From positions 5,984,001 to 6,048,000 of the forward strand of contig OY761556.1 in NCBI GenBank assembly GCA_963664705.1: a DNA stretch of 64,000 nucleotides, written 5' to 3'. The position numbers were made by a program, and so were the translations under genes. The DNA is from Acidobacteriota bacterium. Its GTDB lineage: Bacteria; Acidobacteriota; UBA6911. Under the pieces are notes generated by a model. It did no database searches. It worked only from the letters and a program-made list of their open reading frames with translations, and had not been told where the DNA came from. Positions 1 to 64,000 of this stretch are shown here, one piece after another. How positions within the stretch are numbered: position 1 is the first letter of the stretch; each line of letters starts with the position of its first letter.

Positions 1-1191
1 AAATGCACAAATATAGCTTTGATCCTCAAAATCCACATAGGTGGATTCGACTTCGACGGGAAACTCAGTCCCGTCCTTTCTGCGATGAACCGTTTCCACC
101 GATACCGTTCCACTTTCCTGGATTTCCTTCCAGGAATTGCGCCAGGTGTTTTCTATCCTGGGGCTCACGTCCGCAATATGCCTGTTCAGCAACTCTTCGC
201 GCGTATAGCCGACCGATCTGCAGGCGGAGTCATTGACATAAATGAAACGACCATCGGAATTGGTCCAGAAGGCCGCATCGGAAGCGAGATCAATCGATCG
301 CTTCATGATATTGAGCGTAAGCTCCGCCTTTTTGCGTTCGGTAATGTCTTCAAAAATGCAGGCAAACTGGTTGGGGGCCGGACGGAAAACCGACACCATG
401 AAATATTTCCTGATTTCAGGCCGATAGTTTTCGAACGAGACCGGTTCCCCGGTGAGAGCCACCTTGGCATAATGGTCCATCCATCCGGGTTCTCTATTCG
501 GAAATACTTGCAGGGCCGATTTTCCCAGCAGGGAGTCGGCCTGCAGGCCGGACATGCGTTCGAAGGCCGGATTTACCGCGAGATAGCGAAAATCGACAGG
601 AATGGCGGCGCCATTGCAGATAACTTCGCTCAGCATGAAACCATTGCGCATTTCCCTGAAAAGCGTATGGTATTTTTCCTCGGCCCGGCGGGCAGCCGTC
701 ACATCCCGGCTGACAGATAGAACGGATTTTACTTCTCCCTGCGCATTGAATTCCGCGACAAATCGCCAGTCAAAGTATATTCGTCCCTGTTCGCTATTAA
801 AGGCGAACTCTGTTTCATAGGATTTGCCCGTATCAAAGACGCGCTGAAGAGCTCTTTCCCAGAGCTGGCAATGCTCCTCGGAAAATCCCAGTTCACGGTG
901 GGTTTTGCCTATGAAATACTCCGACGGTTGCCCGGTTATTTCCGTAATATTGTCGGTTACATATTGATGCCGAAAATTACGATCGAAGCGACTCACGATA
1001 TCCGGAAGGCTTGAAATCAAGGCACGAAATGCTTCGTCCTTCTCCTGCTGTATTTCAGATGAAATATCCCCGCTGCCTCGAGCCGGGGGAGCGGATTTGT
1101 CGCTGGATTCCGGGTGCTCTTCGGCATTTCTTTCATGGCTGGATGGCGCTGTCTCAGAATTTGCTTTGATTGAGTTATTCCTGTCGGGCAT
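1..1191 (-). CDS. Multi-PAS-domain sensor protein (probable histidine kinase N-terminus), truncated at the window edge
   Basis: Open minus-strand frame from ATG at 1191 to position 1 (absent from the ORF track because no stop falls in the window). Manual translation shows three PAS/PAC repeats: LPDIVSRFDRNFRHQYV...VLSVSRDVT, YLAVNPAFERMSG...IFEDITERKKAE, DGRFIYVNDSACRSVGYTREELL...RRKDGTEFPVEV. Confidence 0.85.
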   Translation of the reverse strand, partial: MPDRNNSIKANSETAPSSHERNAEEHPESSDKSAPPARGSGDISSEIQQEKDEAFRALISSLPDIVSRFDRNFRHQYVTDNITEITGQPSEYFIGKTHRELGFSEEHCQLWERALQRVFDTGKSYETEFAFNSEQGRIYFDWRFVAEFNAQGEVKSVLSVSRDVTAARRAEEKYHTLFREMRNGFMLSEVICNGAAIPVDFRYLAVNPAFERMSGLQADSLLGKSALQVFPNREPGWMDHYAKVALTGEPVSFENYRPEIRKYFMVSVFRPAPNQFACIFEDITERKKAELTLNIMKRSIDLASDAAFWTNSDGRFIYVNDSACRSVGYTREELLNRHIADVSPRIENTWRNSWKEIQESGTVSVETVHRRKDGTEFPVEVESTYVDFEDQSYICAF

Positions 1192-1437
1192 GAGGGACCC
1201 TCCGAAGAGCAGGTGATACCAGTACATTAGCAGATATTTAGAATAGTGGCGCTTGAATTTATTAAAGGGCGCAGGACTCAGCGAGGCAATTCTGGCTTTG
1301 TGAGTGAATTCACGCGGCAGTTCCGGTGATCTTTAGGCAATACTTTTCTTTGACTTGCGGTGCTGCAAAAACGCGAGTATGTTCCTCTCTGCGTGTTCTC
1401 TGCATTCATACATCCCACGCAGTTTGGAGAATAAGCA

Positions 1438-2520
1438 TTGAATCATTCTGACTCCCATAAGCGGCATGTTATTGCGCTGCCGTGGATTCTGTTTGCCTTG
1501 GCGATCCTGCTGGTCCACCCTCTTAATGCAGCCCCAAAACAGAAGCATGAGAAACGGGCGGCAAGCGCTCTGCCAAAATCATCCGCCGTAAAGAAAAGCG
1601 TGCGCGCTAAAAAGCCGGTGCAGTCCGCTGCTGTTGCCGAGAAAGCAAAACCGAAAAGAAAATATCCAGCCGGGGAGGACCCGGATTTTGCAGCGGAGTG
1701 TGGATGGCCCGTGAAAGGGCCACAGCTCCTTGCCGGTTCGATTCTTCCCGGAAAAAGGATCGTTGCCTATTATGGAAATCCTTTGTCCCGGAAAATGGGT
1801 GTCCTCGGCGAATATCCCAAAGACGAAATGCTGCGAAGGTTCAAAGCGGAAGTGGAGAAATGGGGGAAAGCGGATCCCACGCATGCGGTGCAGCCGGCAC
1901 TTCATCTTATCGCAGTAGTGGCACAGGGGAAACCCGGACCGGCGGGCAAATACCGGATGGTGATGCCGGATAAAATCATCAATGATATGTATGGATGGGC
2001 CAAGGAGGCGCATGCAATACTATTCATCGATATCCAGACGGGGCAGGACGATATCCGCGCTCTCCTTCCGCACTTCGAGTGGATACTGAAAAATCCGGAT
2101 GTTCACCTTGCGATCGATCCCGAGTTCAACCTGATCAGAAGCGGGAAAATCCCTGGCACTAAAATAGGCACCCTCGATGCTGCCGATGTGAACTATGCGT
2201 CCGGCTATCTGCAGGGTCTTGTGAAGAAATACAATCTGCCACCCAAGGTGCTGATCGTGCATCGTTTCACCAAGAACATGGTGACGAATGCGAAACAGAT
2301 CGCGCTTCATCGCGAAGTCCAGATGGTTATGAATATGGATGGCTGGGGGCTGCCGCCGCTCAAGAGGAATACATACAAAGAATATATCGTGCGGGAACCG
2401 GTGCAGTTTACAGGCTTCAAGCTTTTCTATCACAACGACACAAAAAAAGGGGGCGGACTCCTCCAGCCGCAGGATTTGTTGAGACTGTGTCCAACGCCGA
2501 TCTATATTCAGTATCAATAA
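1438..2520 (+). CDS. Secreted hypothetical protein (Lys/Ala-rich linker, conserved domain with VAYYG, DPEF and DGWG motifs)
   Basis: 360 aa ORF, TTG start after GGAGA, N-terminal hydrophobic signal, globular C-terminal domain. Function not recognised. Confidence 0.7.
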   Translation: MNHSDSHKRHVIALPWILFALAILLVHPLNAAPKQKHEKRAASALPKSSAVKKSVRAKKPVQSAAVAEKAKPKRKYPAGEDPDFAAECGWPVKGPQLLAGSILPGKRIVAYYGNPLSRKMGVLGEYPKDEMLRRFKAEVEKWGKADPTHAVQPALHLIAVVAQGKPGPAGKYRMVMPDKIINDMYGWAKEAHAILFIDIQTGQDDIRALLPHFEWILKNPDVHLAIDPEFNLIRSGKIPGTKIGTLDAADVNYASGYLQGLVKKYNLPPKVLIVHRFTKNMVTNAKQIALHREVQMVMNMDGWGLPPLKRNTYKEYIVREPVQFTGFKLFYHNDTKKGGGLLQPQDLLRLCPTPIYIQYQ

Positions 2521-2534
2521 AAGGGAGCTCTCGA

Positions 2535-3527
2535 TTATCGGCGGCCGAAAAATGAGAAGACCCAGGCCATGATACCTCCGGCTAAAGCTGACGCCGGAAG
2601 CGTGAGAACCCACGCCATAACAATTTTCCGCGTAAGCCCCCATCGCACCGCCTTCACGCGATGTGCGGAGCCAACTCCCATAATCGTAGTGGCGGCGACA
2701 TGAGTCGTCGAGATAGGCGCACCTTTCCAGGCGGCTGCTTGCATGACCAGCGCTGCTGCTGTCTGCGCCGCGAAGCCATCGGCCGGTGTCATCTTGAAAA
2801 GGCGTACTCCGAGAGTGAGGATGATGCGCTTTCCTCCGGCGAAGGTCCCCAGACCGATAGCGAGGGAGCATGCCAGTTTGACCCACAGCGGAACACTGGG
2901 TGTTGAAATGGCTCCGGTAACAAATAGCGCCAGCGTAATGATGCCCATCGTTTTTTGCGCGTCATTTAATCCATGGGAGAGAGCCATGAAACTGGCTGAA
3001 AGTATCTGGGCGCGTTTGAAATTGCGGTTCGCGGGTCCCGGTGAGGCGGAGTAGCAGATTCGGCCGAGGACGACGGTCAGGATCAGGCCCATCAGAAAAC
3101 CAAGAACCGGCGAGACTACAGTCGGGATGACCACTTTGAACAGAATCCCCATCCACTGCACACCGGTTGGGCCATAATCCACGATAACGGCACCCGCGAT
3201 GCCTCCGATCAGGCAGTGGGATGAGCTGGAGGGGATCCCATAGTACCAGGTAAGGAGATTCCAGAATATGGCCCCAATCAGACCCGCAAAGACAACGGGC
3301 AGCGAAACGACGCTGGGGACAACGATTCCCGTGGCTATCGTCATTGCAACCACCGTCGACATCATCCCACCGACAACGTTGAGAACAGCCGCAAGAATCA
3401 ATGCGGAATTTAGCGACAGTGCGCGCGTGGATATCGATGTCGCAATGGCATTTGCGGCATCATGAAATCCATTGGTAAAGTCGAAGATAAGAGCGGTGAT
3501 AATAACGGCGTACAGCATCCATTCCAT
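2535..3527 (-). CDS. Inorganic phosphate transporter, PiT family
   Basis: PiT signatures NGFHDAANAIAT, GIPSSSSH, HGLNDAQKTMG and PISTTH. Confidence 0.92.
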   Translation of the reverse strand: MEWMLYAVIITALIFDFTNGFHDAANAIATSISTRALSLNSALILAAVLNVVGGMMSTVVAMTIATGIVVPSVVSLPVVFAGLIGAIFWNLLTWYYGIPSSSSHCLIGGIAGAVIVDYGPTGVQWMGILFKVVIPTVVSPVLGFLMGLILTVVLGRICYSASPGPANRNFKRAQILSASFMALSHGLNDAQKTMGIITLALFVTGAISTPSVPLWVKLACSLAIGLGTFAGGKRIILTLGVRLFKMTPADGFAAQTAAALVMQAAAWKGAPISTTHVAATTIMGVGSAHRVKAVRWGLTRKIVMAWVLTLPASALAGGIMAWVFSFFGRR

Positions 3528-3645
3528 AAGTCATCAGCCCGATCAGACGAAAACACATCCCATTTCCGAATATCACGGATATCTGGAAGTGAGCGGATGA
3601 TCCTATACCAATATGCGGGAGAAAAGAACCCTGAATGCGAAATTG

Positions 3646-4062
3646 TCAGACCGGGCTGTCCTTTGGTGCCGGCCCAAATTCCTTTTCTTCCCACATGTCG
3701 TAGCCGGTAGCCGTGGATGAAGCCTGCGACAGAATGGCCAGGGCACACACGATATGAATCCCGCGCAACACAGATAAAGCATAAGGCAATTGGGGCGCCA
3801 GGTGGGCAATGCCGCCCATGGCTGCGCCAACAACAAGCTGAAAAAAGGAAAGTCCTGCCGTCACCTTGCTGATGCGCTTCAGCCTGTCGGGAACGGATAA
3901 TGCTCCAAGCTTCCGTGCGTTACCTGAAACCACAAGCAGCATCAGAATCCCCAGGACCGCATGTACGGGGAATCCGGCATAAGCTCCCATCCATCTCGGG
4001 ATCAGTACACAGGAGAAAAACGCAAGCCAGACCGTATTATAGAGCTTTCGCCACAATTCCAT
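3646..4062 (-). CDS. Small four-helix membrane protein of unknown function
   Basis: 138 aa with four hydrophobic segments; GGAGG upstream of the ATG. Confidence 0.65.
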   Translation of the reverse strand: MELWRKLYNTVWLAFFSCVLIPRWMGAYAGFPVHAVLGILMLLVVSGNARKLGALSVPDRLKRISKVTAGLSFFQLVVGAAMGGIAHLAPQLPYALSVLRGIHIVCALAILSQASSTATGYDMWEEKEFGPAPKDSPV

Positions 4063-4077
4063 ATCTTCCTCCGTCCG

Positions 4078-4151
4078 GGATTCCAGATTCCGGATTCCAG
4101 ATTCTAATCTGAAACCTGAAATCCTAAATCTGAAATCTTGAATCCGAAATC
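4078..4151. repeat. Degenerate 7-mer tandem repeats in two opposed arms (ATTCCAG-like then AATCTGA-like)
   Basis: gattccagattccggattccagattc followed by aatctga aacctga aatccta aatctga aatcttg aatccga aatc. Confidence 0.8.
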
Positions 4152-4221
4152 AGTCCGAAGGCTGCTATGATACAAACTCATTTTTTTAAACGAATGAGTA
4201 AAAATATGCGGAGGTAGTTCT

Positions 4222-6573
4222 ATGAGATTGAGAAGCCTCTTTTTGCTTTTATTGCTGTTCCTTTCTGCCGTATCCATTGATGCACAGAATAGCCAGCTGC
4301 CGCAGCTCGGCAAGTCGACCATTCAACAGATTGTTGCCGCGATGACGCTGGAGGAGAAGGCCAGCCTGCTGGTCGGCAAGGGGTCGGGACAAGCTCCATC
4401 CGGTCCAATGATTGGGCAGATGCAGGCTCTCGTGGAGGGCGCGGCAGGCCGGACCTTTGATTTGCCCCGGTTGGGAATTCCAACCATGGTTTTGGCAGAC
4501 GGCCCGGCCGGATTGCGCATCAGCCCCACCAGAAAAGGGGATGCCAATACCTATTACTGCACGGCATTTCCTGTTGGGACGCTGTTGGCTTCCTCCTGGG
4601 ATGTGGATCTTGTGAATAGAGTCGGACAGGCAATGGGGAATGAGGTTCTGGAATATGGCGCTGATATTATCCTGGGTCCAGGACTCAACCTGCATCGCAA
4701 TCCATTGTGTGGCAGAAACTTTGAATATTACTCGGAAGACCCCTATGTGGTCGGGAAGACGGCCGCGGCCATGGTCAATGGTATTCAGTCGCAAGGGGTG
4801 GGGACCTCTATTAAGCACTTTGCGGCCAATAACGCCGAAACCAACCGGAACACCTTAAATACATTTGTCAGCCAGCGCGCGCTGCGCGAACTGTACCTTG
4901 AGGGCTTTCGGATTGCAGTCCAGGACGCGCAGCCCTGGACGGTCATGTCTTCCTACAACCTGATCAATGGCACCTATGCTCCCGAGAGCTTTGACCTGAT
5001 CACGAACATTCTTCGGAAAGACTGGGGCTTTAAGGGATTCGTGATGACCGACTGGGGTGGGGGAAAGGATTGGCCGGCGGAAGTACGGGCCGGGAATGAT
5101 CTGATCATGCCCGGGAATCCGTCCCAGGTCCAGGCGATCATTGCCGCCGTGAAGGAGGGCAAGCTGGATGAAAAGGATCTGGACAGGAATGTCGAGAGTA
5201 TTCTCAATATCGTGCTGAAAAGTCCCCGATTCAAAGGGCACAGATTTTCCAACAAGCCCGATATGAAAGCTCACGCCCTCGTTGCCAGGCAGGCTGCGTC
5301 GGAAGGAATGGTGTTGCTGAAAAACAGCGATGAGACACTGCCGTTCCCGGATTCACTCAAAAAGATCGCTGCTTTCGGCAATACGTCGTATGAAAGCATA
5401 ACCGGCGGGACCGGAAGCGGAGATGTGAATGAAGCGTACAGCGTATCGCTGTCCGAGGGTCTGAAAAATGCAGGCTATGCCGTTAATGAAAACCTTGCCG
5501 CAATGTATCAGGGGTACTTAAAAGCAACCAAAGAGGGCCGCCCCGCCGCCAGGCAGTTTATGGTGAGCGTTGCACCGACGCCGGAGCTTATCATCGATGC
5601 CGGCCTTGCAGCCAGCATGGCTGCCGTATCGGACGTCGCCGTCATTACGATCGGCAGGAATTCGGGTGAAGGACGCGACCGCAAAGATGAAGAGGGAGAT
5701 TTCCGGCTCAGCGCGGTGGAAAAGGATATGATCAAGACGGTCACCGAGGCTTTCCACGCCAAAAACAAAAAGGCGGTGGTAATTCTCAATGTCGGTGGAG
5801 TCGTGGAAACATCAAGCTGGAAAGCGGCGCCGGATGCGATTCTCCTGGCCTGGCAAGGTGGGCAGGAAACCGGGAATTCCGTAGCCGACATCCTGAAAGG
5901 CATTGTAAATCCATCAGGAAAGCTGGCCACAACCTTCCCTGTCACTTACGAAGATGCGCCCGCCGCCAAAAACTTTCCCGGCAAAGAGCTTCCATCCGAT
6001 CAACCATCTCAGCCTCAACAGGGCTTTATGCGAGGGAAACCCGCAGAGGTTACCTATGAAGATGGGATTTACGTGGGGTATCGCTATTTTGAAACCTTCA
6101 AGGTAAAACCCTCCTTCGAATTTGGTTATGGGCTTTCCTATACGAGCTTTGAGTACGGCAGCCCGAAATTGAGCTCGCAATCCTTTGGGGGAAATCTGAC
6201 CGTTTCGGTGGATATCAAGAACAGTGGCAAGGTGCCCGGGAAGGAGGCGGTACAACTGTATGTGAGCGCTCCTTCCGGAAAACTCGACAAACCAGCCATG
6301 GAACTCAAAGGGTTTGCCAAGACAAAACTGCTGCAGCCCGGAGAGACTCAGACCCTTTCGTTTGTTCTGGATGCACACAGCCTGGCTTCCTTTGACGAGA
6401 CCGAGTCGGCATGGATTGCCGATGCCGGAACCTATGCTGTCAAAGTCGGGGCATCATCCAAAGATGTTCGGCAGAGCGCCTCATTCACTCTCGGCAAGAG
6501 CATGGTAGTGAAGAAGGAAACGAATTCGCTTGCGCCGAAAACCAAAATCAATGAGTTGAGGCCTGCCAGGTAG
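4222..6573 (+). CDS. Secreted glycoside hydrolase family 3 (beta-glucosidase/xylosidase) with Fn3-like C-terminal domain
   Basis: Signal peptide; DGPAGLR, GRNFEYYSEDP, KHFAANN, VMTDW nucleophile motif, PSGKL, YVGYRYF, FGYGLSYT. Confidence 0.95.
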   Translation: MRLRSLFLLLLLFLSAVSIDAQNSQLPQLGKSTIQQIVAAMTLEEKASLLVGKGSGQAPSGPMIGQMQALVEGAAGRTFDLPRLGIPTMVLADGPAGLRISPTRKGDANTYYCTAFPVGTLLASSWDVDLVNRVGQAMGNEVLEYGADIILGPGLNLHRNPLCGRNFEYYSEDPYVVGKTAAAMVNGIQSQGVGTSIKHFAANNAETNRNTLNTFVSQRALRELYLEGFRIAVQDAQPWTVMSSYNLINGTYAPESFDLITNILRKDWGFKGFVMTDWGGGKDWPAEVRAGNDLIMPGNPSQVQAIIAAVKEGKLDEKDLDRNVESILNIVLKSPRFKGHRFSNKPDMKAHALVARQAASEGMVLLKNSDETLPFPDSLKKIAAFGNTSYESITGGTGSGDVNEAYSVSLSEGLKNAGYAVNENLAAMYQGYLKATKEGRPAARQFMVSVAPTPELIIDAGLAASMAAVSDVAVITIGRNSGEGRDRKDEEGDFRLSAVEKDMIKTVTEAFHAKNKKAVVILNVGGVVETSSWKAAPDAILLAWQGGQETGNSVADILKGIVNPSGKLATTFPVTYEDAPAAKNFPGKELPSDQPSQPQQGFMRGKPAEVTYEDGIYVGYRYFETFKVKPSFEFGYGLSYTSFEYGSPKLSSQSFGGNLTVSVDIKNSGKVPGKEAVQLYVSAPSGKLDKPAMELKGFAKTKLLQPGETQTLSFVLDAHSLASFDETESAWIADAGTYAVKVGASSKDVRQSASFTLGKSMVVKKETNSLAPKTKINELRPAR

Positions 6574-6597
6574 GAATGTCGATACAGACTGCACGCA

Positions 6598-7773
6598 TCA
6601 AATTGAGCCGGGTTCAGGGCGATGCGTGCAGTCTGTACCTGATTTGACCAGAAAGACAAAAAGGACCAGGCCCGCCGCCATGCAGAGAGAAGCGGCGTAA
6701 AAGGCAGATGCCAGCCCAAGCTTGTCGGCAATTCCTCCAAGCACTACCGGGCCAATGCTGTTGCCGGCATACATGGCCATCATAAACATCGTTACCGATG
6801 CTCCCATTCCGTAAGTGCGCCCTTCCCGAACCACGTATGCATTCGCCGCAGGGATTCCCAGGGCTTGTCCTACCGTTACCCAAAGATAGGCAATCAGCAG
6901 ACCCCAGAAGCCGGCAACCGACGGAATGAGGAGTACCGCAACCACTGTGATCGCTGCGCCCCAAATCACCATTAGACGGCGGTTCCATCTGTCGGCCATC
7001 CGTCCCGTATAGGACTGGCAAATGGAAATGGGAATACGGGCGGCAAGCATAAGGCCGATCATGGTGGAAGTGAGCCCAAGCCTTAACCCGGCGAAAAGAG
7101 GGACAAAGGCCATGAGAGTGGCGGTGCCGACTCCGACCGTCATCCGGTAGCTGAAGACGCCGCGCATGATGCGACTCTTCAATGGCGCCAGGAAGGACTG
7201 GTACTCCCGGACGGCCCTTTTGCGCGGCAGCTCGCGGACAAAAAAGAGAATGGCCAGGAGGCCAAGTGCATTCATGGCTGCAAGTGCCAGGAACGCGACG
7301 CTGATGCTGTAGGCGTCCGTGATTGCTCCGCCGACAAGCGGCCCGGAGCCCATTCCGGCAAAAAGAACAGCATTGAAATAGCCCATCCACCTTCCCTCGC
7401 TGCCGGACTGCAGGCGGTCCCCCATATAGGCTTGGGAAATGGCCAGAAAAGTGGAGGCGCCCAAGCCCTGAAAAAAGCGCAGGACGATGAGATGCAAGGG
7501 TGTGGAGGCAAACATAAACGCCGCGGATGAGATCGAGAGAAGAGCCAGCCCGCCTGCCAGGAACGATTTTCGGCCGTAATCGTCGGACAGCCTTCCAATG
7601 AACAGAAGCGTGGTGGTTCCGGAAACACTGAAGGCCGCCTGCACAAAGCCCAACTGCAACGCCGATGCGCCCATTTTCCTGGCATAGAGCGGCAGAAACG
7701 GCGAAATGATGTTCATTCCGAGCATGGATATGAACAACGTGCCCAGCAGTACAAAAAATGTCTTTTTATCCAT
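6598..7773 (-). CDS. MFS transporter (DHA1-like)
   Basis: About 12 TM segments; motif A GRLSDDYGRK and its repeat GRMADRWNRR. Confidence 0.9.
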   Translation of the reverse strand: MDKKTFFVLLGTLFISMLGMNIISPFLPLYARKMGASALQLGFVQAAFSVSGTTTLLFIGRLSDDYGRKSFLAGGLALLSISSAAFMFASTPLHLIVLRFFQGLGASTFLAISQAYMGDRLQSGSEGRWMGYFNAVLFAGMGSGPLVGGAITDAYSISVAFLALAAMNALGLLAILFFVRELPRKRAVREYQSFLAPLKSRIMRGVFSYRMTVGVGTATLMAFVPLFAGLRLGLTSTMIGLMLAARIPISICQSYTGRMADRWNRRLMVIWGAAITVVAVLLIPSVAGFWGLLIAYLWVTVGQALGIPAANAYVVREGRTYGMGASVTMFMMAMYAGNSIGPVVLGGIADKLGLASAFYAASLCMAAGLVLFVFLVKSGTDCTHRPEPGSI

Positions 7774-7909
7774 TCGGAATCTGCTTCAGTCCACCACTTT
7801 TCCAAACCGCTCTTTATATCCGACTGCGCCGGACCGAACCGGCGCGGTTAAGATACTACGGGTTCCGGAAATAATCAGCGGCAATGCATCGGGAAACCGG
7901 AAGCGGCAC

Positions 7910-7937
7910 AAAAAAGGGCCACCCCGAAGAGTGACCC
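7910..7937 (-). terminator. Intrinsic terminator with C(UUCG)G tetraloop
   Basis: Minus strand reads GGGTCACTC-TTCG-GGGTGGCCC-TTTTTT. Confidence 0.75.
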
Positions 7938-8325
7938 GGTGAGGGATATGAAATAGATGAAGCCGTAAGCTATCAGTATGCAAACAACGTTCCCGAATGA
8001 GTGTCTTTGGAGAAGAATCGCGCAACATGTGTTCTTCTCGGATGTTAGCGTTATTTGATAATTTTTGATTCTGGGGGCCGGCCTCGGCAATTTGTAAACC
8101 CTGCTGACAGGCCATTGCAAAAATGGGTTTCAGGAAGCGCTGAAGCAGTTGAAATAGCAAAACATATTTATGTGTAAGCTATTTCGACGCTGGAATATTT
8201 GCTGCCAATACCTGGAGGATAGAGATGTGCAGGCAGGGAGGCATTATTTTGATGCGCATGTCTCCCCTTATTCGATTGGCCACAATCATTCGAGCAGTAA
8301 CCGGAAGATCGCGGTACCCGGGTGC

Positions 8326-9075
8326 CTATTTGGTGGATGGATCAATTGTAACCAGTTGTCCGTCACGCATGCTAAACATGACATTGTGCATACTCACTTC
8401 CAGTTCGCATGTTTTCTGCTTGCCGGTATTTGCGTCAAACCCCAGGGCTATTTCCAGGCGGGATCCCGGACGGATCCATCTTGCCGGGTAGTGGTTGCCG
8501 GGACCGAAGAATTGGTTGCATTCACAATTATATGAAAAACCGAGGAGTGCCCCTGCATCCTGAGTATTGCCATATCCCGAGCCACGTTTGCTCCCCGTGG
8601 AGGCTTGCCCGACTTCCGCAGTCCAATGCGTATCGATGATCTGAACGCGCATCCCATATGACCGCAGGCTTTCGGTTTCCGCCGGATTTTTGAAGAGCCG
8701 GAAAGAGACCTCGATATTTGCCTGAACATCGACGGGGTTTCCGTTGTAGGTGCCGGGCTGAAAGCGCCATTTCGTGGCAATTGTGTTTATTGCGGATTCG
8801 TCGAGCCCGTACCCCAGTCCTTTGAGGATTTTTAAGCTGTCGACGGTGCCGTCTTTTCTGACGATGGCCTGGAGAAGAATGATTCCCTCCGCACCCGCCT
8901 CACGCGCTTCAGGCGTGTATGCCGGCAGTGGCTGGGTCAGGACGACAGGCGCTTTTACACCGCCTCCAATCTTATAGGGGGCGGCAGGCCCGCCTTCCTG
9001 ACCGGAAGCATATCCGGGGAATAACAGGCAACCGACGAGAAATGGCGTCGGCAGTACCTTAAATAGCTTCAGCAT
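8326..9075 (-). CDS. TonB C-terminal domain protein with an extra C-terminal domain
   Basis: Signal peptide, then PAYTPEAREAGAEG..LQAIVRKDGTV..GLGYGLDESA..WRFQPG..PVDVQANIEVSF. Confidence 0.88.
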   Translation of the reverse strand: MLKLFKVLPTPFLVGCLLFPGYASGQEGGPAAPYKIGGGVKAPVVLTQPLPAYTPEAREAGAEGIILLQAIVRKDGTVDSLKILKGLGYGLDESAINTIATKWRFQPGTYNGNPVDVQANIEVSFRLFKNPAETESLRSYGMRVQIIDTHWTAEVGQASTGSKRGSGYGNTQDAGALLGFSYNCECNQFFGPGNHYPARWIRPGSRLEIALGFDANTGKQKTCELEVSMHNVMFSMRDGQLVTIDPSTK

Positions 9076-9337
9076 GATGATTCCTCCGTAGTAAGCCGGG
9101 TTTCGGGATTTTTACATGCAACTTTCTTTATAAGACGACAATTCGCAAATTTGGTTCAGGAAAAACAATCTAGACATAATACGTTAAACCGGGCGGAAGG
9201 CTTCGCCTGAGGTTCAGGATTCACCCTGCGGCAAAGAAATCTGCGGACAAATTGGGACCTGCTGAGCTATTGTGACTGTGCCCAATCGTCAGTTGTTGGT
9301 GGCCAGTTTGCCGTAACATGCAGAAAGGAATGCAGCC

Positions 9338-9706
9338 TTGTATAAAAAGACAGTTTTTGCGGCTTTTACGCTTTTGGTAATTTGGATCGGGTGTGCAATT
9401 GCTGAGGAAAAGCGCCCATTTACGGCGGATCGCCATAAAGCCCTCAATATTGCCTGCGCCGGATGCCATGGAGAGGAAAAACCTCAGAAGGCTGCAACGG
9501 AAGAGTCCTGCATTAAATGTCATCAGACCATAGAGAAGGTTGCGGAAAAGACGACGAGTTTGAAACCGAATCCGCACAAGAATCATCTCACGGAAGGCAG
9601 CGATGTGGCGTGTACGCAGTGCCATGCGAGCCATAAAGCCGATGACATTATCTGCGAGCGATGCCATGCAGGGCTGAAATTTGAGAAGCAGGCAGAAGCC
9701 AAATAG
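9338..9706 (+). CDS. Small periplasmic tetraheme cytochrome c (cytochrome c3-like)
   Basis: Signal peptide and four CxxCH motifs (CAGCH, CIKCH, CTQCH, CERCH) plus NPH; TTG start after AAGGA. Confidence 0.92.
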   Translation: MYKKTVFAAFTLLVIWIGCAIAEEKRPFTADRHKALNIACAGCHGEEKPQKAATEESCIKCHQTIEKVAEKTTSLKPNPHKNHLTEGSDVACTQCHASHKADDIICERCHAGLKFEKQAEAK

Positions 9707-9720
9707 CCGGCCTGAATCCT

Positions 9721-9766
9721 AAAACTAAAAAGGCTCGAGAGGAATGCCTCGAGCCTTTTTAGTTTT
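9721..9766. terminator. Bidirectional intrinsic terminator between convergent genes
   Basis: aaaactaaaaaggctcgag-aggaatgc-ctcgagcctttttagtttt is a perfect inverted repeat with A and T tails. Confidence 0.88.
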
Positions 9767-9782
9767 ACTGCCTGGATTCCTG

Positions 9783-11360
9783 TTACCAGCTGCTTTCGAA
9801 ATTGGCATATTCACGCAGCCGATTTGAATACTGTGCCCGTCGAAGCTTCATCAAGGCATTCTCCTCGATCTGCCGAATCCGCTCCCGTGTAACCTGGAAT
9901 TTTTCTCCACATTCCTGAAGCGTGTATTCCTTTCCGGCTTCATTCATTCCGTATCGCATGCGCACGATTTCCTGTTCGCGCGGAGAGAGCGATTGCAGGG
10001 CTGAGTCGGCCACTGCCCGCAAATCATCGCTCATGACGGGCTCGATCGGCTGAATGGCTTTCTTGTCTTCAATGAAGTTATTCAGCTCCGAGTCCTTTTC
10101 TGAAGTCATGCAGGCCTCGAGCGACATTGGCTCCTGGGCGGCCTCCAGAATCTGCATCACCTTCGGGGCTGGAATATTCAGTTCCTTGGCGATTTCTGCC
10201 TTGGAGGGCTCGTGTCCCAGGCGTTTCTTGAGTTCGTTGGCTGTGCGCATGACCTGGTTGATCGCCTCTACCATGTGCACCGGGACTCGAATTGTCCTTC
10301 CCTGGTCTGCAATGGCGCGCGTGATACTCTGCCGAATCCACCAGGTCGCATAGGTCGAAAACTTGTTTCCCAGGCGATAGTTGAATTTATCCACCGCCTT
10401 CATGAGCCCGATGTTCCCTTCCTGGATAAAGTCGAGAAAATCGATTCCGGGATAGGAATACTTTTTGGCGATACTGAGGACCAGGCGCAGATTCGAGCGA
10501 ACAAACTGGTCTTTCGCGTCGCGCATTTCGGACTTATTTCGACGGATATCGCTCAGTACATCCCGCAAATCCTGGGTGTTGGTGAGGTATTGCCGTTCGA
10601 GCTGGCGCAAGCCTGTGGAGGCCTGGCGACGGGAATTTTGTTCCCGCAGGCGACCGCGGACAGGCTTTCGCGTTTCCTTTTCGGCCTGTTCCATTTTGAG
10701 CAGCCCATCCTCGACACTGTGGATGAGGTCATTGATTTGGTTTTCTGTGAAGTCAATGCGTCGCATGCATTCGAAGATAGCGTCCCGTTTCAGAGTTTTC
10801 CGGGCAGATATGCTGCGCGATCTGCCGCAGGCCAGTCGATACCTGGCTTCCAGTCGCTCGAGCCGCGACATGATCTTGCAGATTGCCTTCATCCGGAGCT
10901 CATTTCGTTCTTCCAGAGAAATGTCTGTTTCCGACTGAACCTCCCGCCCCGTGGCGTCAGGCGCAGCAACGCTTGCCGTCGGCTGAAGATCCTCGGCCAT
11001 CTCCAGTATTTTTGTCGAGGCAATCGTTGTTTGCGACAGGAAGCGCAGCACATTGTGCCGGGCGGTTTCGAGTTTTCTGGCCAGGTCGAATTCCTGGTCT
11101 CGCGTGAGAAGCGGGAATTTGCTCATGCTCCGGTAATATACATAAACGGGGTCCGTGAGCTGAGCCGTGTCTTCCGTGCTCCTGCGGTCTGGCTTGTTTT
11201 CGTCAGGTAGCCGCTCGAATCGCGATCTGTCCTGGTTTGTTTCCCGGTAGGCAGAATACAATTCGCGGTTGTCCTGGCTGTCATCCCCTAATTCTTCTTC
11301 GATGTCTTCCAGTATGTTGTCTTTTGTGAGTTCGATCATGGTCGCTCGTATCCTCGCCAT
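9783..11360 (-). CDS. RNA polymerase sigma factor, RpoD/SigA-like sigma70 family
   Basis: Region 1.2 [18 protein letters not shown]; region 2 [37 protein letters not shown]; RTIRVPVHM; region 4 [10 protein letters not shown]. Confidence 0.93.
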
Positions 11361-11763
11361 TCAGTTCAGGGGGGCATTTAAACATCATTCGGCCCGATAT
11401 CGATATCCGAAGAAATACCCCTTTATGCGTAGGTAGTAACACCCACGCCAATTGTGCAAAGAACCCAGTCGATAAATCGAGGCGGCTCTACCCGTTCACG
11501 TGTGTTTCGCAAATGTTATGGACAAGCCAAGCGAACGGGTGAGACGTTCGGCATTTCCCCGCCATATAGTGTGATTTTTCCAATGTTTTTTTGGACCGTC
11601 TGAAGCAGAATAGGGTGGCATAGTCTGCCTTTTCAAAAAAGAAAGCAGTCGACAACCACAGAAGCACAAGGTCGAGCGAGCCTTACTGCTGGAATATCTG
11701 GGAGAAGAGAAGATGAGCATCGATGGAATGCTCGAATTCTCCCGTGTTCTTATGGAGAGATAA

Positions 11764-12135
11764 ATGAAATTCAGGTTTGACCATAACAACATCAACGTCC
11801 GGGATCTGGAAAAAAGCCTTCGATTTTATAAGGACGCGCTCGGACTTGTCGAAACACGGAGAATGGAACCGCCGGACAAGAGCTTTATTCTTGTATTTCT
11901 TGGCGACGGCCAGACAACGCATAAGATTGAACTCACATGGCTCCGGGACCGCACCGAACCCTATAGCCTTGGCGATAATGAATTCCACCTGGCCTTTAAA
12001 GTGGATGACTATGCTGCCGCGTTCGCCCATCATAAAGAGATGAATTGCGTGTGCTATGAGAATCCCGTGATGGGGATCTACTTCATCGAAGATCCCGATG
12101 GATACTGGCTGGAAATCATTCCAGAGAAAAAATAG
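11764..12135 (+). CDS. VOC family protein, lactoylglutathione lyase-like
   Basis: H-N-N-I-N-V-R-D-L-E-K-S, IELT, HLAF and FIEDPDGYWLEI metal-ligand pattern. Confidence 0.88.
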   Translation: MKFRFDHNNINVRDLEKSLRFYKDALGLVETRRMEPPDKSFILVFLGDGQTTHKIELTWLRDRTEPYSLGDNEFHLAFKVDDYAAAFAHHKEMNCVCYENPVMGIYFIEDPDGYWLEIIPEKK

Positions 12136-12193
12136 CCAAGGCAATTCCCAAGAGATTTTTGTCTGAAAAACCCACGCATTGGATGAGACAGTT

Positions 12194-13093
12194 ATGAAAA
12201 AAGCAGGTTTGAGTTTACTTATTACCATCCTCCTTGTTGCCCCCGCCGCCATGCGCGCCCAGGATAAGGCGCCGACGCCGCAGATAAAATCAACGGCTGA
12301 AATAATGACGCAGCCGATGAATGTTTTTCGGCGATTCTCCGGGGAGGGCAAGCCGATCTATGATTTTTATGGAAAGATAATAGGTCTTAAACGGCTGGAG
12401 ACCTACAACCTTGGCGGGAATACAAGTGTCGACAGATTCCAGATCGGTCCCACGCTGCTGAAATTCAGCACATTTGTTGCCAATCGCAAATATCAACAAT
12501 GTGCGGTTCCGGAAGCGACCGGCCTGCGTCTTCTGACTTTCTTTTTTCCCGATAGGGCCCCGGTTGAGGAGAGATTTCGTGCCAATGGTCTTTCGGTCCC
12601 CGAATTCAAGCCGATCCCCGGCTCGAAGAGGGTCAGTGCCTTGGTCCAGGATCCGGCAGGGCAGTGGGTCGAAATTGTCGTTGCCCCGGATGAGCCCGCG
12701 TCTACATACGATCAAATCGAAATCGGCCTGGTTGTTTCCAACCTGGATGTCAGCCGCAAATTCTATAGGGATTTCATAGGCCTGGAAGAGCTCCCGCCTG
12801 TCGACGATCCCGTTTTCAAAACCAAGAAATATCCTTACAGGCGTGGAGCGGTTGTCGTAACGCTTCGCTGCTTTGGCAAGCCTGGCTCGGCGGATACGGG
12901 AAGCGGCGGCATTCAGTATGTTGCTTCCGATGTGCAGGCAGTTCAGGATCTGGCAAATGCGAGACAGGTAAAAGTCGATCAGCCGGTCAACACGCTCCGT
13001 GGCTTCAGCCTCAGGTTTGTGTGGCTGGATGATCCGGATGGAATCACCAACTACTTTGCCGAGATTCCCGCTACGCCTCCCAAGAAACAGTAA
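12194..13093 (+). CDS. Secreted two-domain VOC (glyoxalase-fold) protein
   Basis: Signal peptide MKKAGLSLLITILLVAPAAMRA; DPAGQWVEI, SRKFYRDFIGL, DPDGI. Confidence 0.75.
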   Translation: MKKAGLSLLITILLVAPAAMRAQDKAPTPQIKSTAEIMTQPMNVFRRFSGEGKPIYDFYGKIIGLKRLETYNLGGNTSVDRFQIGPTLLKFSTFVANRKYQQCAVPEATGLRLLTFFFPDRAPVEERFRANGLSVPEFKPIPGSKRVSALVQDPAGQWVEIVVAPDEPASTYDQIEIGLVVSNLDVSRKFYRDFIGLEELPPVDDPVFKTKKYPYRRGAVVVTLRCFGKPGSADTGSGGIQYVASDVQAVQDLANARQVKVDQPVNTLRGFSLRFVWLDDPDGITNYFAEIPATPPKKQ

Positions 13094-13176
13094 TTGCCGT
13101 CTGTGGACGGCTTTCCGGAGCCGTCCCGTGAACTTTGCAGCATGATCTTGAATTATTTGACCTTTTGAGGTGATTC

Positions 13177-14529
13177 ATGAAATCTTCGCCCCCTTCCAAA
13201 ATTGAAATCGGTCAGTTGATCGATGAGCGACGGCTGGCCCCGCTGCAGATACTGGTTATTGTCCTTAGTTTTCTTGTTGTCTGGCTGGATGGATATCACA
13301 TTCAAAGCATGTCTCTCGTGGTGCCGACCCTGGCCAAGGCGTGGTCTGTAAAACCGACAGATTTTAAAATAGTCGTTTCGGCCGCGCTTTTTGGCATCCT
13401 GCTCGGAAGCGCCTTCATTGCCAGCTCGGGAGACCGTCTGGGACGGCGCAAGGTTCTGATCATTTCGATGGTCATTGTCGGGATTTCCTCCATTGTGACC
13501 GGGTATGCCAATGGGATGACACACCTTGTTATCTGGCGGTTCCTGACCGGTCTGGGGTTGGGCGCGAGCATACCAAACGCGACCGCCCTGACTTCCGATT
13601 ATGTTCCATCAAAGAGGCGCGCGGCGCTCCTGACGCTGATGTTTTCGGGCGTCGCGATCGGAGCATTTGCGTCGGGGTACATCGGTGCTCCAATTGTAGA
13701 GCATTGGGGCTGGCGGAGCCTGTTTACCATCGGCGGAATCGTCCCTCTGTTCATGGCTCTTCTGCTGGCGGTTGCAATGCCGGAGTCTCTGAGGCTGATG
13801 CTTGTGCGCACACCGGATGATCCGCGCATAGTGAAAATCCTCGCCCGCATGGCGCCGGATGTCGACCCCAAAACCATCTACGCGAAAAAGCAGGATGTAC
13901 AGCATACGTCTGCCCTCGAACTGTTGAGCAGCACCTATAGAAGAGGAACGCTGCTGCTTTGGTTTGTTTTCTCTGTCAACATGTTCATCCTGTATCTGCT
14001 TGTGAATTGGTTGCCCACGCTTCTTAGCGCTCAGGGCTGGACCGCGGCGCAGGCGATGCGCGGCTCCGTAATGAACCAGCTCGGGGGTGTGCTGGGCGGC
14101 TTCATTCTGTCCTACTATGTGGACAAAGGAAAGACGGTCGTCTCGACCATAACATCGTTGGTTCTTACAGGAATTGCGTTCTGGCTTTTCAGCATTTTGC
14201 CGTCCACGGGACTGTCGTGGTGGATTCTTTTAATGATCGTCGGCGGTGGGATATCCGGGGCGCAGTTTGTGCTCAATGCCCTGGCCGGAGGTTTTTATCC
14301 CCCGGTTATCCGTTCGACAGGAGTGGGCTGGGCTTTTAGTGTCGGGCGCATTGGCGCGGTCCTCAGCGGCGTTGTAGGAGGGAGAATTCTGGAGATGAAC
14401 CTGGCGCCGATGACGCTGTTGAAGATGCTGGTCATTCCGGTTGCGCTGTGTATCGTCGGCGTTCTGATGTTCCGGAATACGTTTCAGCCTGCCGCGATTC
14501 CGGTAAAGACATCAACCGCAGGAAAGTAA
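13177..14529 (+). CDS. MFS aromatic acid:H+ symporter family transporter (PcaK/BenK-like)
   Basis: LDGY in TM1, GDRLGRRK, RFLTGLGLGA, PESLR, YPPVIRSTGVGWAFSVGRIGA. Confidence 0.88.
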   Translation: MKSSPPSKIEIGQLIDERRLAPLQILVIVLSFLVVWLDGYHIQSMSLVVPTLAKAWSVKPTDFKIVVSAALFGILLGSAFIASSGDRLGRRKVLIISMVIVGISSIVTGYANGMTHLVIWRFLTGLGLGASIPNATALTSDYVPSKRRAALLTLMFSGVAIGAFASGYIGAPIVEHWGWRSLFTIGGIVPLFMALLLAVAMPESLRLMLVRTPDDPRIVKILARMAPDVDPKTIYAKKQDVQHTSALELLSSTYRRGTLLLWFVFSVNMFILYLLVNWLPTLLSAQGWTAAQAMRGSVMNQLGGVLGGFILSYYVDKGKTVVSTITSLVLTGIAFWLFSILPSTGLSWWILLMIVGGGISGAQFVLNALAGGFYPPVIRSTGVGWAFSVGRIGAVLSGVVGGRILEMNLAPMTLLKMLVIPVALCIVGVLMFRNTFQPAAIPVKTSTAGK

Positions 14530-14535
14530 AAACAC

Positions 14536-14582
14536 AAACGCCACGAATTTCACAAATTGCTGTGAGATTCGTGGCGTTTTTT
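14536..14582. terminator. Bidirectional hairpin built on the GCCACGAAT repeat
   Basis: aaacgccacgaatttcaca-aattgc-tgtgagattcgtggcgttttt between convergent genes. Confidence 0.75.
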
Positions 14583-14589
14583 GTTTCGG

Positions 14590-15540
14590 TTAGACGGCAG
14601 CCAGGAGAGCTCGTTTTACGAGCGTCTTGGCGATCTGGACTTTGTACTTGGTGGCACTCAACGGCTTGGCGTCTTCAACCGCAGCCGCGCCGGCCGCTTC
14701 GGCATTGGCTTCATTGATGGCCTTGCCCGCGATCGCCGCTTCGGCCTTGACCGCGCGATACGGTTTCGGGGCAACGGCATTCAGAGCAATCCTCGGAGCT
14801 CCTCCCCCCACCATCACGGCACAGTTGACGATCGGGAAATCGATCGACTTGCGGATGGCGAATTTGAGAAAAGCGCTCTTGGCACCGGCCGGAGGGGTCG
14901 GGACCTGGATTTCGGTGATGAATTCGCCGGCAGCGAGAACGGTGTTGCCGGGGAATTTGACATCAAAGAAATTCTCGGCATTGATCTTGCGCGTGTTGGT
15001 CACCACGGAGGCATTCAAAGCAATGAGAGCCGGGGCGACGTCGCTGGGATGAACGGCGATGCACTTGTTGACGTTGCCGAAGATGGAGTGATAGCGGTTG
15101 TCGCCCATCATGGCAAAGCAGGTTGTGCCACCCTTGCGGACGCAAGGGAACCGGTTTTCCGGCTTCCGGAAGTACCAGCAGCGGTGGAGCTGAGCGATGT
15201 TGCCGCCGATGGTGCCCATGTCGCGGACATGGGGCGTGGCGACGCGCAGAGCTGCCTGAGCCAGAGCGGTGTATTTCGCATTGATGTCCTTGTTGGCGGC
15301 GACATCCGCAAGGCGTGTGGCGGCGCCGATTTTCAGGATACCGGCTTCTTCCTTGATGTAATCGAGACCCGGGGTAACGGTCTTGATGTTAATCACGGCT
15401 TCGGGGTACGTGGGAAGGATGTTGTCCTTGAGCCGGCCGATGAGATCGGTGCCCCCGGCAATGATTTCTGTTTTTCCGCCGGCAAGGGCAGTTTTGACCT
15501 CGGCCAGGGTTTTTGCATTCGTATGATTGAAACCTTTCAT
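14590..15540 (-). CDS. FAD-binding subunit of a xanthine dehydrogenase family molybdoenzyme, with 4Fe-4S insertion (PaoB/HcrB-like)
   Basis: AGGTDL, ATPHVRDMGTIGGN, Cys insert RCWYFR..C..C..C, HPSDVAPALIAL, YKVQIAK. Confidence 0.92.
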   Translation of the reverse strand: MKGFNHTNAKTLAEVKTALAGGKTEIIAGGTDLIGRLKDNILPTYPEAVINIKTVTPGLDYIKEEAGILKIGAATRLADVAANKDINAKYTALAQAALRVATPHVRDMGTIGGNIAQLHRCWYFRKPENRFPCVRKGGTTCFAMMGDNRYHSIFGNVNKCIAVHPSDVAPALIALNASVVTNTRKINAENFFDVKFPGNTVLAAGEFITEIQVPTPPAGAKSAFLKFAIRKSIDFPIVNCAVMVGGGAPRIALNAVAPKPYRAVKAEAAIAGKAINEANAEAAGAAAVEDAKPLSATKYKVQIAKTLVKRALLAAV

Positions 15541-15552
15541 GAGTGTCTCCTC

Positions 15553-18087
15553 CTATGCCTTGCCCAGCGCTTTGAGAACTTTATCCGGCGTTGCCGGCGG
15601 ATCGACCCACTTGCCGATCGCATTTTGAATTGCACAAATGACGAGATGAGTGTTGGCCAGTGAATGGCTGATCCCATTGGCGCCGTAGGCTGCATTGCCT
15701 GCGCGCGTTTCCAGTAATTTCATGTCCACCGGGGGCATATCCAGCATGCTGACTTTCTTATAGTCAAACATGTTGGCATTGAGTTTGACGCCGGTAGATT
15801 TATCAAAGAAATAATCTTCCTGAAGCTGGCACCCGGCGCTGAAATCCATTACCTGGTGAATCTGGCTTTCCAGTGAAGTCTGGCGGAGGATCTTTCCGGG
15901 GTCTGCCACCACACCAAACCGGACGATTTCAACTTCGCCGGTTTCTGTGTCAACGGCAACTTCGCACATAGCAACATTCATGGTGTCGAGATACTTTCCC
16001 ATGCCAGTCGCCCAAAGAGCCGTTGGAGGTCTTCCCGAGAAAGTGGCGAACAGGTTGGACTGTCCTACCGCTCTTGCCAGCGGAACCGCTTTGCTCGGAT
16101 CGGATTTGACGTAGACGTTTCCGTCTTTCATATCCAAATCTTCCGGCTTCAATCCCTTGAGTGGACTGGGAGCGGCCGGACCGCCGCCAAAGCCACCAAA
16201 GCCGCCAGCGGCCGGAGGATTGTTGGCATTTTCTATCGCAGCTTCCAGAATCCGCTTCTTCAGAATGTTCGCGCATTCCTTCGTTGCCCAGGCTGAAGCG
16301 GTGGTTCCATCGCTTCCACCACCGACAGGCGTAAAGGTCTCCCGGTAATCGAAGTCGATGCTGATGTCTTCGTAGCGCAGCCCGAGTTCTTCCGCTACAA
16401 CCATTGCGTTCCCTTCCACCGCATAAATGCCCGTGCAGGGACCCTGGGTCGGCATGTGGACCTTGCCGCCCTTGACTTCCAGTTTGCAGTTGTAGCCGGA
16501 GAAAGAGTGGCGCGGGCACATTTGATATCGGAAACTCGCGCCGTGCATTCTTCCATCCGCGAGTTTTTTCGCGCCGGTGGCGTGCCATTTCCAGTTCATC
16601 AGCTTTTTGCCTTCCGCGACGCAGGCTTCATAGCTGGGTACGGGATTTGTGTCCGTTTCACTCGTCGGCCCATGAATGTTCAGGGTCGCGATATCGATCG
16701 GATCTTTGCCCAGTTTTTCAGCAATCAATTGATTTGCCATGGTCAGCGCGTCGAAATTGAACGGACAGTGCTGGCCGCTGGTGTACATCTTTCCCCGGTT
16801 GCTGTTCACGACTTCCATCGTCTGCTTGATATTCAGGCATTTTGTCGTGAAATAGGGGCCGTATCCCTGATCCCCGGAGGTGCCGAGATTGGAAACCGGT
16901 GGGACTCCGGCATCTGAAATGGAGAAATCTTCAATCGCGGTAATGAGGCCGTTATTCTTAAACCCGACCTTCAGGTGCATATAGCGCTGGTTCATATTGA
17001 AGTCGTACATTTCTTTGCGCGTGCACACCATCCGGACCGGTCGCCCCGTTCTTTTGGAAAGCAGCGGCGTGATTTCCTGGGTTTTGCGTGTACCCCAATC
17101 GCAATACTTGCCGCCCTGGAAGAGACCTTCCTGCTTTACTCTGTCCGATGGGAGACCGTACATACCTCCCACGGCGTCTTTTCTCTGAACGGCGCCTTCA
17201 ATATGCAGGCTGAGCTGATCTGTGCTTTGCATCGGATCGCTGTACCAGTAGGCCGCCGATCCGGAAGGATTCGGAATATGGCCGGAGAAAGCGGGCAGCA
17301 TAAGATCGTATTCGATGATCTGATCGGCCTGTTTGAAACCGGCCTCTACATCGCCGCGGTTATTGGTCGCAACCGTGACGTTTCCCTTTCCTCTCGGGTT
17401 GTCCCGGATGACCGGCGCATCGGGCTTTCTTCCTTCCATGATGTCGATGACGTGCGGACGCACTTCCCATTGAGGATTGAGCGCCTTCAGGGCCTCGTCG
17501 CAAGCTTCTTCCGTTTCCGCCACGACGATGACTGCAACTTCATCATCTTCCATATCGGCCACCTGATCGACGTAGGCGCTTTGGGCTCCGCCCATCCCCA
17601 TTCCACCGCCATAGCCACTGCCACCGGCCTGGCTTTTAGGTGCCGGCGCACTGGCATTCGCCTGAGGCGGAGGATTGGTGCCGAGACCTGCAGCTGGAGG
17701 GCCGAAGGCAACGGGGTTGTTGGCCAGGCCGCCGCCTTCGGCCGGTTTTGCCGCTGGTGCAGCCTTGGCAGCCGGCTTAGGTGCGCCGCCGCCCATTCCG
17801 CCCATTCCACCGCGACGACCGAAATTTTTCAGATCGTCATCTTCCCAGGTGAGGATATCCACAACGCCAGGGATTTTTTTGGCTGCGGCGACGTCAACGC
17901 TCTTTACCATTGCATTGGCGTGCGGGCTGCGCAGGAATTTGGCATGAAGCATGTTTGGGAAGACATAGTCGATGCCGAACTTAGCCTGGCCCGTAGCCAG
18001 TGCATAGGACAATTTGCCGGGAAGGTTTGGCTTTCCGACGACCTTAAAATCGGGTCTTTGACCATTAACTCCAGCAAGATCTGCCAT
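15553..18087 (-). CDS. Molybdopterin-binding subunit of a xanthine dehydrogenase family enzyme (divergent)
   Basis: TGQAKFGID, LRSPHANA, GDVEAGFKQAD, GRPVRM..TRKE, EVAVDTETGEV, PATPDKVLKAL; lies between the Fe-S and FAD subunits. Confidence 0.9.
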   Translation of the reverse strand: MADLAGVNGQRPDFKVVGKPNLPGKLSYALATGQAKFGIDYVFPNMLHAKFLRSPHANAMVKSVDVAAAKKIPGVVDILTWEDDDLKNFGRRGGMGGMGGGAPKPAAKAAPAAKPAEGGGLANNPVAFGPPAAGLGTNPPPQANASAPAPKSQAGGSGYGGGMGMGGAQSAYVDQVADMEDDEVAVIVVAETEEACDEALKALNPQWEVRPHVIDIMEGRKPDAPVIRDNPRGKGNVTVATNNRGDVEAGFKQADQIIEYDLMLPAFSGHIPNPSGSAAYWYSDPMQSTDQLSLHIEGAVQRKDAVGGMYGLPSDRVKQEGLFQGGKYCDWGTRKTQEITPLLSKRTGRPVRMVCTRKEMYDFNMNQRYMHLKVGFKNNGLITAIEDFSISDAGVPPVSNLGTSGDQGYGPYFTTKCLNIKQTMEVVNSNRGKMYTSGQHCPFNFDALTMANQLIAEKLGKDPIDIATLNIHGPTSETDTNPVPSYEACVAEGKKLMNWKWHATGAKKLADGRMHGASFRYQMCPRHSFSGYNCKLEVKGGKVHMPTQGPCTGIYAVEGNAMVVAEELGLRYEDISIDFDYRETFTPVGGGSDGTTASAWATKECANILKKRILEAAIENANNPPAAGGFGGFGGGPAAPSPLKGLKPEDLDMKDGNVYVKSDPSKAVPLARAVGQSNLFATFSGRPPTALWATGMGKYLDTMNVAMCEVAVDTETGEVEIVRFGVVADPGKILRQTSLESQIHQVMDFSAGCQLQEDYFFDKSTGVKLNANMFDYKKVSMLDMPPVDMKLLETRAGNAAYGANGISHSLANTHLVICAIQNAIGKWVDPPATPDKVLKALGKA

Positions 18088-18088
18088 A

Positions 18089-18823
18089 TTATGCTCCCCC
18101 CTTCATAACCTGAGCGGCTTCCATAATTGCAGTAGGATGCCGTGGGTAGGTTCCACAGCAGCAGATATTGCCGGCGAGAGCCTGTTTGCAATCATTCTCA
18201 GTCGGGTTGGGATTTTTCTGCAGCAGAGCCTTGGCTGAAACGACGAAGCCCGGAGTGCAGTAGCCGCACTGCATCGCGTCCCACTTGCAGTAGGACTGGA
18301 TGAGGGAGCGCCATTTGGGATCGGCAGCAATTCCTTCGACGGTCTCGATGGATTTGCCCTCGCATTCGACCGCCAGGGTCGAGCAGGAGAGGACGGTTCT
18401 GCCGTCAATGTTCACGGAGCAGGAACCGCATACGCCGCGGTCGCACATCTGCTTGGCTCCGGTAAGACCGAGTTTGAACTGCAGGGTGCGCTGAAGAGTC
18501 CAATGGGGCTCGATGAGAACTTCGTAGTCCTTGCCATTGACTTTGAGCTTGGTGGTAACGGGAAGGACCTGTCCGGGATGCGCCTGGGCGAAATGGGCCT
18601 TGAGGCCGCCGTAGGTGTTGAAATCCTTGGCGCAGATCGGGCACCTGAAATTGGTGATGGTCGAGGGAGCCTCTGCGGCAGCCGCGGCAGCCGCTTCCGT
18701 AGACAGAGTCAGACCTGCTCCCAAAGTGCTGCCGGCGACGACCGCGCCCGCACTCTTGAGAAAATTCCTTCGATTCAGTCCGGTTCCTTCATTGTTATTT
18801 GTAGTGCTGCTTTCATCAGCCAT
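18089..18823 (-). CDS. Tat-exported 2x[2Fe-2S] subunit of a xanthine dehydrogenase family enzyme, with C2H2 zinc finger insert
   Basis: Tat motif NRRNFLK; CDRGVCGSC..C and QCGYCTPG..NICCCG cluster motifs; CPIC..F.....L..H....H; GGAGGAG RBS. Confidence 0.92.
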   Translation of the reverse strand: MADESSTTNNNEGTGLNRRNFLKSAGAVVAGSTLGAGLTLSTEAAAAAAAEAPSTITNFRCPICAKDFNTYGGLKAHFAQAHPGQVLPVTTKLKVNGKDYEVLIEPHWTLQRTLQFKLGLTGAKQMCDRGVCGSCSVNIDGRTVLSCSTLAVECEGKSIETVEGIAADPKWRSLIQSYCKWDAMQCGYCTPGFVVSAKALLQKNPNPTENDCKQALAGNICCCGTYPRHPTAIMEAAQVMKGGA

Positions 18824-18943
18824 AATTGGCTCCTCCTTGGAATTATCGCTTTGCTAGAGATTCGCAGAGGAATCCCTGCCCGACAGCCACCAACCGCAAA
18901 GGGGAATGACGGCGTAGAGACACTTGTGGAAGAGAGCTTACTG

Positions 18944-18960
18944 CATTTTGAGACAAAATG
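18944..18960. promoter_or_regulatory. Candidate palindromic operator upstream of the molybdoenzyme operon
   Basis: CATTTTG-AGA-CAAAATG perfect inverted repeat about 120 bp upstream of the start at 18823. Confidence 0.35.
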
Positions 18961-19167
18961 GAGATTGCTTGCATAAAATTAGCTGTAGGAGTCTGTCACC
19001 AAACCGTAGCGGCAGGCAAGCTAATTCTTAGGTTTTTTAACCTATTGCCGCGCGGGCGAACTACACTCCAGTATTGACTTACGACAGACCCGCTCGCGCA
19101 TTTCATGGGAAACGCCGCCGGCACGCAAAAAACGGCGGATGCGGGGAAGCCCTCCTTGTCGATGGGG

Positions 19168-20466
19168 CTATTTTTTTAGGTGCATTTCAAGAAATTTGAA
19201 AAAATATTCCCAGTCGGAGGGTAAAGAGCCATGGCCTCCCGCATGCATAAAATACCCGAGCGTGTGGAGGAGTGGAATTCCCGCAGCGGGCATTTGGGGA
19301 GCTTCGATACCATCTTTCCCGAATAGCTTATAGACGGGGGTTGCCGCCAGGGCAGCGAGGAACTCTCCTTTGGGATCCGACCACCGATCAGTGTCGCCGG
19401 TCTGCAGCAAAACGGGCCGGGGGGCAATCAGGGCGAGCAGCATATGGGCATCCACCGGAAACTGATCAACGTGGTCGGCGTATTTTGCGTAGTTTGCGCA
19501 AAACTGGTAGGGGTAGCGCGACGGTTCCACCAGGTGTTTGATGGTCTCCCCATAATTTCTCCGGCTCAGAGCGGCACCCCCCTCTCCTGAGCAGCTGGCA
19601 ATCACCAGGGAAAATCGCGGATCGTGGGCCGCCGTCCACAGAACTGTTTTGCCTAGCCTGGAGACGCCCATCAAAGCTACGCGTCGCGCATCAACGCCCG
19701 GATCGGTTTCCAAATAATCCAGGGTTCGGCTAAGTCCCCATGCCCAGGCGGAGATAGCTCCCCATTCATCCGGCGCAGGTGCGGACTGTCCCGGCTTCAG
19801 ATAGATGCTGCGAATGCCCGCGGCCAGGCCATTCAATGCATCGGGATCGAAATCGGCATAGTTTACGGTCGCAACCCCGAATCCCCGTTCCAACAGTGGC
19901 ATAACATCGATGCCGCCGAAATTGAATCCGCCCGGTTTGGCCGGGGTGCGCTGGTTTGCTTTGGGATCAAAGAGGCGTCCTTCCTTTACCCCGGGATCAT
20001 TCACAGCCAGATTGTTTGCCGTGAATCCTGCGTTCAAGAGCACCGGAACGCGACCGCCCGGTTTGGCCGGAAGATATAGCAGCACATCTGCGAATTGCTT
20101 GAATTTGTCTTTGGTGAAGTAGATCGTAATCTGCCTGCGAATGGCTTTGCCGTCAAATGCCGGAGTCCCTTTATCGAAAACATCGAAACTCAGTTCGGCC
20201 GGCCGGCCCGGCATGCGGCCGAACTGGTTTTCTTCGAGCAGCTTCAGGATTTCCGGGCGCCTTTTTTCAACCCAGGTTTTTGCGCTGGTCACAGGCTTGC
20301 CATTGGCCAGTTTCAGCAGATCCGGCAATGTGTAGCTGCCTGCCTTGGATTCCGTGTAGTTGACCGGGATACCACTCTTTACTTCATCCGGAGCATCGGC
20401 AACCTGGGCCTTTGCAGTCCAGGCACAAAACAGAATAAGAGCCAATGAAAGGCAGCGGTTCTTCAT
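19168..20466 (-). CDS. Secreted carbohydrate esterase, CE15 (glucuronoyl esterase-like) alpha/beta hydrolase
   Basis: Signal peptide from ATG 20466; WGAISAWAWGLSR, GVSRLGK nucleophile elbow, SGEGGAALSRR, DAHMLLALIAPRP. Confidence 0.88.
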   Translation of the reverse strand: MKNRCLSLALILFCAWTAKAQVADAPDEVKSGIPVNYTESKAGSYTLPDLLKLANGKPVTSAKTWVEKRRPEILKLLEENQFGRMPGRPAELSFDVFDKGTPAFDGKAIRRQITIYFTKDKFKQFADVLLYLPAKPGGRVPVLLNAGFTANNLAVNDPGVKEGRLFDPKANQRTPAKPGGFNFGGIDVMPLLERGFGVATVNYADFDPDALNGLAAGIRSIYLKPGQSAPAPDEWGAISAWAWGLSRTLDYLETDPGVDARRVALMGVSRLGKTVLWTAAHDPRFSLVIASCSGEGGAALSRRNYGETIKHLVEPSRYPYQFCANYAKYADHVDQFPVDAHMLLALIAPRPVLLQTGDTDRWSDPKGEFLAALAATPVYKLFGKDGIEAPQMPAAGIPLLHTLGYFMHAGGHGSLPSDWEYFFKFLEMHLKK

Positions 20467-20670
20467 CGTAGATCCTTTCCGCAAAAACACTGTTGGTGTG
20501 GGTAGAATATAGCACCTTTTCCGCTTCGTAGAGTTCACGGCTGTAATGGGACTGGGGATCGGTCGGGAATTGGATGCATCATCGCAGTTCCCGATTTGAG
20601 GAATTCCGATTGCAGCGCATTGCGTTTCGTCGTATTCTCTTCACAAAAATCAAACATGGAGAAATCTGCT

Positions 20671-21390
20671 ATGAAACGCTGGTTGCTGCCTATAGTCGTG
20701 GTTGTTGCGCTCGGGTTGTGTGTTGCAACAGCCGGCGATTTCTGGAAGTCGAAGAAGTTTTCTACCTGGAATGATGAAGAAAGCAAAAAGGTATTGGAAG
20801 ATTCCCCCTGGGCTCGCCAGGTTCCCATCAAATATATCTTTGCCGGTGGTCGCGGTGGCCCCGGTATGGGTGGGGGTATGGGTAGAGGCGGAATGGGAGG
20901 CGGCGGTGGTGAAGGCGGCGGAGGCTTTGGTCCCCTGGGTCCTCCAAAGGCCGAAGCACAGACGCCGAAAGCTACGCTGCGCTGGCAAAGCGCTCTTCCC
21001 GTCAAGCAGGCGATGGCTCGTTTGCGGTACAAGGATGAAGTCGAAAAATCCGAAGAGGCTGCCAAGAGCCTGTCCCGGCAGGAAGGGCAATATATTCTCA
21101 GTGTCAGTGGAGTAATGGGCGCGCCCAATTCCTTCAAAACTGAGGTGCTTAAAGCAGGCGCGACGCTGAAAATCGGAAGCCTCGATCCTATGCCGCCGTC
21201 CGATGTGCTGGTTGATCGGAATGGGATGTCGACGGTTCTCTTCTTTGCCTTTCCCAAGGCTCAGGCCGGATCTCATATCATTGAAGAGAAAGACAAGTCG
21301 ATTGAATTTCAGCTCAAAACGCCCAATATAGAACTCAAAGGCAAGTTCTCTTTGGACGACATGGTCTATCAGAGCAAGCTGGAAATTTAG
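20671..21390 (+). CDS. Secreted hypothetical protein with Gly/Met-rich insert; paralog of 52142-52864
   Basis: Signal peptide, DFWKSK...W...KVLEDSPWA, WQSALPVKQAM, FAFPK, DMVYQSKL. Confidence 0.75.
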   Translation: MKRWLLPIVVVVALGLCVATAGDFWKSKKFSTWNDEESKKVLEDSPWARQVPIKYIFAGGRGGPGMGGGMGRGGMGGGGGEGGGGFGPLGPPKAEAQTPKATLRWQSALPVKQAMARLRYKDEVEKSEEAAKSLSRQEGQYILSVSGVMGAPNSFKTEVLKAGATLKIGSLDPMPPSDVLVDRNGMSTVLFFAFPKAQAGSHIIEEKDKSIEFQLKTPNIELKGKFSLDDMVYQSKLEI

Positions 21391-21434
21391 TCGAACCGGA
21401 CGGTGCTTGCGGGAGGTCTGCGCGAGCAGGAATC

Positions 21435-21489
21435 AAAGGGGGGGTGCTGATTTTTACATAAAAATCAGCACCCCCCCTTTTCTTTTTTT
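21435..21489. terminator. Intrinsic terminator between convergent genes
   Basis: aaagggggggtgctgattttt-acat-aaaaatcagcacccccccttt followed by a T-run. Confidence 0.85.
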
Positions 21490-21492
21490 GAC

Positions 21493-22410
21493 TTACTTGG
21501 CTTTGAAGAAGTCTGCGTCGATCTTGCCGTTATTCAGGAACTGCCCGCTGGACCGCATGGTCCAATTGGCCACAAAAGAAGATCCTTGCCCCTGAACCTC
21601 ATATTCTATCGCGTATGAGTACGGAAGAACCAGGTCGCCCGCTTTCTGGTAGTTGTCAAATTTTTCGATGAGAGTGTAATAGGAATTCGGAACGCCGGCC
21701 ATGATTGTGGCATTGGGTCTGGCCTGGCCGTTATCATATCCGGCTCCTACCGGAGCTGAGGAAACGACGTTTTGGGTCGCGCTCAGGTCATCCTTGTGCG
21801 AAACCTTGTACTCCGTCCGCAGGTGATGAAAATTTTCCGCATCGAAGAACATCTTTACTTTGAGATCTCCGAGGGCCTTTTTGGGGCGGTATTCAACTTC
21901 GTATACGGACTTTCCATCCAGTTTGCCGTCACTGACCTTGAGTTCAGCGCCGCGGTCTTTCAGGCTGAGCAGTGGCCATGCCAGGGATAAGGTGCCGCCA
22001 AGCAAGCCTTCCTTGACAAGTCCGTTATTCCTATAAATGAATTCCGCAATCGGCGATTTCTGGCCAGGCTTGATATTGCCGACCGTGACCTCTTTCCCGT
22101 CATAGGCAAAATATTCACCCGGGTATTCCAGGGCGCCGAATTTCATTGCCAGGCCCATCCGCTGCGGCTCTGAAGCCACAAGGAATCCGCCGTCGTTCCA
22201 GGCTCCTGAAGCGCCCTGGACGAATCTTACCGCCGCGACTCCGCTGATGATGCGGGAATGGAGCGACTTGACCGCTTCCGGGCTTCCAATCGATTTCAGA
22301 TGGCCGGCCAGGAGTTCTTCGGCCGTCATCTTCTTTTCCTGCGCCTGTGCGGCGGCAAGTGGAAGGATGAAAACAAGGGCGAGCCATAAAAGGCGATTCA
22401 CTTTTAACAT
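21493..22410 (-). CDS. Secreted hypothetical protein (possible LolA-like/outer-membrane lipoprotein-sorting fold)
   Basis: Signal peptide, TAEELLAGHLKSIG, beta-rich body, FDNYQKAGDLVLPY; GAGGAGG RBS. Confidence 0.65.
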   Translation of the reverse strand: MLKVNRLLWLALVFILPLAAAQAQEKKMTAEELLAGHLKSIGSPEAVKSLHSRIISGVAAVRFVQGASGAWNDGGFLVASEPQRMGLAMKFGALEYPGEYFAYDGKEVTVGNIKPGQKSPIAEFIYRNNGLVKEGLLGGTLSLAWPLLSLKDRGAELKVSDGKLDGKSVYEVEYRPKKALGDLKVKMFFDAENFHHLRTEYKVSHKDDLSATQNVVSSAPVGAGYDNGQARPNATIMAGVPNSYYTLIEKFDNYQKAGDLVLPYSYAIEYEVQGQGSSFVANWTMRSSGQFLNNGKIDADFFKAK

Positions 22411-22838
22411 GGATTCCTCCTCAAATAGAGCTAGCAGTGCAAGTGTTTATGGGTGCGATTCTATCAGATAACGCCTTCGTTTTTATTGATCAGTATTTCA
22501 GCTGAATAGTTCAGAAATTTGCGCTTTTCGGATCCATCTGGCGTTCGAAGTGGTCGTAAGCCCTTGTGGAATAGCCGGGACAGTCCTTTTCCTGATAGCA
22601 AAAGCATTCAAGTATAGTTACGCTTCTTGTCCTGAAATGGTTTCAGCCAAACTGGGCAGGAGTCCGAATATTTATATTTTGCCGCAATTTAGGTTCAAAG
22701 TGTGACTCCAACCTCTGCTATGCTGAAGATACCTGGCAGGGAACGAAGCGTGGCCGCATGGCTACCCGGAAGTTGGCAGGCATCGCCGTGTCGTGTCCAT
22801 TTGATGTCCATTGAAGCAGCAAAGTGGGGCGTGCGTTT

Positions 22839-23486
22839 ATGAATGCGCATGTGAAGGAAATCCTGGAATTTTCGTTTGTGGCCTTCAGCTCCATCTTTTT
22901 TATCGTAGATCCGCTGGCGGCTATCCCTTCTTTTCTCGTGATGACCTCCGAAGACAGCGAAGAGAAGCGCAGGCGGATGGCACGGCAGTCTGCATGGACC
23001 TGTTTCCTCGTCTTGATGGTCTTTTCGCTGGCCGGGACACTCATTTTCAAATTGTTCAGCATCACGCTTCCGGCATTTAAAATTGCCGGGGGGATCATTC
23101 TGTTCCTTGTAGCTATCGATATGCTGCAGGCCAGAAGATCCAGTACCCAGGAGGTTACCGAGGAACGCCTGGAAGGGGCGGAAAAGGATGAGATCGGGGT
23201 TACCCCCATGGGAATCCCGATGCTTGCCGGCCCAGGTGCGATTTCTACCGTGATGGTACTGATGGGGCAGTCAAGGAATTGGTGGCAGGTTATCCCGGTA
23301 TTTGCCGCCATCGCGATCACCGCCCTGGCATCCTATTACATTCTGGCAGGAGCCAACCGTGTTCGACGGTTTCTCGGGGAGATCGGGATTCGCATTCTCA
23401 TGAGGCTCATGGGTCTGGTCCTCACGGCACTGGCTGTTCAGTTTGTAATAAACGGACTGATGGATATTAGGGTCATTAGTCGGTAA
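22839..23486 (+). CDS. MarC family (NAAT) membrane protein
   Basis: FFIVDP, FKIAGGIILF, PMGIPMLAGPGAI, RLMGLVL. Confidence 0.92.
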   Translation: MNAHVKEILEFSFVAFSSIFFIVDPLAAIPSFLVMTSEDSEEKRRRMARQSAWTCFLVLMVFSLAGTLIFKLFSITLPAFKIAGGIILFLVAIDMLQARRSSTQEVTEERLEGAEKDEIGVTPMGIPMLAGPGAISTVMVLMGQSRNWWQVIPVFAAIAITALASYYILAGANRVRRFLGEIGIRILMRLMGLVLTALAVQFVINGLMDIRVISR

Positions 23487-23525
23487 ATCACCTTCTCTGG
23501 AATCGTCCATCTGGAATCCCAAACC

Positions 23526-24656
23526 TTGCTGCCGATTACGCTGCAGGAATCTGAAACAGAAAACACCCGACCGGAGAAGGGAATTGCGCTTTGCCTGTCC
23601 GGCGGTGGCTACCGGGCCATGTTGTTTCACCTGGGAACATTGTGGCGGCTGAATGAATTGGGTTGTCTTCCAGCCCTGGACCGCGTTTCGAGCGTGTCCG
23701 GGGGGACGATCACTGCGGCGGTGCTGGCATGCTGGTGGCCTCAATTGCAATTTGATCGCCAGGGTGTGGCAGCCAATTTCAGAGAGCTTGTTGCCGGACC
23801 GATCTGTGCCATGGCCGCACGGAGTCTTGACATCCCTTCCGTTTTAAAGGGGCTTCTCTGGTTCGGTTCCGCGTCCGAGCATGTTGCTGCTGCCTATCGT
23901 CGGCATCTCTACGGAAGCAAAACGCTGCAGGATCTTCCGGACCATCCGCGGTTTGTCTTTAATGCCACGAATATGCAGTCGAAAGTGCTCTGGCGCTTTT
24001 CAAAGCCCTATATGGGAGACTATCTCGTAGGCAGAATATTCTCTCCGGTGTTGGATATTGCGACTGCTGTAGCCGCTTCATCCGCATTCCCGCCCGTTCT
24101 CTCCCCCGCGATTCTGAAGATCGATCCGGAGCTTTTTGCGCCGGGCAGCGGATCTCTCCAGCATCCGCCCTTTACATCGCGAGTGATTCTGACGGATGGC
24201 GGCGTATACGACAACCTGGGCCTGGAAACCGCCTGGAAGCGCTACCACACAATTCTGGTGAGCGATGGTGGTGCGGAAGCCGCAGTGAAACCCAAGCTCT
24301 CGCGCAACTGGATTTCTCAGTCCATCCGCGTGCTCGCACTAATCGATAACCAGGTCGGCAGTCTTCGCAAAAGACAGGTTGTTGAATCCTACAAAATGAA
24401 AATCCGGGCAGGAGCCTACTGGGGCATCCGCAGCGACATCCGCAACTATAGTCTGCGGGATGCGCTGCTTTGTGATCATTCTGAAACAATGAAAGCTGCA
24501 AGCATTCCCACGCGTCTGTCCGCACTCTCGCGGGAGCAGCAGTATCGCATTATCGATTGGGGATATGCCGTCTGCGATGCCGCCATGCGCGCGCACGTAC
24601 TTCCCGCGGCAACCGCTCCCACGCGTTCTCCACACGGCGTATTTTCGAATCAGTGA
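23526..24656 (+). CDS. Patatin-like phospholipase
   Basis: LSGGGYRA, SVSGG nucleophile, AASSAFPP, DGGVYDN. Start codon uncertain. Confidence 0.88.
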   Translation: MLPITLQESETENTRPEKGIALCLSGGGYRAMLFHLGTLWRLNELGCLPALDRVSSVSGGTITAAVLACWWPQLQFDRQGVAANFRELVAGPICAMAARSLDIPSVLKGLLWFGSASEHVAAAYRRHLYGSKTLQDLPDHPRFVFNATNMQSKVLWRFSKPYMGDYLVGRIFSPVLDIATAVAASSAFPPVLSPAILKIDPELFAPGSGSLQHPPFTSRVILTDGGVYDNLGLETAWKRYHTILVSDGGAEAAVKPKLSRNWISQSIRVLALIDNQVGSLRKRQVVESYKMKIRAGAYWGIRSDIRNYSLRDALLCDHSETMKAASIPTRLSALSREQQYRIIDWGYAVCDAAMRAHVLPAATAPTRSPHGVFSNQ

Positions 24657-24659
24657 TCG

Positions 24660-24721
24660 CAGATTCCAGATTCCAGATTCCAGATTTTGAACTTCTCCTG
24701 AAATCTGGAACCCGGAATCTC
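24660..24721. repeat. 7-mer tandem repeat (AGATTCC) with an opposed degenerate arm
   Basis: cagattccagattccagattccagatt ... aatctggaacccggaatct. Confidence 0.8.
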
Positions 24722-24791
24722 AAGTACAAACTCTTTGACAAATATGCACTCCGATGATATTAATGTGATATCACTTTGATAACAGGAGACA

Positions 24792-25805
24792 ATGGACGTC
24801 ATGGAAAACGAAGAGGCTTTGTTGAACAGGGAACAGACCGTTCGTGTTCAGAATGGCTGGCTGATGCTTGTGCTGTTGATCGGGCTCTTGATTTGTGACG
24901 TGGCGCTTTTTGTGTATTCGATAGCTGAAGGTTCGGAGGTGCAGGGGCATCCCCTGATCCCGCTGTTTTTGGGGAGTATTGTAGGGCTGGCAGTCCTGAT
25001 TATCCTGTTGACGGGATTTTTCACGCTGCAGCCCAACGAAGCGCGCGTGCTGTTGTTGTTCGGGAAATATCGCGGCACGGTGAGGGAGAGCGGATTTCAC
25101 TGGGGCAACCCGTTCTACTCCAATGGGCAGAATATCAGCCAGGCGGGGGATCGCTCTCAGGTTGAAGCGCAACGCAAGCAGATCGGGCACGGGAGGACAA
25201 AAGTGACCTTTACGCGCAACAAGATATCTTTGCGTGCGCGGACCATCAATGTTGAGAAACTGAAGGTCAATGACAAGCGCGGCAACCCGATCGAGATTGG
25301 GGCCGTTATGGTCTGGAGAGTTCAGGATACGGCTCAGGCGGTCTTTGACGTCGATGACTATGAAAAATATGTGGAGACGCAGAGTGAGTCGGCGCTGAGG
25401 CATCTGGCCAGTGAGTATGCGTATGACCATGGGGAAGAGCATGAAAGCACTCTCCGAAGCAATGCCAACGAGGTTTCGGCGGCGTTGAGAAAAGAGCTCG
25501 AGGAGCGCTTGTCCAGGGCCGGAGTTGCGGTGGAGGAAGCTCGCTTGACCCACCTGGCGTATGCTCCGGAGATTGCGCAGGCGATGTTGCGGCGTCAGCA
25601 GGCGGAAGCGGTGATTGCGGCCAGGCAAAAAATTGTGCAGGGCGCGGTCAGCATGGTAGATATGGCGCTTCACGATTTGGCGGAGAAACAGGTGGTTGTG
25701 TTGGATGATGAACGGAAGGCCGCCATGGTCAGCAACCTGATGGTCGTGCTTTGCGGCGAATCCGAGGTTCATCCTGTTGTCAATGCCGGTACCCTGTATT
25801 CATGA
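24792..25805 (+). CDS. SPFH (band 7) domain membrane protein
   Basis: Two N-terminal TMs, [38 protein letters not shown]. Confidence 0.92.
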
Positions 25806-25816
25806 TCCGGTGACTG

Positions 25817-26014
25817 ATGGATAGCAGAAAGTCATTCCTATTGCGAATTGATCCGGAGCTTTGGGCGGAGCTGGAAAGCTGGGCGGCCGCCGAGCTCCGG
25901 AGTGTCAACGGGCAGGTGGAATACCTGCTCCGGCAGGCAGTGGCGAAGCGAAAAGGTAGTTCGGCGCGAAAGCCCAAGGCTGACGGTTCACCGCATTCGG
26001 GCGGCCGGGAATAG
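25817..26014 (+). CDS. Arc-like ribbon-helix-helix DNA-binding protein
   Basis: [27 protein letters not shown], the usual small partner downstream of this SPFH subfamily. Confidence 0.82.
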
Positions 26015-26078
26015 CGACCGAAGTTTTTATTGCCGCGGGTTTCGGGAATATCGATATTGGCGCTATACTGGCCGGCAT

Positions 26079-26678
26079 ATGAAACGTCTTCAAATTCATC
26101 CGGTAAATCCGCAAAGCCGTTATCTGAAAAGTGCGGTCGATATCCTTGGCGACGGGGGACTCCTGATCTACCCGACCGACTCCGTATATGGGCTGGGGTG
26201 CGACCTTTTCAACAAGAGCGCTGTCGAGAAGATTTATCAGCAGAAGGGAAATGACAAGCGCAAGCTGCTGAGTTTCATCTGCCCTGATCTGAAGAACATC
26301 ACGGAATATGCCTACGTTTCCAATGCCGCCTACAAAGTGATGAGGCATCTTTTGCCGGGGCCCTATACCTTTATTCTGAACGCAACCAAACAGGTGCCCA
26401 AGATTCTTCTGGAGAAGCGCAAAACCGTTGGGATAAGGGTTCCGGACAACGTCGTATGCCAGGGCCTGCTCGCCGAATTCGGCCGGCCTGTCATCAGCAC
26501 AAGCGCCTGTTTGCCCAATCAGGAGTTCTTGAGCGATCCGGATGCGATTGCGGACACATTCGGGAGCATTGTGGATCTCTTCCTGGATTCGGGTCCGGGT
26601 GGCATGGAATTATCCACAGTGATCGATTTTACGCAGGGTGAGCCCGTAGTGGTGCGGCAGGGAAAAGGGAAGGTTTAG
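26079..26678 (+). CDS. Sua5/YciO/YrdC family threonylcarbamoyl-AMP synthase-like protein
   Basis: YPTDSVYGLGC, LPGPYTFIL, VGIRVP, STSA, STVID, VRQGKG. Confidence 0.92.
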   Translation: MKRLQIHPVNPQSRYLKSAVDILGDGGLLIYPTDSVYGLGCDLFNKSAVEKIYQQKGNDKRKLLSFICPDLKNITEYAYVSNAAYKVMRHLLPGPYTFILNATKQVPKILLEKRKTVGIRVPDNVVCQGLLAEFGRPVISTSACLPNQEFLSDPDAIADTFGSIVDLFLDSGPGGMELSTVIDFTQGEPVVVRQGKGKV

Positions 26679-27577
26679 TTGACGAACCCAATCAGCGTCA
26701 AAACGAGGAAAGCGGGTTCGTTGCTTTTGTCGACGACCCGGCGAACCGCAGTTCCGAATGCCCCGGCCTGTTGAAGAATGCTCCCTCCGTTGATAATTTT
26801 CAGGCTCTTCGGATTTCGAAGCAATTGAACGTTGATGTCCACTCGGGATATTCCGTTGCGGTAGAGCTCTTCGGCCGAGTTTGCCACGAGGCCCTTAAAT
26901 TCCCCAATGGACGCAGAAGGGTCAACCGTTAGCGCTGAATCCTGCGCCAGTCTTTCAAGCAACGCATCCGCAATTAGTGCTCCAGCCCCGTTTTTTCTCA
27001 GATCCTCGATTTGACTCTGCAGCGCTTCCTGGATTTCGGCAGGCTGGTGTTCTTCTCGCGGGCTTGCGAATACTTCCGTGATGAACAGTTCCCGCTCGTA
27101 AGGAGGTGCGCAATGGACAATCCCGATTCCAACTCGACTGACATCGATCGCAAGGATATTGTCGCGGTGGGCGGGACTCTGCATCAGGGCATTCTCAGCC
27201 CAGGTGAGTGATCTGGAGCTGGCAACATTTTCTCGCGCGGCTTTGTAGCGATAGCCGCCGATATTCATCCTGGTTTTGAGATCCCCGGCGGGCATTTCGT
27301 GACTGATGAATCCCTGGCGCGCCATTCCCGCGGATTGTTCACGCGCGATTTGGGTAAGCGCTTCATCGAAGACCAGCGGTACAAGTCCCTGCTGAATTCT
27401 CCTTTGGTTGGTCATGGTCAGCAGGGTGTCTTCCAGCCGCGCCGCGTCCTTCGAGGAAATCTGTGTGCTCCACGATCGCGGAACATCGGCGGCCATCGCG
27501 GTCATAGCACAGAATACGCAAAGCATTGCAATGGACAATGCTCGAAGGAGACAGTCGGAAGCCCACGTCTTTGGCAT
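26675..27577 (-). CDS. Secreted CAP (SCP-like) domain protein
   Basis: TNQRR..GL..L..DEAL, ENVA, LMQSPAHRDNIL, VGIGI. Confidence 0.85.
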   Translation of the reverse strand: MPKTWASDCLLRALSIAMLCVFCAMTAMAADVPRSWSTQISSKDAARLEDTLLTMTNQRRIQQGLVPLVFDEALTQIAREQSAGMARQGFISHEMPAGDLKTRMNIGGYRYKAARENVASSRSLTWAENALMQSPAHRDNILAIDVSRVGIGIVHCAPPYERELFITEVFASPREEHQPAEIQEALQSQIEDLRKNGAGALIADALLERLAQDSALTVDPSASIGEFKGLVANSAEELYRNGISRVDINVQLLRNPKSLKIINGGSILQQAGAFGTAVRRVVDKSNEPAFLVLTLIGFVN

Positions 27578-27999
27578 GCGCCCTCTTTACTTATCTTGGT
27601 CAGGATCAATATCGCGGATTTTTGGGGGCACTTTGGTGATGGGCATCACCAAAGCAGAGGATTTCGGCAGAAACCAAGCCATTGCCGGTGGAGCAGGCAG
27701 CAATGGAAACGGAGGAGCCCCGTCATCGATCATATCTGCCAATACCGTGGAAAGCCTGTAAAAGGAGGCGTTTGTAACTTAATGCGGCTGTTTCAGGCAA
27801 AATGGTGGCTTTGCGCCATTCCGATGGCGAAGGCAGCTAAACTTGCAAATCTTAATGAATTCCGGTGAAGATAAGGGCACTTAATGCCGAAGAATCTTTT
27901 GGAAGTGTGATAATATGAAAGCTCTAAGGAAAAAAGCGTGACTCCGCAAAGTCGGTCTCATGCCCGCGAGCTCTCAACAACGATCAGGGGTAAGAGTCC

Positions 28000-28791
28000 G
28001 TGTACATTCGTAAGCGTGTTCGCAGAAAAAGCTTCCTGAGAAGGCATCGGGTACTGATACTAATTCTGCTGGGTGTTGGTTCTGCTCTTGGAGCTTTCGT
28101 CGCGACACGATATCTGCGCACTCCCCCGGAACAAGTTGTCTTTTCTCCCCCCAGTTTTTCGGATTCCGCGGTCCAGCAGAGCCGGCAATTTCGACCTTCG
28201 AAGAACCCGCGATATGTGTATCCCTATTCGGTGATTCCCGGTGGCGTACAAAGCCGCGAGGAACTGACCAGCATTATCGCGAACGATCCGGTTGTTGCTG
28301 AGCATTACGCCAAGTTTATGGTAAGTCAGGCAAGGATAATCAGTACCAACGAAACCCAGTTTGTGCACGTGGCTTACCGACTTAAGAACAAGGTCTATTG
28401 GACTTCAAAGACGGTAAAGATTCCCAAGGGCGAAACCCTGATCACGGATGGAACCGCAACCGCACGCACGCGCTGTGGAAACATGGTTTCCGCAGTCCCC
28501 CTCGAGCCGGTTGCCGAGGAAGAGCCGTCGGTGGAAACATTCGACGTTACGGTGCTCGAGAGGATTGATGTTCCCGATCTGGAGACTCCGGCGCTGGACA
28601 TGCAGTTTAGTGAGGTTCCGACACTGAAGCCGTACCTTCCCGTGCAGCGGCCCACCATTCTTCCTTACTATTACCGCCCGCTTTTTGTAGTGCGCCCCAG
28701 CACCACAGAGGTCCCGGAACCTGCCACTTTCAGTCTGCTTGCGATCGGGCTGGCGGGGCTTGCCACCTATAGATTTATGCGAAGAAAGTAG
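28000..28791 (+). CDS. PEP-CTERM sorting domain protein
   Basis: C-terminal VPEPATFSLLAIGLAGLATYRFMRRK; N-terminal basic stretch plus TM; YPYSVIPGGV and RTRCGN core. Confidence 0.88.
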   Translation: MYIRKRVRRKSFLRRHRVLILILLGVGSALGAFVATRYLRTPPEQVVFSPPSFSDSAVQQSRQFRPSKNPRYVYPYSVIPGGVQSREELTSIIANDPVVAEHYAKFMVSQARIISTNETQFVHVAYRLKNKVYWTSKTVKIPKGETLITDGTATARTRCGNMVSAVPLEPVAEEEPSVETFDVTVLERIDVPDLETPALDMQFSEVPTLKPYLPVQRPTILPYYYRPLFVVRPSTTEVPEPATFSLLAIGLAGLATYRFMRRK

Positions 28792-28915
28792 CCTTCCTCC
28801 TCACGGTTTCGCTTCTCTCTCCTCGTCATGAAATTTGACTTACAAAATGGAAGGCCGCGTTGTATATGTTTTGGGTCTTTCCTTAACAAATTTTGTATGC
28901 AAATGGGGAGGGTAT

Positions 28916-29656
28916 ATGAAAGTGCGGACGGCTGTTTTACTCCTGGCAATGCTGGCGGCCGGGATCCCTGCATTGGCGCAAGGCCAGGCACAGGCTCCGG
29001 TGAAAGCATTGACAGGGAACTTTGGTATCGGGTTTGCCCTGACGGGAGGGAACACGGATACGAAGAGCTTTAACTTATCCTACGAAGCAACGCATGATCC
29101 CAAAACCAAAAACGTAATCAAATCCAGGGGGCTTTACCTGCGATCCAGCTCGAAAGATGAATTGACTGCGGATTCGCTTCGACTCGACTTCCGGGATGAC
29201 TATGCGTTTGCGAAACGCGTGACATTGTATGGTGCCATGGGATATTTGCGAGATCCTTTCAAGAGCATCAGCTACCTGCTCAATCCCCAGGGTGGAATCG
29301 GCTTCAAAGCCTATACTTCCGATAGAGCCACTTTTGCTCTGAGCGGCGGCGCGGGTGGTGTTTGGGAGAAAGACGAGGGTTTGGATGTGCGGTCCAGCGG
29401 GACCCTGAATGCCGGCCAGAGTTTTTCCTGCAAGATCTCGAATACCGCGAAGCTGACGCAGAACCTGACGGGAATGTGGAAGACGAAGGAGTTTGCGGAT
29501 GCCCTGTACCACTTCGATATTGCCCTTGTGGCCACGGTTGTAAAGAAGGTGGACGTCAAACTTGAATTCATGGACGAGTATAAAAACAGAACTCCGTTGG
29601 TCACGATCAAGAAAAACGATACCGCGTTTATCACCAGTCTGCTTTACAAATTCTAA
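28916..29656 (+). CDS. DUF481/YdiY-like outer membrane beta-barrel protein
   Basis: Signal peptide, TGGNTDT, alternating beta pattern, terminal YKF; GGAGG RBS. Confidence 0.82.
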   Translation: MKVRTAVLLLAMLAAGIPALAQGQAQAPVKALTGNFGIGFALTGGNTDTKSFNLSYEATHDPKTKNVIKSRGLYLRSSSKDELTADSLRLDFRDDYAFAKRVTLYGAMGYLRDPFKSISYLLNPQGGIGFKAYTSDRATFALSGGAGGVWEKDEGLDVRSSGTLNAGQSFSCKISNTAKLTQNLTGMWKTKEFADALYHFDIALVATVVKKVDVKLEFMDEYKNRTPLVTIKKNDTAFITSLLYKF

Positions 29657-29744
29657 GCTATCGGAGCAGCCATTCTGCGAATGATCACGGACGGATTTGC
29701 CCGTGATCATTCGCTCCTCGCGGAATGGTCACTGCCGCTGCCGG

Positions 29745-30488
29745 CTACCGCCTGGCTGCCTGGGCTTTGGCTTTCGACGTTCCCTCTGCAGTGGCCGGTT
29801 CGCCAAAGACGGCCTGATAGGTTAGTCCGGCCAGGGCAGCTCCCAGAAGAGGTGCAATCCAGAATAACCACAATTGATGAATCGCCCAGCCGCCGACAAA
29901 CAAGGCGGGTCCTGTGCTGCGCGCCGGATTGACCGAGGTATTGGTGATCGGTATCCCGATCAGGTGAATCAAAGTCAGTCCCAGGCCGATCGCAATCGGG
30001 GCAAAGCCCTGGGGCGCACGCTTATCCGTTGAACCGAGAATAATCAGCAGGAACATGAAAGTGAGGACTACCTCGGCAATCAGGCATGCCATCAGGGAGT
30101 AGCCTCCCGGGGAATGGTCCGCATATCCGTTGGATGCGAATCCTCCCGCAAGGGTGAATCCGGTTTTGCCGCTTGCGATGGCAAATAAAACGCCGGCGGC
30201 TATTACAGCTCCAATGATTTGAGCCGCGCAATAGGCCGGTAATTCAGATGCCGGGAATCTCCTGCCAGCCGCCAATCCAACGGAAACCGCCGGATTGAGA
30301 TGACAGCCGGAAATGTGTCCTATCGCATAGGCCATGGTCAAGACAGTCAGTCCAAAGGCAAGTGAAACTCCAGCAAAGCCGATACCCAGCTGGGGGTAAG
30401 CTGCTGCCAGCACGGCACTTCCGCAACCGCCAAAGACAAGCCAGAAAGTCCCAATACATTCTGCACAAGCTCTTTTTGCAAGTGACAT
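29745..30488 (-). CDS. aqpZ: Aquaporin Z
   Basis: [47 protein letters not shown]. Confidence 0.95.
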
Positions 30489-30644
30489 ATGGAATCTCCC
30501 AGAAGTTTTGCCCTGAACACACAATTGGGGTTGAATCCCCCGAAAAATCATATTTGGGAGTCTGACCCCGATTTTCACGATTTTCAAGAGTCGTGATATC
30601 CTCATAGGCGGGTTTAAGTCGCCAAACCTTGGAGAGTATTAGGT

Positions 30645-32483
30645 ATGTCTATCCCGAGTTGTTATGCGGGTAAAATCCTGCTTGTCAATTTAACTGATGG
30701 AAAGCTGAGTGAAGAGGTCCCCGACGAGAGGATCTACCGGGAGTTTGTCGGAGGCAATGGGTTGGGGGTCCGGATCCTTTATGAAAGGATAAAGCCGGGG
30801 ACTGACGCATTGGGTCCCGATAACATTCTGGGATTCGTTGCCGGCAGCTTGACGGGAACAAAGGCACCGGGGAGCGGTCGGCATATGCTGGTCACAAAAT
30901 CTCCTCTCACCGGAACCTGGGCCGAGTCCAATTCCGGAGGAACGTTCGGTCCGGAACTGAAGACTGCCGGCTATGACGCCGTGTTGTTTTATGGCATTTC
31001 TCCGCGTCCCGTGTACCTGCTGATTCGGGATGGCAAAGCCGAATTGAAGGATGCTTCTCATCTTTGGGGACGGGATGCCTACGAAACGCAGGATCTTCTG
31101 CTGCAGGCATTCAACGATCCGAGAATGAAAATTTCGTGCATTGGCCCGGCGGGGGAAGCCGTTTCGCTGCTGGCCGGCGTTGTCAGCGAACGGGGCAGGA
31201 TGGCCGCACGGAATGGCGTGGGTGCCGTGATGGGTTCCAAAAGACTGAAGGCCGTTGCCGTCTCCGGCGGGTATCATGAGATCGTGCCGGCAAACCCGCA
31301 GAAGTTCAATGTCGCCTTTGGACAATTCCTTGCCATCATTCAAAACAACGAGTATGCAAAGGAACTTGCTGCTTCCGGGACCGGCAGCAATATCAGTTTT
31401 CTGGTCTCGATCGGAGATGTCCCGCTAAAGAACTGGCAATTGAGTGGCCTGGACGCCCTCCCCTCCGTCACCAACCTGGATGGCGGCAATATGAACAAAT
31501 ACAAGGTGGGCAATTTCGGATGCTATGCCTGCCCGATCAGTTGTGGCGGCATTATCCGTCAGGAGGCGGGGCCATTTGCCATAAAAGACCAGATGCACCG
31601 GCCGGAGCAGCAAACGCTGGCAGCCTTGGGCGGCATGTTGATGAACGACAATCTCGAGGCGGTCATTAAGGCAAATGATATATGCAATCGATACGGCATC
31701 GACACGATGGGAGTTGGCGGCTGCATTGCGATGGCGATGGAGTGCTACGAACGGGGTCTGATCAGCCGAGAAGAGACTGACGGCATCGACTTGACCTGGG
31801 GAAATGCCGAGGCCATTGTCGCGATGGTGGAGAAGATAGCCAAACGCGAGGGGTTTGGCGCCGTCCTGGCGGACGGATCGGGAAAGGCTGCAGAGAGGAT
31901 CGGAAGAGGATCCGAAAAATATGCCGTGGCTATTCGTGGCAAGAGCCTGGCCTTCCATGATCCGCGCATGTCCCCATCTCTGGGGACTGCCAATATTGCC
32001 GATGCCAATCCCGCCCATCACATGGATAGTCAGATTACCGGGATGATCACGGAAGGGGCCGCGATCGGCTCCGATCCGGCATTGCAGGCTTCCAAGGACA
32101 ATCCGTTCAGGGCCTATGTGATAGGCAGTGCCTATCACCAGTTGTTGAATGCGGCCGGATTGTGCTCCCTCTATACGGTTGCGACCTCCCCGCCTCCTAT
32201 CGCCGAACTGATTGAAGGGGCCTGTGGCTGGGATTTTGGGTGGGAAGCGGCCATGACCGCGGGCCGTCGAATTCTAACGCTGAGGCAGGCTTTCAATGCC
32301 CGGGAGGGATTGACTCCAGACCAGTTTGAGTTGCCTAAACGTATTGCCTCCACCGCCAGAGTGAATTTTTCCGGTTTGAGAGACGGGTATTTTCAGGAGA
32401 TGGGGTGGGACCTCAAATCGGGCAAACCTTCAAAACAGTCGCTCAATGAACTGGGCTTGTCCCAATTGACCTCGGATCTATAA
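30645..32483 (+). CDS. Tungsten-containing aldehyde:ferredoxin oxidoreductase (AOR/WOR family)
   Basis: GKILLVNL, KSPLTG, SNSGG, IGPAGE, GAVMGSKRLKAV, CYACPISC plus GLC 4Fe-4S ligands, GIDT, FNAREG. Confidence 0.92.
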   Translation: MSIPSCYAGKILLVNLTDGKLSEEVPDERIYREFVGGNGLGVRILYERIKPGTDALGPDNILGFVAGSLTGTKAPGSGRHMLVTKSPLTGTWAESNSGGTFGPELKTAGYDAVLFYGISPRPVYLLIRDGKAELKDASHLWGRDAYETQDLLLQAFNDPRMKISCIGPAGEAVSLLAGVVSERGRMAARNGVGAVMGSKRLKAVAVSGGYHEIVPANPQKFNVAFGQFLAIIQNNEYAKELAASGTGSNISFLVSIGDVPLKNWQLSGLDALPSVTNLDGGNMNKYKVGNFGCYACPISCGGIIRQEAGPFAIKDQMHRPEQQTLAALGGMLMNDNLEAVIKANDICNRYGIDTMGVGGCIAMAMECYERGLISREETDGIDLTWGNAEAIVAMVEKIAKREGFGAVLADGSGKAAERIGRGSEKYAVAIRGKSLAFHDPRMSPSLGTANIADANPAHHMDSQITGMITEGAAIGSDPALQASKDNPFRAYVIGSAYHQLLNAAGLCSLYTVATSPPPIAELIEGACGWDFGWEAAMTAGRRILTLRQAFNAREGLTPDQFELPKRIASTARVNFSGLRDGYFQEMGWDLKSGKPSKQSLNELGLSQLTSDL

Positions 32484-32492
32484 AAAACGCGA

Positions 32493-32557
32493 CGTCCTGC
32501 CAACCCTTTTTTAGTGCCGGAGTCTGACCCCCGGTATTGAAAAAAAGGTGGCAGGAC
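32493..32557. terminator. Long inverted repeat between the convergent AOR and selenoprotein genes
   Basis: gtcctgccaaccctttttt ... aaaaaaaggtggcaggac, with an inner ccgg/ccgg stem. Confidence 0.6.
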
Positions 32558-32566
32558 ATCTCGTAT

Positions 32567-34291
32567 TTATCTCCACTTATCCACAGAAGCGCTGGAAAGA
32601 TAGCCGAAATCGGCAGCCTGCCAGAAAAGATTCGTCCCGCCTCCGACCGAAAGGATATGGATGTTGGTCGGACGTGCAATCAGCGGAATCTTTTCCGTGC
32701 GCGGAAGCTTCATCCACGATGCAAAGGGCTCGGCCCCCTGTCTGGCTGTGGGCAGAATGAAGTTTTGCACGCTGTAGTAATTATCCAGCCATTCGCCCAC
32801 TGTCGTTGTGGTGTTCTTGAAAACGTAATCGATCAACTGCTCCTTGGAATTGAATCCTTCTCTTTCCTTGAGCTGCTTGATGATGGTTGGATCCAGCAGC
32901 AGAGTTGCCGGAGAGAATGGGCTGATGAATTTCAGCCAGAACGGAATCTGTTCGGCAAAGGGCTTTCCAAAGCTTTGGTCCGGATGCGTTATTCCCCATC
33001 CGCCAAAAGTACTGACAACGCTTTCCTGCTTTTTAAAACCCTTCTGCACGTGATACGGGTTCCAACCTTCCGGAAGCTCCTCTTCATTTTCAGGCATGCA
33101 CAGGTTGTTATACATGAGGTTGTTGCCCTGGCTGCCCATGTATACCTGGCCGGGATGCGCCCCACCGTCGAGGTTAATAGACATTAGAGTCCAGGCTCTT
33201 CCAATGACGGAATTTGCCTGATTGAACGGACCGAGCGCGCCAATGCCGGCGTTCATCTTTATTTCGTTGCGGATTGGGCCGTTGACCACCACCATTCTGG
33301 CGAACGAGGTGGTGGAGGTGAACACGGACGGGACGCCGGTGGATGCCAAGGCCAGAATGACCGGGAAATGCTCCGGCTTTGCCCCGGCCATTACCGCGTT
33401 GACCGCAACCTGTTCGACGTTGTAGCTCCAGGCAGGGTGAGGCGAAGAAGCCTGCATTTTCCCTACCAGTTCGTCCGGCTTATGGCTTGTCCCCTTCAGC
33501 ATTTCAGCGACTCGAGCTTCGGTCGGCAGCACAATAGGAAGCCCGTCTGTCCATTCATTGTCAAGGAAGAGGCGGGTCAGGTTTTCGGGTGTATCAGGCT
33601 TGACCAGTCTGGGCGTGGGTTGCTCGATGAATCCCTTCTTACTGTCTTCCTCGCTCAGGGGTGTAATCAGGGCCGCGACGATTTCCTGCAAGACGGGTTT
33701 GCCCGTTACAGGGTCGTTCCCCTGCAGGTATTTCCGGCAGGTCTCTGCCGGTACTCCCGTAATCGGGTGCGGAACAAAAGTGAAGCGCTGATTAGGCATA
33801 CCGCGTTTGAAAGTGTAATTTTTAACAAGATCCTGGAAAACTCTTGTAACAACCGGGGCGGTAGGAACTCCAAGTTTTTCGAGTGTCAAACAATGGCCGA
33901 CGACCGACGGCGAGCATGAACTTCAATGCCCGACCCCCATGATGGTTCCGGCGCCCGCTGCCTTTATTTCGGCCCATAACTTTTGATCGTCATCAAAGTA
34001 TGTGCCCGCCTTGGTCCGCACAACGAAATTTGCTTTGGGATATTTTTCGCTAAGCAGCTTCTGCATTTCTGTAAAAAACTGGTGCGTGTCGGTGAATCCG
34101 ATATCGACGATGTAGATAGTTTTCCCGTCGAGGGAGGTAAACCGTGGGGCCATCGGGACTCTCGCGATTGGCGGCGGCTGTCCCATGGGATTCAACACGG
34201 TGATCTTGGGCTCCTGCGCCTGCAGAATCCCGAAGAACGCCGGGACGAAAAAGATGACTGCAAGGTATAAAGCAACCGTTTTCTTTCTCAA
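32567..34291 (-). CDS. Secreted UGSC-family selenoprotein (U-x-x-C); in-frame TGA at 33923-33925 read as Sec; about 574 aa
   Basis: ORFs 33923-34369 and 32567-33889 share a frame and are joined by 11 sense codons: ...MGVGH-TGA-SSCSPSVVGHCLTLEKLGVPTAPVVT. TTG start at 34291 follows AAGGAG and begins a signal peptide. SECIS-like hairpin follows the TGA. Confidence 0.85.
33893..33917 (-). other. Candidate bacterial SECIS element
   Basis: After UGA: aguuc AUG cuc GCCG u C ggUC G u CGGC CAU. The apical loop begins with GG 17 nt after the UGA. Confidence 0.6.
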
Positions 34292-34523
34292 CGTATTTCT
34301 CCTTACCATGAATCGGGCGGTGTTATGCCAGGGGGATACGTGCTTGCCGCAGCCGGCGGATCGCCACAAACCGATTCGGTTTTGCTGGCGATTCGATGCG
34401 GTTTTCCCCGTTCCCGTTTTTCTACTCTATCACCGGAAGACGCCGAATCAGGAACTTTTCTTGGATTCGCGTCGTATCACTACGATAGAATTTCAGGACG
34501 AAACCTTTGCCGGGGAGAGGAAA

Positions 34524-35507
34524 ATGAAACTGCGCAATGCTGCCGTGCTCTCGATTCTAGTGATTCTTGGGATTGCCTGTGTCGGTGCGGTCAGGGCCGT
34601 ATATACCGACGTGTCCGTGAAGGCCTCGGCCCCGGAATTTGCGGCCGGACTGAAGTTTATCCCATCGGACTATCAGTTTGTGTTCGGAGTCAATGTTCAG
34701 AAATTGGCGCAAAGCCGTACCTATTCCAGCTTCCGGCAGGCCAGCCCGGCCAACAAAGATCTCGCCCTCTTTACCGAGAAGACAGGACTGGACCCTGCGC
34801 GGGATATTTACTATCTCGTTGGAGGAGGGAATGGAAAGGAAAAGGCCTCAGGGATCCTGATCGCTTCAGGCGCATTTAATAAAGGTGCCATCATGAACTA
34901 TGCTCGGGCAAAATCGGCGGCAGTGGAACAGTCCTATGCCGGGACTTCCATCCTGGTGTTTGCCGATGCTCCCGGCAATTCCGTTCAAAAGGGGATTGCC
35001 TTCGTGGATGATCAGGAGATTGCCCTTGGAGATGTGGAATCTTTGAAGCTGGTTCTGGATATCAGAGGACAGGAGAACCGGAGCATCCTGAACAACCGGA
35101 CCATGATGTCTCTTGTAAGAAGTGTCGACGCGGACGAAATGTTCTGGTTTGCCGGGGATGCTTTTGGGCTGATCTCCAGCGCTCATTCCCCGGCTCCATT
35201 GGCCGCGCCGCTACAGACCGGCGGTTCCAACATCAAATACATTGTCGGCAGTCTTAATATCGGCGATGCTCTGACGGGAAAGGTCACCGCTACGGCCATT
35301 ACGCCGGAGCAGGCGACCAAGCTGGCCGATGCTGTGCGTGGACTGATTGCCCTGGGGCAGTTTAGCGGAGACAAGAATCCGGCTTTGCGGGGATTGCTCG
35401 GCGGAGTCACGGTGACCCAGAATTCCGACCAGGTCCGTCTGGATTTGAATGTGCCGGCCGATGTGCTGACGAAGATGGGCCAGCGGACTATGGAAAAGCT
35501 GCAGTAA
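34524..35507 (+). CDS. Secreted or membrane-anchored hypothetical protein
   Basis: ATG after GGAGAGG, N-terminal hydrophobic helix, 327 aa. No catalytic motif recognised. Confidence 0.7.
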   Translation: MKLRNAAVLSILVILGIACVGAVRAVYTDVSVKASAPEFAAGLKFIPSDYQFVFGVNVQKLAQSRTYSSFRQASPANKDLALFTEKTGLDPARDIYYLVGGGNGKEKASGILIASGAFNKGAIMNYARAKSAAVEQSYAGTSILVFADAPGNSVQKGIAFVDDQEIALGDVESLKLVLDIRGQENRSILNNRTMMSLVRSVDADEMFWFAGDAFGLISSAHSPAPLAAPLQTGGSNIKYIVGSLNIGDALTGKVTATAITPEQATKLADAVRGLIALGQFSGDKNPALRGLLGGVTVTQNSDQVRLDLNVPADVLTKMGQRTMEKLQ

Positions 35508-35590
35508 TACCTTTATTTGCGGGAGCGCTACCGCACCGGCGGCGCTCCCGGTGGACGCCACTCCATTCCAAGCCGAAAGAGTTCCCTTGC

Positions 35591-36364
35591 TTAACTGTCG
35601 CGCCGGGCGCGTCCGTATCTGATCGAAAGCGGATGCCGCAGCGCGCGGGGCACCAGGGGATAGATTGTCGTAAACAGCCTGTACCGCCAGCCCGGAACCA
35701 CGAACAGCTTGTTCTGCCCCAGACTGTTCAAGGATTTTTCCACTACATACTCCGCCGATGTCCACAGACTGCGCGGGATCATGCGGATATCCATTTCCGC
35801 GCTTTTGTGGAATTCGCTATGGGTGAACCCGGGGCATAAAGCCTGGATGCGCACGGGTGAATTGGCCGCCTTCAATTCGAGGTAAAGGCCTTCCGTGAAG
35901 GCATTGATCCATGTCTTGGTGGCGCAATAGCTGACATTGAAGGGGGTGGCAGTAAAGCCGGCGACCGAAGAGACGTTGATGATATTTCCTGCGCGGTTCT
36001 TCACCATTTTGTGGAGTGCCGCATGCGTGAGCCGTTCGATGGCAATGACATGCAGCCGGTGCATTCTATCCTGGGGTTCCACGGGCACTTCAAAGAACTC
36101 CCCTTGTACGCCGAAGCCAGCATTATTCACCAGGAACTCCAGTTCCGGTTCTGCCTGGATACGCTCTTCGATCCTATGGAGATCGGCGGCCTCCGATAGA
36201 TCTGCCTGGATGATCTCGCAGTTTTTCAGTTCCTCCGCGAGTTTAGCCAGGCGCTCTTTGCGCCGGGCAACCAGAATCAGGTGATATCCTTTGGCGGATA
36301 GCTTTCGTGCAAAAACTTCTCCGATTCCGCTGGATGCTCCCGTAATCAGTGCCAATGCTTTCAT
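35591..36364 (-). CDS. Short-chain dehydrogenase/reductase (SDR)
   Basis: ITGASSGIG, LVNNAGFG, NVSS, YCATK, LCPGFT. Confidence 0.93.
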   Translation of the reverse strand: MKALALITGASSGIGEVFARKLSAKGYHLILVARRKERLAKLAEELKNCEIIQADLSEAADLHRIEERIQAEPELEFLVNNAGFGVQGEFFEVPVEPQDRMHRLHVIAIERLTHAALHKMVKNRAGNIINVSSVAGFTATPFNVSYCATKTWINAFTEGLYLELKAANSPVRIQALCPGFTHSEFHKSAEMDIRMIPRSLWTSAEYVVEKSLNSLGQNKLFVVPGWRYRLFTTIYPLVPRALRHPLSIRYGRARRDS

Positions 36365-36443
36365 GGTCGCCAGGTTTTCCGTATTTAAGATTCGCTGCGG
36401 CTTTTCGCGCTGGTTGCCGCGAATTCTCAAAATTGTGCAAATT

Positions 36444-37238
36444 CTATTTTTTGACTGCGGTCCACGTCTGTTCCCGGCCTTTGGATGTGACGGTTCCTGA
36501 GATGGAATTGCCGTTGACCTGACCGGAGTACTGATCATCCCCGCACTGGAAGCTGATGCGGCTTGCATCCATTTTCCCATTTTTCAGCGGGATTTCCTTT
36601 CCATTCACATTCAGGGTGCCCTGAATTTCCTGGAATTCCTGGGTCATCTTCAATTCGGCATTGCCCGGTGTGGAGGTCCAAACTCCCGCAGCCTTCGCCG
36701 GCACAATCCACAGATAGGCTGTCCGCCCCTCTCTTTCGACCGTTTTGTCGTAATGCCAGTCGCCCATATTGAAGGCGTGGGCAACAATGCGCGTTCCGGG
36801 TTTCAGATTCAGTATGGTCGGACGCAGCTTGAGATTGAGTGCCGGGAGAAGATACATCGTAATGACAGTCGCCTGGCTCAGGTCGGTTTCGAAAAGATCA
36901 GCCTTGGCAAAACTGGCTTTTGAAGAGACTCCCGCTTTTTCGGCGTTGAGTTTGGATAATTCCACCATTTCGGGATTGTATTCAATGCCCATGGCTCGAG
37001 TGCCGCGTTTGGCAGCGGCGATCACAATACGGCCGTCACCGGATCCAAGGTCAATCAAGTAATCCGCCGGCGTAAGATCTGCCAGGTTGAGCATTTCCTG
37101 TACCAGTTCATCCGGCGTCGGCACCCAGATAACATCCTTGCCCTCCTGCCCAACGCTTGGTTCATATTTCTGGGCATTTGCGACAGGCACACAAAACAAG
37201 GCAGCTATGATCAGCCCAGTCCAGATTGCTTTTCTCAT
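36444..37238 (-). CDS. Class I SAM-dependent methyltransferase with signal peptide and C-terminal beta domain
   Basis: DVIWVPTP, IDLGSGDGRIVI, ATVITMYLL, LKPGTRIVAH; N-terminal MRKAIWTGLIIAALFCVPVANA. Confidence 0.88.
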   Translation of the reverse strand: MRKAIWTGLIIAALFCVPVANAQKYEPSVGQEGKDVIWVPTPDELVQEMLNLADLTPADYLIDLGSGDGRIVIAAAKRGTRAMGIEYNPEMVELSKLNAEKAGVSSKASFAKADLFETDLSQATVITMYLLPALNLKLRPTILNLKPGTRIVAHAFNMGDWHYDKTVEREGRTAYLWIVPAKAAGVWTSTPGNAELKMTQEFQEIQGTLNVNGKEIPLKNGKMDASRISFQCGDDQYSGQVNGNSISGTVTSKGREQTWTAVKK

Positions 37239-37300
37239 ATTCACTCCCGTGTTTGTAATTGTCCCCTGGAATCTCAATCTGGATACACAGTGTAAGACAA

Positions 37301-37331
37301 AATGACGAATGACGAAATACGAATGACGAAT
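37301..37331. repeat. 7-mer tandem repeat (AATGACG)
   Basis: aatgacg aatgacg aaatacg aatgacg aat. Confidence 0.8.
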
Positions 37332-37351
37332 CAGCAGTGCCAAAAACAAAA

Positions 37352-37412
37352 ACGCCACGAATTACGCAAATTCCACGAAGGGTATTCGTGCAATTCGTGC
37401 AATTCGTGGCGT
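37352..37412. repeat. GCCACGAAT-family hairpin repeat
   Basis: acgccacgaattacgcaaattccacgaa-gggta-ttcgtgcaattcgtgcaattcgtggcgt. Confidence 0.75.
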
Positions 37413-37463
37413 CCTGTTTTCGGCTTGATTGTTCCCGGAGTCTCCTGCCCTGTCTCGTAATTC

Positions 37464-38003
37464 CTAACAGCGGGAAGCGATCCAGCCGCTGCCGCACAGA
37501 GTAAAGCACTCTCCGCAGGCCCGGCATGAAAGCTCGGCGCCTTCGACAAGGGCCGGTTTCCGTTCGACGCCGCGTCCCTTGAAATAAATTTTGTTCTGCT
37601 TTTTGACGTCAGAGCAATACCGCAGACAAAGTCCGCAGAGACTGCAGTCGGTCATACCGGTTTTGAACCTTGATGAAGTAACGCCGTATTCCTCTGCATA
37701 CAACTGCCACGACGGCCAGAGAAGCTCGATGATCATTTTACGGATCTTTCTCACTTTTTCCGTACTGGTCTGGACCTTCAATCCCTCTTCCGCAGGATAG
37801 ACGCAGGATGCGACCAGTCTCTTCCGTCCCCACTTGGTTTCAATCTCAACCACGCACATGCGACATCCGCCGTAGTCTTCCAGCCTGTCGTCATGGCATA
37901 AGGTTGGAATCTTGATTCCCATCGATCTTGCTACCTGCAGGACGGTTTGACCTTCTTCTGCCTGAACTGCACGGCCATCGATTTCCAGATTTACTTTTTC
38001 CAT
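37464..38003 (-). CDS. HoxU/NuoG-N-terminus-like Fe-S subunit (2Fe-2S plus two 4Fe-4S)
   Basis: IPTLCH..GGCRMCVVE..ASC, then CSLCGLC..C and CRACGEC..C; GAGG RBS. Confidence 0.88.
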   Translation of the reverse strand: MEKVNLEIDGRAVQAEEGQTVLQVARSMGIKIPTLCHDDRLEDYGGCRMCVVEIETKWGRKRLVASCVYPAEEGLKVQTSTEKVRKIRKMIIELLWPSWQLYAEEYGVTSSRFKTGMTDCSLCGLCLRYCSDVKKQNKIYFKGRGVERKPALVEGAELSCRACGECFTLCGSGWIASRC

Positions 38004-38013
38004 GGTGACCTCA

Positions 38014-39921
38014 CTACTTTGATGCGGGCGCTGCCGCTGGTTGTTGCTGCATTGAGTTTGCCGGCACTTTGATGACGGCCCTGCATTTTTCAGGACAGGC
38101 CGAGAAGCACGCGCCGCACTTGATGCACTTGGCCTGAATGACCGTGTAGACTTTGTCTTCCGATTTGTTGATGGCTGCCACCGGGCAATTGCGCAGGCAG
38201 GCTCCGCATTTCGAGCATTTTTCCTGATCGATGTCATAGGCAATCAGGGAGGCACAGACGCCCGCCGGGCAACGTTTTTGCCGGATGTGCTCGAGGTATT
38301 CCTCGCGGAAATACTTCAGCGTGCTGGCGACCGGGAACGGCGCGGATTGACCCAGGGCGCAGAGAGACGCGGCTTCCATGAACTCCGAGAGCTCTTCCAG
38401 GAGCTGCAAGTCCCCTTCCTCTCCCTGTCCGGAAGTGATCCGGTTCAGGATATTCAGCATCTGACGCGTACCCTCCCGGCAAGGGACGCATTTCCCGCAC
38501 GATTCATGGGCAAGGAAGTTGATGTAGTAGCGGGCGGTATCCACCATACAGGTGTCTTCGTCCATGACGATCATTCCGCCCGAACCCATCATCGAGCCGA
38601 CCTTGGTGAGCTCGTCGAAATCGACCGGCAGATCGAGAAGCGATTCGGGAATAACTCCACCGGAGGGACCACCGGTCTGCACCGCTTTGAATTTCTTCCC
38701 CTTCGGGATGCCGCCGCCGATCTTGAAGATGATATCGCGGAGCGAAATGCCCATCGGGACTTCGACCAGCCCGGTATTTCGCACTTTGCCGACCAAGGAA
38801 AAAATCTTGGTGCCCTTGCTTCCCTCGGTCCCCATTCCGCGGAACCATTCCGAGCCGTGATTAATGATGTGCGGAACATTGGCCCAGGTTTCCACATTAT
38901 TCAGACAGGATGGTTTTCCCCAGAGTCCCTTTTCCGATGTGTGGATGTATTTCGGACGAGGTTCCCCGACCTTGCCTTCGATGGCACTCATCAGAGCGCT
39001 CGATTCGCCGGAAACGAAGGCGCCCGCTCCGCGGTGAATTATCACATCAAAAGAAAATCCGGATCCGAGGATGTTCTTGCCCAGCAGTCCATATTCCCGG
39101 GCCTGGTCAAGCGCCATCTGCGCATGTTTGCGGGCAAGCGGGTATTCCTGGCGAACGTAGATGAACCCTTCGGAAGCTCCAATGGCATAGGCGCCGAGAA
39201 TGAGACCCTCAAGAACTCCGTGCGGGTTTCCTTCGAGCAGGCTGCGATCCATGTAGGCGCCCGGATCGCCTTCGTCCGCATTGACGATGACATACTTCGG
39301 TTCACCGTGGGCCTTCTTTGTGGTTTCCCACTTCCGACCGGCCGGGAATCCGCCACCACCGCGCCCACGCAGGTTGGCAGCCTTCACTTCGTTCAACACC
39401 GCTTCGGGCGTCATTCCGGATAGCGCTTTGGCTAAGGCCGAATATCCGCCGACTGCAATGTAATCGAGAATATTGGAGGCATCGATCTTCACGTTATTCT
39501 CGAGAAGCACGCGCTTCTGGTATTTGTAAAACGGAATTTCCTCCAGGTGAGTCAGGCGTTTTCCGCTGTCTTCATCAAGATACAGAAGCTTGTCAACGGA
39601 GCCGTTGCTGCCGGCCAGCTTGTCGACAATAGCGGGAATGTTTTTTTCCTGAGTGCCAACGTAGCAGACATCGGACGGCTGAATGACAACCAGGGGGCCG
39701 CGTTCACAGAAGCCGTGGCATCCCGTTCGGCGAACGCCTACTTTGTCGGAAAGGCCTCGTTGCCCAATTTCCTTTTCGAGCGATTCTGCAAGGGCTTCCG
39801 CTCCATAGGCCCGGCAGCCAGTGCCGGCGCAGACCGCCAGCCAGGTTTCCTTCGCGTTGCGCTTGGCGAGAATCTGATCTTTAAGTTTTGAAAGATCCGC
39901 AGGGGTTTCTATGCGAGACAT
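38014..39921 (-). CDS. NuoF/HydB-like FMN- and NADH-binding subunit with N-terminal 2Fe-2S and C-terminal 2x4Fe-4S domains
   Basis: CAGTGC..GCHGFC, LRGRGGGGFP, NADEGDPGAYMDR, NNVETW, GGPSGG, ESCGKCVPCREG, two ferredoxin motifs. Confidence 0.93.
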   Translation of the reverse strand: MSRIETPADLSKLKDQILAKRNAKETWLAVCAGTGCRAYGAEALAESLEKEIGQRGLSDKVGVRRTGCHGFCERGPLVVIQPSDVCYVGTQEKNIPAIVDKLAGSNGSVDKLLYLDEDSGKRLTHLEEIPFYKYQKRVLLENNVKIDASNILDYIAVGGYSALAKALSGMTPEAVLNEVKAANLRGRGGGGFPAGRKWETTKKAHGEPKYVIVNADEGDPGAYMDRSLLEGNPHGVLEGLILGAYAIGASEGFIYVRQEYPLARKHAQMALDQAREYGLLGKNILGSGFSFDVIIHRGAGAFVSGESSALMSAIEGKVGEPRPKYIHTSEKGLWGKPSCLNNVETWANVPHIINHGSEWFRGMGTEGSKGTKIFSLVGKVRNTGLVEVPMGISLRDIIFKIGGGIPKGKKFKAVQTGGPSGGVIPESLLDLPVDFDELTKVGSMMGSGGMIVMDEDTCMVDTARYYINFLAHESCGKCVPCREGTRQMLNILNRITSGQGEEGDLQLLEELSEFMEAASLCALGQSAPFPVASTLKYFREEYLEHIRQKRCPAGVCASLIAYDIDQEKCSKCGACLRNCPVAAINKSEDKVYTVIQAKCIKCGACFSACPEKCRAVIKVPANSMQQQPAAAPASK

Positions 39922-40982
39922 GCTTGCGCCTCCTCTTTCTGTAGTGTCTTGATGATTTTCTCGAGCTTGCTCCGTGAGGGATCTCGGTGATACTGCGAGT
40001 CGATCTGAACCACGGGAGCCAGGGCGCAGCAACCAATGCAATGGACTGTCTCGAGTGTGAATTCCTGTTTACTGTCAGTTTGACCGGCCTCGATTCCGAG
40101 CAGAGCGGAAATCCTGGTCAGCACTTCGGAGGCTCCGCGCACGTGGCAGGCCGTTCCAGTGCAGACCTGGACCGTATGCCGGCCGCGTGGTTCAAGGCTG
40201 AACGCCTCATAGAAGTTTGCCACGATATAAATCTCGCGAAGCGGAATGTTCAGCCGGCCGGAAATCCAGCTCAGAATGTGTCTCGGAAGCCAACGGAAGG
40301 TTTCCTGTACATCCAGGAGCACCTGAATCAGAGCATTCTTCTGGAAATCATATTTGCGCATGATTTCGTCGACTTTCAGCAGCTCCTCCCTGATATCCAG
40401 GATCGCCCGTTCCTTCTTTTTGATCTGGCCCAGGCTTTCCGCGTGGTACTTGGCCTCGCTTTCCAGGTAGGTGAGTTCATCGAGGAGTTGCCGTTTTTCA
40501 AGGCCAAGGGAGTATGCTTCCCCGAGAACATCCAGTCCCTGCAACAGCAGGTCGTATTTGTCGGACGGATGCGGCTGCGCGGGAGCCTGCATTTTTTTCG
40601 CTTCCCGGCGCAGGTTGCTGAGCCCAAGCGCCCGGCGCACGGTTTCAAGCAGCTTTTCCGCTTCAAACGGTTTGGTCAGGAAATCAAAAGCTCCCAGCTT
40701 CATGGATTCCACTGCGGAATCAACGGTCGCATTTCCAGTGACAACGACCGGGACCGCGGCCGGATCAATCCTGATGATTTCCGATATTGCTTCGAGCCCC
40801 GTCATCCCCTGCATTTTCAGGTCGAGGAGCACAACCCCCGGATGGGAGGACGCTACGGCTTGAATGCCTTGCTGTGCGTTTTTGGCGACAGAGGTACGGT
40901 AGCCGCCGGCTTCCAGTATCCGGCTGCACGTCTCCAGAAAATTTTCCTCGTCGTCAATAATAAGTACATCTATTGGGCGCAT
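39909..40982 (-). CDS. Response-regulator receiver domain fused to a NuoE/HydC-like 2Fe-2S subunit
   Basis: REC: IIDDE, LLDLKM, VTG, LTKPF. Helical linker. NuoE: LIQVLLDVQE, VANFY..F, CTGTACHVRG, CIGCCALAP. Confidence 0.9.
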   Translation of the reverse strand: MRPIDVLIIDDEENFLETCSRILEAGGYRTSVAKNAQQGIQAVASSHPGVVLLDLKMQGMTGLEAISEIIRIDPAAVPVVVTGNATVDSAVESMKLGAFDFLTKPFEAEKLLETVRRALGLSNLRREAKKMQAPAQPHPSDKYDLLLQGLDVLGEAYSLGLEKRQLLDELTYLESEAKYHAESLGQIKKKERAILDIREELLKVDEIMRKYDFQKNALIQVLLDVQETFRWLPRHILSWISGRLNIPLREIYIVANFYEAFSLEPRGRHTVQVCTGTACHVRGASEVLTRISALLGIEAGQTDSKQEFTLETVHCIGCCALAPVVQIDSQYHRDPSRSKLEKIIKTLQKEEAQACLA

Positions 40983-41107
40983 CGACGCCCCCTGAGTGGC
41001 TTCCATAGGCAACCTCTTGATAGCTGTTTGATTGCTTTTTTTGGCAGATAGCTTCCATCATCCAGGATACAACCGGATAGACATCACACTTTGCCGCAAA
41101 TGTGCTG

Positions 41108-41122
41108 GCAAGACGTGTGCCA
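41108..41122 (-). promoter_or_regulatory. Sigma54 -24/-12 promoter for the REC-NuoE/NuoF/HoxU-like operon
   Basis: Minus strand TGGCACACGTCTTGC is an exact match to TGGCAC-N5-TTGC, with an AT-rich region upstream. Confidence 0.78.
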
Positions 41123-41560
41123 GAACCCAATCCCAGACATCCGTTGCTGAAATAGTTTTCCAGGAAACTAACTAAAAAGAATAAAACACTTATGTTACGG
41201 CGTCCAGATTCATTTGATTCCTTTCCAAAGGAAGGCAAACTGTTTTTTGTGCGGCCGATACATTAAGTATCACAATAGAGTGAGTCGATACAAATCCGGC
41301 CAGTGGATGTGCATGAGATATGGAGGTGAGGGTGTCAAGCCGGGTAGGCCTGTGGATGAGCCCGAATTTGCTGTTTACTCGTTTGAGTAAAATATTTGTG
41401 AATTTTATCTTGACAGAATACACGCCACTATTAACAATAGGAACATAACTAATCCTTTGGTAAATGTGCGAAGTGGTGCGGGCCGGAAGTAATTTCTAGT
41501 TGGATTTTAGGCACATCGACCGAATTGCATTACCAGCCTTTTCTTTCAAAATGGTGTCTT

Positions 41561-41887
41561 ATGACATACAACAGGCGTCAGCTTTTGAAGGAACTTGATG
41601 TGCTTGTCTCCACAACTCCGCGAATCAGGCTATCTGAGATCGCGCGTACCCTTGGCGTGGACCGGCATACCATCGAAAACGCGATGCGTTCCAGCAGAAG
41701 CATCTCGTTTCGCGAATACAAGCGCAACGAGCTATTGCAGATGGCAAAAGCAATGCTCGATCAGCCCAATGTATCGGTCAAGGAAGTAGGGATAAAGTTG
41801 GGCTATTCGTCGGCGGCGTCGTTTTCCCGTTTCGTACAGAAGTCGACAGGCAAGAGTCCGAGTCAGCTTCGGAAGGAAATGGTCTAG
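41561..41887 (+). CDS. Small AraC-family protein (DNA-binding domain only)
   Basis: LSEIARTLGV..SFREY..AKAML..SVKEVGIKLGYSSAASFSRF..GKSPSQLR. Confidence 0.85.
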   Translation: MTYNRRQLLKELDVLVSTTPRIRLSEIARTLGVDRHTIENAMRSSRSISFREYKRNELLQMAKAMLDQPNVSVKEVGIKLGYSSAASFSRFVQKSTGKSPSQLRKEMV

Positions 41888-42482
41888 ACGGAAATCCGGT
41901 GGGACATCAGTTTGAGATAGGAAATAGGATCTTATATCTCAAATCGTCCGGTGCCGTTGCATAACTCTACGTGTATTTTGCCTTTTCCTAATCCCCCCTA
42001 TTTCTGATTTTCCCAGTCCTGGAATCCGTCTGCCTGGATCGTCCGTGTTATTCGTTTGTGCAAATAACCCCTAAAGTTGTCCCAATGAATTACACATATG
42101 GCTAAATAAAATGAAAAGTACGCCATATATACAATGGAATTAGCCAATAAGGTAAGCCTTTGAAGTTGCTTCATCGGAGAGCGAAGTGATCTACTAATGG
42201 CCATTAGAGTTTAGGTGTATTGCGCTTCAGGGATGGATGGATTGTGTATCGACAATCCATCGCAGTCATCCGGGATGGGTGTTGATTTAACAGTCATAAC
42301 GGGGATTCCATTTTTTGTTTTTTTCGCGGCCCGGACTGGTACCTCGAACCGAACAGTGCGGATGGTTCGGCTGTCTTCTGGCGAGGAAGGGTTGCGGACA
42401 TTCGTTCTCATCGAAGGTGGATACATTTTGACTCTGGAAACGGAAGCTTTTTCGTAGTTTTACTTTTCAGGAGGAAGCATAG

Positions 42483-45400
42483 ATGAGGAGATTTTTACTG
42501 GTAGCGATCCTTTTGGTGCTCGCTTCGGCTCCGGCTTTCAGCCAGTCGAATGCAACACTATATGGTGTCGTTGCCGACGCAACGCAGGCCGTATTGCCCG
42601 GAGTCACCGTCAAGGCGACGAATCTGGAAACGGGCATTGCGAAAACTGCGGTTACAAATGCAGCCGGCGTATACAACTTTGCGGGCATGCAGGTTGGCTC
42701 GTACGACGTTATGGCGGAGTTTACGGGTTTCCAGACCCAGACCTTCAAAGCCGTGAAACTGGGCAACAATGCTCAAGTCCGGTTGAATTTCTCGCTGGAA
42801 ATCAAAAAGCTGGAGCAGCAGGTCGAAGTCAACATCCAAGCCGATAATCTGACTTTGGATACGAGCGCTTCTTCCGGCTCCAAGCTGGACGAGAAGAAGG
42901 TTTCGGAACTCCCGGTCGTCAACAGCAACGTACTCAGCCTGATCAAGGTTATGGGTGGCGTCACCCTGACCGAGAGTCCGATTTTCGGAGCTGACGACAC
43001 ACAGTTTGCAGGCGTCAGCGCGGCTAACGTCAACCTGACCCGTGATGGCGTTACGGCGAATGACGTACGGTACAACACCGGATTGAACTCGCCCGTATAT
43101 CTGAACCCTGAAATGGTCGGCGAATTCAAGATGGTGCTGGCACCGGTCGATGCCGAGATGGGACGCGGCAATGGCCAGGTGTCGGTTGTAACCCGTTCGG
43201 GCGGCAATGCCTATCATGGCAGCCTCGTATGGAACAACCAGAACACCTTCCTCGATGCGAACGAATGGTATGAAAACAAAATCGGACGCGAGCGAGACTG
43301 GCGCAATCAGAACGAATACACGCTCAGCATCGGCGGACCGATAATCAAGAACAAGACGTTCTTCTTTGCTTCGTGGGATCACCAGTTCTCCGCGATCCGG
43401 CAGAACAACGTCAACCAGCAGGTGCCGACACCCTGCGCCCGCAAGGGCATCTTCCGCTATCTTACAAATGTGAGCGGTGGAAATGTTTTGACCAATCCAT
43501 CCGGCGATGGATCGACCTACAACCCGTATGTAACCGCAACCGTGAATGCGGATGGTTCGCCCCGAACGGATGTTATCGTTCCCGGAACCACGGCCGCGGC
43601 GGCTCTGAACCAGATCAGCGTTTTCGGCGCTCTGCTGAAGACGCCCAAAACCAACGACTGCTCCGACGTCACCGTGGATTCAGCCACCGGTTGGCCGACA
43701 GCCGATTGGGTTAATTATTCCGCACCCTATGATCCGCTGCGCACTCCGGATGCCACAGGGTATTACAAGCGGTTCCTGCCGATCATTCCGACGCCGAACA
43801 ACTACCAGGTCGGAGATGGCTTGAACTTCGGCGGCTACCGCTATGTCCGTCATCTGGACGGCGGCGACAACATCTACGGATTGGGCGAAGGTCCGAACCG
43901 GAGACAGATCAATTTCCGTATCGATCACAACTTTAATGCGATGCACCGCATCAGCGGCACCTACAGCTATGAGAAAGACAACGGCGAAGACAGCTTCCCG
44001 ACGTTGCCCTCCAATAGCTGGGGCGGCGCGCTGCTGCGCAATCCGCAAAGCTTTGTTATCAACCTGGTGTCGACTGTTCGGCCGACCCTGCTCAATGAAG
44101 CGCGTATAGGTCTCACACGCACCCAATCCCATACCTATGATCCGTACTACAACCCTAAGAACGGTGATGCTCTGAAGAATAAACTTCAGGAGCTCTTCCC
44201 GACTACCTCCGGGGTACCGGTCGTCATAGGACTTGGCGGCGTCGGATCCTATCCGGCCACCAGCAACATGTTTGCCATTGCCGGCGGTGTCAACGTCTGG
44301 GGCAGCGGCCGAGGAAACTTTGCCTCTACCTGGGGCGGCCATGACCCACGCTGGTCCTATGCCGATACCGTTACCTGGACAAAAGGCCGACATGCAATGA
44401 GGTTCGGCGCGGAGCATCAGAGAACGCAGTCGTATCAGGAAATGAGCGGCACCCTTTCCTTCACCACCGGTGCCAGTGGAATTCCGGCCGTACGCGGCGG
44501 AGCTCCGGTATACAGCGGGTTTGGCGCCAATTCGGGCCTTCACAATCCGTTCTTCCTCACTCCTACACTGCCGGGAATGGCGGGCGGTATGTATTGGGGC
44601 AACGTGTTGGGCGGCGCCTATACGCTCATGAACACGCTGGCCGGAAACATTACCGATGTTGACCAGTATCGTTTTGTCAACTCTCCGACCGCCACGGCGT
44701 ACAATGATCCGAGCAAGGGCGAGTTGATGCGCATCACCGATTACCGCGCCAACACGTTCAGCTTCTTCATGCAGGATGACTGGCGGGTAACCGACAGTTT
44801 CACTTTGAACCTTGGGATGCGCTATGACTGGTACGGTGTTCCGTACCTCAAAGGCGGCATGACCGCAGGGATCAAGGGCGGGGCTCTCAATGTTTTCGGT
44901 CGTTCCGGAAACAGCTTCGCGGACTGGATGCAGCCCGGAACCATGAACAGCAATGGTACCGTTACCTACAAGGGAACCGATGCCGTGCTGGCCTTCATTG
45001 GACCGGATTCCCCGAATCCGAATGAACAGGTCTACAACGACGATTACAACAACTTCGGCCCGGTGTTCGGTTTCGCCTGGCAGCTCCCCTGGTTCGGCAA
45101 AGGCAAAACCACGATCCGCGGCGGCTATCAGTTGAGCTACATGCCCGGTGGAAGAGCGGCTTCCGCTGCCTTCTCCATGCCGAAGATCGAGTATGTGACA
45201 GACTATAAGCCCAATTCGGCAATGCCGTATATCAACCTTTCGAACCTGTCTCAGTTGCTGCCGGTTGTACCGACTCCTTCGTACATCAAGCCGGTGGCGG
45301 CGGATCCGGTGGCCCCGGTGGCGCAGCGCTCGCAGGCGGTTACGGTATTTGATCCGAACATGCGTACGCCGTATGTTGAAAACCTCAACCTGTCGATCAC

Positions 45401-46808
45401 GCGCAACATCACATCCAACCTAATCCTGGATGTTCGCTACATCGGCACGCTGCAGCGCAAGAACACCAGCACCATCGACCTCAATTCCGCGAACATCTGG
45501 AACAACGGGTTGAAGGAAGCTTTTGATACCGCACGTGCCGGCGGCGAATCTGCTTTGCTGGACAAGATGTTTGCCGGTATCAATATCGCCGGATCCAACA
45601 ACGCCTTTTTCAACGGCTATGGACCGGTGGGAACCGTGTATAACGGTGTCCAGCAGACCGGCGCGATGCACCTCCGCGCCTTCAGCGGGACCAATGCCAA
45701 TCTTGCCAACGGCAATTACATTGCCTTGGCCCAGACGCTGGCAACGATGAACTACGATACAACCATCGTCGGCAACTCCGGATTGCCTGCCATCGGCACT
45801 GACACCAATGGCGCCGTACTCCGGTACAACAAATTCCCCGAGAACTTCATCTACACCAGCCCGCAGTTTTCCAGCGTAAGCTGGACTGGAAACCACAACA
45901 ATTCCAATTACCATTCGCTGCAGGCCCAAGTTACGATGCGTCCGACCCACGGGTTCAATCTCCAGGCTACCTATACCTGGAGCAAAAACCTCGGAGCGTT
46001 GGCCTACACCGATCCGCGAAACAGGGCATTGGATTACGGTCCAAACGGCATGGACCGCAACCACGCGCTGGCAATCAACGGCGGATTCGAGTTGCCTTTC
46101 GGACCGGGCAGGTGGCTGCTGAACGGCAAAAACGGAGTCGTATCCCGTATAGCCGGTGGATGGCAGATGAGCTGGATCGGCAACGTTTCCAGCGGCAGGC
46201 CGTACAGCATTACCACGTCGAATACGACGCTGTATGGGGCGACGGCTCCAAACCGCATCGGAACGTTTGAGCCGGGCAACAAGGGGAGTATTGTTTGGCC
46301 GAACGGCGCTTCAACCGGTAATTTCTACGCGAAAGCGGATGGAACAGCCAAGTACTCGCTGGTAGCCGATCCGCAATGCCAGAACGTCACCACCGCTCAG
46401 AACCTTCAGGGTTCGTGCACGCTTTGGGCTTTCGCTGAGAACGGCGATGCGTCCAAGTTGGTATTCGTGAATCCGTATCCGACCCAGCGCGGCAACTTCG
46501 CTCAGAATTCTCTGAGACAGCCCGCCATCTGGAGCGCGGATATGGCGATGTCCAAATCCATCAGAATCACAGAGGGTAAAACTCTCCAGATCCGCATGGA
46601 TGCGACCAACATCTTCAACCATGCACAGCCTTCGGCCGGTGCATTCCAGTCGGGCGTGGTCAGAACCAGAGTACCGGGCGCTCCCGCGGCTACGATGGGC
46701 TCCTACTTTGATTTCACCGATTTTTCTTTTGCTCAAAGGCCCCTGGGCTATGTGAGTTCGAAAGTCGGTTCGCGTACATTCCAGGCGAAGGTTCGGTTGG
46801 ACTTCTAA
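42483..46808 (+). CDS. TonB-dependent receptor, Oar-like, with carboxypeptidase-regulatory N-domain (copy 1)
   Basis: Signal peptide, GVVADATQAVLPGVTV, TRSGGNAYHGS, GGPIIKNKTFFF, QDDWRV..TLNLGMRYD, NNFGP, NIFNH, terminal RLDF. Confidence 0.92.
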   Translation: MRRFLLVAILLVLASAPAFSQSNATLYGVVADATQAVLPGVTVKATNLETGIAKTAVTNAAGVYNFAGMQVGSYDVMAEFTGFQTQTFKAVKLGNNAQVRLNFSLEIKKLEQQVEVNIQADNLTLDTSASSGSKLDEKKVSELPVVNSNVLSLIKVMGGVTLTESPIFGADDTQFAGVSAANVNLTRDGVTANDVRYNTGLNSPVYLNPEMVGEFKMVLAPVDAEMGRGNGQVSVVTRSGGNAYHGSLVWNNQNTFLDANEWYENKIGRERDWRNQNEYTLSIGGPIIKNKTFFFASWDHQFSAIRQNNVNQQVPTPCARKGIFRYLTNVSGGNVLTNPSGDGSTYNPYVTATVNADGSPRTDVIVPGTTAAAALNQISVFGALLKTPKTNDCSDVTVDSATGWPTADWVNYSAPYDPLRTPDATGYYKRFLPIIPTPNNYQVGDGLNFGGYRYVRHLDGGDNIYGLGEGPNRRQINFRIDHNFNAMHRISGTYSYEKDNGEDSFPTLPSNSWGGALLRNPQSFVINLVSTVRPTLLNEARIGLTRTQSHTYDPYYNPKNGDALKNKLQELFPTTSGVPVVIGLGGVGSYPATSNMFAIAGGVNVWGSGRGNFASTWGGHDPRWSYADTVTWTKGRHAMRFGAEHQRTQSYQEMSGTLSFTTGASGIPAVRGGAPVYSGFGANSGLHNPFFLTPTLPGMAGGMYWGNVLGGAYTLMNTLAGNITDVDQYRFVNSPTATAYNDPSKGELMRITDYRANTFSFFMQDDWRVTDSFTLNLGMRYDWYGVPYLKGGMTAGIKGGALNVFGRSGNSFADWMQPGTMNSNGTVTYKGTDAVLAFIGPDSPNPNEQVYNDDYNNFGPVFGFAWQLPWFGKGKTTIRGGYQLSYMPGGRAASAAFSMPKIEYVTDYKPNSAMPYINLSNLSQLLPVVPTPSYIKPVAADPVAPVAQRSQAVTVFDPNMRTPYVENLNLSITRNITSNLILDVRYIGTLQRKNTSTIDLNSANIWNNGLKEAFDTARAGGESALLDKMFAGINIAGSNNAFFNGYGPVGTVYNGVQQTGAMHLRAFSGTNANLANGNYIALAQTLATMNYDTTIVGNSGLPAIGTDTNGAVLRYNKFPENFIYTSPQFSSVSWTGNHNNSNYHSLQAQVTMRPTHGFNLQATYTWSKNLGALAYTDPRNRALDYGPNGMDRNHALAINGGFELPFGPGRWLLNGKNGVVSRIAGGWQMSWIGNVSSGRPYSITTSNTTLYGATAPNRIGTFEPGNKGSIVWPNGASTGNFYAKADGTAKYSLVADPQCQNVTTAQNLQGSCTLWAFAENGDASKLVFVNPYPTQRGNFAQNSLRQPAIWSADMAMSKSIRITEGKTLQIRMDATNIFNHAQPSAGAFQSGVVRTRVPGAPAATMGSYFDFTDFSFAQRPLGYVSSKVGSRTFQAKVRLDF

Positions 46809-46837
46809 TCGCAACCTGAAACCTGTGTAGTACCGGA

Positions 46838-46879
46838 CTCCCCTGTGCAGTCGGAAGGCTGTGCAGGGGAGCCCTTTTT
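46838..46879 (+). terminator. Intrinsic terminator of receptor copy 1
   Basis: ctcccctgtgcagtc-ggaa-ggctgtgcaggggag followed by ccc-ttttt. Confidence 0.75.
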
Positions 46880-46931
46880 AATGACGAATGACGAATGACG
46901 AATGACGAATTACGAATGACGAATTACGAAT
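46880..46931. repeat. 7-mer tandem repeat (AATGACG/AATTACG), seven units
   Basis: aatgacg x4, aattacg, aatgacg, aattacg, aat. Confidence 0.9.
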
Positions 46932-47406
46932 AACCCGCCAGGAAGTCGTTCTCCTTCTCAATACCTCAAATCAATCATCCTATTTTGGCCAAAATGATAA
47001 TGATGAAATGGACCGGGAAATAGCAGATGTGGCCGGGAAATTTGAAAATTGCGCCATAAAGAGAATGTTATTAGCCATTATGGTAACTGAATGCAGTTGC
47101 GTCATTGTAAGGCCCAATGGTCTACTAGGGCCATTCAGGGTTGAATGTATTTCTCTTCATGGATGGGGAGCGGCCTGGCTAGTGGCTGAAATACCCATGA
47201 CCTGGATGAGTGTTTGAAGCAACATCAATAATAACGGGGATTCCATTTTAGTTTTGCAGCACGACTGCTGAGGTTCAGAGGCAGGTGGTGGTGTCGTTAT
47301 TTGCCTTTGACGAAAGTGTCGGCTGCGAGCACTCATCTATACAGAGGAAGAATCCATTCATCTTAGGAACGGAAAGCTTTCGAGTGATCCATACTCAGGA
47401 GGAAAT

Positions 47407-50400
47407 ATGAGGAGATTATTACTGGTAGCGATTCTCTTGGCGCTCGTTTCGGCCCCGGCCTTCAGCCAGTCGAACGCAACGCTGTACGGGATCGTTGCCG
47501 ATGCAACGCAGGCAGTGCTGCCCGGCGTCACCGTGAAGGCGACGGATCTCGATACGGGCATCGTGAAAACTGCGGTCACCAATGCTGCCGGCGTTTACAA
47601 CTTTGCGGGCATGCAGGTTGGCTCGTACGATGTTTCGGCGGAGTTTACCGGTTTCCAGACCCAGACCTTCAAGTCTGTGAAACTGGGCAACAGTGCCCAG
47701 GTCCGGTTGAACTTCAGCCTTGAGATCAAAAAACTCGAACAGTCGGTTGAGGTAAATATTCAGGCGGATAATCTGGTTTTGGATACCGGCGCATCATCCG
47801 GATCAAAGCTGGATGAAAAGAAGGTGGCGGAGTTGCCGGTTGTAAACAGCAACGTGCTCAGCCTTATCAAGGTCATGGGCGGCGTCACAATGTCGGAAAA
47901 CCCGATCTTCGGTGCTGACGACACGCAGTTTGCCGGCATCAGCGCATCGAACATCAACCTGACGCGCGATGGTGTTTCAGCCAACGACGTTCGTTGGGCA
48001 ACGGGACTCAATTCCCCCGTGTACCTGAATCCCGAAATGGTCGGCGAATTTAAGATGGTTCTCGCCCCGGTCGATGCGGAAATGGGACGCGGCAATGGCC
48101 AGGTATCGGTTGTGACGCGGTCGGGCGGAAACGCCTACCACGGCAGCGCGGTCTGGAACAACCAAAACACCGCGCTCGATGCCAACCAGTTCGTGGATAA
48201 CAGAACAGGCCGTGTTCGTGATTGGCGCAACCAGAACGAATACACCATCAGCATCGGCGGACCGATCATCAAGAATAAAACGTTCTTCTTCGCATCTTGG
48301 GATCAGCAGTTCTCCATCATGAAACAGAACAGCACCGCCAACAACCTGTCCCCGACTCCGTGCGCCCGATTGGGGATCTGGCGTTATATGAGCAATATAA
48401 ATGGCACGAACATTACAGCGAATCCTGGCGGGACTGGAACGGTGCAAAGCCCGTATACCTCTCCGGTCACTGATGCCCAGGGCGTGCCTTTGACGACAAT
48501 CAATCTGCCGGGCGGCGCGACGATGCCGGGAACACTCAATTACATCAGTGTTTTCGGTAAACTGCTGAAGACTCCCCAGACGAACGACTGCTCGGATGTT
48601 GCGGTTGATTCCGCCACCGGGCTGCCCACCTCTGCCTGGGTCAACTACGGCGCTCCTTATGATCCTCTTCGGACGCCGGATGCCTCTGGGTACTTGAAGA
48701 GGTTTATGCCTTTGATCCCGAAACCGAACAATTACCTTATCGGCGATGGATTAAACTGGGGTGGATTCACATATGTTCGTAGGCTGAGCGGTGCGGATAA
48801 TGTTTACGGAATCGGCGAAGGACCGAACCGGAAACAGATCAACTTCCGTATCGACCACAACTTCAGCTCGAAGCACCGGATCAGCGGCACCTACAGCTAT
48901 GAAAAAGACAAAGCGATGGACGCGTTCGCATCCATGCCCACAAACAGCTGGGGAGGAGCCGTACTCCGAAGTCCGCAAAATTTTTCAGTTAACGTTACAT
49001 CGACGTTAAGACCAACACTGCTCAATGAAGTTCGCGTCGGGTTGACCCGTACGCAATCGAGCACCTATGACCCCTACTACAATCCTGAAAACGGCGATCA
49101 GCTGAAAAACAAGCTGCTCGAGCTGTATCCCAATGCCGCCAATCTACCAATCCTGGTCTCCATAGGCAACTTTGGCCTCGGGACCGGAAACGGTGCGACC
49201 AATGGTATGCACGTGTATGGCACCGGTCGTGGAAACCAGGCTGCGACCTGGGGCGGATATGATCCGCGCTGGGTGTATGCGGATACTCTGACCTGGACCC
49301 GCGGCAGACACTCCATGAAGTATGGAGCGGAGATGCAGCGAGTGCAGTCATTCCAGAATCAGCGGGGCGGAATTTCATTCACCACCGGTATGTGGTCGTA
49401 TCCGACTTTATACGGCGGCGCGTATGTTGCCCCGAGCGCCAGCGCCTTCGGAGCCAATTCCGGTCTTTCCGATGCAGCCGGCAACGCGAATTATACTGCG
49501 ATGCCGAACGTAGCGGGAAGTGCCACCTATGGAGCTGTGGTAACCGGTGCGTATCAATTGATGAACACGCTGGCGGGCAATATTACGACTGTCAACCAGT
49601 GGAGATTCGTGAACTCGCCGACGGCGACGACTTATAACGATATCTCCAAGGGCGAGGACATGCGATTCAGCGATGTCCGTGCCAACCAGATCAGCTTCTT
49701 CTTCCAGGATGACTGGAGAGTTACGGACAGCTTCACTCTTAACCTCGGTCTCCGCTACGACTGGTATGGCGTGCCGTACCTCAAAGGCGGTATGACGAAC
49801 GGAATCAAAGGAGGCGCCCTGGCTGCCTTCGGACGTTCCGGATCGAGTTTCGACGACTGGATGAAGCCCGGAACCATGAATGCGGACGGCTCCGTAACCT
49901 ACAAGGGAAAAGACGCCGAACTGGCCTTCATCGGACCGGATTCCCCGAATCCTGATCAGCAGCTTTACAATGACGACTGGAACAACTTCGGTCCCGTGTT
50001 TGGATTTTCGTGGCAGGTGCCGTGGTTCGGAAAAGGGAAAACCACTCTTCGCGGCGGCTATCAGATGAGCTACATGCCTCCGGGAAGACTGGCCGCGGCT
50101 ACAGTCAGCGCGCCAAAAATCGAATCCACGATTACCTACTCTCCGAATGCAAATATGCCGTACATTAATCTGAGTAATGTTTCTCAGATTAGTCCCACCT
50201 GGCCGATTCTGACGGTGACGGCCGGCGTTAAGCCGGTTGCCGCTGATCCGGTTTTCCCCGTTACTCAGCGGACACTGGGGATTACGGTGTATGATCCGAG
50301 CATCGTTGTTCCATATGTTCACAACCTGAACATGTCCATTACGCGCAACATCACTCCAAACATCATGCTGGATATCCGCTACATTGGAACCTTGCAGCGG

Positions 50401-51777
50401 AAGGGACAGTCGGGAGTCAACCTCAACGCCGCCAATATCTGGAATAACGGATTGAAGGAAGCTTTCGACGCGGCGCGAGCCGGCGGCGAATCAGCGTTGC
50501 TGGACAAGATTTTCAAGGGCATCAATATCGCCAATTCTGGATCCGCAAACGCGCCAGTCGGCACGTACAATTCGGCTGGTGTGTACCAAACAGGTGCGAT
50601 GCATTTGCGCGCTTCCAGTTCTTTCTATGCCAACCTTGCCAACGGCAACTACATTGGTCTTGCCAATACGCTGGCAACGTTGAACTACAACACCACCCGG
50701 CCAGGCAATTCCGGTCTGCCGGCTATCGATACCAACGCCGTGACTGGATCGGTTCTTCGTTATAACAACTTCCCCGAGAACTTCATCTACACCAGTCCGC
50801 AGTTCTCGAGTGTAACGTTGAATGGGAACAACACCCATTCCAACTACCACTCCCTGCAGACGCAGGTCACGATCCGGCCGACCCATGGCTTCAACCTCCA
50901 GGCGACACATACCTGGGCGAAGAACCTTGGGAATTTGGCTGTAACCGATCCTCGAAACAGAGCGCTCGATTATGGTCCGAACGGGCAGGATCGCCCGCAT
51001 GCGTTTACCGTCAACGGTGCTTTCGAGCTTCCGTTTGGGCCGGGACGCTGGCTGCTGAACGGCAAAAACGGGATCATTTCCCGCATTGCCGGTGGCTGGC
51101 AGATGAGCTGGATCGGCAACATTTATGCCGGCAACCCGTTCACGCTGACGGCTTCGACTACCCAGTTGTATGGCGCCGCGGTGCCGAACCAGGTCGGCGA
51201 GTTCGACCGCAATTCAGGCAAAGTTGTCTGGCCGAAGGGTTCCTACAGCGGCAGCTATTTCTTTGATGAAAAAACGCAGGCGGCGAAATATACGCTTGTG
51301 AAGGATCCCCAGTGCAGCAACGTTACAACGGCACAGGGCCTGAATAATCAATGTACGTTGTATTCGTTCGTTGATGCCAGCACCCTGGTCAATGGTGCGG
51401 CCACAGCGGATACCAAGTACATCTTTGTCAACCCGTACCCGGGAGAGCGCGGCAATTTCCAGCAGAACTCGCTGAGACGGCCGGGCACCTGGAGTGCGGA
51501 TATGGCGATGAGCAAATCCATCCGGATCACTGAAGGCAAAACCCTGCAGATCCGCATGGATGGCACGAACATCTTCAACCACGCGAACCCCTCCGGCTCT
51601 TCTGCAGCCTCCGGTGTGAGCGGTCGTATTTTTGTTCCAAGTGCTCCGGCTGCCGTGATGGGCAATTACACAGGAACCGGGGAGACTATTTTTACAGCTT
51701 CACGCCGCCCCTTGGGTTATGTTGATTCCAAAGTCGGCGCCCGTACGTTCCAAGTCAAGATGCGACTCGATTTCTAA
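47407..51777 (+). CDS. TonB-dependent receptor, Oar-like (copy 2, tandem paralog)
   Basis: Same motifs as copy 1, near-identical N-terminal region, terminal RLDF; AGGAGGA RBS. Confidence 0.92.
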   Translation: MRRLLLVAILLALVSAPAFSQSNATLYGIVADATQAVLPGVTVKATDLDTGIVKTAVTNAAGVYNFAGMQVGSYDVSAEFTGFQTQTFKSVKLGNSAQVRLNFSLEIKKLEQSVEVNIQADNLVLDTGASSGSKLDEKKVAELPVVNSNVLSLIKVMGGVTMSENPIFGADDTQFAGISASNINLTRDGVSANDVRWATGLNSPVYLNPEMVGEFKMVLAPVDAEMGRGNGQVSVVTRSGGNAYHGSAVWNNQNTALDANQFVDNRTGRVRDWRNQNEYTISIGGPIIKNKTFFFASWDQQFSIMKQNSTANNLSPTPCARLGIWRYMSNINGTNITANPGGTGTVQSPYTSPVTDAQGVPLTTINLPGGATMPGTLNYISVFGKLLKTPQTNDCSDVAVDSATGLPTSAWVNYGAPYDPLRTPDASGYLKRFMPLIPKPNNYLIGDGLNWGGFTYVRRLSGADNVYGIGEGPNRKQINFRIDHNFSSKHRISGTYSYEKDKAMDAFASMPTNSWGGAVLRSPQNFSVNVTSTLRPTLLNEVRVGLTRTQSSTYDPYYNPENGDQLKNKLLELYPNAANLPILVSIGNFGLGTGNGATNGMHVYGTGRGNQAATWGGYDPRWVYADTLTWTRGRHSMKYGAEMQRVQSFQNQRGGISFTTGMWSYPTLYGGAYVAPSASAFGANSGLSDAAGNANYTAMPNVAGSATYGAVVTGAYQLMNTLAGNITTVNQWRFVNSPTATTYNDISKGEDMRFSDVRANQISFFFQDDWRVTDSFTLNLGLRYDWYGVPYLKGGMTNGIKGGALAAFGRSGSSFDDWMKPGTMNADGSVTYKGKDAELAFIGPDSPNPDQQLYNDDWNNFGPVFGFSWQVPWFGKGKTTLRGGYQMSYMPPGRLAAATVSAPKIESTITYSPNANMPYINLSNVSQISPTWPILTVTAGVKPVAADPVFPVTQRTLGITVYDPSIVVPYVHNLNMSITRNITPNIMLDIRYIGTLQRKGQSGVNLNAANIWNNGLKEAFDAARAGGESALLDKIFKGINIANSGSANAPVGTYNSAGVYQTGAMHLRASSSFYANLANGNYIGLANTLATLNYNTTRPGNSGLPAIDTNAVTGSVLRYNNFPENFIYTSPQFSSVTLNGNNTHSNYHSLQTQVTIRPTHGFNLQATHTWAKNLGNLAVTDPRNRALDYGPNGQDRPHAFTVNGAFELPFGPGRWLLNGKNGIISRIAGGWQMSWIGNIYAGNPFTLTASTTQLYGAAVPNQVGEFDRNSGKVVWPKGSYSGSYFFDEKTQAAKYTLVKDPQCSNVTTAQGLNNQCTLYSFVDASTLVNGAATADTKYIFVNPYPGERGNFQQNSLRRPGTWSADMAMSKSIRITEGKTLQIRMDGTNIFNHANPSGSSAASGVSGRIFVPSAPAAVMGNYTGTGETIFTASRRPLGYVDSKVGARTFQVKMRLDF

Positions 51778-51800
51778 TTGGATCTAGTCCTGACTTACTG

Positions 51801-51844
51801 AACTCCCCTGCGCGGCCGCGAGGCTGTGCAGGGGAGTTTTTTTT
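51801..51844 (+). terminator. Intrinsic terminator of receptor copy 2, homologous to the copy 1 terminator
   Basis: aactcccctgcgcggcc-gcga-ggctgtgcaggggagtt followed by a T-run. Confidence 0.85.
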
Positions 51845-51875
51845 GTTTACTGGTGTGCCGCATGTTATTTGCAGA

Positions 51876-51905
51876 ATTTCAGATTCCAGATTTCAGATTT
51901 CAGAC
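51876..51905. repeat. 7-mer tandem repeat (ATTTCAG/ATTCCAG)
   Basis: atttcag attccag atttcag atttcag a. Confidence 0.8.
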
Positions 51906-52141
51906 CAAGACCGGGGAGGACTCTGGGAGTGCCGCTGTTCCGGCTAAGGCTGCATATCATATGCTCTAACCCCTGGTAAAGATAAGCGCGAGAAAGATCT
52001 GAAAGGGCGAAAGATGAGTGGTGTTAGGAGGAGATTCAGAAGGGAAGTTTCGTGTGAATTCGTGGAATTCGTGGCGGGAACACAGCCGGATTGCGGACCG
52101 CGGCATTCAATCCGCAGTCCGCAATCATGAGATCTCAATTA

Positions 52142-52864
52142 CTAGAAGGCGATGTTTCCTGCGAAAATCATCTTCTCGGTCTTAAATTCCTGGAAGGCCT
52201 GGCCACTGCCCATCCCCATGGCCGGATATGCAAATTCCAACTTGATCGATTTGTCCTGCGGCGTGATGATCGGTTTCCCATCAACCTCACGCGGGAAGAT
52301 AAACTGGAACGATCGGCTTCCCCCCTGGGCCGTAATATAACGTGCAAGCGGCACTTTGGTTTTTCCGCACGTCAGATACACCTGGGTTTTCAGCAATTCC
52401 AGTGTTTTGGTCTGCCACCAGCGCGCCAGATCCTGATCCCTCGTATTGTCATTGGTTTCATAGCTCACATTCACAACAACCGCGTCCGTCGGGAACCCAT
52501 CAAGTAACGCGGATGCCTGTTTGTCAAAGGCCTGTTTTTGATCAGCAGCAAGACTGTCATATTTGTTTGCGATCTGGCCCTGTCGTACCATGGCCTGGCG
52601 CACCGGCAGAGCGGAACGGAACTGAATCCAATATCGGATATAAGGCTGACCGCCGTCCGTGCTGGTCTTATTGGATGCGTTGTCCATGACCTGAACCGAT
52701 GTCAGTTCAAATTTCTGGGCCCACGGAGAATCCTTGAGCAATTTGTCACAATCTTTGGCCGACCATTCCTTATATTCCTTGGCTTCCCAGAAATCCTTTC
52801 CTGCAATTGCAATGCTTGCAGTCAGGAGCAAAAGAGGCACTATAATGCACAGCATTTTTTTCAT
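52142..52864 (-). CDS. Secreted hypothetical protein; paralog of 20671-21390
   Basis: Signal peptide, DFWEAK...W...KLLKDSPWA, FRSALPVRQAM, FIFPR, KMIFAG. Confidence 0.75.
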   Translation of the reverse strand: MKKMLCIIVPLLLLTASIAIAGKDFWEAKEYKEWSAKDCDKLLKDSPWAQKFELTSVQVMDNASNKTSTDGGQPYIRYWIQFRSALPVRQAMVRQGQIANKYDSLAADQKQAFDKQASALLDGFPTDAVVVNVSYETNDNTRDQDLARWWQTKTLELLKTQVYLTCGKTKVPLARYITAQGGSRSFQFIFPREVDGKPIITPQDKSIKLEFAYPAMGMGSGQAFQEFKTEKMIFAGNIAF

Positions 52865-52951
52865 GGCAAACTCCCTGATAATAGATTCAAGTTTAAATTG
52901 AGCGATTCATTTTAGCGCATTTATAGAGCGTTTTAATGTTATAGCACAAGC

Positions 52952-53009
52952 AAAAAACACGGAGGACACCAGGAGGCCGCCCACTGGGCGCACCATGGTG
53001 TCCTCCGTG
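52952..53009 (-). terminator. Hairpin terminator downstream of the sigma54 activator gene
   Basis: cacggaggacacca ... tggtgtcctccgtg inverted repeat, with a T-run on the minus strand. Confidence 0.7.
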
Positions 53010-53065
53010 CTCTTGCCCGCGAGACGCCGGTGCTCCCAGCGAGCATTTTTAAGAGAAACGCAATG

Positions 53066-54424
53066 CTACTGTTTTTGTTTGTCGAGTAGTCCGTACTTCT
53101 GCATTTTCTCGCGCAGGGTTTTTCGATTGATTCCGAGATATTCCGCCGCTTTCGATTTGTTTCCGTGGAACTGTTCCAGCGCATTGAGGATCTCGTTCTG
53201 TTCGAGTCGCGCCAGGCTTCCGCCGGTCGGCGCCTTCGGGCTGGAAATGTCCGTCATCTCATAGGGAAAGTCCCCGGCACCGATCAAATTTCCTTCGCCG
53301 GTGACAATCGCGGATTCCAGGGCGTTGATCAGTTCCCGCACATTGCCGGGCCACTCCCGTCTTTTCAAAAAACGCATGGCTTCATCAGAGATGCGCAGCG
53401 CGGGGCGGCCTTTTTCGGAAGCAATCTTCCTTACGTAATAATCTACCAGCGTCGGAATATCTTCGAGCCGTTCGCGCAATGGCGGTACGGAAATATGAAC
53501 AACGTTCAGCCTATAATACAGGTCCTCGCGAAACTTGCCCTCCCGGACCGCCTGGGGCAGATCGCGATTAGTCGCCGAGATGATGCGCACATCGATTTTT
53601 TTCTTGGTCGTACTTCCCACGCGGGAAATCTCCCGTTCCTGGACCGCGCGCAGAAGACGGGCCTGCATATTGATGCTTATGTTGGCGATCTCGTCGAGAA
53701 AAAGCGTTCCTCCCTCGGCCAGCTCAATTTTCCCAACGGTGTTTTCGATCGCTCCGGAGAAAGCGCCTTTCACATGCCCGAACAGTTCGCTCTCAAAAAG
53801 GCTTTCCACCAGCGTGCCGCAGTCCACCGTTACGAATCTTCTATTTGAACGGTTGCTGAGATTGTGAATGGCGCGGGCAACGACCTCTTTGCCGACGCCG
53901 GTCTCCCCGGTCACCAGTACCGTGGAATCAACCGGGGCGGCCTTCTGAATCAGGCGCACTACCTGGCTCATTGCTTCAGACCGTCCAATCAGAGATTGGG
54001 ACATTATCTTTCTCTCGAGTCCCTGGCCGATGCAGGCATTCTCGAGAGCTCTGCGCGCAGCCGTTGCCGCCCGTTCCACGCGGGACTCCAGAACTTCCGG
54101 CTTGAACGGTTTGGGAAGATAATCGAAGGCACCAGCTTTGATGGCATCCACGGCAGAATCATACGTCGCATGGCCGGCAATGATAATCACGGCTGTATTG
54201 GGAGATTCCTGCTTCAGCCGATTCATCACATCCATCCCCGGCATGCCCGGCATTCCCAAATCGAGCAAAGCTACATCGAAGGATTCCAGCCGGATTTTTT
54301 CCAAAGCCTGGTCTCCGTTTTCGGCAATAGCCGTGGCATAGCCTGCCGAGTCCAAGGCCTGGCGGCATGCCACGCGCATGGATTCGTCGTCGTCGATAAT
54401 AAGCACTCTGGAGCGAAGAGACAT
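53066..54424 (-). CDS. Sigma54-dependent response regulator (REC-AAA+-Fis HTH, NtrC/AtoC family)
   Basis: IIDDD/LLDLGM/LPKPF receiver, GETGVGKE, ESELFGHVKGAFSGA, LFLDEI, FREDLYYRL, WPGNVREL, AAEYLGINRKTL. Confidence 0.95.
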   Translation of the reverse strand: MSLRSRVLIIDDDESMRVACRQALDSAGYATAIAENGDQALEKIRLESFDVALLDLGMPGMPGMDVMNRLKQESPNTAVIIIAGHATYDSAVDAIKAGAFDYLPKPFKPEVLESRVERAATAARRALENACIGQGLERKIMSQSLIGRSEAMSQVVRLIQKAAPVDSTVLVTGETGVGKEVVARAIHNLSNRSNRRFVTVDCGTLVESLFESELFGHVKGAFSGAIENTVGKIELAEGGTLFLDEIANISINMQARLLRAVQEREISRVGSTTKKKIDVRIISATNRDLPQAVREGKFREDLYYRLNVVHISVPPLRERLEDIPTLVDYYVRKIASEKGRPALRISDEAMRFLKRREWPGNVRELINALESAIVTGEGNLIGAGDFPYEMTDISSPKAPTGGSLARLEQNEILNALEQFHGNKSKAAEYLGINRKTLREKMQKYGLLDKQKQ

Positions 54425-54426
54425 AT

Positions 54427-54488
54427 CGAATGACGAATGACGAATGACGAATGACGAATGGCCGGGATATCCGGCCATTCGTCATTCG
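54427..54488. repeat. 7-mer (CGAATGA) array ending in a perfect 18-bp hairpin
   Basis: cgaatga x4, then cgaatggccgg-gatat-ccggccattcgtcattcg. Confidence 0.88.
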
Positions 54489-54505
54489 GTCGATGCGTCA
54501 AAAGA

Positions 54506-55000
54506 TCAGACCTGGACGTATTTTTCGCCTTTTACGCCGCAGATCGGGCAAGCGGCGGGGGGATTTCCCATCTCAATGTGACCGCAGACCGGGCAAAGAT
54601 AGAATTTCGTTTCGGATAGATCTTTGCCTTGTGCAACCGCTTCGAGAGCCAATCGGTAAAGCTCTGCGTGGACGGCTTCCGCCTTCAGAGCCATGTTGAT
54701 CATCCGCTTTCCCTTGTGGTTTTCCTGTTCGGCGGTTGCAAGCATGGGTGGATACATTTCCTGGAACTCATAGGTTTCACCCGCTACGGCAGCCTTCAGG
54801 TTGTCTGCCGTAGACTGTACCATGTCCAGCGCGGAGAAGTGCCCAAGCGCGTGAATGGTCTCCGCTTCGGCAGCGGTCCGGAACAGGCGCGCTACATTTA
54901 CAAATCCTTCCTGTTCAGCTTTTTTTGCGAATGCCAGGTATTTCCGGTTTGCCTGGCTTTCTCCTGCAAATGCTTGTTTGAGATCGTCACTTGTAGCCAT
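54506..55000 (-). CDS. rbr: Rubrerythrin
   Basis: AFAGESQANRKY, AETIHA, GETYE..MYP, AEAVH, C-terminal CPVCGH..CPICG rubredoxin site. Confidence 0.93.
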   Translation of the reverse strand: MATSDDLKQAFAGESQANRKYLAFAKKAEQEGFVNVARLFRTAAEAETIHALGHFSALDMVQSTADNLKAAVAGETYEFQEMYPPMLATAEQENHKGKRMINMALKAEAVHAELYRLALEAVAQGKDLSETKFYLCPVCGHIEMGNPPAACPICGVKGEKYVQV

Positions 55001-55053
55001 AGTACAGCCTCCGAGTGTTGAGTATTGGTCAATGCAATAAAATGCCAAGATTT

Positions 55054-56160
55054 TCAGATAAGGCGATTCGGTGCAAACGCATCTGCCGCCGGATGACTGC
55101 TTTTCCCGTCGGCAATCCAGTCGGCCGCGATCGTTCCGACGACCGGTGCGCAGGTGATGCCATGACCTCCCATTCCTGCAACCCAGAAGAGTCCCTGGAG
55201 TCGCGGGTCCGAGCCAATGACAAACAGCTCATCGGGCGCGAACGTGCGCATTCCGGACCAGGCGCGTCCTACGCGGGCGTCGGACAAAGAAGGAAGCCAA
55301 TGAGCCGCCTTTGTGGCGATTCGCTCGACTTCGGCATGATCCATGATTTCCCCTTGCTCCGGCGTTACCTTAACCGTGTCGCAACCGCTCATCAGCAGTC
55401 CGCCGCTTTCCGGTCGGAAGTAGAACTCCTCTCCCACAATCCAGATTACCGGCCACTGAGGATTTACTTGAGGCAGCGGTTCGGTTACCAGCAAATGACG
55501 GCGGAAAGGGGTGAATGGCAGCGCATAGCCGCTGAAAGTATCGGCCAGCGACGCCCAGCCGCCATTGGCTACCACTACTTTGGATGCTTCCATCAGGCCT
55601 TCGCTTGTTTCGACACCCACCACTTTTCCGTCACGAACTGCCAGTTTTTTAAACTCCCGGCCAAGGCAAAATTCAGCCCCCGCGCGTGTCGCGCCACGCA
55701 GGAATCCCTGTAGAATCGCGTGTACGTCGAGAACGCCGTCGTCAGGTTTGTAGGCAACACGCTTCAGTCCCGGAGCCAGAATAGGTACTTGCTCGTAAAC
55801 ACGGGAAGCGTCTTCCTGGATCAAGCCGGTTTCAGGATTGTCGTCGCACCACTTGCGCAGGGTTGCAACATGTTCCTGGCGCGCTGCCAGGTAGACGCCA
55901 ACGCGGTTGACCAGCGTTTCCGATGAAAAGCCCTCCGGCGGATTGTGGTAGAACTCCGCTGACTGGCAGGCAAGGCGATTCAAGAGCGGCGTCGGGATCA
56001 TTGTGCGCAGGATGGCAGCATTCCGTCCGGTAGATTGCGTTCCGGCAATTTTCTCTCTTTCGAGAACGGTGATATTTTTCAGGCCTTTCCTGGTCAAAAA
56101 ATAGGCGGTGGCCACACCCGCCATTCCGGCGCCAACAATAATGATACGGTCTTCAGTCAT
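55054..56160 (-). CDS. FAD-dependent oxidoreductase, DAO/sarcosine oxidase beta family
   Basis: IVGAGMAG, STGRNAA, YFRPESGG, WSGMRTFAPD, GMGGHGI. Confidence 0.9.
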   Translation of the reverse strand: MTEDRIIIVGAGMAGVATAYFLTRKGLKNITVLEREKIAGTQSTGRNAAILRTMIPTPLLNRLACQSAEFYHNPPEGFSSETLVNRVGVYLAARQEHVATLRKWCDDNPETGLIQEDASRVYEQVPILAPGLKRVAYKPDDGVLDVHAILQGFLRGATRAGAEFCLGREFKKLAVRDGKVVGVETSEGLMEASKVVVANGGWASLADTFSGYALPFTPFRRHLLVTEPLPQVNPQWPVIWIVGEEFYFRPESGGLLMSGCDTVKVTPEQGEIMDHAEVERIATKAAHWLPSLSDARVGRAWSGMRTFAPDELFVIGSDPRLQGLFWVAGMGGHGITCAPVVGTIAADWIADGKSSHPAADAFAPNRLI

Positions 56161-56262
56161 TCAAATGATCTCCAATGGAACGCTGAATCATACCATGGGA
56201 GTTCGGAGTTTTGAGTTTCATTGAAATCAGAAATTCGCTCAATTTTTGAAATGCAGAGCCCT

Positions 56263-57423
56263 TTATGCCTGAGCGATTTCATCGAGAGCCGAGGCTGCCT
56301 GGCGAACATCATCAACCGTGGTCAGGAACCCTACGCTGAAGCGGACAAAACCATCCGGAAAAGTTCCGAGGTGCCGGTGAGCATAAGGCGCGCAGTGTAG
56401 ACCGGAGCGGGCAGCCACATCGAACCTCTCGTCCAGAATGGCGGCCAGTTCAGCGGGAGAAAGCCCGGGCAAATTTATTCCTATCAATCCCACTCGATTG
56501 ATCCCGGCGCGCTCCAGAATTGCGCGATCCGCGCCATACCAGGAGAAAAGCCCCGGATCGCGAAGGTTGCGATAGAATTCGTCGATCAGTGAGCGCTCAT
56601 GTTCCAGTACCTCCGAGACACCCCTGGCCAGGAGCATTCGCACTCCCTCTCTGAGACCGGCAAGACCGAATACGTTTGGAGTTCCGCCTTCCAGCCGGTG
56701 CGGGAACTCGGATGGCTGAGTCGGGGATGAAGAGTCTCCCCCGGTGCCTCCTTCGCGCCAGGGTGCCACTTCGACTCGTTCCCCAACCACCAGGCCTCCA
56801 GTGCCCGTAGGGCCCAGCAGCGCCTTGTGCCCGGTAAAAGCCAGGAGGTCCAGGCAGTCCGTTTCAAAATGAATCGGGACCACTCCGGCGCTTTGAGAAG
56901 CATCGACCAGGAACAGTGCATTGTGTTCACGCACGGAATGGCCGATCGTTGCGATATCCTGGATGGTGCCTGTGACATTGGACGCATGGGCAAGGGCCAC
57001 AAGGCGCGTTGACGGCTTGAAGGCCCTGCCAACCGCATCGGGATCGATTTGATGATGCGCGTCTGCCGGCAGGCGTGTGAGTGTGATCACGCCGTCCCGT
57101 TCCATCTGGTTTAGCGGTCGTGATACAGAGTTGTGTTCGAGTACCGAAGTGATGACGTGATCTCCCGGTCGCAGCACACCCTTGATGGCCATATTCAGGG
57201 CGTCCGTGGCGTTGAGCGTAAACACAATCCGTTCCGGACGGGAGAAGCCGAACAGCCTGGCCAGGAGACGACGCGTTTCGTTGATCATGGCTTCCGCTTC
57301 GACGGCGCGGCGATGTCCGCTGCGTCCAGGATTGGCGGCAGAAGAACGGGCAAAAGAGTCCATCGCCTGGAATACCTGCTCAGGTTTTGGGAAGGATGTC
57401 GCTGCGTTATCAAGATAGATCAT
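56263..57423 (-). CDS. Cysteine desulfurase family protein (class V aminotransferase)
   Basis: IYLDNAATSFPKP, EHNSV, HASNVTG, DASQSAG, TGHKALLGPTGTG (PLP Lys), RSGLHCAP. Confidence 0.92.
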   Translation of the reverse strand: MIYLDNAATSFPKPEQVFQAMDSFARSSAANPGRSGHRRAVEAEAMINETRRLLARLFGFSRPERIVFTLNATDALNMAIKGVLRPGDHVITSVLEHNSVSRPLNQMERDGVITLTRLPADAHHQIDPDAVGRAFKPSTRLVALAHASNVTGTIQDIATIGHSVREHNALFLVDASQSAGVVPIHFETDCLDLLAFTGHKALLGPTGTGGLVVGERVEVAPWREGGTGGDSSSPTQPSEFPHRLEGGTPNVFGLAGLREGVRMLLARGVSEVLEHERSLIDEFYRNLRDPGLFSWYGADRAILERAGINRVGLIGINLPGLSPAELAAILDERFDVAARSGLHCAPYAHRHLGTFPDGFVRFSVGFLTTVDDVRQAASALDEIAQA

Positions 57424-57516
57424 GGGTCGCTCCATACGCAGCAGACGTACCACGCAGTGGTGTGCGAAGTCAAGAAGGCAGGAGGCAGGAGACAGGGGAA
57501 CTGACCGGCTGTTATA

Positions 57517-58308
57517 ATGAAGCCGATGGACCCCTTACAGTCATTTTTAGCTCATTTTGGGATTCAACCCGATCGCGCGCCACTCGATCTGCTGACGCGG
57601 GTTGCCTCGGCGTTTGCACGCCTGCCGTACGAAAATATCACAAAAATCATCAAGCATGCGGAGGCGGGGACTCCTGAAAAGGCGCGTCGATATCCGGCAG
57701 AAGTGATTCAGAACCATATCGATTGGGGCACCGGCGGCACCTGTTTCTCACTGACCTCGGCATTGCTTCATCTTGTGCGCAGCCTGGGATTCCGAGCGGA
57801 GTGCGTTCTGGCAGACCGTCGCTACGGGCCGGACACGCATTCCGCTTTATTGATTTGGATTGATGGTATTCCGCATCTTCTGGATCCAGGGTACCTGATA
57901 GTCAATCCGATCCCCGTTGCGGCTGTAGAGAAAGAGATAAACGTGGGTTTTAACCGCCTAATCCTCGAGCCGGATGGGCAAAACAACCGGATGTCGCTCT
58001 CCACAATCCGGAAGGGGGCAAAAACATTCCGGCTGACCTACAAAACGGATCCGGTGGATCCGGGGCAGTTTCTCAAGGCGTGGGATGCTTCCTTCGATTG
58101 GGATATGATGCATTACCCGCTGCTCACAAGGACGGCGGAGTTCGGTCAGGTTTACCTGCGGGGATCCAGGCTGCAGGTCAGCGGACTCGATTCGGTTCGT
58201 GCCCAGGAAATAGGAAGCGATCAACTGGTGGCTAAAATTTCGGAGGCATTCCAGATTGAACCATCGCTGGTTGTTCACGCACTTTCGATTCTCAAACATG
58301 GAGGATAG
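57517..58308 (+). CDS. Arylamine N-acetyltransferase-like protein (Cys-His-Asp triad)
   Basis: LPYENI, GGTCF, THSAL, LLDPG. Confidence 0.8.
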   Translation: MKPMDPLQSFLAHFGIQPDRAPLDLLTRVASAFARLPYENITKIIKHAEAGTPEKARRYPAEVIQNHIDWGTGGTCFSLTSALLHLVRSLGFRAECVLADRRYGPDTHSALLIWIDGIPHLLDPGYLIVNPIPVAAVEKEINVGFNRLILEPDGQNNRMSLSTIRKGAKTFRLTYKTDPVDPGQFLKAWDASFDWDMMHYPLLTRTAEFGQVYLRGSRLQVSGLDSVRAQEIGSDQLVAKISEAFQIEPSLVVHALSILKHGG

Positions 58309-58311
58309 CCG

Positions 58312-58851
58312 GTGGCAAAGCCTCAGAATGTAGACCCGGTAAAGCTCCTGGTAGGAATTCTCTGGGCGCAGCCCGGACCACTGCAAGATGCCGCGGAGAT
58401 GCTGACTCAGAACTGGGGAAGCATCGATTTTACGGGGCCGGATCATCCTTTTGACATAACGAATTATTATGAGCCCGAAATGGGAGGGAGTTTATACCGG
58501 CGCCTTGTTACTTTTGCCGGCCTTGTGCCGCCCGATATTCTCGTTGAGGCAAAACACACTTGCAATGCCATCGAAGACAAGCTGGCCGGTGCACGGGGCC
58601 GGCTGGTTAACCTGGATATCGGTTACCTGGATCATAACAAGATTGTATTGGCCAGCTTCAAGGGAGCCGGGCAGAAAGTTTATATAAAAGATGGTGTCTG
58701 GGCGGACCTCGTGGCGCGGTATCGGGGCGGGCGGTACGCTCCTTTTGAATGGACGTTTCCGGACTTCAAAGATGGACGCTATGATCAGGAGCTTTTACAA
58801 ATACGCCAGACGTATCTCCTCCAGAGAAAATCTGCATTGATAGAAGCGTAA
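58312..58851 (+). CDS. DUF4416 family protein
   Basis: TNYYEPEMG, RLVNLDIGYL, VLASFK, WTFPDF; GGAGG RBS before GTG. Confidence 0.82.
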   Translation: MAKPQNVDPVKLLVGILWAQPGPLQDAAEMLTQNWGSIDFTGPDHPFDITNYYEPEMGGSLYRRLVTFAGLVPPDILVEAKHTCNAIEDKLAGARGRLVNLDIGYLDHNKIVLASFKGAGQKVYIKDGVWADLVARYRGGRYAPFEWTFPDFKDGRYDQELLQIRQTYLLQRKSALIEA

Positions 58852-59002
58852 GAACATCACGGACCATCGCCTTTCTTACGATTTTTCGAATTAGCATCTG
58901 CCAACTCCTTGACTTCATTGAACTCCTGGTTAAAGATACACGCAGTAATCTTGAATCGGTGTTGATGGGCAGCCACATTCTTATTCTCGGGAATATCACC
59001 AG

Positions 59003-59587
59003 ATGAACTTTTGGCGTGAGTCTGGGAAGAGCTTTCTGAACTATTCAAAATATATCTTGCCTGCCGGGGGCGTGGCGGTTCTTGCCACAGTATTGGGAGT
59101 CGGTTGGTTTACCCAGCCTGACCGGTTTGTCCGCGGATATCAGCCGGTGCAGCCTATCCCTTATTCGCACCAGCTTCATCCCGGTACGCTTCGCATTCCG
59201 TGTCTCTATTGTCACTCCGGTGCGCAGCGATCACGGCAGGCCGGAGTTCCGCCGGTCGAGAAGTGCATGAATTGCCACCGGGTAACCAAGACCGATAGTC
59301 CGTATATCAAGAATCTGACTGCAATCTATAATTCCGGAAGGCCGATGCAGTGGAAGCGGATTCACTCGCTGCCCGACCATGTCTATTTCGATCACAGGCC
59401 GCATGTGAATGCCGGCGTATTGTGCCAGACCTGTCACGGTGAAGTGCAGACGATGAATGTTGTCTATCAGCAGATGTCCATGCGGATGAGTAATTGTCTT
59501 GGGTGTCACCGTGATCCCAAGAGTGCGCTTCCAGCCGGGTCGGCAATCAAGAAAGGTCCGGAACACTGTTACGCCTGTCATCGGTGA
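59003..59587 (+). CDS. actA: Alternative complex III pentaheme cytochrome c subunit
   Basis: One TM, QPIPYSHQLH, five CxxCH motifs, LPDHVYFDH, terminal CHR. Confidence 0.9.
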   Translation: MNFWRESGKSFLNYSKYILPAGGVAVLATVLGVGWFTQPDRFVRGYQPVQPIPYSHQLHPGTLRIPCLYCHSGAQRSRQAGVPPVEKCMNCHRVTKTDSPYIKNLTAIYNSGRPMQWKRIHSLPDHVYFDHRPHVNAGVLCQTCHGEVQTMNVVYQQMSMRMSNCLGCHRDPKSALPAGSAIKKGPEHCYACHR

Positions 59588-59662
59588 CGTGATCAGAAAA
59601 TTTCCGGGAGGCCGCTGCCGGAGCTGGCCGCGAATCCCGGTGAGTGCGAAGGATATATCTGA

Positions 59663-62596
59663 ATGTCTCTGCCCAATGGAATTGACCCAATTTCGCGCCG
59701 AAGATTTCTGACGCTTCTCTCGGCCTCTGCTTCTCTGGCCTTGGGCTCTTCCTGTTCTAGAATCGATCGCGGCACAATCGTACCCTATACGCGAAGACCA
59801 GGAGAGAGCATTCCGGGCGTTGCCACCTATTACGCCAGCACATTCCAGGAGGGACTGACGACACTGGGTGTTCTCGTCAAGACCCGTGAGGGGCGGCCCA
59901 TCAATATTGAAGGCAACGCCGAGCATGCGGTGTCCCGCGGGAAGACCGGTCTCCGCGCGATGGGAGATCTGTTGGGGCTCTATGATCCGGATCGGCTGCG
60001 AACTCCAAGCCATAGAGGAGGAGCTTCTTCCTGGGACGACGCGATCAATTCCATGGCGAAGGCCCTGTCGGACGCGCGGTTGCTGGAAAAGCCGATTCTT
60101 TTGCTTACCGGAGCAATGCTTTCGCCAACACAGAAAGCACTTCTGTATGATCTCCGGCTTGCCTTCCCGACTCTGCTCCACGCTGCCTGGGAGCCATATA
60201 CCCCAACATCCGGGATTGCGGCATCCGCGGCTTTGTACGGCAACGCGGTCCTGCCCAGACTGCACCTGGATCGAGCGGATGTGATTCTTTCGCTGCAATC
60301 CGATTTTCTGGGGAGAGACCCCAATGCGTCCGTGTTTACGCAGGATTTTGCTTCGAGACGCATTGTGTCCGGTCCGAAAGCCTCTATGAACCGCCTCTGG
60401 GTTCTTGAAGGTGGAATGACGATTACGGGCGCCAATGCCGATCAACGCATTGCCGTCCGGCCGTCAAAAATTGCGGAGCTCGCGGTTGCGGTTGCCCGGC
60501 AGTTGCACCAGGCTCACTCTCTCCCGCTTCCGGCGGGCTTGAAGGCAGAGGATTTGGGCAGGGTTGAGGTTGAATCCGCTGCCCGGAATGCGGGTATAGA
60601 TCCTTCCATTCTACGACTGCTGGCTGAAAACCTGGCGGGAGCAAAGAGTGCATCGCTTGTTTTGGCCGGCCCGGAATTGCCAACGGAAGCGCACGTGGCT
60701 TGCGGTCTGCTCAATTCCATGTTGGGAGCTGAGGGGAATACGCTGGACACGAATTCTGCCTCTCAATCTCCGGCGCTGATCAATCTTCCGGAACTCCAGT
60801 CGCTTTTGAAGGAAGCCGCGCAGGGGAAATATGCGGTTGGAATTTTCTGGGGTGCGAATCCGGCCTATGCTTTCCCGGATGCCTCCTTGTGGAAAAGCGC
60901 AATCGCCAAAATCCCCGAAAGCTATCGAATCGGATTGTATGAAGACGAAACTGCGCTCGATTGTGCGTGGCGGCTTCCGGAAAATCACTGGTTGGAATCC
61001 TGGGGAGATTTTGATCCGGTCGCCGATTACTCCAGCCTGCGGCAGCCGGTGATAGGAACGATTCATGACAGCAGGCAGGGCGAAGATATCCTGGTTGCCT
61101 GTCTGAGGAAAATGAAGATCCAGGGACCTCGCAGTTATCTCGAATACCTGAAATCGCGCTGGCAATCCGAGGTGTGCCCGGCAGACAGCCCGGTGCCCTT
61201 CGAAACCTTCTGGAACGCAGCCCTGCATGATGGCGGCGTTCGGCGTGAGCCAAAGCCCCAGAGCTTACCGGCAATGAACATTGAGGCGGTCAGGAACGCC
61301 TTGAGCGCGGTCGGCAATGCCGGGACGCAATCCACGGGCTTTGAAATAGCGCTCGCTCCCGGTTCCGCCGTCTATGACGGCCGGTATGCCAACAACGGCT
61401 GGCTGAATGAACTTCCCGATCCCGTTACAAAAGCCACATGGGGGAATCCGTTGCTCCTGTCCGCTACGGATGCCGAACGGTTGGGTGTTCGCGAACATGA
61501 TGCCGTCAGGATTACCGCCGGGGGGAAGAGTGTGGAGGTGTCGGTCCTTATTCAGCCCGGGCAGGCCTCCGGAGTAGCGTCTCTCGCGCTCGGCTATGGT
61601 CGCAGAACGGGATCCGTAGCGATCGATGTCGGTGCCAACGCTTACTCGCTGATGGATGTTGCTTCAAAAACTCCATACCTTCTCTCCGATGCAAAACTCG
61701 CTCGCGTCAGTGCCGATAAGCGGAAGCTCAGTCCCAGGACGCAGGATTTCGACCAGCAGGGAAGCCGCGATTTGGCGCGCTCCTGGAGTCTGACTCAGTA
61801 TTCTGCGGAAGTGAGCAAAGAGACACACGGCCATTCCGCGGAAGCGCTTCCCTCGCTTATCCCGAACCCGGAATTTCCAAATCAGAAATGGGGCATGGTG
61901 ATCGACCTTTCGGCCTGCACTGGGTGCAGTGCCTGCATGATTGCGTGCCAGTCTGAAAACAATATCCCGGTTGTGGGTCCGGATCGAATTGCCGTCGGCA
62001 GAGGCATGCATTGGATTCGGATTGACCGCTATTACGAAGGAGATGCAAGGAATCCGAAAGTGCAGCTGATGCCAATGCTGTGCCAGCATTGCGATAATGC
62101 TCCATGCGAGATCGTATGCCCGGTCAATGCTACGACACATAGCCCGGATGGATTGAACCAGATGGCATACAACCGGTGTGTCGGCACGCGGTACTGTTCG
62201 AATAACTGCCCGTTCAAGGTCAGACGTTTTAATTTCTTCGATTATACATCGATGAAAAAGGAACCGGAGAGCCTGGTATTTAATCCGGAGGTGACCGTTC
62301 GTCCGCGCGGAGTCATGGAAAAATGTACGTTCTGCATCCAGCGGATTCAAAACGCAAAGCAGAATGCGAAATCGGAATCCCGTCAAATCAGGGATGGAGA
62401 AATTCAACCCGCCTGTGTCGCGGCATGTCCGGCGAATGCCATGGTATTCGGCAACGTGAATGACCCACAAAGCCGTGTGTCCAGGCTGATGAAGATGAAT
62501 CGGAAATATCGCCTGCTCGAGGATTTGGGGATTCGGCCGTCCGTAACCTATCTGGTGGACATTTCAAATCCGGCTATCAAGAAGGACAAGGCATGA
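59663..62596 (+). CDS. actB: Alternative complex III subunit B (molybdopterin-oxidoreductase-like fold plus Fe-S domain)
   Basis: Tat SRRRFL, EGRPINIEGN, YDPDR, ANNGWLNELPDP, CTGCSAC..C, CQHCDNAPC, CVGTRYC, RPRGVMEKCTFC. Confidence 0.92.
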   Translation: MSLPNGIDPISRRRFLTLLSASASLALGSSCSRIDRGTIVPYTRRPGESIPGVATYYASTFQEGLTTLGVLVKTREGRPINIEGNAEHAVSRGKTGLRAMGDLLGLYDPDRLRTPSHRGGASSWDDAINSMAKALSDARLLEKPILLLTGAMLSPTQKALLYDLRLAFPTLLHAAWEPYTPTSGIAASAALYGNAVLPRLHLDRADVILSLQSDFLGRDPNASVFTQDFASRRIVSGPKASMNRLWVLEGGMTITGANADQRIAVRPSKIAELAVAVARQLHQAHSLPLPAGLKAEDLGRVEVESAARNAGIDPSILRLLAENLAGAKSASLVLAGPELPTEAHVACGLLNSMLGAEGNTLDTNSASQSPALINLPELQSLLKEAAQGKYAVGIFWGANPAYAFPDASLWKSAIAKIPESYRIGLYEDETALDCAWRLPENHWLESWGDFDPVADYSSLRQPVIGTIHDSRQGEDILVACLRKMKIQGPRSYLEYLKSRWQSEVCPADSPVPFETFWNAALHDGGVRREPKPQSLPAMNIEAVRNALSAVGNAGTQSTGFEIALAPGSAVYDGRYANNGWLNELPDPVTKATWGNPLLLSATDAERLGVREHDAVRITAGGKSVEVSVLIQPGQASGVASLALGYGRRTGSVAIDVGANAYSLMDVASKTPYLLSDAKLARVSADKRKLSPRTQDFDQQGSRDLARSWSLTQYSAEVSKETHGHSAEALPSLIPNPEFPNQKWGMVIDLSACTGCSACMIACQSENNIPVVGPDRIAVGRGMHWIRIDRYYEGDARNPKVQLMPMLCQHCDNAPCEIVCPVNATTHSPDGLNQMAYNRCVGTRYCSNNCPFKVRRFNFFDYTSMKKEPESLVFNPEVTVRPRGVMEKCTFCIQRIQNAKQNAKSESRQIRDGEIQPACVAACPANAMVFGNVNDPQSRVSRLMKMNRKYRLLEDLGIRPSVTYLVDISNPAIKKDKA

Positions 62597-63999
62597 AATC
62601 GGGATCCACACTCACATCAGGGGACTTGGTGCTGGAGCGCTTGCAGCCTCAGCCGGTCATCAAAGGGACCGTCAGTATTGGCGGTCTCGATGATCAAGTC
62701 CTGGCGCCGGTTGCCGTCAAGCCGCCTCCGGTTTGGTTCATTGCTTTTGCCATTACTTCAGCGGCCATGCTTCTGGGCTTTTCTCTGATCGGCTATACGA
62801 TTGCCACGGGTATCGGAGTTTGGGGAAACAACATACCTGTTGCGTGGGCGTTCGATATCATCAATTTCGTATTCTGGGTAGGGATCGGGCACGCGGGGAC
62901 GTTGATTTCTGCGATTCTTTTGCTTTTCCGCGCGCGCTGGAGAAATGCGATTTCGCGGTTTGCGGAGGCGATGACGATTTTTGCCGTGATCTGTGCCACC
63001 ATCTTCCCCCTTATCCATGTAGGACGTCCCTGGATAGCCTTCTGGCTTTTCCCCTATCCAAATCAGCGGGGGATCTGGCCGAATTTCCGGTCGCCGCTGC
63101 TTTGGGATGTGTTCGCCGTCAACACCTATTTCGCCGTTTCGCTGCTCTTCTGGTTCATGGGGCTGGTTCCTGATCTTGCCTCTCTGCGCGACCGTACCGT
63201 GAACAAAGTGCGCAAGTTCGTTTATTCAATGCTATGCCTCGGCTGGCGCGGCGCATCATCGCATTGGAATCACTACGAACGAGCCTATCTTGTCATTGCC
63301 GGGCTGGCCACGGGACTCGTTCTCTCCGTCCACAGCGTGGTTTCTTTCGATTTTGCCACCTCGCTTGTCCCCGGGTGGCACATGACCATCTTCCCGCCCT
63401 ATTTTGTTGCGGGCGCAATTTTTGCCGGCTTTGCCATGGTTGTGATGGCCCTGGTCGTCGTGCGGACCACCATGCATCTGGATAACCTCATTACCGATTA
63501 CCACCTGGATGTGATGAATAAGGTCATCCTGACCTGCTCCTGCCTGATGGGGTATTCCTATCTGATGGAGGGATTCACCGCGTGGTACAGCATGAACCCT
63601 TATATTCACCATACATTCATGCAGTACCTGTTTGGGACCTATGGGTGGGCCGGCTGGCTGACGCTTTCCTGCAATGTTCTGATCCCCCAGTTGCTGTGGT
63701 TCGGTCCGATTCGCAGGAGCTATACGGGGATGATTTTTGTGGCAGTCGCGGTGACCGTCGGGATGTGGTTCGAGCGCTTTGTCATTATAGTGAGCTCATT
63801 GCATAAGGATTTTCTCCCGTCCGCGTGGCACATCTACAAACCGACGCTGGTTGATTTTGGCATTCTGCTCGGATCCTTTGGCCTGTTCTTTACGCTGGTG
63901 CTTCTGTTCGCCAGGGTGCTGCCGGTCATCGCCACGACCGAGATGAAGATGAGTCTGCCGGGTTCGCAGCCGCACCGGGAAGGAGGAAGGCATGAATAG
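62593..63999 (+). CDS. actC: Alternative complex III subunit C (NrfD/PsrC family membrane protein)
   Basis: NFVFWVGIGHAGTLISAIL, HVGRPW, NFRSPLLWDVFA, SVHSVVSFDFA, GMWFERFVII. Confidence 0.93.
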   Translation: MKSGSTLTSGDLVLERLQPQPVIKGTVSIGGLDDQVLAPVAVKPPPVWFIAFAITSAAMLLGFSLIGYTIATGIGVWGNNIPVAWAFDIINFVFWVGIGHAGTLISAILLLFRARWRNAISRFAEAMTIFAVICATIFPLIHVGRPWIAFWLFPYPNQRGIWPNFRSPLLWDVFAVNTYFAVSLLFWFMGLVPDLASLRDRTVNKVRKFVYSMLCLGWRGASSHWNHYERAYLVIAGLATGLVLSVHSVVSFDFATSLVPGWHMTIFPPYFVAGAIFAGFAMVVMALVVVRTTMHLDNLITDYHLDVMNKVILTCSCLMGYSYLMEGFTAWYSMNPYIHHTFMQYLFGTYGWAGWLTLSCNVLIPQLLWFGPIRRSYTGMIFVAVAVTVGMWFERFVIIVSSLHKDFLPSAWHIYKPTLVDFGILLGSFGLFFTLVLLFARVLPVIATTEMKMSLPGSQPHREGGRHE

Positions 64000-64000
64000 C
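63992..64000 (+). CDS. Probable start of the next ACIII subunit (ActD position), truncated
   Basis: ATG overlapping the actC end after GGAGG. Only three codons are visible, so identity is inferred from gene order. Confidence 0.4.

What the first reader, a model, noticed from the sequence alone, without database searches (positions are those of the whole stretch)
15553..18087. Xanthine-dehydrogenase-family Mo subunit with a rewritten active site (Glu to His, new Cys residues)
By-eye alignment to family motifs gives four substitutions. GAKGxGE becomes GANGISH, placing His (15664-15666) at the catalytic Glu position. GGGFG becomes GGKYCDWG. The RGFG loop becomes SGQHCPF. GQG becomes CTGIY. Known: the Glu is the near-universal base of Mo hydroxylases, and the equivalent loop in aerobic CO dehydrogenase carries the Cu-binding Cys. 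Inference: an undescribed subfamily with different chemistry or a second metal or Se ligand, co-exported with a 4Fe-4S-containing FAD subunit.
Basis: partly seen in the sequence, partly recalled or inferred. Interest (0 to 1): 0.72.

Follow-up and report, generated by a model that had tools for sequence, protein, structure and literature searches.

The report
Molybdenum enzyme with rewired active site
A widespread branch of the xanthine-oxidase enzyme family in uncharacterised, mostly anaerobic bacteria has swapped the family's catalytic glutamate for histidine and gained a cysteine predicted to lie beside the metal cofactor, which likely gives it a different molybdenum centre and a reaction not known for this family.

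Summary
The 844-aa gene has the xanthine-oxidase (XO) family fold and sits in a small-large-FAD operon. His808 aligns with the catalytic Glu (CoxL E763), and Cys329 replaces the Gly of GGGFG (CoxL G272). The pair is a clade signature: in 384 aligned proteins, 250 of 250 His forms carry the Cys and 130 of 130 Glu forms carry Gly. It arose once (99/98 support). The apical-oxo Gln and pterin Arg are also lost; other pterin contacts are kept. The genome holds nine such subunits; relatives occur in Acidobacteriota, Desulfatiglandales and Oscillospiraceae, including the cultured Sporobacter termitidis. Best reading (0.4, inferred): Cys329 binds Mo in place of the sulfido ligand, His808 handles protons, and the chemistry is oxygen-atom transfer. 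No characterised member was found in PDB, NCBIfam or ten paper searches. The scan earlier noted a different Glu-less XO lineage on other DNA (unchecked).

The parts
18089..18823 (-). Small subunit, 244 aa: Tat-type signal, C2H2-type zinc finger, two [2Fe-2S] domains; keeps the pterin-contacting QCG; usual CRC motif reads CCC
   Evidence: Pfam Fer2, Fer2_2, TAT_signal, zf-C2H2_4; motifs
18719..18778 (-). Twin-arginine signal region (residues 16-35)
   Evidence: PF10518 above cut-off; aligns with the PaoA leader; tatC in the genome
18578..18649 (-). C2H2-type zinc finger (residues 59-82)
   Evidence: Weak Pfam hit, below cut-off; C61, C64, H77, H82 at least 90% conserved in 22 rows
15553..18087 (-). 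Large (Moco-binding) subunit, 844 aa, XO-family fold
   Evidence: PF01315, PF02738, PF20256; AF2 pLDDT 87.3; Foldseek TM 0.75 to 4-HBCR; VIA Z 36.7, rmsd 3.2, 708 aligned to CODH
17578..17817 (-). Gly/Ala/Pro-rich insertion (residues 91-170), predicted disordered
   Evidence: pLDDT <50 for residues 94-166; absent from references
17191..17193 (-). Ala299 at the position of the apical-oxo Gln (CoxL Q240)
   Evidence: Gln in 115 of 130 Glu rows; Ala, Ile, Val or Pro in 230 of 250 His rows. One pairwise alignment put E297 here instead
17092..17115 (-). GGKYCDWG loop; Tyr328 at the pterin-contacting Phe position; Cys329 (17101-17103) at CoxL Gly272
16759..16779 (-). SGQHCPF loop: pterin Arg lost (Gln439 is the likeliest equivalent); His440 and Cys441 are subclade-specific
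16507..16515 (-). PRH motif (525-527), likely lining the substrate pocket
   Evidence: R526 in 242 of 250 His rows, 2% of Glu rows; pocket role inferred
16423..16437 (-). CTGIY (551-555) in place of the xMGQG motif; only Gly553 is clade-wide
16309..16311 (-). Asp593 of GGGSDG, at CoxL Arg571, next to the phosphate-binding loop
   Evidence: 248 of 250 His rows, 1% of Glu rows; also in the Glu-keeping sister P0132
15862..15864 (-). Gln742, retained pterin-contacting Gln
   Evidence: 247 of 250 His rows, 126 of 130 Glu rows
15664..15666 (-). His808 at the catalytic Glu position (CoxL E763)
14590..15540 (-). FAD subunit, 316 aa, with a PaoB/HcrB-type four-Cys insertion (C121, C133, C141, C160; 15061-15180)
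   Evidence: PF00941, PF03450; alignment with PaoB
14536..14579 (.). 19-pair hairpin between the operon and the convergent transporter gene, likely a two-way terminator
13177..14529 (+). Convergent MFS transporter resembling aromatic acid:H+ symporters; link to the enzyme not shown
   Evidence: TIGR00895 319 bits against a cut-off of 418.55

Best explanation
This is a three-gene xanthine-oxidase-family redox enzyme whose catalytic Glu is replaced by His808 and whose GGGFG Gly is replaced by Cys329; the Cys likely binds molybdenum in place of the family's terminal sulfido ligand, the His likely moves protons at the exchangeable oxygen, and the enzyme would then do oxygen-atom-transfer chemistry on a small organic, possibly aromatic, substrate rather than ordinary C-H hydroxylation. 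Shown: fold, operon, residue equivalences, the strict Cys/His pairing, its single origin, and retention of the [2Fe-2S]/[4Fe-4S]/FAD motifs. Inferred: that a Mo-pterin is bound; that Cys329 reaches the metal (a sulfite-oxidase-like LMoO2(S-Cys) centre in an XO scaffold); that Asp593 orients His808; that stand-alone large subunits share the small and FAD subunits; that the complex is Tat-exported in Acidobacteriota and NAD(P)H-coupled in the cytoplasm of Firmicutes. The substrate class is the weakest step (aromatic, about 0.4).
For: H808 = CoxL E763 and C329 = CoxL G272. 250 of 250 His rows have Cys and 130 of 130 Glu rows have Gly. C329 and H808 are the only Cys or His positions present in 28 of 28 clade representatives and in 0% of Glu rows. 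The His group is one clade (99/98) whose sister keeps Glu and Gly. The apical-oxo Gln is lost as well, so three positions around the metal changed. C329 directly follows Y328, the equivalent of the pterin-stabilising Phe807 of human AOX1. Of the five pterin-stabilising residues named in PMC6487702 (passages), three are kept (small-subunit Gln, Tyr328, Gln742), as is the GGGS phosphate loop; the mapping to AOX1 numbering is from my recall of the motifs. An active CODH lacks the pterin Arg (PMC12202499 passages). The XO core is LMoOS(OH) and the sulfite oxidase core LMoO2(S-Cys), the latter doing oxygen-atom transfer (PMC2997495 passages). moaC, xdhC and MobA/MocA-like genes are in the genome. 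Electron-transfer subunits lie beside the gene in 40 of 79 loci.
Against: That this Gly's backbone faces the equatorial sulfur is recalled; no paper I could open states it. The perfect Cys/His correlation is one evolutionary event, not 250, and the His rows are redundant (28 clusters at 70% identity, 9 at 50%). xdhC, which serves sulfuration and insertion, is in 37 of 43 host genomes, including two incomplete genomes with a single XO-family match; this fits a retained sulfido equally well. No pathway gene recurs next to the operon: other than the small and FAD subunits, no neighbour cluster that I annotated occurs in more than 9 of 79 loci (the 23-locus cluster looks like opposite-strand ORFs over the operon). 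So the substrate is not indicated. Two pterin contacts and the GG after EGQ are changed, so Moco binding itself is not certain.
Confidence: 0.4

Rival explanations
1. The normal sulfurated LMoOS(OH) cofactor is kept. His808 (with Asp593) replaces Glu as acid/base, and Cys329 is a second-sphere residue (hydrogen bond, transient persulfide or substrate adduct). The enzyme is a hydroxylase or reductive dehydroxylase/desulfurase with altered mechanism.
For: xdhC in 37 of 43 host genomes. 4-HBCR is the top solved-structure match by profile and by Foldseek. The FAD subunit has the HcrB/PaoB-type cluster motif. Reductive XO-family enzymes exist (Ucdh; 10.1101/2025.01.17.632430 passages).
Against: Ucdh and 4-HBCR keep the Glu. 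The Gly is invariant in 130 of 130 Glu rows, which suggests no room for a side chain beside an intact sulfido (inference). The oxo-binding Gln is lost too.
Confidence: 0.28
2. Cys329, alone or with His808, binds a second metal (Cu, Fe or Zn) bridged to Mo through sulfur: a CODH-like binuclear site built from a different loop.
For: CODH uses a loop Cys to hold Cu on the bridging sulfido (PMC9310835 passages). Cys and His are typical soft-metal ligands and arose together.
Against: The CODH Cys388 position is not Cys. The extra nearby Cys and His (H440, C441, C524, C551) are each in about half of the His rows. No dedicated accessory gene recurs in the 79 loci (not every neighbour was annotated).
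Confidence: 0.15
3. The large subunit no longer binds a Mo-pterin: Cys329, His808 and Asp593 form a new pterin-free metal or catalytic site in the old cavity, wired to the retained FeS/FAD chain.
For: Many cofactor motifs changed at once: Arg loop, STQ Gln, GQG, INP to xRx, and GG after EGQ to xQ (Q745 in 238 of 250). The small subunit's CRC Arg is absent in 44 of 44 clade-linked copies. A bulky residue beside the Glu blocks Moco in human AOX1.
Against: Tyr328, Gln742, the GGGS loop, DxG and the small-subunit Gln are kept. The IRP-type change also occurs in Glu-keeping relatives. Loss of the Arg is tolerated in an active CODH and E. coli XdhD has Gln there.
Confidence: 0.12
4. The site carries a labile selenium ligand, as in nicotinate dehydrogenase.
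For: The window's genome has three yqeB matches.
Against: yqeB found in 1 of 20 Firmicutes host genomes and not in S. termitidis (most are incomplete MAGs). TIGR03311 scores 88.6 against a cut-off of 830. No in-frame Sec variant of the Cys motif among 80 fetched of at least 119 pattern matches.
Confidence: 0.05

Closest known systems
4-hydroxybenzoyl-CoA reductase HcrCAB, Thauera aromatica (PDB 1RM6)
   Same: Best profile hit (E 1.4e-33) and best Foldseek hit (TM 0.75); three subunits; FAD subunit with extra cluster cysteines (TIGR03195 is the top model)
   Different: 19-21% structural identity; 152.8 bits against a cut-off of 994.55; HcrA keeps Glu and GGGFG; the window's small subunit has a Tat signal and a zinc finger
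E. coli periplasmic aldehyde oxidoreductase PaoABC (PDB 5G5G)
   Same: Tat leader on the small subunit, four-Cys FAD subunit (35% identity to PaoB), same fold (VIA Z 36.1, rmsd 3.1, 694 aligned)
   Different: 114.6 bits against a cut-off of 1180; PaoC keeps Glu, Gln, Arg and GGGFG; no paoD-like chaperone in the operon; gene order is small-large-FAD
Aerobic Mo/Cu CO dehydrogenase CoxL (PDB 1N61)
   Same: Fold (VIA Z 36.7, rmsd 3.2, 708 aligned); precedent for a catalytic-site Cys in this scaffold
   Different: Its Cys388 is on the Arg loop; here the invariant Cys is at Gly272 and Glu763 is His; no AYRCSFR motif
Nicotinate dehydrogenase (PDB 3HRD) and Se-dependent Mo hydroxylases
   Same: Best single-sequence PDB hit (E 4.1e-21)
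   Different: Split large subunit with GGGFG and RGFG kept; yqeB mostly not found in Firmicutes hosts
Sulfite oxidase family (LMoO2(S-Cys) core)
   Same: Works-like comparison only: one pterin plus a protein Cys ligand and oxygen-atom transfer (PMC2997495 passages), if the best explanation holds
   Different: This protein matches the XO fold over its whole length; the Cys ligand here is predicted, not shown

Membership tests
Xanthine oxidase family (by descent and fold) | Hammerhead plus two Moco-binding domains, XO fold | tested here: met
   PF01315, PF02738, PF20256 above cut-off; Foldseek and VIA matches over residues 10-844
Xanthine oxidase family (by descent and fold) | Two-[2Fe-2S] subunit and FAD subunit | tested here: met
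   Flanking genes; both beside the large subunit in 40 of 79 loci, many on short contigs
Xanthine oxidase family (by descent and fold) | Pterin-contacting residues (Gln113, Gln776, Phe807, Arg921, Gln1203 in human AOX1) | tested here: inconclusive
   Three kept (small-subunit Gln, Tyr328, Gln742), two lost; mapping by recalled motif equivalence
Canonical Mo hydroxylases | Catalytic Glu (CoxL E763, AOX1 E1270) | tested here: not met
   His808; no Glu in residues 801-814
Canonical Mo hydroxylases | Cyanolysable equatorial sulfido ligand, LMoOS(OH) | not testable with these tools
   Definition from PMC3958847 introduction and PMC2997495 passages; needs spectroscopy
4-hydroxybenzoyl-CoA reductase | TIGR03194/5/3 scores above cut-off | tested here: not met
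   152.8/994.55, 130.8/404.55, 140.5/257.8
4-hydroxybenzoyl-CoA reductase | [4Fe-4S] cysteines in the FAD subunit | tested here: met
   C121, C133, C141, C160 align with the PaoB motif; compared with PaoB, not HcrB itself
PaoABC | Tat leader on the small subunit | tested here: met
PaoABC | NF041671 score above cut-off and conserved Glu | tested here: not met
   114.6/1180; His for Glu
Aerobic Mo/Cu CO dehydrogenase | Cu-binding Cys388 in AYRCSFR, and Glu763 | tested here: not met
   G438, Q439 or H440 at that position depending on register; TIGR02416 72.9/991
Aerobic Mo/Cu CO dehydrogenase | coxDEFG accessory genes in the cluster | tested here: inconclusive
   None among the recurring neighbour clusters that were annotated; genomes were not searched for them
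Se-dependent Mo hydroxylases | yqeB-type selenium maturation genes in the host | tested here: inconclusive
   14 of 37 hosts overall, 1 of 20 Firmicutes; mostly incomplete MAGs
Urolithin 9-dehydroxylase (Ucdh/UcdO) | Catalytic Glu741 | tested here: not met
   Glu conserved in that group per PMC13753352 passages; His here. No direct alignment with Ucdh was run
Sulfite oxidase family | Protein Cys thiolate bound to Mo | not testable with these tools
   Predicted only from position and conservation
Sulfite oxidase family | SUOX fold | tested here: inconclusive
   The model matches XO-family chains over its full length; no membership is claimed

The most novel reading that the evidence does not exclude
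A new kind of molybdenum centre: an XO-family scaffold in which a protein cysteine (Cys329) replaces the sulfido ligand that defines the family and His808 replaces the base or binds the metal itself. That would be a sulfite-oxidase-type site evolved independently in the xanthine oxidase fold, deployed as a library of interchangeable catalytic subunits (nine in this genome) on a shared FeS/FAD module.
Probability: 0.35. Interest if true: 0.9.

Novelty: new variant of a known kind. Interest (0 to 1): 0.73.

Why it matters
Molybdoenzyme families are defined by their metal ligands: sulfido for XO, cysteine for sulfite oxidase. The Glu base is described as conserved across the XO family. A large natural clade that changes the Glu, the GGGFG Gly and the oxo-binding Gln at once tests directly what the sulfido and the Glu are for, and whether the family boundary is fixed by fold or by a few residues. 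The clade is expanded in uncultured Acidobacteriota (found in 12 of 12 same-genus genomes, up to 8 matches each). It also occurs in MAGs whose records point to peat, digester, rumen and gut samples, so it probably marks an unrecognised anaerobic carbon reaction. A cultured host with three copies, Sporobacter termitidis DSM 10068, makes it testable now.

Tried and rejected
Artefact or pseudogene: rejected; intact and conserved across 250 rows. Another Glu taking over: E297 aligned with the STQ Gln in one pairwise alignment, but the multiple alignment puts it at the Ser position and it is in fewer than 20 of 28 clade representatives. C441, C524 and C551 as a shared metal-binding set: rejected, each is in about half of the rows. 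Selenocysteine variant of the Cys329 motif: a metagenome pattern scan gave at least 119 matches, 80 fetched; 3 loci had XO-family tblastn hits, the 2 inspected had the pattern out of frame, and the third (L170) was not inspected. xdhC loss as a sign of sulfuration independence: uninformative, since most hosts also encode canonical XO enzymes. Conserved pathway neighbours: none found. Plasmid collection: best match 28.6% identity, no clade member. ESM Atlas: only automatically named XO-family clusters. Expression: no RNA holder listed. Paper searches that returned no description of this clade. Four primary papers or reviews I wanted were not held. The library lacks most subscription journals. 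The ergothioneine-pathway XO homologue mentioned, and the XO-family enone hydratases that I recall, were not compared.
Full report
Observation. The ORF at 15553-18087 (minus strand) encodes 844 aa. It carries GGKYCDWG (325-332), SGQHCPF (437-443), CTGIY (551-555) and GANGISH (802-808); the His808 codon is at 15664-15666. It has the three XO-family Pfam domains and reaches no NCBIfam cut-off: the best of 13 models scores 181.6 against 780. An AlphaFold2 model from 146 rows has mean pLDDT 87.3, with only residues 94-166 below 50. It matches XO-family structures over its length: Foldseek TM 0.75 to 4-HBCR; VIA Z 36.7, rmsd 3.2, 708 aligned to CODH.

Residue equivalences. I aligned the family to CoxL, PaoC, XdhA and XdhD translated from annotated records. 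H808 falls on CoxL E763, C329 on G272 and D593 on R571. phmmer independently aligns GANGISH with HcrA GAKEASE. PMC9310835 (passages) calls Glu763 conserved in the XO family and names Cys388 as the Cu ligand. The Arg loop register is less certain. In Glu-type relatives the Arg lies 8 residues after a conserved Asn; in the His clade a Gln lies at 8 (49 rows) or 9 (152 rows, including the query). Gln439 is therefore the likeliest Arg equivalent. In that register, and in the two alternatives, C441 is not CODH Cys388. The STQ Gln is replaced by Ala299 in the multiple alignment.

Conservation. Among the query and its 120 best hits, C329 is in 121 of 121 and H808 in 120 of 121. I then pooled the word-based searches, the exhaustive 50%-representative search, the genome's own paralogues and four references. 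Database proteins under 690 or over 999 residues were mostly dropped, leaving 384 rows. Of these, 250 have His and all have Cys at 329; 130 have Glu and all have Gly; 3 have another residue with Gly; 1 is truncated. The His rows are redundant: 28 clusters at 70% identity, 9 at 50%. C329 and H808 are in 28 of 28 representatives and in no Glu row; D593 and R520 are in 26 of 28. C441 (128 of 250), C524 (125) and C551 (123) are subclade features. The loci were selected by a pattern containing the Cys, so they are not counted as evidence for it.

Phylogeny. A FastTree tree of 69 rows and an IQ-TREE tree of 26 chosen rows place all His forms on one branch (99/98). The sister pair P0132/P0152 keeps Glu and Gly, and P0132 already has the Asp. 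So Cys and His arose on one branch; the correlation is one event kept over about 30-40% identity, not many events. The clade lies far from all four characterised references included. HcrA and nicotinate dehydrogenase were not in the trees.

Cofactor. PMC6487702 (passages) lists five pterin-stabilising residues of human AOX1 and the SGGS phosphate loop. By motif equivalence (recalled), the small-subunit Gln (43 of 44), Tyr328 (249 of 250), Gln742 (247 of 250) and the GGGS loop are kept; the apical Gln and the Arg are lost. An active CODH has Ala for that Arg (PMC12202499 passages), and E. coli XdhD has Gln. The genome has moaC, two xdhC and four strong MobA/MocA-like matches. A Mo-pterin is therefore likely but not shown.

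Context. The operon runs small (18089-18823), large, FAD (14590-15540) and ends at a 19-pair hairpin shared with a convergent transporter that resembles aromatic acid symporters but scores below the cut-off. The small subunit has a Tat-type signal and a C2H2-type finger; the FAD subunit has the four PaoB-type cysteines. PaoABC is exported by a Tat leader on its small subunit (PMC3958847 introduction), so co-export is a reasonable inference, and tatC is present. The genome has 24 XO-family large-subunit hits, 9 of them His-type. Two of the 9 lie beside small and FAD genes. There are four near-identical small+FAD pairs, two of them with no large subunit. This suggests shared electron-transfer modules (inference). 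Close matches were found in 12 of 12 same-genus genomes and 0 of 8 from other families of the class, at E 1e-150.

Other hosts. 311 genome stretches encode relatives; the 79 loci kept come from Acidobacteriota, Desulfatiglandales and related deltaproteobacteria, Oscillospiraceae and other Clostridia, Peptococcaceae and one Leptospirales MAG. Deeper members are labelled Eggerthellales and Thermoleophilia. Both partner genes flank the large subunit in 40 of 79 loci; 31 have neither, many on short contigs. Twin-Arg motifs are in 8 of 28 called small subunits, all from Acidobacteriota or Desulfatiglans loci, and in none of 16 from Firmicutes. Of 31 FAD-subunit ORFs, 24 are 776-905 aa long; in the three scanned, a Fer4_20 plus Pyr_redox (GltD-like) module is inserted, and in S. 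termitidis it sits inside the cluster motif. This implies NAD(P)H coupling in the cytoplasm and shows that the redox chain is in use. No pathway gene recurs. That Sporobacter, Papillibacter and Desulfatiglans degrade aromatic compounds is recalled, not tested; it is the main reason to favour aromatic substrates.

Mechanism. XO-family hydroxylation uses an LMoOS(OH) core; sulfite oxidase family enzymes use LMoO2(S-Cys) for oxygen-atom transfer (PMC2997495 passages). Here the positions that serve the apical oxo (Gln), the equatorial sulfur (Gly; location recalled) and the equatorial hydroxide (Glu) are all changed, and the two gains are a Cys and a His. I give 0.40 to Cys329 binding Mo in place of the sulfido with His808 as proton shuttle, 0.28 to a retained sulfido with second-sphere Cys/His, 0.15 to a second metal, 0.12 to loss of the pterin and 0.05 to selenium. 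Against my reading: no distances were measured; xdhC is in 37 of 43 hosts; and several cofactor motifs are altered enough to leave Moco binding open. Against selenium: yqeB was found in 14 of 37 hosts but 1 of 20 Firmicutes.

Novelty. No clade member is in the PDB (best profile E 1.4e-33) or has a curated NCBIfam model. Ten paper searches found no description of it; I saw listings for these and passages of nine papers, two of which gave nothing useful. No supplements were read; they could hold alignments that include this clade. Ucdh keeps its Glu (PMC13753352 passages). Earlier scan notes describe a Glu-to-Gln HcrA-like lineage and a clade with Cys at the CODH position; these are different lineages by their descriptions, and I did not check them. 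Verdict: a real, conserved, apparently uncharacterised variant of the XO family, not a canonical Mo hydroxylase, with a fair chance of a new metal coordination. Interest 0.73.

Noticed in passing
window 18578-18649 (-): The small subunit carries a C2H2-type zinc finger before the [2Fe-2S] domains, kept in Tat-less Firmicutes copies too; role unknown.
   Followed up: partly
window 18089-18823 (-), residues 221-223: The usual CRC motif of the small subunit reads CIC, CCC or CSC in 44 of 44 clade-linked copies, while the genome's other small subunits that show the motif keep CRC; possible co-adapted interface.
   Followed up: partly
G000:C1:66964-68668, 3089404-3091079, 4312850-4314491: Three further 91-99% identical DNA copies of the small and FAD genes; two have no large subunit beside them.
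   Followed up: partly
L075:8377-10716, L090:3829-6168, L224:11284-13614: FAD subunits with an inserted GltD-like Fer4_20 + Pyr_redox module; in L075 it lies between the third and fourth cluster cysteines.
   Followed up: partly
G000:C1:435949-442649, 4055731-4058166, 6085068-6087536, 6522860-6525316, 2240556-2243276: A second expanded, divergent XO-family group in the same genome that keeps the Glu but has unusual loops (for example CFRHG, WVHHQ).
   Followed up: no
L001:3572-11704: A His-type paralogue lies between two multiheme cytochrome c genes, possible electron partners.
   Followed up: no
L094:1640-8902: A related small+FAD pair without Tat signal sits in a cluster with corrinoid, URO-D-like and pterin-binding methyltransferase genes and NuoE/F/G-like genes.
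   Followed up: no
L006:11257-12300 and L094:14001-15092: About 350-aa proteins with no Pfam match follow small+FAD pairs at two loci.
   Followed up: no
window 9338-9706 (+): Small cytochrome c3-like protein with a signal-like N-terminus, about 5 kb from the operon.
   Followed up: no
P0249, P0206, P0256 and similar rows: Three representatives outside the His clade also lack the Glu (Asp, Ala or Met in the alignment) while keeping the Gly; the alignment there was not checked.
   Followed up: no

Follow-up and report, generated by a model that had tools for sequence, protein, structure and literature searches.

The UGSC family of selenoproteins (Pfam PF24696, NCBIfam NF041046) and the fusion of UGSC to a second domain named Unknown_1 are already in print, with no function given in the accessible text of the two papers concerned (PMC1976440, PMC2398784). 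The family carries a U-x-x-C motif followed by E-x-x-G-x-P and has Cys homologues. With 255 sequences in the GOS data set, UGSC proteins rank among the commonest selenoproteins of environmental samples, according to the available portion of PMC2398784. GrdB and PrdB (PF07355) have the spacing U-x-x-C...E-x-x-G-x-P in common with the protein described below; in glycine reductase, reduction is driven by thiols through thioredoxin, as far as the accessible text of PMC13188914 goes.

The gene analysed here is located in a 64,000-nt stretch of an Acidobacteriota genome (contig OY761556.1, positions 5,984,001 to 6,048,000; hereafter the window). The gene, its parts and its nearest neighbor are as follows:

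32567..34291, minus strand: whole gene, a 574-codon read-through frame with TTG start and TAA stop; predicted exported UGSC/Unknown_1 fusion selenoprotein
34299..34304, minus strand: Shine-Dalgarno-like AAGGAG, 7 nt 5′ of the TTG start
34217..34291, minus strand: predicted Sec-pathway signal peptide, residues 1-25, called by a sequence heuristic
33731..34198, minus strand: UGSC domain (Pfam PF24696), residues 32-187, predicted to be parallel alpha/beta and flavodoxin/receiver-like
33923..33925, minus strand: in-frame TGA, predicted selenocysteine U123 of U-x-x-C
33914-33916, minus strand: Cys126 of U-x-x-C
33896..33911, minus strand: SECIS-like hairpin candidate, +12 to +27 past the TGA, loop GGUC
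32570..33616, minus strand: C-terminal Unknown_1 domain, residues 226-574, with no Pfam or NCBIfam family and a confident model
30645..32483, plus strand: AOR-family gene (aldehyde:ferredoxin oxidoreductase), convergent neighbor outside the gene

The sole internal stop of the frame 32567-34291 is the TGA at 33923-33925 (context GVGH*SSCSPSVVGHCL), and reading through it gives a product of 574 residues in which U123 sits in H-U-S-S-C. Calling ORFs with table 11 yields two pieces, 33923..34369 (148 aa) and 32567..33889 (440 aa, TTG). An earlier note on this DNA had taken both pieces for one gene joined through the TGA, and this holds: the frame is single, and both the UGSC domain and sequence conservation extend across the TGA. 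Its remark that the upstream part has AAGGAG whereas the downstream TTG ORF lacks a Shine-Dalgarno sequence was borne out, no such word being present in the 17 nt 5′ of the TTG at 33889, and the motifs that it listed (LEKLGVPT, DGLPIVLPT, VAVNAVMAG, IGRAW and GSQGN) are all found in the read-through translation. It had also expected standard annotation to split the gene. As the best 120 database homologues listed are all C-terminal pieces of 386-446 aa, this splitting is systematic. Contigs from two runs of one sample cross the gene with 0 differences, an agreement that is not independent because that sample is possibly the source of the assembly.

Assignment to the UGSC type, likewise proposed before, agrees with the score of PF24696, which is 99.6 bits for the match that spans residues 32-187 and the TGA (gathering score 25), and 32.4 and 47.3 bits for the separate halves. 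The protein matches NF041046 at 77.2 bits (E 1.3e-21), below the equivalog cut-off of 125, and its literal motif is U-S-S-C, which conforms to U-x-x-C. It differs from the family as described in being a 574-aa fusion, whereas the stand-alone form has ~175-195 aa, in its predicted signal peptide, and in being one of 35 copies in one genome, compared with the one reported for the Olavius data set in the accessible text of PMC1976440. The predicted fusion of the Sec domain to a conserved domain of ~350 aa was confirmed, and the same fusion, with the same domain order, already appears in Fig. S1A of PMC2398784, a paper available in part. When compared by eye, the Unknown_1 block displayed in that part (AVNGVMAGC...NG) matches residues 296-338 of the window protein. 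The Cys conserved in the 2008 fusion there corresponds to Ala304 in the window copy; among 129 aligned representatives, position 304 is Ala in 87 and Cys in 38.

A full-length structure prediction (one model, pLDDT 94.6, pTM 0.92) places the U-x-x-C at the start of a helix. A wide structure search with residues 52-216 returned flavodoxin/receiver-like proteins as the top matches among the 50 listed, and no thioredoxin-fold entry among these 50; the predicted model does not appear to have the Trx-like fold guessed in the accessible text of PMC2398784. Sequence searches of the PDB gave no significant match (best E of 1 for the protein, 0.06 for the full alignment and 0.16 for the C-domain alignment). 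At E ≤0.001, Foldseek found no match to the full model in PDB or BFVD, nor to the model of the C-terminal domain (Unknown_1) in PDB. Class I fumarate hydratase, the best PDB match to the latter domain, was rejected (E 0.03, probability 0.13, TM about 0.2).

The Sec segment aligns with GrdB/PrdB, Sec on Sec, at 94.2% in hhalign, with an E-value of 1.1e-7 that refers to a single pairwise comparison over 67 columns. The alignment keeps 87% when Cys is masked, while the reversed and five shuffled controls reach at most 0.5%. Pfam PF07355 (GRDB), whose model stops short of the Sec, has no match in the protein at E up to 1 and 0 candidates in the genome, and Unknown_1 did not match the one truncated GrdE-like sequence compared (0.8%). 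Unlike GrdB/PrdB, the window protein has no U-x-x-C-x-x-C; it is also predicted to be exported, whereas Grd/Prd proteins are cytoplasmic or membrane-associated. PrdB/GrdB-like genes, many with U-P-x-C, occur in 37 of 151 Acidobacteriota genomes sampled (L103-L132).

Conservation of the TGA was analyzed in related loci from other genomes (GTDB). TGA is present at the aligned codon in 26/26 loci, three of them frameshifted elsewhere; as the search patterns were derived from the window protein, this set favors close relatives. Identities are 76-81% for its Acidobacteriota members and 43-49% for those from other phyla. Both flanks of the TGA are alike in six orthologues (77-85% identity over residues 26-122, 76-86% over residues 226-574). 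Among 150 representative homologues, 39 cross the site without a stop, 11 of them with C-x-x-C and 28 with varied residues; a 560-aa Cys form from Pseudonocardia is named ‘UGSC family (seleno)protein’ in NCBI. Because of these 28 sequences, and because 4 of the 35 paralogues of the genome are Sec-less, some family members work, if at all, without Sec.

The genes selA, selB, selC and selD, whose presence had been left to be checked, are all found twice. Two selA, two selB and two selD score above curated cut-offs, one selD having its own TGA, and two tRNA-Sec (UCA) score 70.6 bits against an Rfam cut-off of 47. One selA-selB-selD-selC set is clustered at C1:3072-3078 kb. A 72-nt ‘tRNA-SeC’ called by ARAGORN at C1:1625651 was discarded as spurious, its acceptor stem being broken; at C1:2597966-2598055 an unusual 90-nt element resembles a tRNA and has a long variable arm. 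A genome-wide scan for Sec recovered 21 of 31 known UGSC cases together with many off-frame artefacts, and for this reason we give no selenoproteome total. Further Sec candidates lie at C1:4399622, 4666877, 3078482, 6757229, 4261972 and 2046792. By their motifs we take them to comprise two rhodanese-like proteins, a methyltransferase-like one beside the sel cluster, a U-A-C protein adjoining a UGSC paralogue, a thioredoxin-like U-P-Y-C protein and SelD.

An RNA-level signal follows the TGA, as indicated by silent sites that are nearly frozen. Identity at four-fold silent sites, computed over 17 orthologous genes, is 0.93-0.97 for windows that open at codons 124-130 and 0.43 for the gene as a whole, and the top 8 of 282 windows all begin at codons 123-130. 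The hairpin that can be drawn at +12 to +27 is a candidate structure. It is weak in the window copy (z +0.3 vs synonymous shuffles); most paralogues have a hairpin there, of modest stability, and its mean z is −0.77 (n=31), compared with −0.22 for 279 control windows. Covariation is borderline (11 and 28 of 500 shuffles, 39 distinct rows), and a slide of −3 pairs nearly equally well.

The signal peptide claimed for the upstream part has support at sequence level: the N-end is basic, followed by a hydrophobic core (hydropathy 2.96) and an LQA end. In five orthologues the putative signal peptide is 16-44% identical, vs 70-86% for the mature part. By a hydropathy heuristic, the N-end is signal-like in 28/35 paralogues; a Tat-like motif occurs in another one. 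Judging from these features, the signal peptide most probably sends the protein to the periplasm.

The genome encodes 35 full-length paralogues, of which 31 have a single in-frame TGA at the same place and four have lost Sec. All 31 TGA paralogues are U-x-x-C, seven of them literally U-G-S-C. The 35 paralogues have a median pairwise identity of 33%, and in a quick tree they are distributed across several deep clades with a few recent duplicates; six Acidobacteriota orthologues join the window copy in one clade (100). PF24696 matches, which are not exact copy numbers, amount to 9-45 per genome in 24/24 genomes of the same genus, related genomes that are not independent of each other. Among 16 genomes from other families of the class, 14 have none and two have one. 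This genome was scored as 6% contaminated though it is a single contig. In the same genus selA is present in 22/24 genomes, the two misses being genomes that are 71-76% complete. Doubled Sec machinery was rejected as the cause of the expansion, since selA is doubled in 4/24 genomes and the genome with 45 matches has one. Considered singly, the gene represents one more version of a family that is known but functionally dark. That it is one of 35 paralogues is more surprising, and attention is deserved by the spread of putatively exported forms through the genus and by the GrdB/PrdB-like mechanism, which is open to testing.

Thirteen loci of other Acidobacteriota genomes were chosen from matches to one or other domain; 12 of them have both UGSC and Unknown_1, either fused or as adjacent genes. 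In 6/13 loci (69 of 114 ORFs scanned), Unknown_1 has an N-terminal AhpC-TSA/redoxin domain. A Pyr_redox_2 gene of thioredoxin-reductase size adjoins the UGSC gene in L141 and L064. A protein of ~190-205 aa, mostly with a signal-like N-end and with no Pfam match at E 1e-8, is a candidate UGSC partner: 8/9 copies adjoin a UGSC paralogue, in most cases immediately downstream of it and in the same orientation (for example L083:7897-8508, L094:8013-8627 and L092:7807-8418). It is absent from the window locus.

Around the 35 paralogues of this genome, AOR, XDH-family enzymes, TonB receptors, esterases and MFS transporters recur. Located within 5 kb of a paralogue are 7/23 AOR genes (1.45 expected from a rotation null), 5/22 of the XDH family (1.4), 10/44 TonB receptors (2.8), 4/16 carboxylesterases (0.95) and 4/12 MFS genes (0.73), an enrichment that is inflated because these families were picked after being seen beside paralogues. 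Control families are not enriched within the same distance (SDR 2/22, null 1.26; histidine kinases 5/66, null 4.1). The genome has about 23 AOR-family, 22 XDH-family and 44 TonB-receptor-like loci, catabolic families that are expanded together. At the window copy, AOR lies convergently downstream in 6/14 orthologue loci, three of which have a class III aminotransferase in between; a simple ORF caller was used, and 85 of 99 ORFs were scanned. The genome also has about 27 members of a family whose proteins are predicted to be exported, start with C-D-R-x-C and have no Pfam match at E 1e-8; six of these genes have a UGSC paralogue at a distance of up to 5 kb (null 1.6; for example L071:8529-9515, L073:1986-2876 and L093:8957-9937).

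Taking these data together, it is very likely that the UGA at 33923-33925 is read as selenocysteine, and we are highly confident that SelB and tRNA-Sec decode it, using the candidate hairpin just downstream. It is highly improbable that the TGA is a true stop, leaving two proteins or a pseudogene, or an error, or a codon read as Trp or Cys. The 120 C-terminal homologues listed would agree with a true stop, as would the split D-then-U gene pairs that occur elsewhere, but translation ending there would truncate UGSC right at the active site, the downstream TTG has no Shine-Dalgarno sequence, and TGA has changed to TAA or TAG in none of the 26 loci and 31 paralogues. Recoding of TGA conflicts with ordinary genes that still end in TGA, 7 paralogues among them. 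Three tRNA-Cys genes (C1:3954650, 4447567 and 5002532) could speak for reading as Cys, but all have GCA anticodons, and both real UCA tRNAs match Rfam tRNA-Sec.

For the UGSC/Unknown_1 protein we infer a redox-enzyme role and, by analogy, the predicted exported two-domain protein is likely a selenium-dependent reductase of a small organic molecule. U123 would attack a substrate held with the Unknown_1 domain, and Cys126 would resolve the resulting adduct, leaving a Se-S bond for re-reduction by a thioredoxin-like protein that DsbD would feed in the periplasm. We give somewhat less than an even chance to this sequence of attack, resolution and recycling, which would follow that proposed for GrdB/PrdB and is drawn from the accessible text of PMC13188914 and PMC9908766, from the redoxin fusions and from the neighborhoods. 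Paralogues would then be substrate-specific versions for different catabolic loci, with TonB receptors, esterases and W/Mo aldehyde oxidoreductases nearby. Against this mechanism, the AOR gene is convergent with the window gene and not co-transcribed and, oddly, cytoplasmic-type neighbors fit poorly with a periplasmic enzyme. A general thiol-disulfide or peroxide oxidoreductase of the envelope, with antioxidant, protein-repair or folding functions, appears rather unlikely. U-x-x-C at a helix start, as in the predicted model, is typical of redox selenoproteins, homologues have redoxin fusions and Pyr_redox_2 or CMD neighbors, the genome has one DsbD gene, and a redox role was suggested for the fusion in the accessible text of PMC2398784. 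Substrate diversification nevertheless fits better with 35 paralogues of such low median identity, scattered among uptake and catabolic genes; conservation in distant homologues is higher for the second domain (350 aa) than for the Sec domain, and the top structural matches listed for the predicted model are flavodoxin/receiver-like. We regard as distinctly improbable a non-catalytic or accessory role, be it metal or cluster binding by U-x-x-C, maturation or reactivation of the many W/Mo oxidoreductases, electron transfer to them, or ligand sensing by the protein.

Extending the selenium-dependent reductase reading to the genus, we suggest tentatively, and with considerable doubt, that its catabolism may be built round 10-45 periplasmic selenoenzymes. 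These would be distant GrdB/PrdB relatives and make up a third class of reductases with a Sec nucleophile, combining the Sec domain with Unknown_1, a substrate domain of possibly new fold, and with a thioredoxin-type reductant; outside the cytoplasm they would reduce or cleave a variety of small molecules. If this were true, a single family, invisible to standard annotation, would rival the largest whole selenoproteomes recorded, of 39, 46, 57 and 63 genes in the accessible text of PMC9312934, PMC12013277 and PMC13188914. Annotation systematically splits about 0.8% of the genome (31 genes of ~1.7 kb in 6.9 Mb). The lineage would be selenium-hungry when compared with the one Acidobacteriota genome in the available portion of PMC12013277, which has three selenoproteins. 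In the literature accessible, we found no export, expansion or GrdB link for UGSC, and no report of Unknown_1-redoxin fusions or of Unknown_1 adjoining UGSC genes; supplements and subscription journals may hold such reports. The term ‘selen’ is absent from the text examined of bioRxiv 10.1101/2021.04.09.439258. The predicted exported form offers a handle on UGSC function, as do the 35 diverged paralogues in varied catabolic neighborhoods, which suggest substrates; the GrdB/PrdB link suggests a chemistry, and full-length Cys homologues can be expressed without recoding.

Some further loci deserve mention. Sec-less paralogues form a divergent pair at L078:6380-10176, with two DHDPS-like genes and DUF6282 next to it; the genus has a similar cluster in a further genome (L141), which also comprises a stand-alone UGSC gene, a stand-alone Unknown_1 gene, the Pyr_redox_2 gene and CoA-transferases. 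YqeC is a marker of selenium-dependent molybdenum hydroxylases, and a yqeC gene (Pfam PF19842, L074:2754-3524) has a paralogue of the window gene ~2 kb away and the second selD ~15 kb away. Upstream of the window gene, at 37464-41012, there is a NuoEFG-like flavin/Fe-S gene set with an SDR and a methyltransferase; similar genes are found upstream in several orthologue loci too.

Follow-up and report, generated by a model that had tools for sequence, protein, structure and literature searches.

A receiver domain fused to the BfuC subunit of a predicted Type 2 BfuABC NADH/ferredoxin module in an Acidobacteriota bacterium

Results

The window, a 64,000-nucleotide stretch of an Acidobacteriota genome, carries rec-bfuC (39909..41006), bfuB (38014..39921) and a short bfuA (37464..38003) in series on the minus strand. 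rec-bfuC encodes a receiver domain (REC), a spacer, a helical linker and a NuoE/HydC/BamG-type subunit. From 40982 it is a single unbroken ORF of 357 aa (39909-40982), the span assigned to the gene in an earlier sequence-only reading. The true start is probably the ATG at 41006, 8 codons upstream of 40982, because an AAGAGG ribosome site precedes this ATG and close homologs start there. The overlap described with the start of the NuoF-like gene is real and covers 13 bp (39909-39921).

The Pfam Response_reg model matches residues 6-115 (40638..40967, minus strand) with E = 5e-26 and 91.5 bits against a cut-off of 30.2. The modeled domain has pLDDT values of 92-98, and solved receiver structures align at 2.4-2.9 Å in a structure search, which supports the flavodoxin-like fold of a receiver. 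Phosphorylatable receivers are defined by an acidic pair, a phospho-Asp, a Thr or Ser, and a Lys. All of these catalytic positions are present as D10, D11, D54 (in LLDLK), T82 and K104 (in KPF), and D54 (codon 40821-40823, minus strand) is the putative phospho-acceptor. The 2Fe-2S_thioredx model matches residues 204-347 (39942..40373, minus strand) with E = 8e-47, and the four Cys ligands for a [2Fe-2S] cluster are C274, C279, C315 and C319. Thus, the uninterrupted REC-NuoE fusion, its receiver residues and its four Cys stand as the sequence-only reading had given them. The top Foldseek match of the C-terminal domain is 9mqx_C (Wor-Bfu), and the domain has the features of the NuoE-type [2Fe-2S] BfuC subunit of the BfuABC family.

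What had been described as one charged helical linker actually has two parts. Residues 120-141 (40560..40625, minus strand) form a variable spacer consisting of the end of REC helix 5 and a likely flexible tether. The K104-L147 spacing ranges from 37 to 85 aa over 240 homologs, and pLDDT falls below 50 at residues 134-139 of the AlphaFold model. Residues 142-203 (40374..40559, minus strand) form a conserved helical linker of a short and then a long helix, modeled at 142-158 and 163-210, and the L147-L218 spacing is 71 aa in 238/240 homologs. The long helix runs on into the NuoE four-helix bundle in the model. The first helix aligns with helix B of ribbon-helix-helix (RHH) domains located at the same site in relatives. 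RHH- or Fur-type domains take the attachment site of REC on the linker in these proteins, which group in a single supported clade of NuoE domains (0.987, n = 33), and linker-BfuC proteins without REC also exist. A first AlphaFold model built from 31 sequences was poor (pLDDT 66.7); the second reached a pLDDT of 87.9 with a pTM of 0.43, and the domain arrangement is therefore undefined. A homodimer prediction for residues 135-262 scored 0.00 and is evidence neither way.

Both Pfam domains are present in 120/120 best homologs of the fusion protein (68-93% identity) and in 120/120 matches listed for a distant family member. All 240 aligned homologs carry the fusion, and the length of their linker is fixed; REC and linker share a single ORF in 71/80 metagenome loci retrieved by linker motif. 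Contigs from runs X2 and X3, possibly the source sample itself, cross the whole stretch with zero differences. Run X5 from a second study contains identical pieces, none of which covers the entire gene. No observation favors a misassembly or an accidental read-through of a response regulator into nuoE; the fused homolog family refutes that explanation, and its probability is negligible. The linker was detected in 21/24 genomes of the window's genus. A GTDB scan with the family alignment, which relied on NuoE patterns and served as outgroup only, recovered mostly unfused genes (5/80 loci fused). A phylum-wide search around genome G041 gave 1/301 positive genomes, an RHH-linker form, and absence is not readable from this count because only 6 candidates were scored per genome.

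The 635-aa NuoF/HydB/BamH-type BfuB has all Fe-S and Zn ligands in the expected layout: an N-terminal [2Fe-2S] site, an FMN/NAD core, SLBB, a [4Fe-4S] site, a Zn site and two C-terminal [4Fe-4S] sites. Its Cys ligands are kept throughout a 75-member clade. The bifurcating signature consists of A/E232, M234, F367 and GGPSG (PMC7311640). BfuB has A222, M224 and GGPSG at 417-421, at a +10 offset to 7p5h_B, and both candidate positions for the F367 equivalent, F302 and F360, are Phe. The 179-aa BamI-like BfuA has no catalytic domain and contains motifs for one [2Fe-2S] and two [4Fe-4S] clusters (CxxCxxCxxxC), and the His-ligated motif is absent. This corresponds to the Type 2 Bfu pattern of A1, A2 and A4 without A3 and A5. 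The window BfuA lacks a C-terminal segment that Bam-cluster homologs possess. Because rec-bfuC is followed by genes for a BfuB of bifurcating type and for a short BfuA resembling BamI, rec-bfuC/bfuB/bfuA is a predicted Type 2 BfuABC (BamGHI-like) NADH/ferredoxin module.

Assignment to a respiratory complex I NuoE, which would accompany a short NuoF free of ferredoxin domains in a nuo operon, was rejected; the 635-aa BfuB is HydB-type and scores below the TIGR01959 NuoF equivalog cut-off. A subunit of class II benzoyl-CoA reductase (Bam) proper was also rejected, as bamBCDEF are absent beside the module. A complete bam-like cluster with an unfused BamG lies elsewhere in the window genome, G000 (G000:C1:3816091-3826775). 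An NADP preference is not claimed from the GES motif of BfuB because 9mqx_B carries the identical motif, and the literature search gave no support for it.

Outer-clade members of the family have rec-bfuC in a cassette with the order Cache-3 histidine kinase, NtrC-type activator, sigma-54 promoter, rec-bfuC, bfuB, bfuA. Of the 26 outer-clade loci that extend 4 kb or more upstream, 23 have the kinase immediately upstream and 25 have NtrC; the kinase architecture is TM-Cache3-HAMP-HisKA-HATPase in 6/6 scanned. In the window, rec-bfuC is preceded by a sigma-54 (-24/-12) promoter-like site (41107..41122, minus strand) with 1 mismatch to the consensus. Such sites occur in 26/33 outer and 14/27 genus-clade regions, compared with 1.5% of shuffles and 2/54 unfused control regions. 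An ortholog of the cassette activator, an NtrC-type sigma-54 response regulator (53066..54424, minus strand), is displaced by 12 kb. It is 50-69% identical to cassette NtrCs, its REC falls among theirs in the tree of receivers, and Ala replaces the conserved Thr of this REC. The RECs of NtrCs adjoining rec-bfuC in the window's subclade are canonical in 0/7. An adjacent kinase was found in 0/19 loci of this subclade, and locus counts such as this one overstate independence because the kinase was essentially lost once and several of the loci nearly duplicate one another. No ortholog of the cognate kinase was found in the window genome (single contig, 98% complete), where both Cache-3 kinases (G000:C1:1839054 and 6525769) are paralogs that lie outside the cassette-kinase clade (0.967). 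The cognate kinase is present in relatives but missing here.

A screen for a conserved catalytic partner, which used only the window genome's own reference proteins, found none within 8 kb in 19/22 outer and 16/26 genus loci having at least 6 kb downstream. Neighbor clustering did not find a sixth conserved cassette gene. An aldehyde:ferredoxin oxidoreductase (AOR)-family gene, assigned by Pfam, lies on the opposite strand (30645..32483, plus strand) and is a candidate partner only. AOR is found within 8 kb in 10/26 genus-clade loci versus 0/22 outer loci. An HdrCBA-MvhD cluster (G000:C1:43930-51177) is a possible partner in trans.

REC is canonical in 114/119 distant homologs and at 5/5 sites in 33/36 outer-clade, kinase-linked proteins. 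The BfuC REC of the kinase-less subclade is canonical in only 21/35 and has a degenerate acidic pocket in 14/35; D54 is retained in 34/35. The REC/NuoE divergence ratio is 2.8 in the kinase-less subclade versus 0.86 in the outer clade. These comparisons indicate that REC is under purifying selection in the outer clade, where the kinase is present, and under relaxed selection in the window's lineage. NuoE, the linker and all BfuB Cys ligands remain conserved in the kinase-less subclade. The BfuC-RECs cluster with the cassette NtrC-RECs in a single clade (0.91) that only 2 more of the genome's 141 RECs join.

Discussion

We favor, with a probability of about 0.52, a stand-alone predicted confurcating BfuABC whose receiver is a kinase input that switches the enzyme directly, in addition to operon induction via NtrC. 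In this feed-forward loop, the membrane Cache-3 kinase would phosphorylate the RECs of both NtrC and BfuC. The NtrC-type sigma-54 activator would induce the rec-bfuC operon, and the phosphorylated BfuC-REC would directly switch the NADH/ferredoxin enzyme. REC may work by docking or pairing and not via a rigid helix, since the tether is variable and the linker keeps a fixed connection to the four-helix bundle contacting BfuA. The module may serve a catalytic partner encoded elsewhere, for which AOR and HdrA-MvhD are candidates. Phospho-control of an NADH/ferredoxin enzyme, first raised by the sequence-only reading, draws support from family genomics (the adjacent kinase, purifying selection and REC kinship). 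The case is weaker for the window genome because the kinase ortholog is missing and REC is under relaxed selection. The intact REC in this genome is best read as an orphan; with the cognate kinase gone, the likely options are that cross-talk or small phosphodonors drive it or that it persists as an idle remnant on a constitutive module. NuoE, linker and BfuB Cys are conserved while the receivers decay, so the module appears to have a job that outlasts the kinase, which fits an enzyme bearing a regulatory input. Counting against the favored explanation is the near-universal retention of D54 in kinase-less proteins, for which relaxed selection is not a sufficient explanation. The lack of a conserved catalytic partner, the shortened BfuA, the DNA-binding-type domains at the attachment site in relatives and the missing kinase of this genome count against it too.

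Information may instead flow from the enzyme to the kinase, the other option of the sequence-only reading and still a live rival. NADH/ferredoxin-driven motion of BfuC would gate the tethered REC, which would drain or block the kinase, and because NtrC induces the operon this would form a redox-gated negative-feedback loop like that of FixT. We consider this unlikely, although the unconserved catalytic partner, the shortened BfuA, the sigma-54 site that puts the operon under the cassette NtrC and the FixT precedent (PMC7078487) all favor it. So do the RHH- and Fur-type domains of the single NuoE clade; placement of DNA-binding-type domains at the attachment site suggests that information can leave the module. 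It is a tentative extension that the partner-less BfuABC clade is an NADH/ferredoxin-state sensor with a swappable BfuC output, RHH or Fur domains in some members and here REC feedback on the kinase and sigma-54 activator. The strong constraint on the redox module after kinase loss, while REC decays, counts against a sensor because a pure kinase-specific sensor should decay alongside its kinase, and the kinase already owns an extracytoplasmic Cache sensor. REC could also be a phosphorylation-independent structural or docking appendage acquired from the neighboring NtrC-family gene, like a supernumerary subunit. The degenerate acidic pockets of the genus clade and the linker-BfuC proteins without REC are in line with such a role, as is MSMEG_2064, which has an occluded Asp in its complex I-bound state (PMC10068793). 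Canonical RECs in distant homologs and kinase-linked loci, together with the restriction of decay to the kinase-less clade, make an appendage quite doubtful.

In anaerobes, it is electron-bifurcating enzymes that set the NADH/ferredoxin economy. No published description of a REC-NuoE/BfuC fusion and no report of direct phospho-control of an electron-bifurcating enzyme were found in the literature searched. The present analysis adds the five-gene cassette, its sigma-54 promoter, the origin of the linker and the loss of the kinase. Phospho-control is directly testable because the cassette supplies kinase, activator, promoter and target, and BamGHI-type modules can be produced in E. coli. The kinase-less genus supplies natural controls with a decayed REC. 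BfuC motion is a proposed gate in HydABC-type bifurcation, and a natural regulatory handle on BfuC could therefore probe the coupling mechanism.

The BamGHI module of class II benzoyl-CoA reductase (bioRxiv 10.64898/2026.04.10.717634) has the same three-subunit HydC/HydB/short-HydA set and an equal predicted cluster count, five [4Fe-4S] and three [2Fe-2S]. The window BfuB and BfuA group beside Bam-cluster homologs, including those of the genome's own bam-like cluster. In contrast to BamGHI, the window module has no bamBCDEF neighbors, its BfuA is shorter, and its BfuC bears REC plus a 60-aa helical linker; "receiver" and "response regulator" do not occur in that paper. Type 2 BfuABC, exemplified by Wor-Bfu of Acetomicrobium mobile (Schut et al. 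2022, PMC9304861; PDB 9MQX), has the same five BfuB cluster motifs and bifurcating signatures and likewise only A1, A2 and A4 in BfuA. Among solved structures, its 9mqx chains rank first or second as relatives, and they share the GES and KYIH motifs. Unlike in Wor-Bfu, no additional third-substrate subunit is conserved in the operon, and neither the main text nor one supplement of PMC9304861 mentions a BfuC fused to REC.

The sequence-only reading knew of no characterized example, and none was found published for the fusion itself, but there is a near precedent in the mycobacterial complex I receiver. According to PMC9274095 and PMC10068793, Rv3143/MSMEG_2064 is a receiver attached to an NADH-oxidizing Nuo-type enzyme and a proposed modulator. 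It is a separate orphan polypeptide with no known kinase that touches NuoB, A, C and I of membrane complex I, whereas the window receiver is fused to a NuoE-type subunit of a soluble module and relatives co-encode kinase and NtrC. FixT of Caulobacter also ties a receiver to an Fe-S cluster in a two-component feedback loop; it is a single-domain receiver that binds the cluster itself (PMC7078487), and the window clusters belong to a flavin/Fe-S enzyme. REC-thioredoxin reductase and REC-pyruvate phosphate dikinase likewise combine REC with an enzyme domain of metabolic or redox function (PMC5847659). That article mentions no NADH, ferredoxin or 2Fe-2S output domain, and unlike its outputs the Fe-S subunit that serves as output in the window is non-catalytic and belongs to a multi-subunit bifurcating complex. 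One of the paralogous Cache-3 kinases of the window genome adjoins a formate/nitrite channel that bears a REC, and the Cache-3 kinase family is thus paired with REC-fused metabolic effectors repeatedly, which favors the kinase-input explanation.

REC and NuoE Domains Are Fused in One Protein

rec-bfuC is a single ORF of 357 aa on the minus strand (window 39909-40982), in which domain matches assign residues 6-115 to a receiver and residues 204-347 to a NuoE-type domain. The sequence-only reading had described a complete receiver, an intact four-cysteine NuoE domain and an overlap with the following NuoF-like gene. These descriptions hold: all five canonical residues of receivers (D10, D11, D54, T82 and K104) and the four [2Fe-2S] cysteines are present, and 13 bases are common to rec-bfuC and the next gene. 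The start codon is likely the ATG at 41006, 8 codons upstream of 40982, because a ribosome site precedes it and close homologues start there. Two runs of one sample, which may be the source, gave contigs that cross the whole gene with 0 differences; a second study's data contained identical pieces of rec-bfuC only. Both domains occur in the best 120 homologues (120/120, 68-93% identity) and in 120/120 homologues listed for a 50%-identical family member. The REC-NuoE fusion is real. Automatic annotations already label both domains, and in the Atlas REC+NuoE proteins form three clusters (57, 60 and 102 members).

The long linker before NuoE was found in 21/24 genomes of the window's genus, in 0/16 other genera of the class and in 2/300 genomes drawn from the phylum, both from the window's genus. 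Homologues by source name belong to Acidobacteriota, Deltaproteobacteria and Rectinema. A metagenome scan by linker motif returned 115 stretches, 80 listed with flanks; among these 80, REC and linker share one ORF in 71, 4 contain linker-NuoE without REC, 2 proved unrelated and 3 yielded no ORF.

The sequence-only reading knew of no characterised example. This stands for the fusion itself, for which no description was found in the literature searched, where subscription papers are mostly outside coverage; the nearest case in print is Rv3143/MSMEG_2064, a stand-alone receiver bound to mycobacterial complex I (available text of PMC9274095 and PMC10068793). A REC-fused BfuC has zero mentions in the main text and one supplement of PMC9304861 (its large sequence table is perhaps not covered), a REC-fused subunit has none in the main text of the BCRII preprint (bioRxiv 10.64898/2026.04.10.717634), and a REC-NuoE-type output has none in the available text of PMC5847659. 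REC-BfuC is a variant both of response regulators that have an enzymatic output and of Bfu enzymes; it is real and conserved, and apparently unstudied.

REC Is Loosely Tethered to BfuC

The AlphaFold model (62-sequence alignment, pLDDT 87.9, pTM 0.43) runs from REC through a low-confidence segment (134-139) and a helix (142-158) to a long helix (163-210) that continues into NuoE. REC-to-linker spacing ranges from 37 to 85 aa in 240 homologues and linker-to-NuoE spacing is 71 aa in 238 of them; REC therefore hangs on a loose tether, and the linker is a rigid part of BfuC. The long linker exists without REC in some relatives. In the BfuC proteins P0129, P0163 and that of locus L256 it is preceded by a short segment grouped by the Atlas with ribbon-helix-helix (RHH) proteins (scores 0.90-0.92), and its first helix aligns with the second helix of the RHH-like domain; Pfam matched RHH in only 1 of the 10 scanned, at E 0.03, below the cut-off. 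P0145 has a Fur domain at the linker's N-terminal side, where others carry REC.

In the NuoE tree, which is built on a short domain and has many weak nodes, the RHH-like and Fur forms and all long-linker REC fusions form one clade (0.987; 33/96 sequences). Short-linker REC-NuoE fusions (n = 11) are dispersed over the tree, two of them inside this clade, which suggests that the fusion arose repeatedly. BfuC with RHH-like or Fur-type N-termini on the long linker (L256:8450-9169, P0129, P0163, P0145 and L046:1049-2152) may possibly represent DNA-binding Bfu modules; no catalytic neighbour was found at the L256 locus. In Hdr clusters of both archaea and bacteria (L063:9554-10471, L078:9548-10489, L116:4519-5406 and L098), NuoE follows an N-terminal portion of HdrA within one fused protein.

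The Module Has a Bifurcating Signature

The gene after rec-bfuC encodes a 635-aa HydB-type protein (BfuB). It carries the bifurcating signature described by Losey et al. (available text of PMC7311640): A222, M224, GGPSG, and a Phe at each of the two positions that may correspond to F367. The third gene product is a 179-aa NuoG-N-terminal protein (BfuA) that contains a [2Fe-2S] motif and two [4Fe-4S] motifs. The module fits Type 2 BfuABC as described in the main text of PMC9304861, and its cluster count is the same as that of BamGHI in the main text of the BCRII preprint, where the BamG four-helix bundle engages BamI and motion of the BamG C-terminal domain is proposed during confurcation. A tree of 146 BfuB sequences unites all 75 whose BfuC bears the linker in a single clade (support 1.0). 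Its neighbours are Bam-type modules and further partner-less ones, with a weak sister link (0.65). Bam-cluster BfuA homologues have a C-terminal segment that is absent from BfuA of the linker-bearing clade.

Elsewhere in the window's genome (G000), sequence resemblance and gene order identify a bam-like cluster, distinct from this module, in which BamG is not fused. This complete bamB-I-like cluster (G000:C1:3816091-3826775; AOR, ferredoxin, HdrB/C-like, HdrA, MvhD and unfused BfuCBA) adjoins CoA-transferase genes; in this member of the Acidobacteriota it likely encodes a class II benzoyl-CoA reductase. G000 also has two [FeFe]-hydrogenase Bfu operons (G000:C1:141309-151768 and 1737949-1747249), which are flanked by several stand-alone receivers and Fe-S-bearing kinases.

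The Window's Subclade Lost the Cassette Kinase

Outside the window's subclade, a five-gene cassette comprises a TM-Cache3-HAMP-HisKA-HATPase kinase, an NtrC-type activator, rec-bfuC, bfuB and bfuA; neighbour comparison found no sixth conserved gene. After one exact duplicate was dropped from a set in which some loci are near-duplicates of the same organisms, at least 4 kb of upstream sequence was available for 26/38 outer loci (kinase in 23/26, NtrC in 25/26) and 19/36 loci of the window's subclade (kinase in 0/19, NtrC in 7/19). G640, a genome of the window's genus that branches outside the kinase-less subclade, retains the entire cassette. The outer loci hold a candidate cognate kinase; G000 (single contig, 98% complete) lacks a cassette-kinase orthologue: neither of its two Cache-3 kinases belongs to the cassette-kinase clade, and both come with regulators of their own. 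The REC of the window's rec-bfuC is intact but an orphan. One of those regulators (L254:9290-10558; G000:C1:1837289-1838558, minus strand) joins a receiver to a formate/nitrite transporter. Its gene follows those of a Cache-3 kinase and a single-domain REC, and neighbouring genes resemble those of a glycyl-radical enzyme and the corresponding activase. This arrangement suggests phospho-gating of a formate channel; no description of such a fusion was found in the literature search.

Regions upstream of rec-bfuC were scanned with at most 2 mismatches to a sigma-54 consensus. Sites were found in 26/33 outer and 14/27 genus-clade regions, compared to 1.5% of shuffles and 2/54 regions upstream of unfused NuoE; the window's putative site is at 41107-41122. 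An NtrC-type activator at 53066-54424 is assigned as the displaced cassette activator by domain match, cassette comparison and the REC tree. Between it and rec-bfuC are an AraC regulator (41525-41887) and two tandem large genes (42483-51777) that, from resemblance, we take to be TonB-dependent-receptor-like.

A Shared Kinase May Control Expression and Activity

In a REC tree including the 141 receivers of G000, BfuC-RECs group at 0.98, NtrC-RECs at 0.81, and the two are united (0.91) with only two other G000 receivers, a grouping consistent with one shared kinase. Kinase presence and loss form one evolutionary contrast, not many: with the kinase adjacent, canonical receivers occur in 33/36 BfuC and 28/30 NtrC proteins and the divergence of REC does not outpace that of NuoE (ratio 0.86), whereas after kinase loss they occur in 21/35 and 0/7 and the ratio is 2.8. 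NuoE, the linker and the BfuB ligands remain conserved after the loss, and D54 is retained in 34/35 BfuC proteins.

Our overall reading, with a probability of about 0.52, is that the kinase induces the operon via NtrC and switches the module via BfuC-REC. An outside ligand would activate the Cache-3 kinase, which would phosphorylate NtrC for induction of the rec-bfuC operon and BfuC-REC for a switch of the Bfu module, and the catalytic partner would act in trans. In vivo phosphorylation of the G000 REC itself is somewhat doubtful. Alternatively, the module could be a redox-gated phosphate sink within a negative-feedback loop, as for FixT (available text of PMC7078487). The catalytic partner missing from the loci (no catalytic neighbour within 8 kb in 19/22 outer and 16/26 genus loci; AOR in 10/26 genus loci) and the DNA-binding-type variants on the same linker favor this unlikely explanation, but the redox module outlives its kinase, which argues for a metabolic role of the Bfu module with REC as its input. 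That REC is a non-phosphorylated appendage is slightly more improbable still.

Other Loci

An HdrC-HdrB-HdrA-MvhD cluster (G000:C1:43930-51177) has no electron-input module and is a candidate partner in trans of the Bfu module; after it comes a stand-alone REC that is related to the receivers of the cassette. At window 32567-34369 (minus strand), two UGSC ORFs are probably one selenoprotein gene because they share a frame and are split by a single TGA in the context H-(TGA)-S-S-C; the larger part has 34 tblastn matches in G000. The plus-strand genes at window 59003-63999 (cytochrome c, molybdopterin-like/Fe-S subunit and NrfD-like) are labelled by resemblance as a possible operon for alternative complex III.
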